From assembly GCA_032718475.1 (NCBI GenBank), contig JAUCBJ010002682.1, positions 19,793 to 83,792 of the forward strand: a stretch of 64,000 nt of DNA, written 5' to 3'. Positions 1-64,000 of this stretch are shown piece after piece. The notes under the pieces are model-generated. The model was not told where the DNA came from and ran no database searches. It worked only from the letters and a program-made list of their open reading frames with translations. Within the stretch, counting starts at the first letter, position 1. Each line of letters starts with the position of its first letter. This DNA is from Nemertoderma westbladi (Eukaryota; Animalia; Xenacoelomorpha). A program made the position numbers and the translations under genes.

Positions 1-967
1 CAGTTTGCTGCACCCTAACCAATGTGTATGCCTTGTACCGGTGTGCCTACGTCCTATCTGCGTACTAGTATCTGCCTGCGCTCTCTCTCCCCCCGTAGGA
101 ATATGAAGGTCTACTGCGGTTTTTCCTGAATCAAGACAGTACAGTCCCTATGATGTAATTTTGGGCTTACAGCGTGTCACTACGTCTACCTTTTATCTTT
201 TGGTCTTATACTTAGGTAGCAAGGATCGAACGCTGTCTAACCTTTCAGGCGATGGGCGAATAACTCTAAAATGGTATTGCGGGTTGTCTCTCGTCTACAT
301 TCCCGTGATGTTCCCGTTCATTGCTGCGGCCCGATCTCTAGCCGGCCATCCTGTCCCTGAGTTTGTTCACCGTAGTGAATTCATAGTAAAACAGAAAAGC
401 TGAGAGAATATTCTGACTTTATTACAGAAGACACAATTATAATACAATGTAATCTGAGAATAAACTAAGCACGACAGAGAGATTGATTATAAGAAGTTTG
501 TGTGAGTATAAAGTATACTAAAGTAGTAAACTAATGAACGAAATCGCACCTTTTTATACCAAATTTGTGCCGCAATCAATCGAGAAAATTCTCGATTGTT
601 CTATAGATTCTAACAAGGTTTTAAAGATAGCTATTGGTCCAGCTAATATATAACTTGCACGACATTGGTTACAATCAAATAACTACAGCCTTATTGGTAC
701 AGACAAATGCAATTAATTTGTAGCGGTTAATTTAAATGAGTTGAAATTCTGCACAAAAAATAATTCGCACTTACTAGGATTCGAACTCGATACCTACTAC
801 ACATATAATTTCCAACGCTCTACCAACTGAGCTACTGAACCACTTGACCGATGGGTGCACAATAGATAGAACCAATACTAATGAGAACTCAAAGCAATCT
901 TTACAAAGTTAATTCGAATAAAATAAAATTTTGAAAATCCACGGCATTTAGGGAATATAATTCTATA
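1..967 (-). repeat. 3' LTR (partial; continues beyond base 1)
   Basis: Matches the right-hand copy apart from a handful of substitutions/indels and a 15-bp duplication. Similarity ends at ...attctata (967), next to a short purine tract GGAGCGG on the minus strand (possible PPT). Minus-strand TATAAAAA at 558-551 and AATAAA at 423-418. Confidence 0.88.
755..841 (-). promoter_or_regulatory. tRNA-derived Pol III promoter module (A box, B box, T-run) in LTR U3
   Basis: Minus strand reads TAGCTCAGTTGGTAGAGC (A box and intact D arm) ... GAGTTCGAATCC (B box) ... TTTTTT. The acceptor and anticodon stems do not pair, so it is not a functional tRNA. The second copy at 15623-15702 is split by the insertion. 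Confidence 0.75.
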
Positions 968-1900
968 CCGCTCCATGAAAACAGGATATTATCGTGCATA
1001 AAATATACGGTTTTCACCAATAATCAATCAAACTATAGAATACTTAGGGCGTACTTACATATTTACAATTAAATTTCAAACAATACTTCCTTTTTACGTA
1101 ATGATTCGATACAAAAATAATTACAAATTCAAACTTTACGTAGTTAAGGCTTTACTAAGTAAGTACAATATAAATCTAAATTAAATTCACCAATATAAAT
1201 CTATTGCATCTCAGATATTGCATAAATTCAAACAATTACAAATACAAATAAATGAAAACAATAAGAAAGGCTCGCGAGTCTTCCATCTACTATTGCATCT
1301 CAAATATTGCATAAATTCAAGTAATTACAAATACTTTCGTACCTAAATGTAGATTGCATAAGTTTGGAATAATTACAAATATGAGTCTTTCTGAGCACAA
1401 AACTTTCTGACTATAAAACTTTCTAAATACAAAATAACACTTTACAAATGAAACTATAAGAAAGGCCCACGAGTCTTCCGTCTACTCTTACTTTCTGTTT
1501 CACTGTAAATACAAATACTACTTATAAAATATAAATTGCATAATATTCGGAACAATATAAATTGCATAAGCTCGGAATAATATAAATTGCATAAGTTCGA
1601 AATAATCACGTAAATATAAAATATAAATTCTTACTAAATATAAATCTTACTAAATATAAGTCTTTACTTAAATATAAATATAAACTGCATAAGTTTAGAA
1701 TAATATAAACCTTTTGCATCTCAAATATGAAACATAAATCTTTCAAATATAAGTTTCTTCTAAATATAAACTTTCTAAATTTCATAAATTCGGAACAATA
1801 CAAATTGCATAAGTTTTCTAAATATAAAACATATAATTCAAAATAAATCACAAATCATAAGAAAGGCCCACGAGTCTTCCGTCCACCCTTGCCCTCCCTT

Positions 1901-4900
1901 TTATCGCTTAGTAGATCGAGCCCTGCCGCGTCCTCGAAAACTGCGCACAGGTGACTTTGCTCGCGATATGGGACTAATGGGGCGAGTCACTGGTTTACTT
2001 GGGACGTTGAGAGACGGTGCGACTATTTCCTCACAAATTCGTCTATTTGGCATCCCAAAACCTCGACCAATTCCTCGTGACCGATCAGTTGTCGCTACAG
2101 TTGGTAGAACGTCTGGGAACGCGCGAGAAGTGGACGACGCAGACCCAAGAGTAGCTTGCGCCCCCTGTTGATCAGCTGGTGTATGTCCCGATCCTCCTAC
2201 CGGTTCTCTTGGAAGTGATACCGTATCCCGAGTAACTCGAATAGTCGGCTCAACTCCCTTGCGTTCTTCTACATTAATAATTTTCTTCAATTGTTGGCCC
2301 ACCTTCTGGACCCGTATGATCCTACCCTGTCCGTCCTCCCGAGGGTGACGTGCAGACGGCGCAACCGGAGTGGCTGATATATTTGTCGCCTCTAGGACCT
2401 CCTCTTCCTCGAATACGCTCGCTCGTATACGTTTGTGGTAAAACGCGGCTCGGTACGCCCATGCGACGGTTAACCAAGCTCCCTTATTCCGTTTTTCAGT
2501 TCGGAAACGATCGAATTCACCATACGTAATCCGATTAACGACTTTCTGAAAATTCCACGTGTTTTTGTTATCCGGGTGAATTTGTAACAGATACTCGCGC
2601 ACCACTCGGAATCCGCTGTCGTGGGGCAAAATATCGACAACCTCGATAAGTTCGTCATATTGGGGCATAGCGGAGATATATCCTTCCGACATCATCGTCT
2701 GGGGATTTACCGCCCAAAATCCGAGATGCGCTCTCATCGGAAACCGTCTTCTCTGTGCCGATACATGTTCGTCGGCTAAATCTTCCCACTCATCAAATAA
2801 CTTCCTCACGAGTTTTACAGATTCGTGTTCATAAGGTATGTCTCTCAGTTGGCATTCAGATGCTCTATGTCCCTTTATATTGCAGTAAGTACATTGAGCC
2901 ATAAATCTCCAGCAAGTATAAAAGGTATGAGACCCTTGATCCCCACACCATCCACAGATTAGCTGAGTCGTAGTAATGTGCTTTCCACTGCACTTTGCCA
3001 TATGATGTCCAGCGACGCCACATTTACTACACATCGTATTAGCAGGGTACCACACTCGTTCGTATATAAGATCTCCAATCGGTCGAGCGCTTCCTCCCAT
3101 ACTATAATCGTAATCATCTGGGTCTATGGGTTGGTAGGTTTCTGAAGGTTGTAGGCAAACTATAGCATCTGTTGCTTCAAGTTGTCGAATCTCCGTCTGA
3201 GATTTCTTCGGGAGGTTCCTTTCTATCTCAAGAAGTTCCTCTAAAGGATCGTCGGCGATCGTAGTAGTTACTTCGAATTCATCACCAAGGTGACCGATAG
3301 GCGCGCGCGTCTGCCGTGATTCTTCCGTAATCTCCACGATACGTTCTCCTTCATAGGGTAACAATGTAAACATAGATGGTCTTTCGATAAGAGATCCCGC
3401 ACAGCGAAGATACACGTCTCGAAATATACTAAATCCTGCTCGAGTAAAGGCATTACACTGAGCGTCGGAGTTGTAGAAGGGTTCAAGGAATCGTCTAAAC
3501 ACGTCGGTACGAATTCTCCCTTCCATGTAGAACGTATGATCTTCTCCGAGACAAAGTGGATGTCTTTTGAGAGTCCGAGACACAATGTCGGCGATTAGGC
3601 AAACATTCACTGACGACTCTATTGCTAAATAATATTGTAAGACCGCTCTTGGAGGTGACGTAATAGCCCAATACACGCATCCTCTCCATTTAAGCTGTGA
3701 TTCAAACTCACTCATATCTGGAGTATCACCTTCTCCATAAGTTTCAATATACTTGTTTCTCTTACCTTCCTTATAATCCCAATTGAATAACAGGTAGGAA
3801 ATGTATCCAGTTCCAGTCTTCTGAGTATTATACTCACGAAAATATCCCTGTTCTATAGACCACAGAATAAGAGGTCGAGTGTCGACGTATGGTGTCGGTA
3901 GTCGGTCATCGCTGTCCGTCATGCCGGCGAAGTCGCTAATTAAATCCTCCCTTACTCCTGATCCAACCTTTACAACAGTTTTATCTAAAATCATGTTTCT
4001 TACCATCTTCGGTAGCATTCTAGCGTCAATATTACAAGCTTGGTCCATCTTCTTTACTATATCGGTGATAAGATGGTGTCGCTTTGTATTCGCTGGAGGT
4101 ATCGGCATTCGTTTGTCGCTCCTCTGTCTACTGAAAACGTGCAGGACTCCGTCCGCCGCTCTAATCTGTATAGTCTTAGAAGTCAAACTCTGCTGATGAC
4201 TGCCGCCCTCGTTATCGTAAAACATATAACCGTTTTCCTGAAACGATCTAAACGTCCTAGTCCATTCATCCAACAATTCTTCCGAAGGTTGCCAAATCTT
4301 CTCTATATCCTTATCCTCATCGAAACGAATAACCTTACCTCGCCAATCTGCGGCAATATCCGTATCCGACTCGAAGGTTCCGGTTCCAATCCATAAACGA
4401 ATCGTCTTGGTTAGATATCCTTTTAGATTACTCGGAGCTATGTCGGCACCAGCTCTATCCAGTTCCTTAAAATCTTGGATATGAGGTGGAACGTTGTTCA
4501 CGACCTTTTGAGTAATATGTCTACGTAAATCATATATCTTACTCATATCGCTGAAAACAACTGCAGGAAGAAACTCCAAGTTTGAAATGATTTCTGGATG
4601 ATCCACGATGGGTATTTCGTACGTCGTATCCTGTCGGACTGGTATACTAATAGGGAAATTGAGTGTCGTACTCAATGGTTTCGTAGTTAAAGTACTATAT
4701 GGTTGCATTTCTCTTGGCCTCTCCGGGGATGCAATCTGTAATCTCTGAATAACGTTTTGAGCAAAGTTTATGCTCTCGAAAACTTCCGGTGTCATCTCCT
4801 TAGCTGAAGTTTGATCGTGTGACGTCCAATGGCAAGGTAGGCTCGCGAGTCTTCCACCCCATTCTTCCATCTCACCTTTCTCGAAAGCCTTGTAGGCTCT

Positions 4901-5626
4901 GTATAGGCTAAGAGCTTCTTTCTTTTCGCGGGTTGACTGATTCGCCTCGTCCAGCGTAAGTTCAAATACATCGGGTTCAACAACCTTAGGTGGGTAAATG
5001 ACAGTTTCTCCCGCCTTTGGTCCGGTCATAGCAAATGAATGATATGGATTCGATAAAGGATACCCTCCTTCCTGGTAGCGTAGTTGTTGATGATTCAAAC
5101 ACCTCGCCAATATCGGTTCGGGATTTTCCTTATTCAAACGCATCGGAATCGCATTTCGTTGTTCGCGCATACAAGAACCGCATTGATAATAAAGTTTATA
5201 AACTGAAAATTCTTCCTTGGTTTCTCTATCGTCCCCTCGAGTTCGTCTGTAAAGATGCATTCCATCGAATTCATCGCGTACCGCAGGCATAGGTTCATGC
5301 GCCTTTAGGTATTGCATGGTATGATACAAACGACTAATTTCAGTATCGGGGTCTTCGCTAATGTCTCCCGTATCACACAAAGCATCGTACGGGTAAAGTT
5401 CGTTGAAGGTTTGGCGCAAACTTTCGATTCTTTCGTTCAATGCGTTTTGCCTTCTCTTTAATACATTCGAGTCATATTTAGTTCTCGCGAGTTTCGCTGT
5501 ACTTTCCGATAATTCTTTTATACCAAATATAGTATAATCCTTGGCTCCAAATCTTTCGAATGGCGCTGCTGCCTCCTCTTGGATATCATATCCCCATCTC
5601 GGCTCTCCTTGTATCCCTTTCTCCAT
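1901..5626 (-). CDS. Retroelement accessory ORF2: DEDDy/RNase D/WRN-like 3'-5' exonuclease domain plus three CCHC-type zinc knuckles
   Basis: Uninterrupted 1241 aa. ExoI-like FYDNEG, TIQI, ExoII-like LPKMVRNMILDKTVVKVGSGVRED, YVDT, and ExoIII-like W..SPP...QYYLAIE (about 3600-4240). CSKCGVAGHHMAKC, CGWCGDQGSHTFYTC and CTYCNIKGHRASEC at about 2850-3030. Confidence 0.8.
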   Translation of the reverse strand: MEKGIQGEPRWGYDIQEEAAAPFERFGAKDYTIFGIKELSESTAKLARTKYDSNVLKRRQNALNERIESLRQTFNELYPYDALCDTGDISEDPDTEISRLYHTMQYLKAHEPMPAVRDEFDGMHLYRRTRGDDRETKEEFSVYKLYYQCGSCMREQRNAIPMRLNKENPEPILARCLNHQQLRYQEGGYPLSNPYHSFAMTGPKAGETVIYPPKVVEPDVFELTLDEANQSTREKKEALSLYRAYKAFEKGEMEEWGGRLASLPCHWTSHDQTSAKEMTPEVFESINFAQNVIQRLQIASPERPREMQPYSTLTTKPLSTTLNFPISIPVRQDTTYEIPIVDHPEIISNLEFLPAVVFSDMSKIYDLRRHITQKVVNNVPPHIQDFKELDRAGADIAPSNLKGYLTKTIRLWIGTGTFESDTDIAADWRGKVIRFDEDKDIEKIWQPSEELLDEWTRTFRSFQENGYMFYDNEGGSHQQSLTSKTIQIRAADGVLHVFSRQRSDKRMPIPPANTKRHHLITDIVKKMDQACNIDARMLPKMVRNMILDKTVVKVGSGVREDLISDFAGMTDSDDRLPTPYVDTRPLILWSIEQGYFREYNTQKTGTGYISYLLFNWDYKEGKRNKYIETYGEGDTPDMSEFESQLKWRGCVYWAITSPPRAVLQYYLAIESSVNVCLIADIVSRTLKRHPLCLGEDHTFYMEGRIRTDVFRRFLEPFYNSDAQCNAFTRAGFSIFRDVYLRCAGSLIERPSMFTLLPYEGERIVEITEESRQTRAPIGHLGDEFEVTTTIADDPLEELLEIERNLPKKSQTEIRQLEATDAIVCLQPSETYQPIDPDDYDYSMGGSARPIGDLIYERVWYPANTMCSKCGVAGHHMAKCSGKHITTTQLICGWCGDQGSHTFYTCWRFMAQCTYCNIKGHRASECQLRDIPYEHESVKLVRKLFDEWEDLADEHVSAQRRRFPMRAHLGFWAVNPQTMMSEGYISAMPQYDELIEVVDILPHDSGFRVVREYLLQIHPDNKNTWNFQKVVNRITYGEFDRFRTEKRNKGAWLTVAWAYRAAFYHKRIRASVFEEEEVLEATNISATPVAPSARHPREDGQGRIIRVQKVGQQLKKIINVEERKGVEPTIRVTRDTVSLPREPVGGSGHTPADQQGAQATLGSASSTSRAFPDVLPTVATTDRSRGIGRGFGMPNRRICEEIVAPSLNVPSKPVTRPISPISRAKSPVRSFRGRGRARSTKR

Positions 5627-6297
5627 AATTAGGGTGTAGTTACATAATCATTACTACTAGAGGGAATACAACAGAGTTTGTAGTTAGTTGTGAGGAGACG
5701 TGAGAGTTTCGTCTGCCCTTTGGGCTCGACAACGCTCTAACCTCCTACCCATAGCCTAAGATCTAGGGTTTCTTTAATGACACGCTGCTTCTTATCTAAA
5801 ATTTTTTGCCGAAATAAAAACGAATTTGGGCTAAACTGGCTGTGAGTCTAAAATACTCACTTTTTGATCCCAAACTATTATCAGAAAATAAGCAGTCAAG
5901 AATTAGTAATAAATATAGGGGAGTCTATTTTGTCGTAACTTATTGAAACAAGACCGTGTAAAATTTAATTAAAATTTTAAGAAAGGCTCGCAAGTCTTCC
6001 TCTCTTGTTTCTCTAATTTTAAGTTCCACCCGACTGTACCCTGAAATCTATTCACTGGAGAAAATTTTAAAAATTTTTTTTTTTTTTTTTTCAAATCCAA
6101 ATGGATTGTCTAAAATTTCGAAAATGTCTCAATATTGTGAGTTCCAAGTAGAATTCCATTTCTTATACCTACAAATCCCGCTCCTATGTGACACATAAGG
6201 GTACTACCCTCAATGTTCACATATAAAGACAATGGAATTCTACCGCTGTCCTTACTACGGTGTACAGGTACGTGGAAATCTATTTGTAAACTCCTAA

Positions 6298-9200
6298 TTA
6301 TTTACTAGTATTAGGTGGAGATTTGTAGTCTCCAGACTCGTTACGAGTCTCTTCAAGAAGTACGAGACGTTGAGTCGGTCTGTCTACTGTACGACCGTCA
6401 ATTGTCCGTACCGTCACAGTTCTTGTCACTCCATCCATAGATGGATGTGTGGCTAAAATGACACCTGTTATCCAGAAGCGTCTTTTTAGATTCACTTCTG
6501 CCAACAGCACGTGATCTCCCGGCTTTAATGCGCGGGTGTTATTGTACCAGTTTGTTCTGGCAGAAATAGAGGGCAAATAATGGTTTTGCCATATTTCCCA
6601 GAATTTGTTAGCCAGTAGTTGCGTGATTTTCCACGCTTTTCTACCGTAACTGTCGCTTTCTATTGGAATAGAAATCGGCGTTAATGTCGTCGGTGCCTGC
6701 ATAAGCAGGTGTGCCGGTGTTAAAGCAAACTGGGATTGTTTGTCATCGGGTACTAATACTATTGGTCTAGTATTTAGTATTGCCTCGATTTCAACAAACA
6801 ATGTTGTCAGTTGGTCGTCTGTTAATATGTGGTTTACTGGAATGACCTTTGCCATGGCTGTCTTTATAGATCTAATCAATCTCTCCCAGACTCCGCCTCT
6901 CCAAGGACTATCTGGAGGATTAAACTTCCAAACAATCTTGTGAGGTTGTAGTTCGTTCGAGATTTGATCATGATCTAATTTCTTAAAGGCTCTAGCAATC
7001 TCATTCCGAGCACCAACAAAGTTTGTCCCTTGGTCTGAGTACAAGCATTTTACTAGTCCGCGTCTAGCGATAAATCGCCGCAGTGCTAGTATAAACGCGT
7101 TGGTGGAAAGATCCATCACACGTTCAATGTGAACTGCCCTACTGGACATACATGTGAAAATCAGTCCCCAGCGTTTTACTAGTATGCGTCCACGTTTCGT
7201 ATGTATGGGACCAAAGCAATCAATTCCAGTCTCTGTAAAAGGTGGCCTGAATGCTTGAAGTCGTGCTTGTGGTAGTTCACTCATTTCTTGGGTACCTATT
7301 CTAGAATGTACCTTTTTACAAATAATACACGTACGTGTCACTGAACTTAATGCTTTACTGGGTCTAATTAATACAAATCTAGTACGTAAGTAGGAAAGAC
7401 AGTGGTGTCTTCCAGCGTGTTTTAGATGTAAATGTGCGTCCAGTATCATTGCACGTTGTAGTTCGTGATGTTGCGGTATTATTATTGGGTACCTAAAGTT
7501 TGTGTTAAAGTCAATGTTTTGAAGCCGAGATTTATGACAAATTAAGCCATTATAAATAATCGGACTCCAACTCAGTATTGGTGATGACTTGATTGATTGA
7601 CCTTGATTTATAGATGTGAATTCGCGCGCGAAATATCGCAGTTGATAATGGCGAATTAATTTTATCTCACACCTGTCAATCTCAGCCAATGTAAGTCGAC
7701 GTGTAAAGTCGCGTTTGCCTTTAACGTATTGTACAAAACGTACAATCCACGCTAATTTTCGGCAAGCGCTTGTCCAAGAATCTGTTAAGTTTACAATACG
7801 GTCGACGTAAGTATTTGTGACGTCATCAGGTAAGTCAATTGAGAATTTGGAAGGTTTTGAATTACTAGAAGGGCCCACGGGTCCGCCGGTAAGTATTCTC
7901 TTGTTGACTGTTGATCCGTCGGGGTCTACAAGTAATTTGTCCTTCTTTGTCTTCTTACCTTGATTGTCAGTACTTTGTAAGTCGATCGTTAATGGTGGTT
8001 TGAACTCTATGGGGTCAGCAGGTTTCGGTAGACTTATTTTCCTGCCGACATTAATCCCAGGTCTCACTATAGGTTGCAAGTTCGGTATGTCTCTTGAGCG
8101 CAAAGTAACACCTGTATTTACATTAGCGTAGGTACTACCCACATCTGTAATACATGAGGTTTCACCGTGCTTATGGATGCTCAAGTGTGTTAAAATTGGT
8201 AGTTTGTCAATACAAGGCCGCTCCAATAGGGAAACTGCGGCTTTATCGTTAGTCAATACATTACTAGTGTCTAGTCGACTGTCTAGTAATGTGTCTGGCG
8301 ATACGTCTGGTAACGTATCTGGTTGTTTGTCAATAGAAGGCCGCTCCAATAGAGAAACTGCGGCTTCACTGTTTGTCAGTGTGTTACTAACGTCTGGTGG
8401 AACATTTTGTGACATGTCTGTCAAAACGTCTGGTTGACCGTCTGGCAATATGTCTGGTGTAGAAAGGCTCGCAAGTCTTCCTCTCTTGACCTTTGAAGTT
8501 ATATCCTTCCATTTCGCCTTCGGTTTCTTCTTAAGTTTGTCCAATACAGCTTGTTCCACTTGCTGATTTCTCAACGCTTCATCATCGATATCGACGGGCA
8601 TTGTTGAGGTTGTTGGGGTAGGTAGACTCGCAAGCCTATCATCTGTCGTCGATGGAATCTCTAGCTGACTCGTCTTCTCCCCAAGTTCTAAACTCCGCTG
8701 GTGGGTTAGCTGCTCCTTGTGACTTATCATACTAGTTACACGTCTGTTATGTTTTGTCGACTGTAGTGTAGTATGGTTCACGTCGGGTGAGAAGGAATGA
8801 ATTGAATTTGTAGTTAATAAACTACATGTACTCTGTACATCGTCTTCCTCGTCACTTACGTCTAGTGTGCGCACAGGCGCTCGAGTATACCACCCTATCG
8901 GCGTTCTGCAGGCGTATGCGTTTCCCGCTACAACTGCCGATGGTCTGGTTTCCCACACCTGATGTAGGTTGAATTGGTCCGTCCCGATCAGCATTGCTAC
9001 CGATCTATAATTGACAGGACATTCGGGTACACCAAGGTGTCTGAAATACTTACGGTCCTCCAGAGATTGTTCCGGCACTGGACCTAGTAGGTTACTAAAG
9101 TCCTTCGTGGCCGCAAAGGTTAGATCTCTAAAGGGCAACAAAGACCTCTCCCTCTCGCTGTGTTGCGATTTTGGAAGAAGAGAGTCTAAGTCCAACTTAA

Positions 9201-12200
9201 CTCGTGTCACTGGTATTGCACGCTGTCCGTGCATACTACTTACTGTATAACTGACGTGCTTACCTTGTTTTAGATCCGTCACGACGTCAGCTATCTTTTC
9301 GTCCACGTAGCTATGGGATGAGGCTGAATCTAGAATCGCATAGATCCTCTTGCTCCCCTTTGTGCCAGTAACCTTGATCGGGATTACACTGAATCCCTTC
9401 AGTTGATCAGTAGTCAGGAGCGCGATCGACGGTTGTTCGTCTCCATTGGGATATTCGTCGTCGTCTTCTGATTCTTCGTCCGACGATCCGGATTGTTCTG
9501 AGAAGCAATCCTCAATATGTGTCACGAAGGTCGGAGTCGTTTTCGATTCTCGTTTTCGGTAGGCCGCATCACATCTCGCTGCTGCTTCCGGGTGTTCCCT
9601 GGCGAAGCGTTTCGTCGGCGTGTGGCTGTCTGTGTGGAGCAGACCGTCGTGGTTGCGTCCACAGGATGGACAAGTGTCGGTATTTGGGCAATCCTTACGG
9701 ACGTGTCCGTGTCGCGTACACCGCCAACAAGAGTCCAGTGGCCGTATCTGCAGCCGTCGTTCTTCCGAGTTCAACTCGCGAAATTGTCGACAACCTCGTA
9801 ACTTGTGACCAATATACCGCTTACCTAGATGCTCGCAGTATTGGCAGCCGTTGAAGTCGGTGCTGAGTTGCTGTCTCGTCTGTTTCGTCCCAATGGGCGC
9901 AGATACTCTATTACCGTCTGAGAATTGTCGTGATTCCGTCGGTGTGGCGTAAGTGGCCGTCTTAGTGGATGTTGTCTGGGGTTTTTGTCGGTTGGAGGAT
10001 GGCAGCGTGATTCCTTCTGCCACGATGTGCTGGTCGGTGTAGTTAGATCGAGTTTCTACTACCGCCTCCCTGGATATTAAAAGGTACACATCTTCTAATT
10101 TTAAGAATCCTCCCCGCTCCTCTCGCTGGTATTCGACCTTCCTCCACTCCCGACGAAGTCGATGGTGGAGTCGTCCTATTATCTTTAATAGGACTGTAGG
10201 GGTATTCCCGTAATCAAGTTGTCCAATTGATCTTAAGGTAGTGATAGCGTTCTTGATCTCGTCAGCTAGTTTTAGTAAGTCGACGGGTTTAGTGATAGCC
10301 CCTCCCTTACAGAGTTCCTCTATTACTGACCTGGCCATGCTCACTGTACCTCCGTATATCGAAGTTAAACGATCGTACGCTAGTTCGAAAGCGTCCGGTA
10401 CACCGACGAAAGTCTCCGCCAAACGTTTAGGTTCTCCTGACAACGTTTGGAGCAAGTAATTGAACTTCTCCCGTGATGTAAAGGCGCACACGGCGATCTG
10501 GGATTCGATATAGTCTACGAAGGTATGCCAGTGTTTTGAGCTACCGGAAAACTTCGGTGGTTGTTGTACCGGCAATCCCTGTCTGGCTGCGAATTTCGCT
10601 ATCTCCTCGGCAACGTTCAGAGTTTCGCGTCCTTGGTTGGTAACTTGGTTGATATCCCTTCTTGGCGCTTTTCCATGATACGATGTGGGGTTTGAAGGTA
10701 CCGGTCTTTGTGGTTCCTTCTGGTGTCTATTGTGTTCGAATTCGGAATTTCTCGAACTGTCGGTTTGAACTTCCTCCAGACGCTCCTCGATCTGAGCCAA
10801 CTTATTGACAACTGGTCGCAGAATGTCGGCGAACTGTTGTGTACTAATTGCGTCCGTTGGTTGTAACGCCTTTTGTGTTGGTGTATTCTGTGGAGGGTTG
10901 TCTGCAAAGGAGTTGTCTGAACGCTCGCGTTTATATTCATCGGCCGCCCCTGTTCTAAATACCTCGCGTTTCGGGTAATCCGATTCGCTCGAAGTACTAC
11001 TATCATCCGGATATGGTGGTCGACGTGCTCGCGTTCGTTGCGTCGTACGAATTCTAACATTCCGTTTCGGAACATCGTCCACTGATCTCCGTTGTTCGGT
11101 AGGCTCACAAGTCTTCCTCGAAGTCGTAGATTGCGATGTAAACTGGTTGAATGGTCGCGTCTCCACTGTTCTCCGTTGTTCGGTAGGCTCACAAGTCTTC
11201 CTCGAAGTCGTAGATTGCGATGTAAATTGGTTGAACGGTGGGCGAATGACAGCATTTGAAACAACTGGCCTTGTTGGTCGAAACGTCATTGGGTAAGCGT
11301 AGTGTGTAACGGGTTTAGGTGTCGACGGTGGACTCACCTGTTTTGTCGTCAGTAGCGCAGGTCCGGTCAATAAACTACTACGATCCGTAATCGGTGGGTT
11401 ACTTACCTTGACTTTCGGAATGGGCGACGACGTTGCTCTTGAAGGTATAAACTTGTCCGGAATAACAAACCTGTGTTCCGTCACACCATGGATAGGAGAA
11501 ATATCACTACTACCCGCAATCGAAACAGGTTCCTTTGTCGTAACCGGTGCAAACATATGAGTTACCTGTGGGAATCGTTGACACACGTCCTTTACTAATT
11601 GTCGTTCCCGTCCGGGTGCTCCTACGCTTCCTTCCTTCTTCCGTTCCTGAATTTGGCGATGTCTTACCTCTAACTGGTCCAAATCATGTCCGTCACGAGA
11701 TCTCATCGATCGATCGCGGGCCTTTTGATCCAGATCTTCCTCAGCGTTCGCTAATTCTCTCGCCTTCTTCTCAAGTTCGAAATGAAGTTTAGCTGTCTTC
11801 TCTCGTTGTTCCGTTTGTCGTTGTTGCGCCTCAAATTCTGCTTGTCGTATAGCGGATTGAGCCTTTATTTGCCGTGTTTTCATTTCGGCCCGTGCTTCCG
11901 AAACTAACCTGTCTCGTTCTAATTCCGCCGCTGCCGCTGCCGCTTGTCGCTCTGACTCTGCCGCTGCCGCTGCCGCTTGTCGCTCTGACTCTGCCGCTGC
12001 CGCTGCCGCTTGTCGCTCTGACTCTGCCGCTGCCGCTGCCGCTTGTCGGGCAATGTCTACCTCTAACCTTTCTACTTCAGCTGCTTCTAATTCAGCTTGT
12101 TCCTGTAGATGAGAGATTCTCGCTATATTCGCAACGCGTAGCTTCTCTTCCTCTACTGCTGCTTGCATCACTAGAAGTTGGGCTTGTTCCTCCATTTCTC

Positions 12201-13050
12201 GTCGTTGTCGGTAGAATTCTTGCTGTTGTCGAGCAACTTCTGACGTAACCATACTTCCCTCGCAGATTTCGCTACGAATACTTACCAGCGATTGATTTAG
12301 TATTCCCGGTGCCGATTCGATTTGTGCGAATGAAGTTTCCCTCGTATATTCCGGCACGGTTTCCAAATCGCCGACGTCTTCGCCGCACATGCGTAAGTGG
12401 TCCGTCAGGTGTTTTAATTGTCCATCCAGTCGGTACAGTTCCTGTTCTTCCTCGGGTTGTAATAATTCGTCCGAAACTGACTCACCTAACAACTGGTCCG
12501 CTTGTTCCTGTTGTATCTGCCTAATCGTCGACTTAAACTGAATCAGTTTCTCTCTAGCGATCATTAGTTTCTCGAGGATTCTAAGTTGAGTGTCCATGTC
12601 CTGTCTCTGTCTAGCTAGATCTTGTAGACCAATTAGGTTATCTACGGACTTGTGTACTCTAGTTTGCACTCTAACCTGGAGGGTGTAGAACTCGAATCGA
12701 GACATCGGAGCGGTCAACTCGTCTAATATGCGATGACCTTCTCCAATACTCCTGGTTATATGCGCCATGTAACCTCCGACGCTTCTAACCACACTTTCCT
12801 GGCTTCCTGCTGAACTTACCATGTCCGTTTCCCTGTATCTAGGTTGCGGAACAGTTAGAAAGTCCTCGGTCCTGCCGTCGCCTCGTACTACGGCATCCGG
12901 TACTCCCGTTGGATGTACTGGTGACGCACACGGTGTAGGTTCGGTAGGCTCGCGAGTCTTCCCCTGTTGTCCTTCCGCTGCTGACTTATCCGCGTCACAC
13001 GAGTCATAGTCGGTAGGTGTATTCTTTGTATAGTCTTGTTTGTCACTCAT
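6298..13050 (-). CDS. BEL/Pao gag-protease-integrase polyprotein lacking RT and RNase H
   Basis: 2250 aa. Coiled-coil N-terminus; gag PPKFSG..W..F; BEL triple Zn knuckle (CQYC..H...C, CWRC...H...C, CPSC..H...LH); protease AILDSAS and TPIGW; then a low-complexity spacer; then SW...RKLAWIVRF, HHCC, GIDCFGP, FTCMSSRAVHIE, SDQGTNF, GGVWERLIRSIK, LNTRP, LTPAHLL. No Y(V/M)DD-type RT motif in context. Confidence 0.93.
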   Translation of the reverse strand: MSDKQDYTKNTPTDYDSCDADKSAAEGQQGKTREPTEPTPCASPVHPTGVPDAVVRGDGRTEDFLTVPQPRYRETDMVSSAGSQESVVRSVGGYMAHITRSIGEGHRILDELTAPMSRFEFYTLQVRVQTRVHKSVDNLIGLQDLARQRQDMDTQLRILEKLMIAREKLIQFKSTIRQIQQEQADQLLGESVSDELLQPEEEQELYRLDGQLKHLTDHLRMCGEDVGDLETVPEYTRETSFAQIESAPGILNQSLVSIRSEICEGSMVTSEVARQQQEFYRQRREMEEQAQLLVMQAAVEEEKLRVANIARISHLQEQAELEAAEVERLEVDIARQAAAAAAESERQAAAAAAESERQAAAAAAESERQAAAAAAELERDRLVSEARAEMKTRQIKAQSAIRQAEFEAQQRQTEQREKTAKLHFELEKKARELANAEEDLDQKARDRSMRSRDGHDLDQLEVRHRQIQERKKEGSVGAPGRERQLVKDVCQRFPQVTHMFAPVTTKEPVSIAGSSDISPIHGVTEHRFVIPDKFIPSRATSSPIPKVKVSNPPITDRSSLLTGPALLTTKQVSPPSTPKPVTHYAYPMTFRPTRPVVSNAVIRPPFNQFTSQSTTSRKTCEPTEQRRTVETRPFNQFTSQSTTSRKTCEPTEQRRSVDDVPKRNVRIRTTQRTRARRPPYPDDSSTSSESDYPKREVFRTGAADEYKRERSDNSFADNPPQNTPTQKALQPTDAISTQQFADILRPVVNKLAQIEERLEEVQTDSSRNSEFEHNRHQKEPQRPVPSNPTSYHGKAPRRDINQVTNQGRETLNVAEEIAKFAARQGLPVQQPPKFSGSSKHWHTFVDYIESQIAVCAFTSREKFNYLLQTLSGEPKRLAETFVGVPDAFELAYDRLTSIYGGTVSMARSVIEELCKGGAITKPVDLLKLADEIKNAITTLRSIGQLDYGNTPTVLLKIIGRLHHRLRREWRKVEYQREERGGFLKLEDVYLLISREAVVETRSNYTDQHIVAEGITLPSSNRQKPQTTSTKTATYATPTESRQFSDGNRVSAPIGTKQTRQQLSTDFNGCQYCEHLGKRYIGHKLRGCRQFRELNSEERRLQIRPLDSCWRCTRHGHVRKDCPNTDTCPSCGRNHDGLLHTDSHTPTKRFAREHPEAAARCDAAYRKRESKTTPTFVTHIEDCFSEQSGSSDEESEDDDEYPNGDEQPSIALLTTDQLKGFSVIPIKVTGTKGSKRIYAILDSASSHSYVDEKIADVVTDLKQGKHVSYTVSSMHGQRAIPVTRVKLDLDSLLPKSQHSERERSLLPFRDLTFAATKDFSNLLGPVPEQSLEDRKYFRHLGVPECPVNYRSVAMLIGTDQFNLHQVWETRPSAVVAGNAYACRTPIGWYTRAPVRTLDVSDEEDDVQSTCSLLTTNSIHSFSPDVNHTTLQSTKHNRRVTSMISHKEQLTHQRSLELGEKTSQLEIPSTTDDRLASLPTPTTSTMPVDIDDEALRNQQVEQAVLDKLKKKPKAKWKDITSKVKRGRLASLSTPDILPDGQPDVLTDMSQNVPPDVSNTLTNSEAAVSLLERPSIDKQPDTLPDVSPDTLLDSRLDTSNVLTNDKAAVSLLERPCIDKLPILTHLSIHKHGETSCITDVGSTYANVNTGVTLRSRDIPNLQPIVRPGINVGRKISLPKPADPIEFKPPLTIDLQSTDNQGKKTKKDKLLVDPDGSTVNKRILTGGPVGPSSNSKPSKFSIDLPDDVTNTYVDRIVNLTDSWTSACRKLAWIVRFVQYVKGKRDFTRRLTLAEIDRCEIKLIRHYQLRYFAREFTSINQGQSIKSSPILSWSPIIYNGLICHKSRLQNIDFNTNFRYPIIIPQHHELQRAMILDAHLHLKHAGRHHCLSYLRTRFVLIRPSKALSSVTRTCIICKKVHSRIGTQEMSELPQARLQAFRPPFTETGIDCFGPIHTKRGRILVKRWGLIFTCMSSRAVHIERVMDLSTNAFILALRRFIARRGLVKCLYSDQGTNFVGARNEIARAFKKLDHDQISNELQPHKIVWKFNPPDSPWRGGVWERLIRSIKTAMAKVIPVNHILTDDQLTTLFVEIEAILNTRPIVLVPDDKQSQFALTPAHLLMQAPTTLTPISIPIESDSYGRKAWKITQLLANKFWEIWQNHYLPSISARTNWYNNTRALKPGDHVLLAEVNLKRRFWITGVILATHPSMDGVTRTVTVRTIDGRTVDRPTQRLVLLEETRNESGDYKSPPNTSK

Positions 13051-15702
13051 TTCGGTAGTTGTAAGTCAAGTAAAGTGAGTGTCAAAGTATCGAGTTTTAC
13101 CGTATTTATACAAAACGGTACTAATTACAGTCTTATAAAATTAGCCTACCGGCCGATTTTATAGCAGATGGATAAAATTAGCCTAAAACGGCCAATTTTA
13201 CAGCAAATAAATGTCACGGAATAAGTATATAATAAAATTAGCCTAGCGGCCAATTTTATAACAAATAAATCGGATAACGATATGCGTTATCAAAAGGTAA
13301 ATTAAATACAATAATACGGACTAATTCAGCAATGAACAAAGAAATCATACGGAATGCATAAATACTTGAGACAGTGGAACCCACAATAATTTTAACTAAT
13401 ACGGTAATGCCTAACTTATTTATGCAACTTTTCGAACTCACCCACTCCAATAATTCTCCAGAAAAACAGATTCCCAGATACAAACCGGACGTGAACCTTT
13501 CCGTTTTTAACGTTGCGGACGAAACGCGATTTTCCCAACCAAAGTTGTTGAGTTATCTATCTCCCAAACTTGCTAAACACGGTCTTGCTCCCGTTACAGT
13601 CTAGAAATGAGTTCTGAATCCTGAAAAAACAAAAGAGTTAGGTTTTACTTTACGAAAATTTTGTACCGGTACAATATGGTATTTAAACCCCTTTAAACAC
13701 CGGTATTCAATTCCAAAATATTTTACACGCGGTTCAAATCAAATTTTTATTTCAAAAAATTAGCACTCAGCTAATCAAATACGAATTTTTACCTCAAAAT
13801 ACAAAATTTTCAAATAACTTTAGTCCTACCGAACCGTAGTTCAGTAAAACATATTCCTACTAATTTAGGAAATATGTTAAAATAATCATATTCCTACTAA
13901 TTGAAGAGATACGCCTATTCCTACTATTGGAAGAGACGGTAACAATACCTGCAATATCTTACTGTAAAGTTTGTAAATCAAATCATAAATCCGACCTTCT
14001 CACCAAAACAGTAAACTCTAAGTAAGCGAATATATTGCAGTATTGATCTCTTATAACCGGTGAGGCAGAAAACAGTCTACGAGCAGACAAACTTCGATAA
14101 AACAAAATCCCGCGCAGCGAATCCTAAAATCAGGCTGACTCACTGACGGACTAAGGGGCTCGTATACTTTGCCGCGGTGTGATTTATATGGTTGGGCAAA
14201 GAGACGCTAGCTAGGTACAGGCAGAGATTTGGAGATGTCTAACTAGCGGGCAAAGCACAGTACGGACAAAGTTAATTTTATATATTTCGAGGTGTAAATA
14301 ATTTCTAACGCGCGTGTTAATTCTGAATGGTCAAAACAGTTTTGCTCCTTCACATATATAATTACTGGGTACGGTGTACATTTACGAATATTCTAATTTT
14401 GTAACTTGTAGGTCCAATACTCACGAATGATAAGGTTCCTTCCCCTCTTGCGTATTTCCAGGACTCAAATTCAGGCATAAGGTTAATACTACGCCCAGAA
14501 TTCGGCAATTTTAGGTACCAGGTCCCTGATACTAAGAAGAGATGTGTTAGTGTACTACTGTAGGCGTACGGGTACTAATAGCTATCCTGGCTCCTATCTA
14601 GAATTTTAGTCACCCAGGTAGTCCGGGTAACTTCCTATTAGGGCGTTGGCGGGGACACGGTAGATGTTAGTATATCCCTGATAGCCTCAATTTATTTGCG
14701 CCTAGTGTAAACTGCCCTACCGCCTGAACGGTACAATCCCAATTCAGGTGAAAACACAGCAACCCCCCTAGCCTACAAGTTCTGATGTAATGGACACTGT
14801 CGTACTGCAAATAGTCGCACACGCACCTGTACTTAGCAAGAGTTAAGCGTACAGTTTGCTGCACCCTAACCAATGTGTATGCCTTGTACCGGTGTGCCTA
14901 CGTCCTATCTGCGTACTAGTATCTGCCTGCGCTCTCTCTCCCCCCGTAGGAATATGAAGGTCTACTGTGGGTTTTTTCCTGAATCAAGACAGTACAGTCC
15001 CTATGATGTAATTTTGGGCTTACAGCGTGTCACTACGTCTACCTTTGATCTTTTGGTCTTATACTTAGGTAGCAAGGATCGAACGCTGTCTAACCTTTCA
15101 GGCGATGGGCGAATAACTCCAAAATGGTATTGCGAGTTGTCTCTCGTCTACATTCCCGTGATGTTCCCGTTCATTGCTGCGGCCCGATCTCTAGCCGGCC
15201 ATCCTGTCCCTGAGTTTGTTCACCGTAGTGAATTCATAGTAAAACAGAAAAGCTGAGAGAATATTCTGACTTTATTACAGAAGACACAATTATAATACAA
15301 TGTAATCTGAGAATAAACTAAGCACGACAGAGAGATTGATTATAAGAAGTTTGTGTGAGTATAAAGTATATACTAAAGTAGTATACTAAAGTAGTAAACT
15401 AATGAACGAAATCGCACCTTTTTATACCAAATTTGTGCCGCAATCAATCGAGAAAATTCTCGATTGTTCTATAGATTCTAACAAGGTTTTAAAGATAGCT
15501 ATTGGTCCAGCTAATATATAACTTGCACGACATTGGTTACAATCAAATAACTACAGTCTTATTGGTACAGACAAATGCAATTAATTTGTAGCGGTTAATT
15601 TAAATGAGTTGAAATTCTGCACAAAAAATAATTCGCACTTACTAGGATTCGAACTCGATACCTACTACACATATAATTTCCAACGCTCTACCAACTGAGC
15701 TA

Positions 15703-17637
15703 GGGCTGGGGTAAAACAGACTGTAAACAAGGGGGGAAAAGAATTACGCGGAAAAATGACCAGAGAGGGAGGAAAAACGCAGAGAGAAAGGAAAAACGCA
15801 ATAATGTATTTTTCTACCATACATATTTTTATTAGAATTATTATACTTTGTAAATATTGAAACATCAATATTAAGTATGAGAACATGTAATATACATAAT
15901 AGAGCATTGTACATTATACAGTAACTTATACAAATTTAACTTATTCAACAAATAATATATTATTCTTTACGTCTAACAACTATCAACGTAGGCTATTCTA
16001 CCCCTAAAAGTCTGTTTACACGTGGAAACTTTTAGATCAACTTTCTCGGCAAAATAGCAACTTTTTTTGGAAAAACTTAATTTAATCACTGTTTACACGT
16101 GGCAACTTTACCAGCAACATGGCCGGCAACTTTTAGAGCAACTTGGCTAGTTTGACTGTAAAATAGTGGGTCATTTTATCTACTAGCTATTTTTTGATAA
16201 TTTAATTTGATTATCCCGCTTTAATTCGCCAACGCAAATTCCTTCACGTTGCCGTCAAAGTTGAGCAACTTTTACGGCAATTTTTTTCAGCAACTTACGT
16301 GTTTACACGGAGCAACTTGATCGGCAACCTGGTTTGCTCTACAAGTTGCCGAGAAAGTTGCTCTAAAAGTTGCCACGTGTAAACATGCCTTAAGGCAAGG
16401 ATATGCTCATTGCTCATCTCAAAGATCCATTAGTTTTCCAATAATTTAATTTAAAACTAATAATAATACGATATGGAACTCTGATTCCTCTGCTGACGTA
16501 AAACATAAAAAATCTAAAATACAGTACCCTTTTCGAAATAGGTCACCTTCTAAAATATTAAATTAAAGTACACTGTAAACAATCCATCAAACATAGATCT
16601 TACCAATTTTCCATAACCTTTTCCATCCAATATTTTATATTTTATGTATTTCCTATCTCGACTCATTAGTTTAGTTTTATATACCTGGATCAGCATCGGA
16701 ACTCCAGTGAAACAATTGATTGCGCTGTAGATTAACTTAGGATAATTAATTATTTCCCTATCAGCAACAACAGTAACAATCTCACACCTCACAATATTCA
16801 CATAATAGTAATACCCCCCCCCCCCCCCCCTTTTTTTGCAAGGACTACACACCACCCCTACCTGCCCAGCACTCCCAGACAATACATTGGGCTATAATAC
16901 TAGCCACGCCATTGTCCAAAGTATTATTGTAACTTAACTTTTAATATTGCAATTATACAATATACTGTATATATTACTCTATATGTGCAATGTGAGTATC
17001 GGATTACCAAATAACAATAAATTTTAAACAATTGTCTTCTTTAGTCTAAAATTCGCAACTGTTCGGTGGTCCACCCACACGAACAACACCATGTAGTACT
17101 AAAACCTCTAGGCCTACAACTACATGCTCTAAAACCCCAAAAATGACCCCCCCCGCTAAATGGCAGGTCTCCGTTTGCTAATTCCCTTATCAAAACACGG
17201 TACTCATGGATGCATTTGAAGTCATGACACATTACTGAAAGTTTATTATTTTACTCATAAGTATAGACAACTATATCATTTATTTGTCAATATAACACGA
17301 TTAACGGACTCGTTTAATTAAACGTAACGTAAATCTTTAATGAAATTTAAAAATTCCTTCCAAATCCTTGCCTGTAATCAATAATTAATTAAAAGTTTAG
17401 TTGTTTTGTTGGGTTAACTTAGCAGCCTATCCAAGTACATGATTTCCCATCTCCTCAACCAGGGGAACTACTATATAGTTTAAACTATGTAAGCTATTTA
17501 TAGCAGCCAATAGAAAGCCGGGTTTTTCCTACCATCCACCTAAGCAAGCTACTCCCTTCCTCACCTCCACGCTACTCGCGACCTTAGCTCTAGCCTACTC
17601 TCAACCTTAGATTTACCACAGTCCTTAGGTATTCTGC
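15703..17637. mobile_element. Non-coding insertion without TIRs, in the tRNA-like A box, flanked by an 8-bp duplication CTGAGCTA
   Basis: Absent from the left LTR. CTGAGCTA occurs at 15695-15702 and 17638-17645 but only once (827-834) in the empty copy. Confidence 0.88.
16008..16390. mobile_element. PIF/Harbinger-type MITE nested in the insertion
   Basis: About 45-bp imperfect TIRs (aagtctgtttacacgtggaaacttttagatcaactttctcggcaa / ttgccgagaaagttgctctaaaagttgccacgtgtaaacatgcct), with TAA on both sides (16005-16007, 16391-16393). Confidence 0.8.
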
Positions 17638-17778
17638 CTGAGCTACTGAACCACTTGACCGATGGGTGCACAATAGATAGAACCAATACTAATGAGAACT
17701 CAAAGCAATCTTTACAAAGTTAATTCGAATAAAATAAAATTTTGAAAATCCACGGCATTTAGGGAATATAATTCTATA

Positions 17779-20700
17779 AGTGTAATGAAATAGTTAGTTA
17801 TGGTACAACTATAACACTAGTGTAATGAAATAGTTAGTTATGGTACAACTATAACACTAGTGTAATTAAATAGTTATGGTACAACTATAACACTAGTGTA
17901 ATGAAATAGTTATGGTACAACTATAACACTAGTGTAATGAAATAGTTATGGTACAACTATAACACTAGTGTAATGAAATAGTTATGGTACAACTATAACA
18001 CTAGTGTAATGAAATAGTTATGGTACAACTATAACACTAGTGTAATGAAATAGTTATGGTACAACTATTACACTAGTGTAGTTAAATAGTTATGGTACAA
18101 CTATTACACTAGTGTAATTAAATAGTTATGGTACAACTATAACACTAGTGTAATGAAATAGTTAGTTATGGTACAACTATAACACTAGTGTAATTAAATA
18201 GTTATGGTACAACTATAACACTAGTGTAATGAAATAGTTATGGTACAACTATAACACTAGTGTAGTTAAATAGTTATGGTACAACTATAACACTAGTGTA
18301 ATTAAATAGTTATGGTACAACTATAACACTAGTGTAATGAAATAGTTAGTTATGGTACAACTATAACACTAGTGTAATGAAATAGTTAGTTATGGTACAA
18401 CTATAACACTAGTGTAATTAAATAGTTATGGTACAACTATAACACTAGTGTAATGAAATAGTTATGGTACAACTATAACACTAGTGTAATTAAATAGTTA
18501 GTTATGGTACAACTATAACACTAGTGTAATTAAATAGTTAGTTATGGTACAACTATAACAATAGTGTAATGAAATAGTTATGGTACAACTATTACACTAG
18601 TGTAATTAAATAGTTATGGTACAGCTATAACACTAGTGTAATGAAATAGTTAGTTATGGTACAACTATTACACTAGTGTAATGAAATAGTTAGTTATGGT
18701 ACAACTATAACACCAGTGTAATGAAATAGTTATGGTACAACTATAACACTAGTGTAATGAAATAGTTATGGTACAACTATAACACTAGTGTAATGAAATA
18801 GTTATGGTACAACTATAACACTAGTGTAATGAAATAGTTATGGTACAACTATAACACTAGTGTAATGAAATAGTTATGGTACAACTATTACACTAGTGTA
18901 GTTAAATAGTTATGGTACAACTATAACACTAGTGTAGTTAAATAGTTATGGTACAACTATAACACTAGTGTAATGAAATAGTTATGGTACAACTATAACA
19001 CTAGTGTAATGAAATAGTTAGTTATGGTACAACTATAACACCAGTGTAATGAAATAGTTAGTTATGGTACAACTATAACACTAGTGTAATTAAATAGTTA
19101 TGGTACAACTATAACACTAGTGTAATGAAATAGTTATGGTACAACTATTACACTAGTGTAGTTAAATAGTTATGGTACAACTATAACACTAGTGTAGTTA
19201 AATAGTTATGGTACAACTATAACACTAGTGTAATTAAATAGTTATGGTACAACTATGACACTAGTGTAATTAAATAGTTATGGTACAACTATAACACTAG
19301 TGTAATGAAATAGTTATGGTACAACTATAACACTAGTGTAATTAAATAGTTATGGTACAACTATAACACTAGTGTAATGAAATAGTTATGGTACAACTAT
19401 AACACTAGTGTAATGAAATAGTTATGGTACAACTATAACACTAGTGTAATGAAATAGTTATGGTACAACTATAACACTAGTGTAATGAAATAGTTATGGT
19501 ACAACTATAACACTAGTGTAATGAAATAGTTACGGTACAACTATAACACTAGTGTAATGAAATAGTTATGGTACAACTATTACACCAGTGTAATGAAATA
19601 GTTATGGTACAACTATAACACTAGTGTAATTAAATAGTTATGGTACAACTATAACACTTGTGTAATGAAATAGTTATGGTACAACTATAACACTAGTGTA
19701 ATGAAATAGTTATGGTACAACTATTACACCAGTGTAATTAAATAGTTATGGTACAACTATAACACTAGTGTAATTAAATAGTTATGGTACAACTATAACA
19801 CTAGTGTAATGAAATAGTTATGGTACAACTATAACACTAGTGTAATGAAATAGTTATGGTACAACTATAACACTAGTGTAATGAAATAGTTATGGTACAA
19901 CTATAACACTAGTGTAATGAAATAGTTATGGTACAACTATTACACTAGTGTAGTTAAATAGTTATGGTACAACTATAACACTAGTGTAGTTAAATAGTTA
20001 TGGTACAACTATAACACTAGTGTAATGAAATAGTTAGATATAGTACAACTATAACACTAGTGTAATTAAATAGTTAGTTATGGTACAACTATAACACTAG
20101 TGTAATGAAATAGTTATGGTACAACTATAACACTAGTGTAATGAAATAGTTATGGTACAACTATTACACCAGTGTAATTAAATAGTTATGGTACAACTAT
20201 AATACTAGTGTAATTAAATAGTTATGGTACAACTATAACACTAGTGTAATTAAATAGTTATGGTACAACTATAACACTAGTGTAATTAAATAGTTATGGT
20301 ACAACTATAACACTAGTGTAATTAAATAGTTATGGTACAACTATAACACTAGTGTAATTAAATAGTTATGGTACAACTATAACACTAGTGTAATTAAATA
20401 GTTATGGTACAACTATAACACTAGTGTAATTAAATAGTTATGGTACAACTATAACACTAGTGTAATTAAATAGTTATGGTACAACTATAACACCAGTGTA
20501 ATGAAATAGTTATGGTACAACTATTACACTAGTGTAATTAAATAGTTATGGTACAACTATAAAACTAGTGTAATGAAATAGTTAGTTATGGTACAACTAT
20601 AACACTAGTGTAATTAAATAGTTAGTTATGGTACAACTATAACACTAGTGTAATTAAATAGTTATGGTACAACTATAACACCAGTGTAATGAAATAGTTA

Positions 20701-20855
20701 GTTATGGTACAACTATAACACTAGTGTAATTAAATAGTTAGTTATGGTACAACTATAACACTAGTGTAATTAAATAGTTACGGTACAACTATTACACTAG
20801 TGTAATGAAATAGTTAGTTATGGTACAACTATAACACTAGTGTAATGAAATAGTT
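17779..20855. repeat. 36/40-bp AT-rich tandem satellite (about 80 copies)
   Basis: Unit agtgtaatgaaatagttatggtacaactataacact with an optional extra gtta; contains the palindrome acactagtgt. Confidence 0.97.
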
Positions 20856-20988
20856 CGAGTACAAATATAACTAAAATTGTAATTAATAAAGGCCAATTTA
20901 TTTAAATCAAATTCCCATTTGTGCACAAAATTACATACCGGAGCATTTAATAAGATTACAGTTCTCTTCTCTTTAAGTGCTGTAATTT

Positions 20989-21210
20989 ACGTTTTGGATG
21001 AACTTGTAAAATTAATTATATTATGAAAACACGTTTTTGGATGAACTTGCAAAATTAATTATATTATGAAAACACGTTTTTGGTTCAACTTGCAAATTTA
21101 ATTATATTATGAAAACACGTTTTTGGATGAACTTGCAAAATTAATTATATTATGAAAACACGTTTTTGGTTGAACTTGCAAATTTAATTATATTATGAAA
21201 ACACGTTTTT
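20989..21210. repeat. About 43-bp minisatellite, about 5 copies
   Basis: acgtttttggatgaacttgcaaaattaattatattatgaaaac repeated. Confidence 0.9.
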
Positions 21211-21358
21211 GTTGTTGATTATTAGACCTAGGCCTACATATTGTAGGGTGTATTGTGGGGGGTTGGGGCATGGAGGGGAATTCAAATATGTACTGCTACT
21301 CATTCGCCAATGATGTAATTCCTGCATACTTAGTTACTTAGTTATTGTTCTCACTTAC

Positions 21359-21400
21359 CCTTTGTCATGAATCTACCACTTTTTCTCCTGATGGATGTCC
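21359..21400 (-). CDS. KCNT: Slo2/KCNT channel, probable 42-bp exon (GTSIRRKSGRFMTK)
   Basis: tttttag acceptor and GTAAGT donor; phase matches the preceding exon. Lies in a variable region, so there is no motif support. Confidence 0.6.
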
Positions 21401-21780
21401 CTAAAAATAAAAACCGGTTTAATAATTAAATAATTAATGTTACACACGAATTATAATATGCAAGTATATAATTATATAGTTTTACGAAAAATAATCATTA
21501 CACGGATTTAATTCAATACATAATAGTTAATAACTTCTTACGCAGTAAACTGCTAGTTGTCTGCACTCTATCACATTGCCCAATAATATGTAGGCCTATG
21601 GATATGCAGTGCACTCAACCCCATCTACCAATAAATGTCTGAACTTTCTCTCACTGTCAATCATCTACCTGATCTCTACCTGATTTCCCCTAATCTTTCT
21701 GCATTCACCCAAATTTGTAAATAATCTGTCTGCACTCTATCTGTGTTCCCATATACTGTAATATGACTGACTACACTCAC

Positions 21781-21983
21781 CGACATTGGCCATTAGGTTG
21801 CCTAGTTTATTAGTGATTGGTGCATCGTCCAGCCGCGGGTTGGCCAATGTGAAGCTACTGTGTTCCTCCTTGGTAATGTTCATGTAGAAACACGTGTCCG
21901 AAGCCGCCATTAAGTGATGCGGCCCTGGGTTCAACTGGAGGTTGCCGGCCTGACTTCGTATGCCAAGTAAACAAACACCAAAT
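21781..21983 (-). CDS. KCNT: Slo2/KCNT channel exon (end of RCK1)
   Basis: FGVCLLGI...LNPGPHHLMAASDTCFYMNITKEE, a KCNT hallmark; cag/gtgagt junctions. Confidence 0.93.
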
Positions 21984-22244
21984 CTGCGTACAAGTTTAAT
22001 ATGCTTCGATAACAAAATGACCATTTCACGTGATGTAAAAAGTTGTATTGATCTATGGTCTCCCACACCCACACCCACCCCCACCCCCAGCTTGCCGCAG
22101 TTTAGCGGATCGTCTATTTATTTTTGTAACAATTTTGGGAGAATCTACAGTGCCGCCATAGGTAAATTATACCTGATTAAAAAAAGTTAATATACGGGAC
22201 TTAATAATTAATTTACAACCCTAAATACGCCAATAATAACTCAC

Positions 22245-22394
22245 TTCTTATGAGCATGGAAGGATGCGTATGTGAAACTTTTACTGCAATATTCTCCGAA
22301 GAATTTACTGTCTCCGAGACGAATGTGGTAGATTTCGTTACCGGCACTGCGGCCGTATACGCGTTGCCAATAGTCGTCCGATCGTTGGCCTTCC
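22245..22394 (-). CDS. KCNT: Slo2/KCNT channel exon
   Basis: [49 protein letters not shown]; cag/gtgagt; phases fit. Confidence 0.93.
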
Positions 22395-22674
22395 CTGTGG
22401 GATTATAATTCGGTTTACGCACTGTATATGAAGTCGGACTTCATCCGCGCTAAAGACTTACAATTGTAAACGAGTAAACAGACAATTTTCGCATGTTAAA
22501 ATGGAGAAAGGAGTTCCAAATTGTATAACGGGTATGCGGGGCTGAAAAAAATAATCGCTATAACTTTTCATTCCCTCTTTCACTTCTATATGAAATAATT
22601 ATTATTTTGCTCAAAAATAACGCATTTGTTAGATTGCTTTAGGGTGATAATAATGTATGGCGTAAGTTTCAGTT

Positions 22675-25600
22675 GCGAACAATATCGAGCAGCCAGTTAT
22701 ACTTACTGTCCTCTAAGCGAGTGTAGCGAACAATATCGAGCAGCCAGTTATACTTACTGTCTTCTAAGCGAGTGTAACGAACAATATCGAGCAGCCAGTT
22801 ATACTTACTGTCCTCTATAAGCGTGTGTAGGAAACAATAACGAGCAGCCAGTTATACTTACTGTCCTCTAACCGTGTGTAGCGAACAATATCGAGCAGCC
22901 AGTTATACTTACTGTCCTCTAACCGTGTGTAGCGAACAATATCGAGCAGCCAGTTATACTTACTGTCCTCTAAGTGTGTGTAGCAAACAATATCGAGCAG
23001 CCAGTTATACTTACTGTCCTCTAAGCGAGTGTAGCAAACAATATCGAGCAGCCAGTTATACTTACTGCCCTCTAACCGTGTGTAGCGAACAATATCGAGC
23101 AGCCAGTTATACTTACTGTCCTCTAAGCGAGTGTAGCAAACAATATCGAGCAGCCAGTTATACTTACTGTCCTCTAACCGTGTGTAGCGAACAATATCGA
23201 GCAGCCAGATATACTTTCTGTCCTCTAAGCGTGTGTAGCGAACAATATCGAGCAGCCAGTTATACTTACTGTCCTCTATAAGCGTGTGTAGGAAACAATA
23301 TCGAGCAGCCAGTTATACTTACTGTCCTCTATAAGCGTGTGTAGGAAACAATATCGAGCAGCCAGTTATACTTACTGTCCTCTAAGCGAGTGTAGCAAAC
23401 AATATCGAGCAGCCAGTTATACTTACTGTCCTCTAAGCGTGTGTAGGAAACAATATCGAGCAGCCAGTTATACTTACTGTCCTCTATAAGCGTGTGTAGG
23501 AAACAATATCGAGCAGCCAGTTATACTCACTGTCCTCTAACCGTGTGTAGCGAACAATATCGAGCAGCCAGTTATACTTACTGTCCTCTAAGCGAGTGTA
23601 GCAAACAATATCGAGCAGCCAGTTATACTTACTGTCCTCTAAGCGTGTGTAGGAAACAATATCGAGCAGCCAGTTATACTTACTGTCCTCTAAGTGTGTG
23701 TGTGTAGCGAACAATATCGAGCAGCCAGTTATACTTACTGTCCTCTAACCGTGTGTAGCGAACAATATCGAGCAGCCAGTTATACTTACTGTCCTCTAAG
23801 TGTGTGTGTGTAGCGAACAATATCGAGCAGCCAGTTATACTTACTGTCCTCTAAGCGTGTGTAGCAAACAATATCGAGCAGCCAGTTATACTTACTGTCC
23901 TCTAACCGTGTGTAGCAAACAATATCGAGCAGCCAGTTATACTTACTGTCCTCTAAGCGTGTGTAGCAAACAATATCGAGCAGCCAGTTATACTTACTGT
24001 CCTCTAAGCGTGTGTGTGTAGCAAACAATATCGAGCAGCCAGTTATACTTACTGTCCTCTAAGCGTGTGTGTGTAGCAAACAATATCGAGCAGCCAGTTA
24101 TACTTACTGTCCTCTAAGCGAGTGTAGCAAACAATATCGAGCAGCCAGTTATACTTACTGTCCTCTAAGCGTGTGTAGCAAACAATATCGAGCAGCCAGT
24201 TATACTTACTGTCCTCTAAGCGTGTGTGTGTAGCAAACAATATCGAGCAGCCAGTTATACTTACTGTCCTCTAAGCGTGTCTGTGTAGCAAACAATATCG
24301 AGCAGCCAGTTATACTTACTGTCCTCTAAGCGAGTGTAGCAAACAATATCGAGCAGCCAGTTATACTTACTGTCCTCTAAGCGAGTGTAGCGAACAATAT
24401 CGAGCAGCCAGTTATACTTACTGTCCTCTAACCGTGTGTAGCGAACAATATCGAGCAGCCAGTTATACTTACTGTCCTCTAAGTGTGTGTGTGTAGCGAA
24501 CAATATCGAGCAGCCAGTTATACTTACTGTCCTCTATAAGCGTGTGTAGCAAACAATATCGAGCAGCCAGTTATACTTACTGTCCTCTAACCGTGTGTAG
24601 CGAACAATATCGAGCAGCCAGTTATACTTACTGTCATCTAAGCGTGTGTAGCAAACAATATCGAGCAGCCAGTTATACTTACTGTCCTCTAACCGTGTGT
24701 AGCAAACAATATCGAGCAGCCAGTTATACTTACTGTCCTCTAAGCGTGTGTAGCAAACAATATCGAGCAGCCAGTTATACTTACTGTCCTCTAAGCGTGT
24801 GTAGCAAACAATATCGAGCAGCCAGTTATACTTACTGTCCTCTAAGCGTGTGTAGCAAACAATATCGAGCAGCCAGTTATACTTACTGTCCTCTAACCGT
24901 GTGTAGCAAACAATATCGAGCAGCCAGTTATACTTACTGTCCTCTAAGCGAGTGTAGCAAACCATATCGAGCAGCCAGTTATACTTACTGTCCTCTAACC
25001 GTGTGTAGCAAACAATATCGAGCAGCCAGTTATACTTACTGTCCTCTAAGCGTGTGTAGCGAACAATATCGAGCAGCCAGTTATACTTACTGTCCTCTAA
25101 GCGTGTGTATAGCAAACAATATCGAGCAGCCAGTTATACTTACTGTCCTCTAACCGTGTGTAGCAAACAATATCGAGCAGCCAGTTATACTTACTGTCCT
25201 CCTAGCGTGTGTAGCGAACAATATCGAGCAGCCAGTTATACTTACTGTCCTCTAAGCGTGTGTAGCAAACAATATCGAGCAGCCAGTTATACTTACTGTC
25301 CTCTAACCGTGTGTAGCAAACAATATCGAGCAGCCAGTTATACTTACTGTCCTCTAAGCGTGTGTAGCGAACAATATCGAGCAGCCAGTTATACTTACTG
25401 TCCTCTAAGCGTGTGTAGCAAACAATATCGAGCAGCCAGTTATACTTACTGTCCTCTAACCGTGTGTAGCAAACAATATCGAGCAGCCAGTTATACTTAC
25501 TGTCCTCTAAGCGAGTGTAGCAAACAATATCGAGCAGCCAGTTATACTTACTGTCCTCTAAGCGTGTGTATAGCGAACAATATCGAGCAGACAGTTATAC

Positions 25601-27573
25601 TTACTGTCCTCTAAGTGTGTGTAGCGAACAATATCGAGCAGCCAGTTATACTTACTGTCCTCTAAGCGAGTGTAGCAAACAATATCGAGCAGCCAGTTAT
25701 ACTTACTGTCCTCTATAAGCGTGTGTAGGAAACAATATCGAGCAGCCAGTTATACTTACTGTCCTCTATAAGCGTGTGTAGCGAACAATATCGAGCAGCC
25801 AGTTATACTTACTGTCCTCTAAGCGTGTGTAGCAAACAATATCGAGCAGCCAGTTATACTTACTGTCCTCTAAGCGTGTGTGTGTAGCGAACAATATCGA
25901 GCAGCCAGTTATACTTACTGTCCTCTAACCGTGTGTAGCAAACAATATCGAGCAGCCAGTTATACTTACTGTCCTCTAAGCGTGTGTAGCGAACAATATC
26001 GAGCAGCCAGTTATACTTACTGTCCTCTAAGCGTGTGTAGCAAACAATATCGAGCAGCCAGTTATACTTACTGTCCTCTAACCGTGTGTAGCAAACAATA
26101 TCGAGCAGCCAGTTATACTTACTGTCCTCTAAGCGTGTGTAGCGAACAATATCGAGCAGCCAGTTATACTTACTGTCCTCTAAGCTTGTGTAGCAAACAA
26201 TATCGAGCAGCCAGTTATACTTACTGTCCTCTAACCGTGTGTAGCAAACAATATCGAGCAGCCAGTTATACTTACTGTCCTCTAAGCGTGTGTAGCGAAC
26301 AATATCGAGCAGCCAGTTATACTTACTGTCCTCTAAGCGTGTGTAGCAAACAATATCGAGCAGCCAGTTATACTTACTGTCCTCTAACCGTGTGTAGCAA
26401 ACAATATCGAGCAGCCAGTTATACTTACTGTCCTCTAAGCGTGTGTAGCAAACAATATCGAGCAGCCAGTTATACTTACTGTCCTCTAAGCGTGTGTAGC
26501 GAACAATATCGAGCAGCCAGTTATACTTACTGTCCTCTAAGCGTGTGTAGCGAACAATATCGAGCAGCCAGTTATACTTACTGTCCTCTAAGCGAGTGTA
26601 GCAAACAATATCGAGCAGCCAGTTATACTTACTGTCCTCTAAGCGTGTGTAGCAAACAATATCGAGCAGCCAGTTATACTTACTGTCCTCTAAGCGTGTG
26701 TAGCGAACAATATCGAGCAGCCAGTTATACTTACTGTCCTCTAAGCGTGTGTAGCAAACAATATCGAGCAGCCAGTTATACTTACTGTCCTCTAAGCGTG
26801 TGTTAGCGAACAATATCGAGCAGCCAGTTATACTTACTGTCCTCTAACCGTGTGTAGCAAACAATATCGAGCAGCCAGTTATACTTACTGTCCTCTAAGC
26901 GTGTGTAGCGAACAATATCGAGCAGCCAGTTATACTTACTGTCCTCTAAGCGTGTGTAGCAAACAATATCGAGCAGCCAGTTATACTTACTGTCCTCTAA
27001 CCGTGTGTAGCAAACAATATCGAGCAGCCAGTTATACTTACTGTCCTCTAAGCGTGTGTAGCAAACAATATCGAGCAGCCAGTTATACTTACTGTCCTCT
27101 AAGCGTGTGTAGCGAACAATATCGAGCAGCCAGTTATACTTACTGTCCTCTAAGCGTGTGTAGCAAACAATATCGAGCAGCCAGTTATACTTACTGTCCT
27201 CTAAGCGTGTGTAGCAAACAATATCGAGCAGCCAGTTATACTTACTGTCCTCTAAGCGTGTGTAGCGAACAATATCGAGCAGCCAGTTATACTTACTGTC
27301 CTCTAAGCGTGTGTAGCAAACAATATCGAGCAGCCAGTTATACTTACTGTCCTCTAAGCGTGTGTAGCGAAACAATATCGAGCAGCCAGTTATACTTACT
27401 GTCCTCTAAGCGTGTGTAGCGAACAATATCGAGCAGCCAGTTATACTTACTGTCCTCTAAGCGTGTGTAGCAAACAATATCGAGCAGCCAGTTATACTTA
27501 CTGTCCTCTAAGCGTGTGTAGCGAACAATATCGAGCAGCCAGTTATACTTACTGTCCTCTAAGCGTGTGTAGC
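22675..27573. repeat. 51-bp tandem array (about 95 copies) derived from a KCNT exon end plus 5' splice site
   Basis: Minus-strand unit ctacacacgcttagaggaca|gtaagtataactggctgctcgatattgttyg; the first copy overlaps the exon end at 27553. Confidence 0.97.
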
Positions 27574-27770
27574 AGAAGTGTAACGAAGGTAGAAATAGCC
27601 GGACACACGCAATTATTCGCGAGCAGGGCGTATTTAAACTCGTCCTCGCAGACAACGTTTTCCGCAAAGTTTACGTGGAATTTGTTTTCTGCGCGGAGTA
27701 TTTGAACGTAGAGGGGACAGTTTGGAGCGAAATCTTTAACCGCCCAGGACCGAAGAATAGTTGCCTGGTC
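27553..27770 (-). CDS. KCNT: Slo2/KCNT channel exon (RCK1)
   Basis: [73 protein letters not shown]; ttttcag/gtaagt. Confidence 0.94.
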
Positions 27771-28216
27771 CTGAAAATAATTAAATTAATTACCGATTGA
27801 GTTTGTGACAGAGGCAGGAAACAATCTCAGTTCGATACTGATATATTTCAGAAGAAAGTAGAGTAGGTTAGTTGATGGGTTGATTACGTTGATTTTTTAC
27901 ATTCACAGTATATTCTATTGTTTGAGAAAAAATAATTGAGATAAATTACCAATTTAAGCTATACAAATAATTATAAGTATAGTAGGTTTATTTTAACTAA
28001 CTTATCTTCCTAACAAAACCAGAATTGTAGGTGGGCATGTCCGCATGTCCCCACACAGGCATTATCGATTTTTCTGAAGTACAATCTGTTGAGCTGTTTC
28101 TACCAAACAAAGTTTATTGTTAGCAGATCTACAGTACCCGCTGCTCTTAGTAGCTGCAACTTTTGGGACCAAATCATCACAACGATCTAATTGACCATAC
28201 CGGTAGGCGTACTAAC

Positions 28217-28417
28217 CGCTCCGTTTCTGTCCTTGGCGTGCCGTTCAGCCAATAGGAAGCAGCTCTCCGCATGGTCCATCCTCACACGGGCAAGATCCTG
28301 GTCTTTCAGAGCGGAGCCCTGGATGTACATAACGCGTTGGGCCCAAATGGGAACTTGGAGGATCATCTTTATCGTGTGGTCGAGTTCTACTGGTGACATC
28401 AGTACCACGTAGTAATC
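28217..28417 (-). CDS. KCNT: Slo2/KCNT channel exon (RCK1)
   Basis: DYYVVLMSP...QVPIWAQRVMYIQGSALKDQDLAR; tag/gttagt. Confidence 0.94.
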
Positions 28418-28878
28418 CTATATAAAGCGACGATGACATAAAATGACTAAATATGATTTAAAAATGGATGTATTTTAGAACTTGCAGAGCCGTTGTTTCA
28501 CAAAGCTATGGCACCATACAGTATCTTACTTACCTGCGACATTTTGCAAAAATATAATTGAGGTCGGATATAATTTTGGAAGTCGGAAATTAAAACGAGT
28601 CACGGATGTAACGTAAAGTTAATTAATTTAAAAGTTAAAGTAAATTTCGGATCATGTCTGATTACGTATAGTTGTGTCGTATGGTTACGGTTGTGGTGAT
28701 ACTAAACCTAATCAATGCCTCAATTCTCATAAATAAACTATATTTTATGATGGAATGTAGTCCTATTAACTACTAAAGTGTAGCCGATAGTCCAGCTAAA
28801 TAAACGTGTTTAATGGGCATGTACAGTATGTAACTGGCCCAATTCAAATGGACAGGGTAGATTTCCCAGTTGCCCCAC

Positions 28879-29043
28879 CTGCAGCAGTGTATGAGCGTAG
28901 AACTCATTAAGGAAATCGATAACAGTGTCCGCTTTCAGTTGCGTTGCACAGAGAACTACGTGCTTCTCGCTCATTGCCCGTTGCAGACTGTACACAGTGG
29001 ACGTCTTCTGTCGTTCTTTCATAAAGTAAACCATCTGATCTAA
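28879..29043 (-). CDS. KCNT: Slo2/KCNT channel exon (S6-RCK1 linker)
   Basis: ERQK...EKHVVLC...DFLNEFYAH..LQ; cag/gt. Confidence 0.94.
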
Positions 29044-30010
29044 CTGAAATTCAAAGATTACAGGTAAGTAAGTTTATAAGCAAAGAACGGAAAATAAATT
29101 GAGCGAATTTGAAACCTACTCTCTATCAATAATTACTAATCATCTTGTAGATAGAGTAATGTGGTTAACCAACCAGTATACAGTAAAATTGATTTATAAA
29201 GCAATCGATAGAAACAGGTTAGTTTTACTTTTGGGAGTTATCTATCAGCTGTTCATTTACGACGATTTCCCCTGGGGAGGGATGAATTATCTGGAGAGGG
29301 TTATTCTGGAAATATTATGTGTGTGTGGGAATCTGGAAGTGTGCGTGCAAGTCTGTCCCATGATATCAACTTGGAGAGCGCGAATTTTGTTTCTATTGAT
29401 ATTTTGCGAACTTTTTCCACTTGCAAACTTTATTCTTTATAAACTACATAGATTACTGTATTATTACTATTATAGTTTGTAGGCCTACATGTATATAGAT
29501 TAACAATTTAATTTATCCAAATATGCATATTGCGAAAATTCAATTATCTATAACAATTATACATAATCGAACATAATCGAATGTAATCGAATGTAACATG
29601 TATTCGAATTATTAACATTTATTTTGTATATTAATTCATTTATAACTAAAAAGAATCGAATATGTAATATAATTTATTACTTAAAAATTATATAATTTGT
29701 ATTATTTACATTTACATGTAAATAATAACGTAACTAATAATCAGATACCATATTTTTTTCACTAAATTTTATGAGGAAAATTACTCAAATATGATGAAAT
29801 ATATCATTTAATTATCACCGAATACTGAGTAGTAAAGTAATCTAAAAACTTGAATTAACATAAATCCATTAACTGTAAATCAAACAAAGCTAACCATCAT
29901 CGGCAACAAAATAACAACATAATATGAAGACGGACATATATGTACAATACAAAGGTAAAGATATCTCCGTCAAAGAGGCCGCCGGGGGATGGACATTGCC
30001 ATGGTGGATG

Positions 30011-30742
30011 CTACTACTACTAGGATCGGCATGCTGCATTGCAGCTGCATTTTTGAGAATGCTGTGCCGGCTTGTCAACAAAATTGCACCGCCACAACTC
30101 CCTATCACCCATGACATTTGCTAGATCATCCGCATCTTTAAGGCCAGTGTCCTTTAAAATGCGTCTCAAGAAAGTCATGGGCTGTCCACCATGCTTATTC
30201 ACTCCAGGAGGCTGCCAAAGTACAAGATTATGCACTGGCTGGTCCTCACGGCGAAAGCAATGTCCTGCAAAGCGGAGGCGATTTTGTTCTAGTGTCAAGC
30301 TTGGGGGAACCAATGAGACACCTCCAATGTTATATAGTGTCTGGTTGGAGATGTGTGCATTGTACTTGACACAATGTACCCGGCGTAGCATTCTTGTGAA
30401 TGTGCCATCCAGAGATTTGGTGTCCTCAGCAGTTAGAGCCCAGCATGGACTCCCGTAGAGGAGTACTGGAACTACTGCTGCTCTAAATAATCGGACCTTA
30501 AGTTTCCGATTAATTCTAGGTGACTTCCAAATCCTGGAAAGCCTATTCAAGGCTGCCCATGCCTTTCCCTTACGTATTCGAAGGTCCTCACCTGACTTCC
30601 GGATCCATGATCCCAGGTAACAGAAGTCGTCCACATGCTCAAGCATACCATCCTTTGAGCTTATGCTCATCCGATCAGAGACTTGCTGAGGACTTTCAAA
30701 GTTAACTGTCAGAATTTTGGTCTTTCTGGAGTTAATAAAAAG
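30011..30742 (-). mobile_element. 5'-truncated RTE-clade non-LTR retrotransposon with (TAG)n tail
   Basis: Open frame IN..KTK, F.YLGS, KVRLFRA.V..VLLYG...W, LDG.FTRMLR, RLRFAGHC.R, DRELWR, typical of the RTE RT C-terminus; tail tagtagtagtag at 30022-30011. Confidence 0.88.
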
Positions 30743-33700
30743 TTGCGTTGCCAACGAGGCCGCCGGGGGATGGACCAGCAGTAGCCATGATGGATGTTGC
30801 GTTGCCAACGAGGCCGTCGGGGGATGGACCAGCAGTAGCCATGATGGATGCTGCGTTGCCAACGAGGCCGTCGGGGGTGGACCAGCAGTAGCCATGATGG
30901 ATGCTGCGTTGCCAACGAGGCCTTTGGGGATGGACCAGCAGTAGCCATAATGGATGCTGCGTTGCCAACGAGGCCGCTGGAGGATGGACCAGCAGTAGCC
31001 ATGATGGATGCTGCGTTGCCAACGAGGCCGCCGGGGGATGGACCAGCAGTAGCCATGATGGATGCTGCGTTGCCAACGAGGCCGCCGGGGATGGACCAGC
31101 AGTAGCCATGGTGGATGCTGCGTTGCCAACGAGGCCGTCGGGGATGGACCAGCAGTAGCCATGATGGATGCTGCGTTGCCAACGAGGCCGCCGGGGGATG
31201 GACCAGCAGTAGCCATGATGGATGCTGCGTTGCCAACGAGGCCGCCGGGGATGGACCAGCAGTAGCCATGATGGATGCTGCGTTGCCAACAAGGCCGCCG
31301 GGGGATGGACCAGCAGTAGCCATGATGGATGCTGCGTTGCCAACGAGGCCGTCGGGGGATGGACCAGCAGTAGCCATGATGGATGCTGCGTTGCCAACGA
31401 GGCCGTCGGGGATGGACCAGCAGTAGCCATAATGGATGCTGCGTTGCCAACGAGGCCGCTCGGGGATGGACCAGCAGTAGCCATGATGGATGCTGCGTTG
31501 CCAACGAGGCCGCCGGGGGATGGACCAGCAGTAGCCATGATGGATGCTGCGTTGCCAACGAGGCCGCCGGGGATGGACCAGCAGTAGCCATGATGGATGC
31601 TGCGTTGTCAACGAGGCCGTCGGGGATGGACCAGCAGTAGCCATGATGGATGCTGCGTTGCCAACGAGGCCGCCGGGGGATGGACCAGCAGTAGCCATGA
31701 TGGATGCTGCGTTGCCAACGAGGCCTTCGGGGATGGACCAGCAGTAGCCATGATGGATGCTGCGTTGCCAACAAGGCCGCCGGGGGATGGACCAGCAGTA
31801 GCCATGATGGATGCTGCGTTGCCAACGAGGCCGTCGGGGGATGGACCAGCAGTAGCCATGATGGATGCTGCGTTGCCAACGAGGCCGTCGGGGATGGACC
31901 AGCAGTAGCCATAATGGATGCTGCGTTGCCAACGAGGCCTTCGAGGATGGACCAGCAGTAGCCATGATGGATGCTGCGTTGCCAACAAGGCCGCCGGGGG
32001 ATGGACCAGCAGTAGCCATGATGGATGCTGCGTTGCCAACGAGGCCGCCGGGGGATGGACCGGCAGTAGCCATGATGGATGCTGCGTTGCCAACGAGGCC
32101 GCCGGTGGATGGACCAGCAGTAGCCATGATGGATGTTGCGTTGCCAACGAGGCCTTCGAGGATGGACCAGCAGTAGCCATGATGGATGCTGCGTTGCCAA
32201 CAAGGCCGCCGGGGGATGGACCAGCAGTAGCCATGATGGATGCTGCGTTGCCAACGAGGCCGTCGGGGGATGGACCAGCAGTAGCCATGATGGATGCTGC
32301 GTTGCCAACGAGGCCGTCGGGGATGGACCAGCAGTAGCCATGATGGATGCTGCGTTGCCAACGAGGCCGCCGGGGGATGGACCAGCAGTAGCCATGATGG
32401 ATGCTGCGTTGCCAACGAGGCCGCCGGGGGATGGACCGGCAGTAGCCATGATGGATGCTGCGTTGCCAACAAGGCCGCCGGGGGATGGACCAGCAGTAGC
32501 CATGATGGATGCTGCGTTGCCAACGAGGCCGCCGGGGGATGGACCAGCAGTAGCCATGATGGATGCTGCGTTGCCAACTAGGCCGTCGGGGATGGACCAG
32601 CAGTAGCCATAATGGATGCTGCGTTGTCAACGAGGCCGCCGGGGGATGGACCAGCAGTAGCCATGATGGATGCTGCGTTGCCAACGAGGCAGCCGGGGGA
32701 TGGACCAGCAGTAGCCATGATGGATGCTGCGTTGCCAACGAGGCCGCCGGAGGATGGACCAGCAGTAGCCATGATGGATGCTGCGTTGCCAACGAGGCCG
32801 TCGGGGATGGACCAGCAGTAGCCATGATGGATGCTGCGTTGCCAACGAGGCCGCCGGGGGATGGACCAGCAGTAGCCATGATGGATGCTGCGTTGCCAAC
32901 GAGGCCGCCGGGGGATGGACCGGCAGTAGCCATGATGGATGCTGTGTTGCCAACGAGGCCGCCGGGGGATGGACCGGCAGTAGCCATGATGGATGCTGCG
33001 TTGCCAACGAGGCCGCCGGTGGATGGACCAGCAGTAGCCATGATGGATGTTGCGTTGCCAACGAGGCCGTCGGGGATGGACCAGCAGTAGCCATGATGGA
33101 TGCTGCGTTGCCAACGAGGCCTTCGGTGATGGACCAGCAGTAGCCATAATGGATGCTGCGTTGCCAACGAGGCCGCTGGAGGATGGACCAGCAGTAGCCA
33201 TGATGGATGCTGCGTTGCCAACGAGGCCGTCGGGGGATGGACCAGCAGTAGCCATGATGGATGCTGCGTTGCCAACGAGGCCGTCGGGGATGGACCAGCA
33301 GTGCCATAATGGATGCTGCGTTGTCAACGAGGCCGCCGGGGGATGGACCAGCAGTAGCCATGATGGATGCTGCGTTGCCAACGAGGCCTTCGAGGATGGA
33401 CCAGCAGTAGCCATGATGGATGCTGCGTTGCCAACGAGGCCTTCGAGGATGGACCAGCAGTAGCCATGATGGATGCTGCGTTGCCAACAAGGCCGCCGGG
33501 GGATGGACCAGCAGTAGCCATGATGGATGCTGCGTTGCCAACGAGGCCGCCGGGGATGGACCAGCAGTAGCCATGATGGATGCTGCGTTGTCAACGAGGC
33601 CGTCGGGGATGGACCAGCAGTAGCCATGATGGATGCTGCGTTGCCAACGAGGCCGCCGGGGGATGGACCAGCAGTAGCCATGATGGATGCTGCGTTGCCA

Positions 33701-36700
33701 ACGAGGCCTTCGGGGATGGACCAGCAGTAGCCATGATGGATGCTGCGTTGCCAACAAGGCCGCCGGGGGATGGACCAGCAGTAGCCATGATGGATGCTGC
33801 GTTGCCAACGAGGCCGCCGGGGGATGGACCAGCAGTAGCCATGATGGATGCTGCGTTGCCAACGAGGCCGTCGGGGATGGACCAGCAGTAGCCATAATGG
33901 ATGCTGCGTTGCCAACGAGGCCTTCGAGGATGGACCAGCAGTAGCCATGATGGATGCTGCGTTGCCAACAAGGCCGCCGGGGGATGGACCAGCAGTAGCC
34001 ATGATGGATGCTGCGTTGCCAACGAGGCCGCCGGGGGATGGACCGGCAGTAGCCATGATGGATGCTGCGTTGCCAACGAGGCCGCCGGTGGATGGACCAG
34101 CAGTAGCCATGATGGATGCTGCGTTGCCAACGAGGCCTTCGAGGATGGACCAGCAGTAGCCATGATGGATGCTGCGTTGCCAACAAGGCCGCCGGGGGAT
34201 GGACCAGCAGTAGCCATGATGGATGCTGCGTTGCCAACGAGGCCGTCGGGGGATGGACCAGCAGTAGCCATGATGGATGCTGCGTTGCCAACGAGGCCGT
34301 CGGGGATGGACCAGCAGTAGCCATGATGGATGCTGCGTTGCCAACGAGGCCGCCGGGGGATGGACCAGCAGTAGCCATGATGGATGCTGCGTTGCCAACG
34401 AGGCCGCCGGGGGATGGACCAGCAGTAGCCATGATGGATGCTGCGTTGCCAACAAGGCCGCCGGGGGATGGACCAGCAGTAGCCATGATGGATGCTGCGT
34501 TGCCAACGAGGCCGCCGGGGGATGGACCAGCAGTAGCCATGATGGATGCTGCGTTGCCAACTAGGCCGTCGGGGATGGACCAGCAGTAGCCATAATGGAT
34601 GCTGCGTTGTCAACGAGGCCGCCGGGGGATAGACCAGCAGTAGCCATGATGGATGCTGCGTTGCCAACGAGGAAGCCGGGGGATGGACCAGCAGTAGCCA
34701 TGATGGATGCTGCGTTGCCAACGAGGCCGCCGGAGGATGGACCAGCAGTAGCCATGATGGATGCTGCGTTGCCAACGAGGCCGTCGGGGATGGACCAGCA
34801 GTAGCCATGATGGATGCTGCGTTGCCAACGAGGCCGCCGGGGGATGGACCAGCAGTAGCCATGATGGATGCTGCGTTGCCAACGAGGCCGCCGGGGGATG
34901 GACCGGCAGTAGCCATGATGGATGCTGTGTTGCCAACGAGGCCGCCGGGGGATGGACCGGCAGTAGCCATGATGGATGCTGCGTTGCCAACGAGGCCGCC
35001 GGTGGATGGACCAGCAGTAGCCATGATGGATGTTGCGTTGCCAACGAGGCCGTCGGGGATGGACCAGCAGTAGCCATGATGGATGCTGCGTTGCCAACGA
35101 GGCCTTCGGTGATGGACCAGCAGTAGCCATAATGGATGCTGCGTTGCCAACGAGGCCGCTGGAGGATGGACCAGCAGTAGCCATGATGGATGCTGCGTTG
35201 CCAACGAGGCCGTCGGGGGATGGACCAGCAGTAGCCATGATGGATGCTGCGTTGCCAACGAGGCCGTCGGGGATGGACCAGCAGTAGCCATAATGGATGC
35301 TGCGTTGTCAACGAGGCCGCCGGGGGATGGACCAGCAGTAGCCATGATGGATGCTGCGTTGCCAACGAGGCCTTCGGGGATGGACCAGCAGTAGCCATGA
35401 TGGATGCTGCGTTGCCAACGAGGCCTTCGGGGATGGACCAGCAGTAGCCATGATGGATGCTGCGTTGCCAACAAGGCCGCCGGGGGATGGACCAGCAGTA
35501 GCCATGATGGATGCTGCGTTGCCAACGAGGCCGCCGGGGGATGGACCAGCAGTAGCCATGATGGATGCTGCGTTGCCAACGAGGCCGCCGGTGGATGGAC
35601 CAGCAGTAGCCATGATGGATGCTGCGTTGCCAACGAGGCCTTCGGGGATGGACCAGCAGTAGCCATGATGGATGCTGCGTTGCCAACGAGGCCGCCGGGG
35701 GATGGACCAGCAGTAGCCATGATGGATGCTGCGTTGCCAACGAGGCCGCCGGGGGATGGACCAGCAGTAGCCATGATGGATGCTGCGTTGCCAACGAGGC
35801 CGCCGGTGGATGGACCAGCAGTAGCCATGATGGATGCTGCGTTGCCAACGAGGCCGTCGGGGATGGACCAGCAGTAGCCATGATGGATGCTGCGTTGCCA
35901 ACGAGGCCGCCGGGGGATGGACCAGCAGTAGCCATGATGGATGCTGCGTTGCCAACGAGGCCGCCGGGGGATGGACCAGCAGTAGCCATGATGGATGCTG
36001 CGTTGCCAACGAGGCCGCCGGGGGATGGACCAGCAGTAGCCATGATGGATGCTGCGTTGCCAACGAGGCCGTCGGGGGATGGACCAGCAGTAGCCATGAT
36101 GGATGCTGCGTTGCCAACGAGGCCGCCGGGGGATGGACCAGCAGTAGCCATGATGGATGCTGCGTTGCCAACGAGGCCGCCGGGGGATGGACCAGCAGTA
36201 GCCATGATGGATGCTGCGTTGCCAACGAGGCCGTCGGGGATGGACCAGCAGTAGCCATAATGGATGCTGCGTTGCCAACAAGGCCGCCGGGGGATGGACC
36301 AGCAGTAGCCATAATGGATGCTGCGTTGTCAACGAGGCCGCCGGGGGATGGACCAGCAGTAGCCATGATGGATGCTGCGTTGCCAACGAGGCCTTCGAGG
36401 ATGGACCAGCAGTAGCCATGATGGATGCTGCGTTGCCAACAAGGCCGCCGGGGGATGGACCAGCAGTAGCCATGATGGATGCTGCGTTGCCAACGAGGCC
36501 GCCGGGGTTGGACCAGCAGTAGCCATGATGGATGCTGCGTTGCCAACGAGGCCTTCGGTGATGGACCAGCAGTAGCCATGATGGATGCTGCGTTGCCAAC
36601 TAGGCCGTCGGGGATGGACCAGCAGTAGCCATAATGGATGCTGCGTTGTCAACGAGGCCGCCGGGGGATGGACCAGCAGTTGCCATGATGGATGCTGCGT

Positions 36701-39700
36701 TGCCAACGAGGCCGTCGGGGATGGACCAGCAGTAGCCATGATGGATGCTGTGTTGCCAACGAGGCCTTCGGGGATGGACCAGCAGTAGCCATAATGGATG
36801 CTGCGTTGCCAACGAGGCCGCTGGAGGATGGACCAGCAGTACCCATGATGGATGCTGCGTTGCCAACGAGGCCGCCGGGGGATGGACCAGCAGTAGCCAT
36901 GATGGATGCTGCGTTGCCAACGAGGCCGTCGGGGATGGACCAGCAGTAGCCATGATGGATGCTGCGTTGCCAACGAGGCCGCCGGGGGATGGACCAGCAG
37001 TAGCCATGATGGATGCTGCGTTGCCAACGAGGCCTTCGGGGATGGACCAGCAGTAGCCATGATGGATGCTGCGTTGCCAACAAGGCCGCCGGGGGATGGA
37101 CCAGCAGTAGCCATGATGGATGCTGCGTTGCCAACGAGGCCGTCGGGGGATGGACCAGCAGTAGCCATGATGGATGCTGCGTTGCCAACGAGGCCGTCGG
37201 GGATGGACCAGCAGTGCCATAATGGATGCTGCATTGTCAACGAGGCCTTCGGGGATGGACCAGCAGTAGCCATAATGGATGCTGCGTTGCCAACGAGGCC
37301 TTCGGGGATGGACCAGCAGTAGCCATGATGGATGCTGCGTTGCTAACAAGGCCGCCGGGGGATGGACCAGCAGTAGCCATGATGGATGCTGCGTTGCCAA
37401 CGAGGCCGCCGGGGGATGGACCAGCAGTAGCCATGATGGATGCTGCGTTGCCAACTAGGCCGTCGGGGATGGACCAGCAGTAGCCATAATGGATGCTGCG
37501 TTGTCAACGAGGCCGCCGGGGGATAGACCAGCAGTAGCCATGATGGATGCTGCGTTGCCAACGAGGAAGCCGGGGGATGGACCAGCAGTAGCCATGATGG
37601 ATGCTGCGTTGCCAACGAGGCCGCCGGGGGATGGACCAGCAGTAGCCATGATGGATGCTGCGTTGCCAACGAGGCCGCCGGGGGATGGACCAGCAGTAGC
37701 CATGATGGATGCTGCGTTGCCAACGAGGCCGCCGGGGGATGGACCAGCAGTAGCCATGATGGATGCTGCGTTGCCAACGAGGCCGCCGGGGGATGGACCG
37801 GCAGTAGCCATGATGGATGCTGTGTTGCCAACGAGGCCGCCGGGGGATGGACCGGCAGTAGCCATGATGGATGCTGCGTTGCCAACGAGGCCGCCGGTGG
37901 ATGGACCAGCAGTAGCCATGATGGATGTTGCGTTGCCAACGAGGCCGTCGGGGATGGACCAGCAGTAGCCATGATGGATGCTGCGTTGCCAACGAGGCCT
38001 TCGGTGATGGACCAGCAGTAGCCATAATGGATGCTGCGTTGCCAACGAGGCCGCTGGAGGATGGACCAGCAGTAGCCATGATGGATGCTGCGTTGCCAAC
38101 GAGGCCGTCGGGGGATGGACCAGCAGTAGCCATGATGGATGCTGCGTTGCCAACGAGGCCTTCGAGGATGGACCAGCAGTAGCCATGATGGATGCTGCGT
38201 TGCCAACAAGGCCGCCGGGGGATGGACCAGCAGTAGCCATGATGGATGCTGCATTGTCAACGAGGCCGCTGGGGGATGGACCAGCAGTAGCCATGATGGA
38301 TGCTGCGTTGTCAACTAGGCCGTCGGGGATGGACCAGCAGTGCCATAATGGATGCTGTGTTGCCAACGAGGCCGCCGGGGGATGGACCAGCAGTAGCCAT
38401 GATGGATGCTGCGTTGCCAACGAGGCCGCCGGGGGATGGACCAGCAGTAGCCATGATGGATGCTGCGTTGCCAACGAGGCCGCCGGGGGATGGACCAGCA
38501 GTAGCCATGATGGATGCTGCGTTGCCAACGAGGCCGCCGGGGGATGGACCGGCAGTAGCCATGATGGATGCTGCGTTGCCAACGAGGCCGCCGGTGGATG
38601 GACCAGCAGTAGCCATGATGGATGTTGCGTTGCCAACGAGGCCGTCGGGGATGGACCAGCAGTAGCCATGATGGATGCTGCGTTGCCAACGAGGCCTTCG
38701 GTGATGGACCAGCAGTAGCCATAATGGATGCTGCGTTGCCAACGAGGCCGCTGGAGGATGGACCAGCAGTAGCCATGATGGATGCTGCGTTGCCAACGAG
38801 GCCGTCGGGGGATGGACCAGCAGTAGCCATAATGGATGCTGCGTTGCTAACTAGGCCGTCGGGGATGGACCAGCAGTAGCCATGATGGATGCTGCGTTGC
38901 CAACTAGGCCGTCGGGGATGGACCAGCAGTAGCCATGATGGATGCTGCGTTGCCAACTAGGCCGTCGGGGATGGACCAGCAGTAGCCATGATGGATGCTG
39001 CGTTGCCAACGAGGCCGCTGGGGGATGGACCAGCAGTAGCCATGATGGATGCTGCGTTGCCAACAAGGCCGCCGGGGGATGGACCAGCAGTAGCCATGAT
39101 GGATGCTGCGTTGCTAACGAGGCCGCCGGGGGATGGACCAGCAGTAGCCATGATGGATGCTGCGTTGCCAACGAGGCCGTCGGGGATGGACCAGCAGTGC
39201 CATAATGGATGCTGCGTTGTCAACGAGGCCGCCGGGGGATGGACCAGCAGTAGCCATGATGGATGCTGCGTTGCCAACGAGGCCTTCGAGGATGGACCAG
39301 CAGTAGCCATGATGGATGCTGCGTTGCCAACAAGGCCGCCGGGGGATGGACCAGCAGTAGCCATGATGGATGCTGCATTGCCAACGAGGCCGCCGGGGTT
39401 GGACCAGCAGTAGCCATGATGGATGCTGCGTTGCCAACGAGGCCTTCGGTGATGGACCAGCAGTAGCCATGATGGATGCTGCGTTGCCAACTAGGCCGTC
39501 GGGGATGGACCAGCAGTAGCCATGATGGATGCTGCGTTGCCAACGAGGCCGTCGGGGATGGACCAGCAGTAGCCATGATGGATGCTGTGTTGCCAACGAG
39601 GCCTTCGGGGATGGACCAGCAGTAGCCATAATGGATGCTGCGTTGCCAACGAGGCCGCTGGAGGATGGACCAGCAGTACCCATGATGGATGCTGCGTTGC

Positions 39701-42700
39701 CAACGAGGCCGCCGGGGGATGGACCAGCAGTAGCCATGATGGATGCTGCGTTGCCAACGAGGCCGTCGGGGATGGACCAGCAGTAGCCATGATGGATGCT
39801 GCGTTGCCAACGAGGCCGCCGGGGGATGGACCAGCAGTAGCCATGATGGATGCTGCGTTGCCAACGAGGCCTTCGGGGATTGACCAGCAGTAGCCATGAT
39901 GGATGCTGCGTTGCCAACAAGGCCGCCGGGGGATGGACCAGCAGTAGCCATGATGGATGCTGCGTTGCCAACGAGGCCGTCGGGGGATGGACCAGCAGTA
40001 GCCATGATGGATGCTGCGTTGCCAACGAGGCCGTCGGGGATGGACCAGCAGTGCCATAATGGATGCTGCATTGTCAACGAGGCCTTCGGGGATGGACCAG
40101 CAGTAGCCATAATGGATGCTGCGTTGCCAACGAGGCCTTCGGGGATGGACCAGCAGTAGCCATGATGGATGCTGCGTTGCTAACAAGGCCGCCGGGGGAT
40201 GGACCAGCAGTAGCCATGATGGATGCTGCGTTGCCAACGAGGCCGCCGGGGGATGGACCAGCAGTAGCCATGATGGATGCTGCGTTGCCAACTAGGCCGT
40301 TGGGGATGGACCAGCAGTACCCATAATGGATGCTGCGTTGTCAACGAGGCCGCCGGGGGATGGACAAGCAGTAGCCATGATGGATGCTGCGTTGCCAACG
40401 AGGAAGCCGGGGGATGGACCAGCAGTAGCCATGATGGATGCTGCGTTGCCAACTAGGCCGTCGGGGATGGACCAGCAGTAGCCATGATGGATGCTGCGTT
40501 GCCAACGAGGCCGCCGGAGGATGGACCAGCAGTAGCCATGATGGATGCTGCGTTGCCAACGAGGCCGCCGGGGGATGGACCAGCAGTAGCCATGATGGAT
40601 GTTGCGTTGCCAACGAGGCCGTCGGGGATGGACCAGCAGTAGCCATGATGGATGCTGCGTTGCCAACGAGGCCTTCGGTGATGGACCAGCAGTAGCCATA
40701 ATGGATGCTGCGTTGCCAACGAGGCCGCTGGAGGATGGACCAGCAGTAGCCATGATGGATGCTGCGTTGCCAACGAGGCCGTCGGGGGATGGACCAGCAG
40801 TAGCCATGATGGATGCTGCGTTGCCAACGAGGCCGTCGGGGATGGACCAGCAGTGCCATAATGGATGCTGCGTTGTCAACGAGGCCGCCGGGGGATGGAC
40901 CAGCAGTAGCCATGATGGATGCTGCGTTGCCAACGAGGCCTTCGAGGATGGACCAGCAGTAGCCATGATGGATGCTGCGTTGCCAACAAGGCCGCCGGGG
41001 GATGGACCAGCAGTAGCCATGATGGATGCTGCGTTGCCAACGAGGCCGCCGGGGGATGGACCAGCAGTAGCCATGATGGATGCTGCGTTGCCAACGAGGC
41101 CGTCGGGGATCGACCAGCAGTAGCCATGATGGATGCTGCGTTGCCAACTAGGCCGTCGGGGATGGACCAGCAGTAGCCATGATGGATGCTGCGTTGCCAA
41201 CGAGGCCGCCGGGGGATGGACCAGCAGTAGCCATGATGGATGCTGCGTTGCCAACGAGGCCTTCGGTGATCGACCAGCAGTAGCCATGATGGATGCTGCG
41301 TTGCCAACTAGGCCGTCGGGGATGGACCAGCAGTAGCCATGATGGATGCTGCGTTGCCAACAAGGCCGCCGGGGGATGGACCAGCAGTAGCCATGATGGA
41401 TGCTGCGTTGCCAACGAGGCCTTCGGTGATCGACCAGCAGTAGCCATGATGGATGCTGCGTTGCCAACGAGGCCTTCGGTGATCGACCAGCAGTAGCCAT
41501 GATGGATGCTGCGTTGCCAACTAGGCCGTCGGGGGATGGACCAGCAGTAGCCATGATGGATGCTGCGTTGCCAACGAGGCCGTCGGTGATGGACCAGCAG
41601 TAGCCATGATGGATGCTGCGTTGCCAACTAGGCCGTCGGGGATGGACCAGCAGTAGCCATGATGGATGCTGCGTTGCCAACGAGGCCGCCGGGGGATGGA
41701 CCAGCAGTAGCCATGATGGATGCTGCGTTGCCAACGAGGCCGTCGGTGGATGGACCAGCAGTAGCCATGATGGATGCTGCGTTGCCAACTAGGCCGTCGG
41801 GGATGGACCAGCAGTAGCCATGATGGATGCTGCGTTGCTAACAAGGCCGCCGGGGGATGGACCAGCAGTAGCCATGATGGATGCTGCGTTGCCAACGAGG
41901 CCTTCGGTGATCGACCAGCAGTAGCCATGATGGATGCTGCGTTGCCAACTAGGCCGCCGGGGGATGGACCAGCAGTAGCCATGATGGATGCTGCGTTGTC
42001 AACGAGGCCGTCGGGGATGGACCAGCAGTAGCCATGATGGATGCTGCGTTGCTAACAAGGCCGCCGGGGGATGGACCAGCAGTAGCCATGATGGATGCTG
42101 CGTTGCCAACGAGGCCGCCGGGGATGGACCAGCAGTAGCCATGATGGATGCTGCGTTGCCAACGAGGCCGCCGGGGGATGGACCAGCAGTAGCCATGATG
42201 GATGCTGCGTTGCCAACGAGGCCGCTGGGGGATGGACCAGCAGTAGCCATGATGGATGCTGCGTTGCCAACGAGGCCGTCGGGGATGGACCAGCAGTAGC
42301 CATAATGGATGCTGCGTTGTCAACGAGGCCGCTGGGGGATGGACCAGCAGTAGCCATTATGGATGCTGCGTTTCCAACTAGGCCGTCGGGGATGGACCAG
42401 CAGTAGCCATAATGGATGCTGCGTTGTCAACGAGGCCGCCGGGGGATGGACCAGCAGTAGCCATGATGGATGCTGCGTTTCCAACTAGGCCGTCGGGGAT
42501 GGACCAGCAGTAGCCATAATGGATGCTGCGTTGTCAACGAGGCCGCCGGGGGATGGACCAGCAGTAGCCATGATGGATGCTGCGTTGCCAACTAGGCCGT
42601 CGGGGATGGACCAGCAGTAGCCATAATGGATGCTGCGTTGTCAACGAGGCCGCCGGTGGATGGACCAGCAGTAGCCATGATGGATGCTGCGTTGCCAACG

Positions 42701-45700
42701 AGGAAGCCGGGGGATGGACCAGCAGTAGCCATGATGGATGCTGCGTTGCCAACGAGGCCGCTCGGGGGATGGACCAGCAGTAGCCATGATGGATGCTGCG
42801 TTGCCAACGAGGCCGTCGGGGATGGACCAGCAGTAGCCATAATGGATGCTGCGTTGCCAACGAGGCCGCTGGGGGATGGACCAGCAGTAGCCATGATGGA
42901 TGCTGCGTTGCCAACGAGGCCGCCGGGGGATGGACCAGCAGTAGCCATGATGGATGCTGCGTTGCCAACGAGGCCGTCGGGGATGGACCAGCAGTAGCCA
43001 TGATGGATGCTGCGTTGCCAACGAGGCCGCTGGGGGATGGACCAGCAGTAGCCATGATGGATGCTGCGTTGCCAACGAGGCCGTCGGGGATGGACCAGCA
43101 GTAGCCATAATGGATGCTGCGTTGTCAACGAGGCCGCTCGGGGATGGACCAGCAGTAGCCATTATGGATGCTGCGTTGCCAACGAGGCCGCCGGGGGATG
43201 GACCAGCAGTAGCCATGATGGATGCTGCGTTGCCAACGAGGCCGTCGGGGATGGACCAGCAGTAGCCATGATGGATGCTGCGTTGCCAACGAGGCCGCTG
43301 GGGGATGGACCAGCAGTAGCCATGATGGATGCTGCGTTGCCAACGAGGCCGTCGGGGATGGACCAGCAGTAGCCATAATGGATGCTGCATTGTCAACGAG
43401 GCCGCTGGGGGATGGACCAGCAGTAGCCATGATGGATGCTGCGTTGCCAACTAGGCCGTCGGGGATGGACCAGCAGTGCCATAATGGATGCTGTGTTGCC
43501 AACGAGGCCGCCGGGGGATGGACCAGCAGTAGCCATGATGGATGCTGCGTTGCCAACGAGGCCGCCGGGGGATGGACCAGCAGTAGCCATGATGGATGCT
43601 GCGTTGCCAACGAGGCCGCCGGGGGATGGACCAGCAGTAGCCATGATGGATGCTGCGTTGCCAACTAGGCCGTCGGGGATGGACCAGCAGTAGCCATGAT
43701 GGATGCTGCGTTGCTAACTAGGCCGTCGGGGATGGACCAGCAGTAGCCATGATGGATGCTGCGTTGCCAACTAGGCCGTCGGGGGATGGACCAGCAGTAG
43801 CCATGATGGATGCTGCGTTGCCAACGAGGCCGCCGGTGGATGGACCAGCAGTAGCCATGATGGATGCTGCGTTGCCAACGAGGCCGCCGGTGGATGGACC
43901 AGCAGTAGCCATGATGGATGCTGCGTTGCCAACTAGGCCGTCGGGGATGGACCAGCAGTGCCATAATGGATGCTGTGTTGCCAACGAGGCCGCCGGGGGA
44001 TGGACCAGCAGTAGCCATGATGGATGCTGCGTTGCCAACGAGGCCGCCGGGGGATGGACCAGCAGTAGCCATGATGGATGCTGCGTTGCTAACGAGGCCG
44101 CCGGGGGATGGACCAGCAGTAGCCATGATGGATGCTGCGTTGCCAACTAGGCCGTCGGGGATGGACCAGCAGTAGCCATGATGGATGCTGCGTTGCCAAC
44201 TAGGCCGTCGGGGATGGACCAGCAGTAGCCATGATGGATGCTGCGTTGCCAACTAGGCCGTCGGGGATGGACCAGCAGTAGCCATGATGGATGCTGCGTT
44301 GCCAACGAGGCCGCTGGGGGATGGACCAGCAGTAGCCATGATGGATGCTGCGTTGCCAACAAGGCCGCCGGGGGATGGACCAGCAGTAGCCATGATGGAT
44401 GCTGCGTTGCTAACGAGGCCGCCGGGGGATGGACCAGCAGTAGCCATGATGGATGCTGCGTTGCCAACGAGGCCGTCGGGGATGGACCAGCAGTGCCATA
44501 ATGGATGCTGTGTTGCCAACGAGGCCGCCGGGGGATGGACCAGCAGTAGCCATGATGGATGCTGCGTTGCCAACGAGGCCGCCGGGGGATGGACCAGCAG
44601 TAGCCATGATGGATGCTGCGTTGCCAACGAGGCCGTCGGGGATGGACCAGCAGTAGCCATGATGGATGCTGTGTTGCCAACGAGGCCTTCGGGGATGGAC
44701 CAGCAGTAGCCATAATGGATGCTGCGTTGCCAACGAGGCCGCTGGAGGATGGACCAGCAGTACCCATGATGGATGCTGCGTTGCCAACGAGGCCGCCGGG
44801 GGATGGACCAGCAGTAGCCATGATGGATGCTGCGTTGCCAACGAGGCCGTCGGGGATGGACCAGCAGTAGCCATGATGGATGCTGCGTTGCCAACGAGGC
44901 CGCCGGGGGATGGACCAGCAGTAGCCATGATGGATGCTGCGTTGCCAACGAGGCCTTCGGGGATGGACCAGCAGTAGCCATGATGGATGCTGCGTTGCCA
45001 ACAAGGCCGCCGGGGGATGGACCAGCAGTAGCCATGATGGATGCTGCGTTGCCAACGAGGCCGCCGGGGGATGGACCAGCAGTAGCCATGATGGATGCTG
45101 CGTTGCCAACGAGGCCGCCGGGGGATGGACCAGCAGTAGCCATGATGGATGCTGCGTTGCCAACGAGGCCGCCGGGGGATGGACCAGCAGTAGCCATGAT
45201 GGATGCTGCGTTGCCAACGAGGCCGCCGGGGGATGGACCAGCAGTAGCCATGATGGATGCTGCGTTGCCAACGAGGCCTTCGGGGATGGACCAGCAGTAG
45301 CCATGATGGATGCTGCGTTGCCAACGAGGCCGCCGGGGGATGGACCAGCAGTAGCCATGATGGATGCTGCGTTGCCAACGAGGCCGCCGGGGGATGGACC
45401 AGCAGTAGCCATGATGGATGCTGCGTTGCCAACGAGGCCGCCGGGGGATGGACCAGCAGTAGCCATGATGGATGCTGCGTTGCCAACGAGGCCGTCGGGG
45501 ATGGACCAGCAGTAGCCATAATGGATGCTGCGTTGTCAACGAGGCCTTCGGGGATGGACCAGCAGTAGCCATGATGGATGCTGCGTTGCCAACGAGGCCT
45601 TCGGGGATGGACCAGCAGTAGCCATGATGGATGCTGCGTTGCCAACGAGGCCGCCGGGGGATGGACCAGCAGTAGCCATGATGGATGCTGCGTTGCCAAC

Positions 45701-48007
45701 GAGGCCGCCGGGGGATGGACCAGCAGTAGCCATGATGGATGCTGCGTTGCCAACGAGGCCGCCGGGGGATGGACCAGCAGTAGCCATGATGGATGCTGCG
45801 TTGCCAACGAGGCCGCCGGGGGATGGACCAGCAGTAGCCATGATGGATGCTGCGTTGCCAACGAGGCCGCTCGGGGGATGGACCAGCAGTAGCCATGATG
45901 GATGCTGCGTTGCCAACGAGGCCGTCGGGGATGGACCAGCAGTAGCCATGATGGATGCTGCGTTGCCAACGAGGCCGTCGGGGATGGACCAGCAGTAGCC
46001 ATGATGGATGCTGCGTTGCCAACGAGGCCGTCGGGGATGGACCAGCAGTAGCCATGATGGATGCTGCGTTGCCAACGAGGCCGCTGGGGGATGGACCAGC
46101 AGTAGCCATGATGGATGCTGCGTTGCCAACGAGGCCGCCGGGGGATGGACCAGCAGTAGCCATGATGGATGCTGCGTTGCCAACGAGGCCGCCGGGGATG
46201 GACCAGCAGTAGCCATGATGGATGCTGCGTTGCCAACGAGGCCGCCGGGGGATGGACCAGCAGTAGCCATGATGGATGCTGCGTTGCCAACGAGGCCTTC
46301 GGGGATGGACCAGCAGTAGCCATGATGGATGCTGCGTTGCCAACGAGGCCGCCGGGGGATGGACCAGCAGTAGCCATGATGGATGCTGCGTTGCCAACGA
46401 GGCCGCCGGGGGATGGACCAGCAGTAGCCATGATGGATGCTGCGTTGCCAACGAGGCCGCCGGGGGATGGACCAGCAGTAGCCATGATGGATGCTGCGTT
46501 GCCAACTAGGCCGTCGGGGATGGACCAGCAGTAGCCATGATGGATGCTGCGTTGCCAACGAGGCCGCCGGTGGATGGACCAGCAGTAGCCATGATGGATG
46601 CTGCGTTGCCAACGAGGCCGTCGGGGATGGACCAGCAGTAGCCATGATGGATGCTGCGTTGCCAACGAGGCCGCCGGGGGATGGACCAGCAGTAGCCATG
46701 ATGGATGCTGCGTTGCTAACGAGGCCGCCGGGGGATGGACCAGCAGTAGCCATGATGGATGCTGCGTTGCCAACGAGGCCGCCGGGGGATGGACCAGCAG
46801 TAGCCATGATGGATGCTGCGTTGCCAACGAGGCCGCCGGGGGATGGACCAGCAGTAGCCATGATGGATGCTGCGTTGCCAACGAGGCCGTCGGGGGATGG
46901 ACCAGCAGTAGCCATGATGGATGCTGCGTTGCCAACGAGGCCGCCGGGGGATGGACCAGCAGTAGCCATGATGGATGCTGCGTTGCCAACGAGGCCGCCG
47001 GTGGATGGACCAGCAGTAGCCATGATGGATGCTGCGTTGCCAACGAGGCCTTCGGGGATGGACCAGCAGTAGCCATGATGGATGCTGCGTTGCCAACGAG
47101 GCCGCCGGGGGATGGACCAGCAGTAGCCATGATGGATGCTGCGTTGCCAACGAGGCCGCCGGGGGATGGACCAGCAGTAGCCATGATGGATGCTGCGTTG
47201 CCAACGAGGCCGCCGGGGGATGGACCAGCAGTAGCCATGATGGATGCTGCGTTGCCAACGAGGCCGCCGGGGATGGACCAGCAGTAGCCATGATGGATGC
47301 TGCGTTGCCAACGAGGCCGCCGGTGGATGGACCAGCAGTAGCCATGATGGATGCTGCGTTGCCAACAAGGCCGCCGGGGGATGGACCAGCAGTAGCCATG
47401 ATGGATGCTGCGTTGCCAACGAGGCCGTCGGGGATGGACCAGCAGTAGCCATGATGGATGCTGCGTTGCCAACGAGGCCGCCGGGGGATGGACCAGCAGT
47501 AGCCATGATGGATGCTGCGTTGCCAACGAGGCCGCCGGTGGATGGACCAGCAGTAGCCATGATGGATGCTGCGTTGCCAACGAGGCCGCCGGGGGATGGA
47601 CCAGCAGTAGCCATGATGGATGCTGCGTTGCCAACGAGGCCGCCGGTGGATGGACCAGCAGTAGCCATGATGGATGCTGCGTTGCCAACGAGGCCGCCGG
47701 GGGATGGACCAGCAGTAGCCATGATGGATGCTGCGTTGCCAACGAGGCCGTCGGGGATGGACCAGCAGTAGCCATGATGGATGCTGCGTTGCCAACAAGG
47801 CCGCCGGTGGATGGACCAGCAGTAGCCATGATGGATGCTGCGTTGCCAACAAGGCCGCCGGGGGATGGACCAGCAGTAGCCATGATGGATGCTGCGTTGT
47901 CAACGAGGCCGCCGGGGGATGGACCAGCAGTAGCCATGATGGATGCTGCGTTGCCAACGAGGCCGCCGGGGGATGGACCAGCAGTAGCCATGATGGATGC
48001 TGCGTTG
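30743..48007. repeat. 53/54-bp GC-rich satellite, 17.3 kb (about 320 copies), intronic
   Basis: Unit gcgttgccaacgaggccgccgggggatggaccagcagtagccatgatggatgct. One diverged unit at about 29969-30012 lies on the other side of the RTE insertion. Confidence 0.98.
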
Positions 48008-48120
48008 TGTGACGGTGTGGATACGGGAGCCGATCTCTCGGATGAAGGTGGAGGTCTCCGGACAGGGCGGCCGAGTGTCTCGAAAGCCACTGGATGGAAT
48101 ATATGGCCGCGTGGTTGGGT

Positions 48121-48303
48121 GAATTCTTAGCCCGCGGATATTCTTAGCCCGCGGGTATTCTTAGCCCGCGAATATTCTTAGAAACAGGTTAGTAAAGGGG
48201 CAGGTTTCAGAGGCGTATTGTGGGAACCAAAACATTAAACGTTATTGGTTTGCGGGCTAAGAATACCCACGGACTAAGAAGAATACTCGCGGGCTAAGAA
48301 TTC
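48121..48303. mobile_element. Small foldback/MITE-like element
   Basis: (attcttagcccgcg)x3 at 48121-48170 is inverted at 48252-48303. Confidence 0.65.
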
Positions 48304-49243
48304 CTGAGACCGGCAAAACAGTTGGCCATTGAAAAGTTGTATTTAGATGAGAGGTAATTGAATCAGTTGGGGGGTAGTTGATAGGTTGAGCGGGCAGCCG
48401 ACCGGGTTGAGGGTCAATTTGGTTGTTTACTGTGTTAATTGCGGATGTGCATTGCGTTCAATATCGGTCTATTCAATATCGTCACTCGCCGCATTATAAT
48501 AATATCTGCCTTCACCATCCGCTGTACTTTTAAGTGATTGATAAAAGTTCATGACATAAGAACAAAATTGGCAAAAATAGGAACAACGTTCGCTGTCATT
48601 GGAAACAAAATTCGCATTTTCAGATTTTAAAAATAATGTTCACGCCTCCACCTAGCCCTAGTCAATAGTCATTTACACCGTTCACTGGGGAGTAACTCCC
48701 CTCATTAAAAGAGCTACACCGATAATGATATTTATATGTAGTTATCAGATGTGGCTTTGCTGCACCTCTGCTACACTACATCTCTCGGCTCTGCGACTGC
48801 GACCAATTTACCCGAACTCCCCAGCAACCTATTAACACGATGGGATGCTGAACTCTACATTTAATTCGATTCCGGCGCAATGCTTCATCTGCTTTCCAAT
48901 TAATTTTTCGTAAATATTTTATCTCAATGAAACCTTAGTAGTGCCTCGACACAACGTAACGGGAGCCCTAAACACATCAATCCGTTCCGGCATTCCTATT
49001 TCTTATAAATATTGACACAGCGATTAAACTACATCGCACGAACAATTCGCGTATTAGAATCACATCGGGGCAACATTACATGTTTTTTGCATTTTAAGCT
49101 ATTTATTTTCATTTTAATCTGGGACAGCCTTTAAAGAATGAATGCTACGAATAAGTACCAGACATTATAGAAATAATTTACTACTGTTGTAGGTACAGGT
49201 TGGTAGGTGTTCACTACCATAAAAACTTTAAAATTGTACCCAC

Positions 49244-49436
49244 CTGAACTGGAATCAATGCAAACGCCAACATCACCATAAACATGACAAAAATCTTGGT
49301 TGGAATAAGTTGTGGAATGATATCCCCGTAACCGACCGTGGTGTAAGTTACCACGATGTACCACAAACTGTTAAACGGACCAAAGTCTTTGTGATACTTA
49401 GGAGACGGCCGTTCCATATAGTTTACACCAGCCATA
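49244..49436 (-). CDS. KCNT: Slo2/KCNT channel exon (pore helix, selectivity filter, S6)
   Basis: SLWYIVVTYTTVGYGDIIP...ALIPVQ; cag/gt. Confidence 0.95.
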
Positions 49437-49912
49437 CTGAAAAGTGTAGATATATTCGAGTATTATTATATAATCAAAGGCCTACTTAATTTAAAGTGTA
49501 CAGAGGCATAGATGGAAATTCAATCGCCTTATACTTATTATTACATGACGTGGACTACTTCTAACCGGGGAGCCCCGGGTTCGATGCCGTGCCCAATCAG
49601 TTACACTTACAATTTCAACACTTACAAATTGGTACGACTCTCCATAAAAAGATATGGGAACCTTGCTTCGCTTCTGCTGGGTGAGTAAAGTAAAGGGTTG
49701 GACAGTTACAAAGTGTTCAACCTTTGGAATTACACCATTTTTGCCTTCCCTCCACACATGTAACAGCCAAGATAGAGGAGCCTTCGGGTTGTTTCCGGTG
49801 ATTCCTGTTTCACACATTCATCGATAACTTCACTTTACTTTGTTATTCTTAGAGTCCATTTTCGTTGAATTTGCTATGGTAAAGTTATTAAAATATAATA
49901 CGGATAACTCAC

Positions 49913-50088
49913 CCGGTGAAGAATAAGCAGACAATGAGACAAGCCAATATAAAGACCTGTTGGGACAACGCTGACTGGTATTTCTGCATAACTCTGTTTA
50001 AGTCGTTCAGCATGTTTTCCAACGCATCTTTCGCTAACCACGCATTGAAGAACGCGGGGCAGTAAAGTTTCCTTAAAGGCGGTAACAA
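49913..50088 (-). CDS. KCNT: Slo2/KCNT channel exon (S4-S5)
   Basis: LLPPLRKLYCPAFFNAWLAKDALENMLNDLNRVMQKYQSALSQQVFILACLIVCLFFTG; cag/gtgagt. Confidence 0.93.
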
Positions 50089-50289
50089 CTGAAAACAAAT
50101 TGTTTTGTAGTTATTAAATTTTTACCGGAATGAGAATTTTCGCCGAAGTAAATATAGCCTCGTAATTAATTGGCCGACCCTCTTATTAATTTAATATAAT
50201 TAGAACCAGTCAATTATAGTAGAAGTAGTTGAAAATCACCAATTCATTTAAGTTTAAGAATGATTTGGAATGACGGCGTCCGTGGTGAG

Positions 50290-50590
50290 GCCCATTAGAA
50301 GTTTGCCTGGTTAGTCATGTAGAAGACCTCAGAAGGTACCTAACACCCTGATTGTACATACACCAGGATGCTTGCTACACAGCGTTAATGGTATAAGATA
50401 AAATGCTCCTCACGAAATGATGTATTCTACCATCTCGGTAGTACAACCTTATCATCGAAAATTATCAGCCTGCAAGCACAACGGATGAGTCTATAGGAGG
50501 ACTGATACAGATGAATTGGATATTTAGATGGCTGATCGCGGAGTGAAGTTACTGCAATCCATCTTAGTGGATGTGGCAGAAGTACAGTAT
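50290..50590 (+). pseudogene. Decayed RTE LINE 3' fragment
   Basis: D.TYTRML-like codons at about 50350 and downstream similarity to the RTE at 30011-30742; frameshifted; boundaries approximate. Confidence 0.45.
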
Positions 50591-50813
50591 ATCACGAATA
50601 ATTAAATAAACAACTTTAAGATTAAAGAAACAAAAAAAACATATATTTTCTAAAATAATTGTAAACTATTATTTCCCAATATTACAGTCTATACCATGAA
50701 TAAACACTAACTTTACTAAATACACAAAGTATAGTTTTAATCAACACAAAAAAATTAACAAACTATTAGACTATTAATTTTATAAAAAGGATAATTATTA
50801 TTGAATAACAAAC

Positions 50814-50948
50814 CGTAATAATGAAGACGACATCTATAAGTAGTTCTAAGATAAAGAAGGGTCTGGTTATCTGTTGGATAATGTTTCCTTTGTGCTCCAA
50901 ATAGATGAGTAGAAGGGCGCGAATTAGACAAATAATCGCGATTATTAC
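50814..50948 (-). CDS. KCNT: Slo2/KCNT channel exon (S2-S3)
   Basis: VIIAIICLIRALLLIYLEHKGNIIQQITRPFFILELLIDVVFIIT; tag/gt; 135 bp, phase 0-0. Confidence 0.9.
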
Positions 50949-51278
50949 CTAAAAGAAACGAAATATAATGAAAGAAATTGAATTTTCGTTTTCTTCTTAA
51001 AATCAACCTACTCAGTAAATATAGATAAAATACATGAAATAAATCAGGAATGTTGAAAGAGGTTTGTAGAGTTCACGAGGTGAATTCAGATTCATCTGCA
51101 GTTCTTCAGTCTGCCGCAAGAGGGTGAAATGTCTGAAAGTGAAAACCTTCTCCCATTTCCTGTGATTTTAATTTGTTCAAACTGAATCTTGGCATATGTA
51201 CTAGAAAACCTGCTGCTACGTTGTGGGGCGGTACTCAATCTACAAGTTTTCCGCTCGAGGTCGAAATATCTGAAAGTT

Positions 51279-51478
51279 AAAACCTTATTTATAGTAACAA
51301 TGGTTGCTAGATACCTTCCTATAATAAAACCTTATTTATAGTAACAATGGTTGCTAGATCCCTTCCTATAATAAAACCTTATTTATAGTAACAATGGTTG
51401 CTAGATACCTTCCTATAATAAAACCTTATTTATAGTAACAATGGTTGCTAGATACCTTCCTATAATAAAACCTTATTT
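51279..51478. repeat. 47-bp minisatellite, about 4 copies
   Basis: aaaaccttatttatagtaacaatggttgctagataccttcctataat repeated. Confidence 0.9.
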
Positions 51479-51971
51479 CTCTCATCCTTACTAGGTGAGA
51501 CAGAATATTTGTTTTAGCTTCCATTCTTTGCAGTTATTCCTTAGCCTTACAGGATATTGATCCGTTGGTGGGATCGATGAAAGATGGCTTGGCAAATATT
51601 CCAAATGTATCAAAATTTTGCAGCTAAATAGCTGAGATATGGGCCTTCGAATGTTGCATCATGTATTTGCTTCCGCTGCAGGCCATTTATTCTAATTAAT
51701 AAATAAACCATGTTCTAGAACATTTGGCTTCATTATGAATCACTACGTAATACTGTAGTATTAATATATGGGTATTGCACTATTATTGACCATCTTCTTA
51801 TAAAAAATAACATGTTCCAAAATATCGTATATCTCGAAGATAACTGCGCGTTTATAATAGGAGCGGTACTTATTCTGTTACCTAGGCTACTGAAACACAA
51901 ATTAATTTAATTAATATTTATAATTTTATTATGAAAATAATATATAATAATTTGAACAGAATTCAAAATAC

Positions 51972-52059
51972 CTGAAGGATCCATACCCAGGTGAGACGGT
52001 CTATCCATAGTAAAGCCGGCCAGTGGGGTTCATGGGATGTACTCTCATTCTCAAAATTC
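51972..52059 (-). CDS. KCNT: Slo2/KCNT channel exon (S1-S2 loop)
   Basis: NFENESTSHEPHWPALLWIDRLTWVWILQ; cag/gt; phase fits. Confidence 0.88.
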
Positions 52060-52188
52060 CTGCAAACAATAATTCATTTAAAAATAAACTAGTTTCCAGA
52101 ATTTTATTTTTAGTTGCACGATTTTTTTAATTCAAGGCGAGGGGAGAATCTGGAATTATGATCGTCCATCACCAAGAAGGTAACTCAC

Positions 52189-52291
52189 CTCTGTGTATCT
52201 CGACTTTTAGGATCGTCAGAGGATATCGTGATGAGGTACAATAAACAGGATAGTAACTTTAACGCAAAGTAGGTCAACCGAAATCGAAGAC
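52189..52291 (-). CDS. KCNT: Slo2/KCNT channel exon (S1)
   Basis: SLRFRLTYFALKLLSCLLYL; tag/gtgagt. Confidence 0.92.
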
Positions 52292-52519
52292 CTATAATAA
52301 AAATATTTATATAAATTTAAAATGGATAATAAAAAGAAAACAACCAGCTGGTAACAATACATAATTATTTAGGAGTGCTACTTAGCCACGACCTAGTCAG
52401 ATATAGTTACTAGGTTATTACTAATAACACGCTATAAGACATGGTCTTGAATCTGAGTTAATATTTCAGGAACCTGACTTATCTCAGTAAAGCACAGAAA
52501 TGAATTTATTCCAGCAACA

Positions 52520-53070
52520 TAGCGCCCTCCAGATCTCACGATCAGCCCAGTTCATCCTTATTATCAAGTCAAGAGTCCTTGACCAGGCGTTTGCGAAAAA
52601 AGAAAAGTCATCAGCTGTCCTCCAAGTCAAATCATACCAGCAGGTTGCTATGGCACAAGGTTGTGTACAGGTTGATTCTGCCGGCTGAAACAGTGCCCAG
52701 CGAGCTTCAGGCGGTGTCTCTGCAGGGTGATACAGGGTCTTCGTAATGATATGGTGCCATAGTTGTATAAAACCTCATTGCTTATATGTGCATCATAGGC
52801 AATGTTGTGAGAATTTTTCCACAACATCAACAGCATATAGTCCACAGAAATAATGAAGAAGAAGGGGATATTGTGTCTCCATTGGTCGTGGACCAAAGGT
52901 CGTGGAACCGTTATAAACTGATCTGATTGCATTAATGATCTCATCGTGAACCCCAACCCAACATTCAGCCAGTGGGTGACCCTGAAGGTGAATTTCTGTT
53001 TTTACATTGGTTTTGTTAGAGTGATTGCTCAGTCAGTAAATATTTGACCCTGTTTTCTTCCGGTTTCACC
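52520..53070 (-). pseudogene. Decayed, internally deleted RTE LINE
   Basis: GDT..PFFFIISVDY-like RT motif joined to HISNEVLY...RLKLAGHC.R..QPVHNLV, homologous to 30200-30370; boundaries approximate. Confidence 0.7.
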
Positions 53071-53142
53071 GGCATTATCACACACTATGTGTTGGCCTAC
53101 TAACATAAGAAATACAACGAAACAATTTAATCAAATACTTAC

Positions 53143-53222
53143 TGGATCTTTGGTTCTTGATGAAGTAGATCTGTAAACGACCTTTAAAAGATTTCTCATT
53201 TGTGTAAAATTTCACTCTCACC
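53143..53222 (-). CDS. KCNT: Slo2/KCNT channel exon (N-terminal cytoplasmic)
   Basis: VRVKFYTNEKSFKGRLQIYFIKNQRS, a KCNT hallmark; cag/gtaagt. Confidence 0.93.
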
Positions 53223-53846
53223 CTGAAAATAAACAATAAAAAATAAATAAATGTTTGACTAAAAATTGTATAAACAAACAATCTCATCCATGATCGCTCA
53301 ACTGTGAACTTCTAATATTAAAGTGGGAAAGTCGATGACCATTATCATAACAGCTTCCCATAATACTGATGCATCTTCACCCACCTTACCCCGCCCGCTC
53401 CCTAGGGTAAGTGGCATTTATGGTAGCAATAAGTTATATGATGTACAGTAAAGCTATAAAATCTCAGTTTCGGTGAGAGCATAGTAAAGCGGATGCCGAA
53501 GTATGCATTAGCGTCCTCGTAGCGGGTGGATATACCAACCCTACTATACTATAGTAATAAATGCATTCTTAATCTTGACATTCGCTTATTGTAAGACGGA
53601 TGAATACCTTTGCTTTGCATTATTTATTACCATTACGACGAAATCTCACATATAGTTCAATCGTATAATAGATTCAAAACAAACAGCCGCACCGATTTAC
53701 ATAAATGTCCATCATAGTCCTGTATATAACATAATATAATTTTTAGGTCCACGTAGCGAGACCTCGATTATTAACTCCGTTGTTGTTGGTGTTTTGGTTG
53801 TTTTTAATTTCTCGTTAGGTTTTGGTATTAAGGGTTCATACGGACA

Positions 53847-53929
53847 CACTACTGGTTCAGTTGGCAGGGCGTGGGACATAGAATCTCTAGGTACCGAGTT
53901 CAATCCCCCATTCCTGTGAATGTTTTTTT
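53847..53929 (+). other. tRNA-derived SINE-like head
   Basis: A box TGGTTCAGTTGG, B box GAGTTCAATCC, followed by a T-run; no full cloverleaf. Confidence 0.5.
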
Positions 53930-54174
53930 GTTGTAAGATTGCTAGGAGGGAAAAGTTTTTTGTTGTAAGATTGGTAGGAGACAGTTCATGCGTTAGTAGA
54001 CGCGGACCTTTGCGCGATTTCGCGCTTGTTAAATGACCCTTTGAAAGTTGTATGACAGTGAGCCTTAGCGAAAAGTTCCCCAAAACTTTAGGGTTTCCAA
54101 AATCAAGGCCAGGGTTTTCAAAAGTTTTATCACTATAGACACGTTGGTGGGGTCTTCGCGCAGCACGAAATAAG

Positions 54175-54450
54175 CAAAGCCTTAGCATATAGGGGCCCCA
54201 TTAACGAGTTGTCTGTCGTTAATCAGAAGTCGTCAACATAATATTCGTCTCTTTCATTTGCCTTGTTGCGTTCGTTCGTTTTTTTACCAAATTTCAAATT
54301 CTTTCTAAACTTTTAACGCACTACATACGTACCAAGTTTCGTGTAATTTCATCAAGGAATGATCGAGTTATTAGCGATCAAAAATTTACGATGACGACAG
54401 ACGACGACGACATACAACTCGTTAATCGCACCCATATGCTAAGGCTTCGC
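54175..54450. mobile_element. Inverted-repeat (MITE-like) element
   Basis: aagccttagcatat...attaacgagttgt.tgtcgt at 54177-54219 is inverted at 54406-54447; weaker symmetry may extend to about 54122-54502. Confidence 0.6.
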
Positions 54451-55117
54451 ACACTTAGTGGCTCGCCCCACAATGCCGATTTGGCCTATCTATACTAAAA
54501 CTGAAAGGTAAGGTGTAATTAGATAGAGCTATAGGATAGCCTCCTCTGTCTGATGAAAACAGATTTACAGAAAAATTAAAACAGACAGGTAAACTACACT
54601 GTTCTGCTTCTAATTTAATGTTAATGTGATGTAATTAAAGTTATTGTTGCACTCTTGCACATATATTATTAGTGCACGTATCTGTTGAAACGGATAGTTA
54701 CTGACAAAGGAATTATAAAGAAATCGGAAATCAGTGTGCGTGCAATAATCCGTCAGCTCGCCTTTAATATGCTGACGAGTTTCATGAACCTTTTCAAAAT
54801 TAATTAGGCTAAATGCAATCAAAGATTCTGCAAGGCCTACGGTAGATGTAATGTGCTCAGTAGATTTATCTTTCATCAATCTGCGATGTTCTAATGACTA
54901 ATGAGAACTATAGTTTACCTCTTCCCGCGTAACATACAGTTCACATTAGGTTCAGTGGATAATGTAATTAGTATTTAAAAATTGAGAAGACATAATTAAC
55001 ACCCGAGGGCCAGAGGACGTCACACAAATGTAGGTACCGGTACTGCAGGAGTTGGTTTACTGAGTTAATGTCGTTTAAGAAATAAACAGTGTGTCAGACA
55101 GTCAGATCGGACTGTTT

Positions 55118-56982
55118 ACTGTACACTGTGTGTATTACACTACTGTACACTGTGTGTATTACACTACTGTACACTGTGTGTATTACACAACTGTACACTG
55201 TGTGTATTACACTACTGTACACTGTGTGTATTACACTACTGTACACTGTGTGTATTACACTACTGTACACTGTGTGTATTACACAACTGTACACTGTGTG
55301 TATTACACAACTGTACACTGTGTGTATTACACAACTGTATACTGTGTGTATTACACAACTGTACACTGTGTGTATTACACAACTGTACACTGTGTGTATT
55401 ACACAACTGTACACTGTGTGTATTACACAACTGTACACTGTGTGTATTACACAACTGTACACTGTGAGTATTACACAACTGTACACTGTGTGTATTACAT
55501 AACTGTACACTGTGTATTACACAACTGTACACTGTGTGTATTACATAACTGTACACTGTGTGCATTACATAACTGTACACTGTGTGTATTACACAACTGT
55601 ACACTGTGTGTATTACATAACTGTACACTGTGTGCATTACACAACTGTACACTGTGTGTATTACATAACTGTACACACTGTGTGTATTACACAACTGTAC
55701 ACTGTGTGCATTACACAACTGTACACTGTGTGTATTACACAACTGTACACTGTGTGTATTACACAACTGTACACTGTGTGCATTACACAACTGTACACTG
55801 TGTGTATTACATAACTGTACACTGTGTGCATTACACAACTGTACACTGTGTGTATTACACAACTGTACACTGTGTGCATTACATAACTGTACACTGTGTA
55901 TTACACAACTGTACACTGTGTGTATTACATAACTGTACACTGTGTGCATTACATAACTGTACACTGTGTGTATTACACAACTGTACACTGTGTGTATTAC
56001 ACAACTGTACACTGTGTGCATTACACTTACACAACTGTACACTGTGTGCATTACACTTACACAACTGTACACTGTGTGCATTACACAACTGTACACTGTG
56101 TGTATTACACAACTGTACACTGTGTGCATTACACAACTGTACACTGTGTGTATTACACAACTGTACACTGTGTATATTACACAACTGTACAATGTGTGTA
56201 TTACACAACTGTACACTGTGTGTATTACACAACTGTACACTGTGTATTATACAACTGTACACTGTGTGTATTACACAACTGTACACTGTGTGCATTACAC
56301 AACTGTACACTGTGTGTATTACACAACTGTACACTGTGTATATTACACAACTGTACACTGTGTATTACACAACTGTACACTGTGTGTATTACACAACTGT
56401 ACACTGTGTGTATTACACAACTGTACACTGTGTATTACACAACTGTACACTGTGTGTATTACACAACTGTAAACTGTGTGTATTACACAACTGTACACAC
56501 TGTGTGTATTACACAACTGTACACACTGTGTGTATTACACAACTGTACACTGTGTATATTACACAACTGTACACTGTGTATTACACAACTGTACACTGTG
56601 TGTATTACACAACTGTACACTGTGTGTATTACACAACTGTACACTGTGTGTATTACACAACTGTATACTGTGTGTATTACACAACTGTACACTGTGTTTA
56701 TTACACAACTGTACACTGTGTGTATTACACAACTGTACACTGTGTGTATTACACAACTGTACACTGTGTGTATTACACAACTGTACACTGTGAGTATTAC
56801 ACAACTGTACACTGTGTGTATTACATAACTGTACACTGTGTATTACACAACTGTACACTGTGTGTATTACACAACTGTACACTGTGTGTATTACACAACT
56901 GTACACACTGTGTGTATTACACAACTGTACACACTGTGTGTATTACACAACTGTACACTGTGTGTATTACATAACTGTACAC
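55118..56982. repeat. 24-bp tandem satellite (about 78 copies)
   Basis: Unit ctgtacactgtgtgtattacacaa with 22/26-bp variants. Confidence 0.97.
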
Positions 56983-58275
56983 AAGAAACAAAAGAACATA
57001 GTGAACGAGCTCATCTCCTATGTGACACAACGGCTTATATATATTTTAATTTATACAATCCCAGCTTCTGCGTGGTTTCAGACGTGGTTTACGAATTCCT
57101 TGATAACTTACAACCGAATCTTGGATAACAATCGCATGCATCTATTGACGCTCTCACATCTCTACTACTTTTGTTGGGAGAAAACATGTTGCATGACAAC
57201 ATCTCTTCGAGTTTGCCAAGAGTTCTTACATCGATCCATTTCATTAATAAGAAAACTCGTTCTTCGGAAAATAATGTTTCATATTTTGAATGAAATTACC
57301 TTCAACTCCACGGTGTAATCATGCTATCTTATGCTTTAAAAATCCTTGCATTTATCCATTAAGTAAATAATTATATTATTAGTTCGTTATAAATGTTCAT
57401 GATGCCAGCTCGCACTCCCTCAATTTGGAGTCCATTAACTTAAACACAGGAAGGGGAATTACAGCGGCATATATCTATAGCATCTAGATAATGCCAACAC
57501 AATTAATTATAATGAAAATGGTGAATAATATTAAATTAACTTGGGCAAGACAAAGTACGTATTTGGTACATGGACACTTATGGGGAGTACTGTGACTACT
57601 GACTTTGCCAAGGCTTTCTTGAATACAGTCTTTGATGGTGCGGATGCTGACATCTCATTTTAACTTGCATTCTTGTAGTTTATTATCAGTAAGGCGTGTC
57701 CTTCCATATTCACTATAAATTATTCAATGGAAATACAATAGAAACACCAAACTATGATTAGGTTATTATGTTAATATACTTGTACAGTATATTGAATTAT
57801 ACATGCAAATTCATTTACGTTCTGTTCAATAAAGCTAACTAATTTACTTTGGTTCAATAAAGAATGATAATACTGTATGTACATTATATGTATCTTTGTA
57901 TTTCAATTTTTTTGCAACCTTTTTGCTTTTATTGCTTTGGCTAAAAGCAATAATTATCTATATATTATATATTATATATTATTTACGTATTTTTCCACGA
58001 AATAATTATACGGCACAGAATAACTAATTTAAATTGAAATTATACAGACCAAAACAACCAATTACAAATAAACAATTACGGCAATAAAAAATATCGTCCA
58101 ATTATTATGACTTCAAATTCAAACAATTTAATCCTAATTAATATAATCTAAATTAATCTAATCTTACCTAATTTAATAAATCTAAAACACGCTCTATATA
58201 CTTACACATTACATACAATTCCTTACTCTGAAAAAATACGGTAATGGTGAAAAAATAAGATTGGTGTGAAAATAG

Positions 58276-58554
58276 CGCCCATGTGAAGAATACCAGGATT
58301 TCACTTTTCGGTCGACTTTTTATTGGAATTTTACATATGAAGATTTTTTATTTTTTTTTAATTTATCTTTATTAAGTGTTTTATAACGCTTATTTCTGTC
58401 TTATAACCTGTACATATACTAATTCGTTTATTGTTTTGGTTAAATTCAGCCCTTCTGTAACCTGTGTTTTTGGTGAAAACCTGGTATTCTTCACATGGGG
58501 GTAACTGCAAAGTGAAATATAACGGCAGAAAGTCTGGTATTCTTCACATGGGCC
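58276..58554. mobile_element. MITE with about 20-bp TIRs and an 8-bp TSD
   Basis: gcccatgtgaagaataccag (58277-58296) is inverted at 58534-58553; GAAAATAG lies on both sides (58268-58275, 58555-58562); an extra internal TIR copy sits at about 58480-58500. Confidence 0.75.
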
Positions 58555-58569
58555 GAAAATAGGGGGTGA

Positions 58570-58800
58570 CACGAAACGGTTTGGAAATGGTAACGTGTGC
58601 CTGTCTGTACCGATTGGTTATCACAGCGGCACACACGGTTCTCTCTTGGCAGCCTTGACTTCCAGCCTCAATTTTCAAATTATGGGACATAACTCTCAAT
58701 CGAGTAAAATAAATACGTAAGAAATCCGGCACAAAAGGTCTCAGACATGAATATATTGGATGCGGAACTAAGGCAAAGTTAGGCAATAGCTCCCGTATTA
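58570..58800 (-). pseudogene. Decayed non-LTR retrotransposon 3' end
   Basis: FTRLRVMSHNLKIEAG...ER..C resembles the RLR.SSH.L.IE.GR...R.C C-terminus of L2/CR1-group LINEs. Confidence 0.5.
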
Positions 58801-58865
58801 CATTACTTAATTACATAGCTCCCGTTGCTTCTGTGTATGATTTTATTATTATTTTATATAAAAAA

Positions 58866-60075
58866 TGACCAAACGGCAGGCAACTCCCAATACGCTTACC
58901 TGTCTGACCAAACGGTAGGCAACTCCCAACACGCTTACCTGTCTGACTAAACGGCAGGCAACTCCCAATACGCTTACCTGTCTGACTAAACAGCAGGCAA
59001 CTCCCAATACGCTTACCTGTCTGACTAAACGGCAGGCAACTCTCAATACGCTTACCTGTCTGACTAAACGGCAGGCAACTCCCAATACGCTTACCTGTCT
59101 GACTAAACGGCAGGCAACTCCCAATACGCTTACCTGTCTGACCAAACGGCAGGCAACTCCCAATACGCTTACCTGTCTGACCAAACGGCAGGCAACTCCC
59201 AATACGCTTACCTGTCTGGCTAAACGGCAGGCAACTCCCAATACGCTTACCTGTCTGACCAAACGGCAGGCAACTCCCAATACGCTTACCTGTCTGACCA
59301 AACGGCAGGCAACTCCCAATACGCTTACCTGCCTGACCAAACGGCAGGCAACTCCCAATACGCTTACCTGCCTGACCAAACGGCAGGCAACTCCCAATAC
59401 GCTTACCTGTCTGACCAAACGGCAGGCAACTCCCAATACGCTTACCTGTCTGGCTAAACGGCAGGCAACTCCCAATACGCTTACCTGCCTGACCAAACGG
59501 CAGGCAACTCCCAATACGCTTACCTGCCTGACCAAACGGCAGGCAACTCCCAATACGCTTACCTGTCTGACCAAACGGCAGGCAACTCCCAATACGCTTA
59601 CCTGTCTGGCTAAACGGCAGGCAACTCCCAATACGCTTACCTGTCTGACTAAACGGCAGGCAACTCCCAATACGCTTACCTGTCTGACTAAACGGCAGGC
59701 AACTCCCAATACGCTTACCTGCCTGACCAAACGGCAGGCAACTCCCAATACGCTTACCTGCCTGATCAAACGGCAGGCAACTCCCAATACGCTTACCTGC
59801 CTGACCAAACGGCAGGCAACTCCCAATACGCTTACCTGTCTGGCTAAACGGCAGGCAACTCCCAATACGCTTACCTGCCTGACCAAACGGCAGGCAACTC
59901 CCAATACGCTTACCTGTCTGGCTAAACGGCAGGCAACTCCCAATACGCTTACCTGTCTGACTAAACGGCAGGCAACTCCCAATACGCTTACCTGTCTGAC
60001 TAAACGGCAGGCAACTCCCAATACGCTTACCTGTCTGGCTAAACGGCAGGCAACTCCCAATACGCTTACCTGTCT
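58866..60075. repeat. 39-bp tandem array (about 31 copies) derived from the first coding exon end plus 5' splice site
   Basis: Minus-strand unit agacag|gtaagcgtattgggagttgcctgccgtttrgyc; the first copy overlaps the exon end at 60070. Confidence 0.96.
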
Positions 60076-60200
60076 TCATTTTCATCCAAATTAGTCAGAA
60101 AAGTAAGTTCATTCCTAACCGAATTCCAACGCGAATTATTACGGGGCTTACCCGCTTCCCTAGCCACATTCCACCACACACGAGTAAGAGGTCCTGCCAT
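60070..60200 (-). CDS. KCNT: Slo2/KCNT channel, probable first coding exon
   Basis: CACCATGG Kozak context; MAGPLTRV...LDENED then AG|gtaagc splices in phase to g-gtg-aga at 53222, giving ENEDRVRVKFY. Confidence 0.8.
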
Positions 60201-62628
60201 GGTGCACTATAATGGTGCTCGAGTAGTCTTATTCGTATTGGTACTCTATTAAATATTGTATGTGTAACTAAATATAAGAATACTGAGCATAATGATAAAA
60301 TATGAGTCGGTGTTCAACCATATCTAGAGCAAAATGACGTGGATCACCAATGGACAATGAATGTAATCGTGTAGAACCTGCTGTCACCAGTCATAATCAA
60401 TAGGGTACCGTGCCGGAATGTATCAAGTATAATAGGATAGGCCTAATATTATAGATTAATGGCTGTTCGTCTATCTCACTAATACGTTCTGGAATTAAAA
60501 GTACCAACTCAATACTCAAACGTACAATGTAGATAACAAACCACAACATTCTAATACTAAACCTCTGCAGGCAGGCCTGGCAACAGTATAGTAGAGAGAA
60601 AACTTGAGGTTCCATTGAACAGCTATGTTTACTGTTGCAATACATAATGTCTGAATGTTGCTACCGTAAATAGTAGGCCCTACACTTAATAAATATAATG
60701 TTGTGTACATAATACCCTTTAGAAGGCCGTACTACATACCAAACACACTCAAACTTACACACCTAACACCCTGATAGATACTGTATAGATACTGTAACAA
60801 ACACGCTTAGAAAAGCACCCCCATTGCTATCAGCCTGAAAACGCACAAACTATAATGCACAATATATTTAAGAGGTAAAGTATGGATTTCAGATCTTATG
60901 GAATATTAAAATTACACAAATTTTATCATAAAATATAAGAAATGCAAACTATACTACTCGTCTCCATTAATATGATTTCATGTTTATAAGTTATTATATT
61001 TCGAAAAAGTTTGAGTGGTATATTCTATCTTTATTATCCAACCATTCAATGAAGCTTAGCTGAAGCAGAAGAAAATAATGAAGCTGCAAATCCCACAGCA
61101 GCACCTAGCGGTCAAACACTGTATATAATTAATGATCAACATGTTCCAGTAGTACAAATAAATGAATACATACGGAAATTTTATTTATTTATGAAAAAAT
61201 TTATGGATAAAACACCAAATACACTTATTATGTACCACCAAAGTTAATGATCCAAAAATTATAAATACCAAACCAAAAATATTAAACCCTTCATCAAAAC
61301 GTACTCAATCCGTGACAAAAATTAAATACCGTCACCAAAAATACGATGATTCAATCACAAAAATTACGATTTAAAAACCAAAATTACGATCCAATCACCA
61401 AAATACTCAATTTATCTCCAAAATGACTCTACCATAACTAATAGAAAATTAACCCAAAATACTGAAAAATTACTATAGAAGTAGATATTGGTGATAAAGC
61501 CATAATTTTGGTATCGATTCAGCACTGTTGGTGCTGAAATAATTATATTTATTGATTTGTTAATCATTTTTAGAGGTATTTTTTAATATTTCCGGTGACA
61601 AAATATTATATATATTGTTAGTTTAGTTACAATTTGGAGTAAAAGTAAGTAGTTTTTGGTGATAATTAAATTACCTGCAATATATTTGTGCGATTAGGGA
61701 ATATATAAAACTTATTTGAGTAACATGATAGTGGTCTTGGTTCAACGTCGTTTAACGGTGAACATGGCACTTCTCATTTATTAAACTGTTCCTGTGTAGG
61801 GCATAAATGTAGTACTAGGGATTTAACTAAATGTGAAAATCTGAAAAATTCAAAATTTTTTTACGCAATAAGGTTTTCTTAAGTTCATAAGTTCATAAGG
61901 TTCAACCGTTCAACACGGTTTTCCAAATGTGCGGCAATCGATTGGGATCGTACGAGGCAAATTTTAGGTCAATTATTATGGGGGCAATTATTACTGGGGT
62001 ATATTTCCTCTCGCTTTGGTTGCATGTCGCCGTCGAGTCTTCTGCAATATTATTGTGGAACATATTCGCCTATCGGTATTGATTAAATGAATTGTTGTTG
62101 ATGATTGAATTGATGAAAATAATTTGACGTTTAACATAACAACCTGACAGAAGGTTGTATTTTATTATAGATGTATTATAGCGTAGTGGAATAGGTAGGT
62201 ACATTAGACGGGGCTTGTAAACTGTACGCCTATATGGAATGCACTGATACAATACCAACGGTAGAGCAGATGTGACTTTTATCATGATAAGTATAAACTA
62301 GGAAAAATGTAAAGGTGCACCCAATTTAGTGTAGGCCTATATGAGATATTAGTTTGGGAACTATAAAAGGCAATATTGAGTTCATTGCCTGCTATTTCGT
62401 GATTGAATGATAACGATTACACAACGGGGGTCACTAGAAAAGCTGAACGTTAGTACATGGCCCAGGTTAGTATAACAACTAGCTAAAATATTCTAGAACG
62501 CTTATCATTCGGGTTTTGTATGTGACTAATACTGTTTAATAACAGCCAGACTTTGAATAACTATTAGTGATGTTTGATATACATATATGATGAGATGGTA
62601 GAAGGATCAATCAACTTGTTTATCACCT

Positions 62629-62890
62629 ACAACGCTAGGCAACAGTAACATAAAGTATTGGGACTAACAATACTAGGTAACAGTAACATAAAGTATTGTT
62701 GACTAACAATATTAGGTTACAGTAACATGTAACATAAAGTATTGTTGACTAACAATACTAGGTTACAGTAACATGTAACATAAAGTATTGTTGACTAACA
62801 ATACTAGGTTACAGTAACATAAAGTATTGTTGACTAACAATACTAGGTTACAGTAACATGTAACATAAAGTATTGTTGACTAACAATACT
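62629..62890. repeat. 39/46-bp minisatellite, about 6 copies
   Basis: aatactaggttacagtaacat(gtaacat)aaagtattgttgactaac repeated. Confidence 0.88.
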
Positions 62891-63079
62891 ACCAACCTTG
62901 ATCGATCCTCTTTCGATTCTAATCGTTTAACAGGCGATACCGTCTTCATAAGTAGTGTTTATCATACCCGATAAATATATATTAATTTCTATTAATTTGA
63001 TCGGACCACAAAAAATAATACTACATACATACATACAAGTCATCCATAGTGCCTGCAGCGTGGTGCCGGGTTTCAGAAA

Positions 63080-63360
63080 TTATCGGTCACTACCGAGATT
63101 CTACAATGCGTTGTTTTTTTTAATTGAGCATTGTATTTTATGCCGTGAACCCTTCGCAACACATTGGTTTACAGTATGTACCGTCAAGGGATCAGTAGTA
63201 AGAGCCCAACTTGGAGTGCCGTTTAGCAGCACAGGCTCTACTGCTGACCGGAATAAATATACCCCATGATAGTCTACTTTAATGCAGACAACCATGCCTT
63301 GCCCATTCGAATTCGAAGGAATTCAGCTGATCAACGAATCAGAGATTCTAGATCCCAACA
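63080..63360 (-). pseudogene. Decayed RTE LINE fragment
   Basis: LFRSAVEPVLLNGTPSWALT matches LFRAAVVPVLLYGSPCWALT of the RTE at about 30430-30490. Confidence 0.65.
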
Positions 63361-64000
63361 GTACTACAGTACATACCACACACTACTGTTGCTATAGGCC
63401 TACACAAAGTAGTTCAGTACACCACAACCGAGACACAGACAGCATAATATCAGTAATCAGATGTCGGCACTCAGCTCACTGGTAGCTTTTGCCTCCAAAC
63501 GGGACGCTTTCTCAAGAGGTCCAGCCGGAATATGACAAAGAGTGAACTCTTAAAGTGATAAACGCGTTAACGGGTAATGTAAAGGTGATAAGGCCACCTG
63601 GGTGTATGTAATACATTTAAACTTTTGTAGAATGTGCAGCCGTTGGTGTCTTGAAAACATGATGCGATAGTGTAAACTCGTGATTACTGTGGGATCATCA
63701 CTTGGGGATCACTTGAGCGAAGGTTGACCCAACAGTCGTACCCACCGAGGTAAATTTGCCGAGTTTGCCGACGTTGACCATAGCATGTCCATTATTTGTA
63801 CAGGTTTGAGTACCGAGGTCAGACAACTGAACTTGTTCGTTTAAAGGTTGTGTGGTCCTATTGGGATGTCTTATACACGGCCAGTTTGGTTTATCTATAC
63901 AACTTCTAACATTGTTTATTCATTCTCTTGTCCATTTGGATTTACAATTCTCATTACTGACAAACAGTACCATATTATTAATTTTCTAACCGAAACAATT

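Follow-up and report, generated by a model that had tools for sequence, protein, structure and literature searches.

A BEL/Pao-type long terminal repeat (LTR) element that lacks reverse transcriptase (RT) and RNase H lies on the minus strand at the start of the window, by which we mean the entire 64,000-nt stretch of DNA analyzed. We favor, with moderate confidence, the interpretation that it is a recent BEL/Pao-derived element in which gag, protease, and integrase are open, that it is a member of a high-copy family likely of the same layout, and that it likely borrows RT and RNase H from an autonomous BEL element.

Structure of the element

The element has an estimated total length of ~16.7 kb. 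Its two LTRs, in direct repeat, were recognized by comparing positions 1 to 967 with 14852 to 15702 plus 17638 to 17778; they are 99.5% identical, with 5 substitutions over 967 aligned nt as well as indels of 2 and 15 nt, in agreement with a preliminary description of this DNA. Near-identical LTRs are, in LTR elements, the outcome of reverse transcription, and this copy is a recent insertion. The 3' LTR (1 to 967, minus strand) is cut by the window start, and only its first 967 nt are inside the window; the target-site duplication is thus outside view. The 5' LTR (14010 to 17778, minus strand) would measure ~1.8 kb without a secondary insertion, with its inner end probably at ~14010. Both LTR copies start with TATA and not with TG. 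A motif scan placed candidate Pol II signals at 418 to 558 (minus strand), namely, TATAAA at 558 and AATAAA at 423. The short purine-rich tract that precedes the 3' LTR (968 to 980, minus strand) is a candidate PPT, and contigs of the public run X4 exit the LTR at 17778 and enter a tract resembling it. A candidate primer-binding site (PBS) starting with TGG is located at 13988 to 14005 (minus strand); near it, in the bin starting at 13871, read depth steps up in all runs. This copy adjoins a 36-bp satellite, and the window is full of tandem arrays.

Both long open reading frames (ORFs) of the preliminary description are stop-free. ORF2 (5647 to 1901, minus strand) comprises 1,248 aa, and ORF1 (13065 to 6298, minus strand) is a single open gag-protease-integrase frame of 2,255 aa from stop to stop, in which all the domains expected from that description are present. 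Gag (9401 to 13050) has a long N terminus rich in repeats, DUF1759, and three CCHC-type knuckles. The aspartic protease (8890 to 9400; profile E value, 6.7e-17) carries DSAS, the commonest protease motif among 86 homologues (13/86). The integrase region (6298 to 7820) contains an HHCC zinc finger, a D-D-E core, and DUF5641, and 61 of 69 highly conserved columns are retained (homologue range, 56 to 69). BEL-type domain sets were observed in all 120 homologues listed. In the integrase tree, ORF1 forms the longest terminal branch of 121, and for this reason no BEL superfamily is assigned.

Absence of reverse transcriptase and RNase H

The order of pol domains in BEL/Pao elements is protease, RT, RNase H, and integrase. 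We made RT and RNase H profiles from 96 BEL homologues and ran them on the six frames of the whole window, where neither produced a match (best E values, 0.2 and 6.1, respectively); as a positive control, the profiles recovered 22/24 and 24/24 held-out homologues, respectively. Pfam also detected neither domain in ORF1 or ORF2. We therefore reject the possibility that an RT lies concealed or degraded within the spacer, ORF2, or a different frame, and the loss of both domains, initially proposed from the letters, is supported by calibrated profiles.

Between the protease motif TPIGW and the pre-integrase SW motif, ORF1 contains a stretch of 370 aa (7779 to 8889, minus strand), the spacer part of which is of low complexity with a 123-nt repeat. 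A spacer of about 360 aa had been proposed; the stretch is real, but its first ~60 aa are an ordinary protease tail, and the nonhomologous spacer proper covers ~8720 to 7820 (~300 aa), where it stands in for ~575 profile positions. The distance from TxxGW to the integrase is 559 aa in ORF1, as compared with 755 to 884 aa in 67 homologues.

Copies in public sequencing runs

The spacer was present in public runs of four studies, with contigs bridging both ends of the gap. In X4, record 19 (7609 to 8013) bridges the integrase end, and record 22 (8536 to 8869) bridges the point where protease homology ends. Depth, which is not a copy number, ranged from 17,253 to 101,778 in the spacer bins of run X1 and from 21,187 to 90,817 in those of run X3, compared with 22,744 to 87,403 and 24,366 to 77,902 in the respective flanking protease and integrase bins. 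Spacer depth was thus of the same order as protease and integrase depth in two DNA-type runs. As initially maintained, the element is not a lone decayed copy, and it likely belongs to a high-copy family sharing the RT-less layout. The spacer showed no indel at a frequency of at least 2%, and its three length changes of known size were all multiples of three, in line with the proposal that the reading frame was kept across the lost domains. Over positions 968 to 17790 there were 126 indels at a frequency of at least 10%, and the 12 listed of these were all outside the ORFs.

At 8537, within the spacer, some copies contain additional sequence that is unsized but amounts to no less than 185 nt. 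This extended form was the only form seen at 8567 to 8584 in X4, in which depth dropped from 888 to 138 across the site, and it accounted for ~14% of the depth in X3, as judged by linked variants. Since the extra sequence could include RT, the family may also have an RT-bearing form. We consider it rather improbable that the element is an in-frame deleted subfamily with an autonomous parent in the same genome that carries RT-RNase H at 8537, as for IAP 1-delta-1 in mice, and that the purifying signal is inherited. Consistent with such a parent, contig ends are loose on both sides of 8536 to 8538 in X1 and X4, the 185 loose letters fail to rejoin, the extended form dominates X4, a run resembling RNA, and the bin 8519 to 8585 is the shallowest spacer bin in X1 and X3. 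However, the position of the site is a poor fit for RT: it follows TPIGW by 123 aa, compared with 63 to 80 aa for the RT-start motif in 39 homologues, and it precedes the SW motif by 252 aa, compared with 45 to 66 aa for the RNase H end in 36 homologues. Furthermore, homology to the protease tail has already stopped ~60 aa ahead of 8537, in the extended form as well, the remaining length changes of the spacer are small and preserve the frame, and in X1 only 3 to 5 contigs are loose at 8537 versus 17 to 28 with common variants nearby. In the protein collection, P0012, a BEL protein of 1,473 aa from which RT is cleanly deleted, was rejected as a relative (a singleton with 36% identity and a different junction); it indicates that in-frame RT deletions arise independently.

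More diverged contigs over the protease end cease matching at 8808 to 8810. This is within the ordinary protease tail, and they thus provide no proof that a sister family lost RT. The "long-lived" lineage of the preliminary description is based on unlinked contig pieces that are 80 to 90% identical. Conceivable, albeit doubtful, is an old BEL lineage of at least two families 15 to 20% apart that lost RT for good but retained capsid, protease, and integrase, possesses a dozen packaging hairpins, and has replaced env by a spliced accessory that combines exonuclease and zinc fingers. Such a satellite-like retroelement would contribute particles and integration and obtain RT alone from a partner that is perhaps immobile without the element.

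Selection on the reading frames

Synonymous differences were tallied in 40/899 and 40/196 variant rows, with an expected synonymous share of about 0.3. They accounted for 6 of 7 differences in the protease (p = 0.004), 7 of 10 in ORF2 (p = 0.008), and 6 of 9 in the integrase (p = 0.02). The proportion was 10 of 26 in the spacer (p = 0.24) and 4 of 7 in gag, where the excess was not significant (p = 0.12); of gag and integrase, for which dN/dS had been suggested as a check, the integrase thus shows a significant synonymous excess. None of the 59 tallied differences was a stop codon. The spacer drifts in amino acids yet stays in frame.

These data also bear on the idea that the element is a deletion derivative that is dead or dying and was amplified as DNA in satellite-rich heterochromatin, with open frames that reflect youth and not function. 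The location beside the satellite and among tandem arrays is in keeping with this idea, as are the 5' LTR hit by another transposon and two ORF2 deletions in other copies, both frame-breaking. The synonymous excess in three regions, a spacer without frameshift, the spliced forms described below, the conserved integrase columns, and the many independent substitutions that separate the copies nevertheless make it very unlikely.

Source of the missing activities

Because the LTRs are near-identical although RT is absent, RT would be borrowed in trans. This part of the initial proposal is implied by the LTRs, but no partner was found in the protein collection: this collection, which lacks the copies of this organism, contained no close RT-bearing relative (best identities, 31 to 39%). 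JGI metagenomes provided one unrelated complete BEL element (L001, 34% identity), viral contigs and prokaryote genomes did not match the element, and phage and plasmid searches resulted in chance-level matches only. The lack of a close RT-bearing relative would also agree with a two-part system in which neither element is autonomous and the supplier of RT is either an LTR element outside BEL or a complementary partner devoid of gag or integrase. An element that retains all but RT and RNase H at very high depth could usefully provide a partner with capsid and integrase, and a partial mutualism has been proposed for wheat Quinta/Cereba in PMC11302176. No such partner was present in the protein collection either, a weak negative given its scope, and we regard this arrangement as highly improbable.

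In the preferred interpretation, with an autonomous BEL element as helper, Pol II would transcribe from the LTR, and the unspliced RNA would serve as genome and as ORF1 message. The element's own protease would cut ORF1 into Gag and integrase, and the spacer, for which frame retention was observed, may be a neutral tether whose frame is preserved solely to allow integrase production. Helper Gag-Pol would co-assemble and provide RT and RNase H, and the resulting cDNA would be inserted by the element's own integrase.

A spliced second ORF

From its ATG, ORF2 encodes 1,241 aa (1901 to 5626, minus strand), with a predicted DEDDy-type 3'-5' exonuclease region at ~aa 465 to 670 and three zinc-knuckle-like motifs at aa 866 to 925. 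It has no transmembrane segment, and its highest 19-residue hydropathy of 1.38 rules it out as an envelope protein. Two GT-AG introns were identified on the minus strand, each supported by one X4 contig only. The first (13621 to 15094; joint 13619->15094) has its donor in the LTR and spans the candidate PBS; the second (5657 to 13441; joint 5656->13442) has a canonical donor and acceptor, and its removal excises all of ORF1, after which the leader sits 30 nt ahead of the ORF2 ATG. Strong acceptors number only 7 over 16.8 kb, and the joints use 2 of them. Run X4 is labeled "DNA?", and we infer its RNA nature; no RNA-type run carrying the element was listed in the public-run search. A doubly spliced RNA thus probably carries the LTR leader in front of ORF2, resembling a message for env.

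The likely identity of ORF2, a DEDDy exonuclease bearing zinc knuckles, is assigned through one homologue (P0122) only. The two proteins are colinear over 489 columns, in which the D-x-E, D, and Y-x3-E residues align. The nearest Atlas cluster of P0122 is PF01612 plus zf-CCHC (score of 0.87, below 0.9), and its model matches PF01612 proteins. ORF2 alone had no exonuclease match in Pfam and no significant match in NCBIfam (E value, 0.028) or the PDB (E value, 1). Its profile comparison with the exonuclease had a probability of 0.8%, and an RT control scored no worse. DEDDy profiles from 50 bacterial domains detected neither ORF2 nor P0122. Searches with ORF2 of the protein collection at 90% clustering retrieved nothing, and those of the 50% library retrieved two matches, one confined to the zinc knuckles. 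Two AlphaFold models of the ORF2 middle had a mean pLDDT of ~31, and the fold search from them was uninformative. The exonuclease gene initially described is therefore a lead that comes by way of P0122 and not from ORF2 on its own; the protein may act as an RNA-binding accessory.

Relation to known elements

BEL/Pao elements, as described in PMC3118150, are 4.2 to 10 kb in size with LTRs of 0.2 to 1.2 kb. The element shares with them the single gag-pol frame, the DUF1759 gag, CCHC knuckles, aspartic protease, DUF5641 integrase, and BEL order, but it is larger, lacks RT and RNase H, and has an extra ORF that is not env. The wheat Gypsy families RLG_Sabrina_SA, RLG_WHAM, and RLG_Quinta are described as semi-autonomous, high-copy, and mobilized in trans (PMC9744471, PMC11302176). 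They resemble the element in copy number, lack of RT, and an in-frame gag (and protease in Sabrina_SA); unlike these families, which in those accounts have no integrase, the element retains its integrase, is of BEL and not Gypsy type, and adds a spliced second ORF. Measured against the semi-autonomous definition, RT is absent and gag is open in many copies, but the integrase is present. Mouse IAP 1-delta-1 (PMC7411935) also has an internal gag-pol deletion with an in-frame fusion, which in that case aids mobilization in cis; it is reported to need Gag and Pol in trans and to have a near-identical full-length parent, whereas gag and protease of the element are whole and a drifting spacer fills the gap. 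An enzyme-like extra ORF at the env position, with a DEDDy-exonuclease ORF3, is reported for the bdelloid rotifer elements Juno and Vesta (PMC5408684). These are not BEL elements and keep RT, whereas ORF2 has 1,241 aa and zinc knuckles, and its likeness to them is distant and at the level of a lead. What is new is the splice joints that place the LTR leader on ORF2 in an env-like manner.

The RT-less LTR families described in wheat kept gag (and protease) and dropped integrase along with RT. If the present interpretation is true, a thriving family that dropped only RT and RNase H would indicate that elements can share just the polymerase and that it is advantageous to retain one's own integrase and capsid, for example, because of the choice of target or preferential packaging. 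BEL elements would likewise join those known to have exonuclease accessories and splicing of the env type. RT-less families escape RT-based surveys and trees.

Dispersed stem-loops and a tRNA-like module

A 21-nt stem-loop motif, with YGYG as its loop, occurs 12 times on the minus strand between 1264 and 12962 (at 1264, 1459, 1860, 3295, 4835, 5980, 7867, 8461, 8620, 11097, 11181, and 12942) and is absent from the rest of the window (17779 to 64000). Three are in the spacer, where two had been counted. The array of motif copies is therefore real, but its folding as RNA hairpins is weak: their folding did not surpass that of shuffled sequences (z, -0.36 to +1.71), and an inner pair probability of at least 0.5 was reached by 7/12 copies on the antisense strand and 1/12 on the sense strand. 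Rfam has no family for the motif, and viral contigs contained two single matches. The stem-loops may be binding sites of Gag or ORF2 that favor packaging of the element RNA, and dispersed packaging signals could be tested simply in this retrotransposon.

The U3 region harbors a tRNA-like Pol III module (755 to 841, minus strand) with an A box (823 to 834), a B box (777 to 786), and T6 (755 to 760). These signals agree with the Pol III module noted initially, but its resemblance to a tRNA does not reach significance on its own (12.2 bits and an E value of 8.1 against Rfam tRNA, below cutoff), and ARAGORN predicted no tRNA in it. T6 is 17 nt past the B box, and the module is thus unable to make genomic RNA and was ruled out as its promoter. 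The module probably represents either a promoter captured from Pol III genes, with a transcript of ~85 nt at most, or a chromatin barrier. Helenus TRIMs/TRIMp3 (PMC10886601) carry tRNA-derived A and B boxes in the LTR of a nonautonomous element, to which the boxes of the module may correspond, but Helenus is described as noncoding and ~1 kb or less, whereas the element has two long ORFs. According to the same source, tRNA-like pieces are present in many LTRs, so a tRNA-like LTR module is not new.

The A box of this tRNA-like sequence in the right LTR is interrupted by a secondary insertion of 1,935 nt (15703 to 17637), with an 8-bp A-box duplication (15695 to 15702/17638 to 17645) and no terminal inverted repeats. 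Its sole frame of at least 100 aa has 113 aa, and it appears to lack a Dada transposase. Dada-tIA_PMar is reported to carry the same A-box duplication (PMC3706591), and the insertion, likened to Dada by description, is likely a nonautonomous Dada-type element.

Layout of the element

On the minus strand of the window, the element carries two stop-free frames, ORF1 (13065-6298) and ORF2 (5647-1901). Pfam matches in ORF1 were DUF1759, a zinc knuckle, DUF5641 and, below its cut-off, Integrase_H2C2, and those in ORF2 were weak knuckles only. Between the two LTR copies, the left one truncated by the window start, there are 5 substitutions in 967 nt as well as two indels. Two features, a primer-site candidate starting with TGG at 14005 and a coverage step in the bin from 13871, indicate that the right LTR ends internally near 14010, from which we infer a length of about 1.8 kb for the LTR and about 16.7 kb for the element. 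The LTR copies at 967 and 17778 start with TATA instead of TG and the predicted inner end has no clear CA, possibly reflecting non-canonical integrase ends. A 36-bp satellite adjoins the element, and much of the window is occupied by tandem arrays whose units measure 51, 54 (17 kb, GC-rich), 24 and 39 bp (17795-60075).

Absence of reverse transcriptase and RNase H

The protease-integrase region has 120 listed homologues, which are 31-39% identical to it. Their domain sets are of BEL type, and PF05380 is present in 119 of them. We built reverse transcriptase (RT) and RNase H profiles from 96 of these homologues and left out 24 as a control. In the six frames of the window neither profile found a match (best E 0.2 for RT and 6.1 for RNase H), whereas 22/24 and 24/24 of the left-out homologues, respectively, were recovered. 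The core observation of the preliminary description, that both domains are missing, is thereby confirmed. In ORF1, 559 aa separate the protease-side TxxGW motif from the integrase core, compared with 755-884 aa in 67 homologues. With a longer profile, BEL homology ends about 60 aa past this motif (TPIGW) and restarts 12 aa before the pre-integrase SW motif, so that about 300 aa stand in place of about 575 profile positions. Judged by sequence, the enzymes flanking this low-complexity spacer look sound: the protease profile matched with an E of 6.7e-17, the active-site motif is of the commonest type among 86 homologues (13/86), and the integrase retains HHCC and D-D-E as well as 61 of the 69 columns that are conserved in 90% or more of the 120 homologues (their own range is 56-69, median 67). 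An unrelated BEL polyprotein from an ENA record (P0012, a singleton cluster) has cleanly lost RT and most of RNase H while staying in frame.

Other copies in public sequencing runs

The stretch was present in five of nine listed runs, four from organism A (three studies) and one from organism B; one of them is possibly the source of the window. Four runs (X1, X3, X4 and X5) were compared in detail. Of the 30 bins over 968-17790, X5 covered 29 and each of the other three runs all 30. Spacer-bin depth within 7380-9380, which is not a copy number, was 17,253-101,778 in X1 and 21,187-90,817 in X3, of the same order as in the bins for protease and integrase. Individual contigs span the integrase end of the spacer (X4, 7609-8013), its protease end (X5, 8776-9306) and, in X4 (8536-8869), the position at which homology stops. 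Only two indels at 2% or more occurred in 7380-9380, both in the same diverged contig and outside the spacer; across the whole element there were 126 at 10% or more, and the 12 listed of these were all non-coding. Among seven spacer joints, the three of known size were all multiples of three; in the four with unsized fill, the skipped length was a multiple of three in two and not in the other two. The earlier view that this is not a decayed lone copy therefore holds, given the depth of the spacer and its bridging at both ends, and the RT-less layout is likely a property of the family.

In some copies, 185 nt or more are added at 8537, where X4 depth drops from 888 to 138. The addition may be an extended spacer or may contain RT-RNase H, in which case these copies would be an RT-bearing form of the family. 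The extended form is the only one at 8567-8584 in X4 and accounts for about 14% in X3 by linked variants, but its position argues against RT there: 8537 sits 123 aa past TPIGW and 252 aa before SW, whereas RT starts 63-80 aa past the former in 39 homologues and RNase H ends 45-66 aa before the latter in 36. We regard an RT-bearing form as unlikely and favor the RT-less family, for which a putative helper would supply RT in trans.

We tallied 59 distinct coding differences from the rows listed (40 of 899 and 40 of 196; 14 non-coding dropped, 7 shared); none of them was a stop. Synonymous differences made up 7/10 in ORF2, 6/9 in the integrase, 6/7 in the protease, 4/7 in gag and 10/26 in the spacer, with a fraction of about 0.3 expected. 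By these small counts, which are not dN/dS, ORF2 and the enzymes appear to be under constraint, and the spacer for reading frame alone. Contigs of low depth and about 80-86% identity match ORF2, gag, protease and integrase, and there are also pieces within the spacer at 84-90%, which suggests a sister family of the same layout. However, these contigs are unlinked, and those across the protease end cease matching at 8808-8810, within the ordinary protease tail, so that the proposed long-lived lineage is plausible only.

According to excerpts of PMC9744471 and PMC11302176, RT-less families of wheat retain gag, as the element does, but lack the integrase that it keeps. The in-frame gag-pol fusion retained by IAP 1-delta-1 is described in a portion of PMC7411935. 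Among the hits listed by full-text literature searches (crude word matching, without Repbase, most hits judged by their listing), there was no BEL family described as lacking RT/RNase H alone or as carrying an exonuclease ORF; the BEL families tabulated in the PMC3118150 supplements could bear on novelty.

ORF2 and its probable spliced message

The middle of ORF2 matched one protein of 1.84 billion (P0122, E 2.3e-5), a 558-aa exonuclease and zinc-knuckle protein from an ENA record (7,460-nt contig), which may be another retroelement accessory. The two are colinear over 489 columns, ORF2 has three knuckle-like motifs, and its acidic residues align with P0122 at three sites, the last being E in ORF2. 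These are presumably the positions of Exo I, II and III. The structure model of P0122 resembles PF01612 proteins, and the Atlas cluster closest to P0122 combines PF01612 and zf-CCHC (score 0.87, a lead only on the Atlas scale). Searched by itself, ORF2 gave weak hints only, our own profile test for an exonuclease in ORF2 was negative, and a scan of its sequence found no transmembrane segment. On balance, we consider an exonuclease fold in ORF2 quite probable; as to its role, one can only guess that it might trim RNA ends or interfere with small-RNA silencing. Rotifer elements have DEDDy ORFs at the env position, according to passages of PMC5408684 (cited also in PMC6431247 and PMC6338049). In other copies, two separate deletions of about 2 kb (3342-5487) disrupt the ORF2 frame and eliminate its exonuclease-like region.

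Two joints, 13619 to 15094 (depth 250) and 5656 to 13442 (depth 211), were found in X4 only, in one contig each. Both are GT...AG on the element strand, with donors AAG|GTTAGA and TGG|GTGAGT, and their acceptors are two of the seven sites in 16.8 kb having at least 12 pyrimidines in 15. In the spliced product, which resembles an env message, the primer site and the whole of ORF1 are gone and the leader joins 30 nt upstream of the ORF2 ATG; this leader, as delimited here, has six upstream ATGs, so that translation of ORF2 is putative. A run-typing tool guessed X4 to be DNA. The splice joints, the depth rise toward the 3' end and a tenfold drop in LTR depth below about 15000 point to RNA; were X4 DNA, these joints would stem from retrocopies of that spliced RNA.

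Stem-loops

A pattern built from the copies of the element-wide hairpin gave 12 matches versus 0.02 expected, and a looser structural scan found the same 12 on the element strand (shuffle mean 0.04) and none in the remainder of the window. Eight of the 12 lie within ORFs, in two phases. The stem-loops are selected nucleic-acid motifs. They are probably base-paired: the loop-closing pair takes four forms among nine distinct copies, and the covariation score was 0.25, compared with 0.16 in shuffles (10/500) and at most 0.13 when slid. However, four copies folded singly did no better than shuffles, which tempers the hairpin reading, and the antisense strand folds more readily. A function as packaging signals is the favored guess, though somewhat less likely than not.

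The tRNA-like module and its insertion

The LTR sequence plainly shows the A box, the B box and the T6 of the proposed tRNA-like promoter, but the Rfam tRNA match reached only 12.2 bits (E 8.1). Since T6 follows immediately, the Pol III module was ruled out as the source of genomic RNA; TATAAA and AATAAA are located further inside the LTR. tRNA-like pieces within LTRs are already known, as an extract of PMC10886601 indicates. The right LTR contains a 1,935-nt insertion (15703-17637) in the A box, with an 8-bp duplication and without terminal inverted repeats, and its empty site is present in all four runs. Target and duplication are those reported for tRNA-targeting Dada elements in part of PMC3706591, and by these features the insertion is likely a non-autonomous Dada. 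Nested in it is a MITE-like piece (16003-16395) with 50-nt arms that are 88% complementary.

Follow-up and report, generated by a model that had tools for sequence, protein, structure and literature searches.

Thirteen copies of a 20-nt near-palindrome in a BEL/Pao-like LTR element lacking reverse transcriptase

Why would a retroelement carry the same short near-palindrome again and again, through both of its open reading frames (ORFs) and its 3' UTR? We addressed this question in a 64-kb window of Nemertoderma westbladi DNA (contig JAUCBJ010002682.1), the whole stretch that was analyzed, where an LTR element without reverse transcriptase (RT) holds 13 copies of a 20-nt motif. To our knowledge, the route by which RT-less elements reach high abundance is even less clear than the choice of RNA for packaging by LTR retrotransposons. 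The latter was poorly known as of 2013, according to the available part of one source (PMC3681743). With a candidate tag of 20 nt that has sharp bounds and occurs 13 times, and with two candidate knuckle readers, questions of packaging and abundance become testable, and such tests are feasible with short RNAs and small protein domains.

The element and its two ORFs

Judged from its sequence, the host of the motif copies is a young BEL/Pao-type LTR element without RT and RNase H (Table 1). Over positions 1-833, its 3' LTR aligns to the 5' LTR with 828 matches, 5 mismatches, and 17 gap columns; the window stops before the 3' LTR reaches its outer end. In ORF1, Pfam recognizes DUF1759 (E 4e-11) and DUF5641 (E 1e-20), and the protease-like region is assigned from a homologous alignment and a D-S-A motif alone. 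A database search with ORF1 returned 11 distant BEL proteins, with the integrase at 26-37% identity to BEL polyproteins; by blastp, these 11 homologues align to ORF1 residues 761-1392 and 1738-2240 only. Neither RT nor RNase H gave a Pfam match in ORF1, and the RT region of the BEL homologues gave no tblastn match within the 64-kb window at E 0.1, in agreement with the RT-less reading of the original prediction. Reads from three DNA runs cover 30/30 bins of the element, the RT-replacing linker included, at depths that do not equal copy number. Contigs of diverged subfamilies, less than 90% alike, also exist.

Cys/His knuckles are present in both ORFs, with three of CCHC type in ORF2 (about 3031-2850); comparison of knuckles with nucleocapsid structures gave a best E of 0.18, which is not significant. 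Another part of ORF2 (about 4255-3430) is likely a DEDDy-type exonuclease region, as suggested by a homologue, P0015 (E 2e-5), that resembles PF01612 clusters at a feature score of 0.87, a lead only, and by a weak match to DnaQ (E 0.032). Its acidic residues may form motifs Exo I-III of an RNase D/WRN-like fold. Both AlphaFold models had a pLDDT of 30, too low to be usable. Relatives of ORF2 were scarce: a protein search found none among 5512 candidates of near length, a search with a two-sequence alignment found none among 6881, likewise of near length, and a comparison with 1.84 billion representatives gave two weak matches. P0015 gave no useful tblastn match among plasmids and phages.

The element is closest, among known systems, to BEL/Pao LTR retrotransposons (Belpaoviridae), as a non-autonomous derivative of them. 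Common to both are LTRs, a DUF1759 gag, knuckles, a protease-like region, and an integrase with DUF5641, whereas here a linker of about 350 aa with three motif copies takes the place of RT and RNase H, an exonuclease-like ORF is added, and the LTR starts (TATAG on the sense strand) with TA and not TG. A comparable extra downstream ORF, likely a 3'-5' exonuclease of DEDDy type in an LTR element, is ORF3 of bdelloid Juno/Vesta. These belong to another LTR superfamily, the ORF here has 1248 aa and three knuckles, and the likeness is one of description, from the available part of the source, and not of homology (PMC5408684). In the literature searched, outside most subscription journals and Repbase, no RT-less BEL element with a DEDDy ORF was described.

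Table 1. Coordinates of the element's parts and of the motif copies within the window
Feature	Position	Strand	Remarks
5' LTR	14010..17778	-	about 1.83 kb; inner edge approximate
Insertion	about 15702-17630		1.9 kb, interrupting 5' LTR
PBS-like stretch	13992..14006	-	TGG at start; coordinates approximate
ORF1	6298..13065	-	2255 aa, stop to stop; order: DUF1759 gag, Cys/His knuckles, protease-like region, ~350-aa linker, integrase with DUF5641
ORF1 linker in place of RT/RNase H	about 8889-7857	-	~350 aa
ORF2	1901..5647	-	1248 aa
PPT-like stretch	968..974	-	purine-rich; adjoins 3' LTR
3' LTR	1..967	-	truncated by window edge
Motif copy, loop CGCG	12943..12962	-	ORF1 N-terminus
Motif copy, loop UGUG	11182..11201	-	ORF1 linker, in 84-nt tandem duplication
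Motif copy, loop UGUG	11098..11117	-	ORF1 linker, second unit of 84-nt duplication
Inverted or arm-swapped copy, sense loop UGCG	8621..8640	.	linker replacing RT
Motif copy, loop UGCG	8462..8481	-	RT-replacing linker; 28 nt identical to 5981 copy
New copy, loop CGUG	7868..7887	-	A·C retained; compensatory changes to G-C at pair 4 and to C-G at pair 8
New candidate, atypical loop CCAC	7394..7413	-	integrase zinc-binding region
Motif copy, loop UGCG	5981..6000	-	between ORF1 and ORF2
Motif copy, loop CGCG	4836..4855	-	ORF2 N-terminal part
New copy, loop CGCG	3296..3315	-	ORF2 linker; A·C retained; compensatory change to G-C at pair 8
Motif copy, loop CGUG	1861..1880	-	3' UTR; pair 8 U-G here, U-A in most read depth
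Motif copy, loop CGUG	1460..1479	-	3' UTR; pair 8 U-G
Motif copy, loop CGCG	1265..1284	-	3' UTR

Number, confinement, and reading frames of the copies

The near-palindrome is scattered through the internal region of the element in 13 copies, spread over 11.7 kb (1265-12962) with a largest gap of 2477 nt and a 12:1 bias in orientation. Ten had been predicted; the nine coordinates given for exact copies and the variant at 8621 are present, and the total rises to 13 with further copies at 3296, 7394, and 7868. The nine are exact plus-strand matches to AGGCYCRCRAGTCTTCC, which none of 100 dinucleotide shuffles matched at all, and they lie where they had been placed, three in the 3' UTR, one in ORF2, one between the ORFs, and four in ORF1. 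Overall, nine of the 13 copies fall within ORFs and four are non-coding.

Against a null mean of 0.015, the sense strand has 11 occurrences of the core GAC.YGYG.GCC, while the antisense strand and 14011-64000 have none. As predicted, the motif is confined to the element within the window: neither a position weight matrix (PWM) nor a covariance model found a copy outside 1265-12962 (best covariance-model matches outside the element at E 0.87 or worse), in a control smaller than it appears, since satellite takes up about 28 of the 50 kb outside the element. With E values up to 5 admitted, Rfam matched none of the motif sites. In an unbiased spaced-word scan, an insensitive test, AT-rich words ranked above the motif.

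Conservation among the copies ends at the edges of the 20-mer, and most flanks are unrelated. The predicted use of two reading frames is borne out, phase 0 giving GRLASL and phase 1 giving KT[RC]EPT. Because copies occupy two frames as well as non-coding DNA, the constraint lies on nucleotides, as had been proposed; the two frames and the four non-coding copies rule out constraint on the protein. CpG decay is likewise ruled out as the main source of YGYG: CpG is not depleted, and the changes are confined to one strand.

Beyond the window, viral contigs contained no match to the motif pattern and no relatives of the element. Metagenomes yielded 53 loci matching the 20-mer, once each, with a second relaxed match in three of them; tblastn and blastn showed no homology between any of these loci and the element, and we read the matches as chance.

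Pairing of the arms and folding

On the sense strand, pairs 1, 4, 5, 7, and 8 are canonical in all 13 copies, and the loop-closing pair is complementary throughout in five forms (U-A, U-G, G-C, C-G, and A-U). The loop is YGYG in 12/13, with its second and fourth letters (G) unchanged in as many, and the A·C mismatch is retained in 11/13. The exceptions are the inverted 8621 and 7394, which departs from both the loop and the A·C rules but keeps its arms unchanged in a perfect 8-bp stem with A-U at pair 8 (chance 0.01 under the null). The predicted 8-position stem with its A·C mismatch is weaker than claimed, as four of the nine exact copies have an extra A·A at pair 3.

Both sides of a pair have changed together three times at pair 8 (G-C, C-G, and A-U) and once at pair 4 (G-C). 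Covariation across 12 copies scored 0.230; shuffling gave 0.153 (7/500), and sliding never exceeded 0.107. The shuffle tests are inflated by the copies being related paralogues; with 7 distinct rows only, pair 8 gave p 0.047 and pair 4 gave p 0.14. A C>T change at 1868, which turns U-G into U-A, makes up 78% of the depth in one run and 95% in another and is the only common variant in the three UTR copies among 6 listed substitutions. Pairing of the arms therefore holds, and the three new copies support it better than 8621, which had been offered as evidence of stem covariation. That copy differs from an inverted copy at 3 letters and from one in the same orientation at 5-9; its changes at pairs 2 and 6 do not count as independent covariation because inversion yields them.

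The hairpins are of modest stability. Nine exact sense 20-mers reach only -0.4 to -2.0 kcal/mol, and 12 of the 13 copies lie between -0.4 and -4.2 kcal/mol, with 7394 at -7.1; as DNA, stability is nearly nil. When folded in context, 3/13 copies on the sense strand and 8/13 on the antisense attain a mean pairing probability of 0.4, and the sense hairpin can be forced only at a cost of 0.2-6.8 kcal/mol. The energy model thus favors the antisense strand, where pair 6 is canonical in 12/13, whereas the tally of non-canonical stem cells (18/104 sense and 16/104 antisense) picks neither. Folding of the sense RNA would probably need help from protein, the naked hairpin being marginal.

What the sites may do

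The explanation that we favor, at a little below even chances, is that zinc knuckles recognize the G-x-G loops of the 13 sites, which would act together as multivalent stem-loop tags and select the RT-less RNA into particles. The near-palindromes would fold as small stem-loops on the element's sense genomic RNA, the CCHC knuckles of Gag, and possibly of ORF2, would bind the loops, and the tag array would select element RNA into particles that obtain RT from a helper element. HIV nucleocapsid knuckles bind GGAG/GGUG loops, in the available part of PMC3759924. The 5' leader (ORF1 to PBS) and the LTRs contain no motif copy by PWM or covariance model; for the leader this counts against packaging, because Ty1 and retroviral signals reside there in the part of PMC3681743 available. 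The collections searched also yielded no helper, and no relative with DNA in which sharing of the motif could be seen. Packaging or dimerization is our best remaining inference, and not a result.

The sites might instead be points of RNA-RNA pairing, where a weak hairpin opens into an extended duplex whose partner is a helper RNA, a different site, or the corresponding site of a second genome, and up to 13 such points would align or condense RNAs. We hold this to be unlikely. The four loops seen (CGCG, CGUG, UGCG, and UGUG) are exactly those of N-G-N-G form that can pair with themselves once G-U is permitted, but transition bias in the change spectrum also predicts pyrimidine-only loop positions, and the loop of 7394 cannot pair. 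Sense homoduplexes reach -8 to -24 kcal/mol, and duplex minus two hairpins averages -14.3 on the sense and -10.1 on the antisense strand; any near-palindrome forms duplexes, however, the UGUG copies stand at the 39th percentile, not above background, and the invariant A·C puts two mismatches in each duplex. The central hexamer of 3296, GCGCGC, is that of the HIV-1 subtype B dimer loop (PMC8472981), and palindromic PAL motifs are known in Ty1 (PMC3681743), both from the parts available. A combined role, which we rate no higher, would make the wobble-palindromic hairpin both a knuckle tag and a zipper for pairing and co-packaging with a helper genome, the exonuclease-knuckle ORF2 acting as reader. 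If true, this would be an encoded hitch-hiking system undescribed for LTR retrotransposons in the literature searched.

Less probable still is a dyad in double-stranded DNA, with two 7-bp arms around a 6-bp spacer, to which a protein of the host or the element would bind in the integrated copy, perhaps in anti-silencing by analogy with VANC targets. The YG steps could then presumably reflect T/5mC equivalence, although CpG is not depleted in the element (observed/expected 1.17-1.31). The inversion of 8621, the marginal RNA and near-absent DNA hairpins, and the retention of arms around a different spacer in 7394 would all suit a dyad, which gives no reason, however, for four matched double changes or for the orientation bias. 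Sequence-specific binders of short internal motifs are encoded by other transposable elements, in the available part of PMC5735166, but the recognizable parts of ORF2 are exonuclease-like and knuckle-type, and most copies lie in ORFs, not in non-coding tandem arrays. We see only a slim chance that the antisense is the working strand, with a G-U-containing hairpin or with miR-7 sites that destabilize host antisense transcripts of the element. The better predicted folding and the canonical pair 6 favor that strand, and by eye miR-7-5p, as given in the part of PMC6864997 available, agrees with the UGUG copies at 12 of their first 13 sense letters. The antisense-strand 7-mer seed match GTCTTCC is found in 10/13 copies; however, it sits on the non-coding strand (GGAAGAC is absent everywhere on the plus strand), an antisense transcript is not known, 3296, 7868, and 8621 keep the dyad with a broken seed, and the other arm's invariant G-C-C and final C are left unexplained.

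Lowest in our estimation is a neutral origin, in which the copies would have arisen by local duplication and template switching while the element was reverse-transcribed. The 11098 and 11182 copies do form one 84-nt duplication, 28 nt are common to 5981 and 8462, AT-rich flanks are common to the UTR copies, and 8 of 9 coding copies lie outside conserved domains. Variants are also not significantly deficient at the sites (none among 40 listed of 777, with about 0.7 expected, and 1 among 6 listed substitutions in another data set). Against this stand the sharp bounds of the 20-mer amid mostly unrelated flanks, the two frames used in two open ORFs, and compensation around a retained mismatch: in 7868, compensatory pairs flank the A·C on both sides, a pattern that correction by template switching would be expected to erase.

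No dispersed multi-copy hairpin in an LTR retrotransposon was described in the literature searched, outside most subscription journals and Repbase. In the available parts of the sources, dispersed packaging signals occur in ssRNA viruses such as MS2 and in the HBV pregenome, with RGAG loops (PMC6281560, PMC8472981, PMC7612645). As proposed here, many stem-loops of modest stability with a common short loop motif run over coding and non-coding RNA, whereas here the stem sequence is highly conserved too, and the host is an RT-less LTR retrotransposon known from sequence alone. In the plant DNA transposon system VANDAL/VANC, short motifs have likewise built up inside an element that codes for an additional protein; the targets there are double-stranded DNA in non-coding tandem repeats, unlike the mostly coding, dispersed, arm-covarying copies here, with one tandem pair only (PMC5735166, available in part). 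Retroviral psi/DIS signals (HIV-1 GGAG/GGUG and the SL1 palindrome) and Ty1 PAL have in common with the motif a G-x-G tetraloop and CCHC knuckle proteins encoded in cis, and their self-complementary center may have a counterpart here; in the parts available, such signals are few and grouped near the 5' end, in contrast to 13 near-identical copies with none in the 5' leader (PMC3759924, PMC8472981, PMC3681743). The loop is wobble-self-complementary in 12/13 copies, and 4/13 have a Watson-Crick hexamer palindrome.

A nucleotide motif confined to the element within the window

The 20-nt motif is a real feature of the retroelement. All nine positions at which exact copies had been noted match the pattern, and none of 100 shuffles contained any match. 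Allowing three mismatches recovered the variant at 8621 and gained a site at 3299, a PWM scan of both strands added 20-mers at 3296 and 7868, and an arm-only scan added the copy at 7394, with 1% of element-length simulations scoring as high. On the element's minus strand the core GAC.YGYG.GCC is present 11 times (null mean 0.015); it is absent from the plus strand and from 14011-64000. A covariance model recovered all 12 training copies, with 7394 as a weak match (E 0.86). The claim that the motif is confined to the element within the window was borne out by this model, which gave no match better than E 0.87 elsewhere, although much of the DNA outside the element is satellite. ORF1 holds seven copies, ORF2 two and non-coding sequence four, with a shared history for some (11098 and 11182; 5981 and 8462; three UTR copies). 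As originally predicted, constraint acts on nucleotides: coding copies occur in two phases, and the edges of the 20-mer bound a conservation that drops to near background outside it, which excludes protein constraint.

No relatives of the element were found among viral contigs. Metagenomes gave 53 motif matches, each single and none homologous to the element, and the literature searched held no description of such a hairpin array in any LTR retrotransposon.

An RT-less BEL/Pao-type host

Features of the retroelement carrying the motif (window coordinates)
Feature	Position	Strand	Remark
5' LTR	17778 to about 14010	minus	interrupted by 1.9-kb insertion
PBS-like TGG stretch	between 5' LTR and ORF1	minus	
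ORF1	13065-6298	minus	
ORF2	5647-1901	minus	
3' UTR	between ORF2 and PPT-like stretch	minus	AT-rich
PPT-like stretch	between 3' UTR and 3' LTR	minus	
3' LTR	from 967, past window edge	minus	

Comparison of the LTR parts, with 5 differences in 833 positions, shows that the insertion is young. ORF1 contains DUF1759, knuckles, an integrase zinc finger and DUF5641, and is aligned by eleven BEL polyproteins at residues 761-1392 and 1738-2240 only. The RT region of these polyproteins has no match within the window; its place in ORF1 is occupied by a linker of about 350 aa that holds three motif copies. Contigs from three DNA runs cover 30 of 30 element bins, this linker included, with many variants, which suggests an abundant RT-less family, although depth gives no copy number. 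Non-autonomous BEL elements are already known (PMC7642597).

Protein searches found no close relatives of ORF2. One distant homologue, P0015, aligns across the middle region and knuckles at 27% identity; the Atlas clusters closest to it consist of PF01612 exonucleases, the top one with zf-CCHC (score 0.87, a lead), and ORF2 itself weakly matches DnaQ (E 0.032). ORF2 is likely a DEDDy exonuclease, and extra DEDDy ORFs are known in rotifer LTR elements (PMC5408684; PMC5718144).

Pairing, strand and possible function

On the sense strand, stem pairs 1, 4, 5, 7 and 8 are canonical in all 13 copies, pair 2 in 12 and pair 3 in seven. The conserved A·C mismatch originally described is present at pair 6 in 11 of 13 copies. 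Pair 8, which closes the loop, is U-A in eight copies, U-G in two, and G-C, C-G and A-U in one each. Of 500 shuffles, 7 attained the covariation score of the 12-copy alignment; none of the slid controls did. Because the copies are related, and per-pair p values on seven distinct rows are 0.047 and 0.14, the evidence for covariation is real but modest. The single common variant listed within a UTR copy changes U-G to U-A (one of six substitutions; low power). At 8621 the sense loop obeys YGYG as predicted, but the stem changes are better read as inversion than as covariation, with three differences as an inverted copy versus five to nine in the same orientation.

The antisense strand scores better in both energy (nine exact 20-mers, -2.8 to -4.9 versus -0.4 to -2.0 kcal/mol for sense) and in-context pairing (probability at least 0.4 in 8/13 versus 3/13 copies), and non-canonical stem cells number 16 versus 18; these computed values do not single out one folding strand. 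We nonetheless favor the sense hairpin for three reasons: sense is the strand that is packaged, the invariant G2 and G4 are exposed in its loop, and A·C is scored as a plain mismatch by energy models, though a protonated A·C is able to mimic G-U.

Having Gag, protease and integrase yet no RT, the element would have to share particles with a helper, and multiple hairpin tags could favor its RNA there. GGAG and GGUG loops are binding targets of the HIV NC knuckles (PMC3759924), and many RNA viruses, as well as HBV, use scattered stem-loops that have a loop motif in common but differ in affinity (PMC6281560; PMC8472981). We tentatively propose that the hairpins are multivalent packaging tags that select this RT-less RNA into helper-shared particles. 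Alternatively, the sites might be points of RNA-RNA pairing. We give this some weight, though we consider it unlikely, because the observed loops are exactly those N-G-N-G tetramers that self-pair with wobble and the duplexes are far more stable than the hairpins; transition bias alone could explain the loop pyrimidines. A double-stranded DNA dyad, somewhat less probable again, would account for the inverted copy but leaves the matched double changes unexplained. The motif bears a striking resemblance to miR-7 (sequence in PMC6864997), yet it is the antisense strand that carries the seed match, and three copies disrupt it; taken together with an antisense hairpin, a miR-7 role seems improbable to us. 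Neutral copying as the source of the copies is more doubtful still.

Other features of the element and its surroundings

The LTRs start (961-967 and 17772-17778) with TATAG, not TG. Part of the LTR (760-835, and the split copy near 15630-15701) is tRNA-derived and shows words resembling A and B boxes on the minus strand; ARAGORN found no tRNA. The insertion at 15695-17638 breaks the 5' LTR at a tRNA-like A box, is bordered by an 8-bp duplication (TAGCTCAG on minus), lacks obvious terminal inverted repeats, and includes a MITE-like stretch whose inverted arms measure 50 nt (16003-16395). Since tRNA-targeting Dada transposons are reported to have the same duplication (PMC3706591), the insertion could be a non-autonomous Dada-like element.

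Within the 5' leader, at 13133-13261 and 13845-13935, inverted units of the form AAAATTAGCC...GGCC..TTTTA recur and a ATTCCTACTA repeat is present three times; these are candidate leader structures separate from the 20-nt motif. Nine ATTGCATMW words, on one strand only, lie in degenerate repeats of the 3' UTR (1200-1815); they resemble C/EBP-type sites or a second RNA motif. ORF1 has in-frame tandem duplications at 11927-12048 (33-nt Ala-rich coil) and 8197-8434 (123-nt repeat inside the linker). Contig joints at 3342-5487 leave out a 2.0-2.1 kb part of ORF2 (its exonuclease-like region), and joints at 5656-13442 bypass 7.8 kb including ORF1. The far greater depth of run X3 below 3460 suggests that internally deleted derivatives exist, retaining the four 3'-most motif copies. 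Beyond the element, large tandem arrays occupy 17795-20886, 22678-27574, 30744-48007, 55118-56982 and 58866-60075, with units of 36, 51, 54, 24 and 39 nt, respectively. The one with 36-nt units adjoins the 5' LTR, and the one with 54-nt units is 17 kb long.
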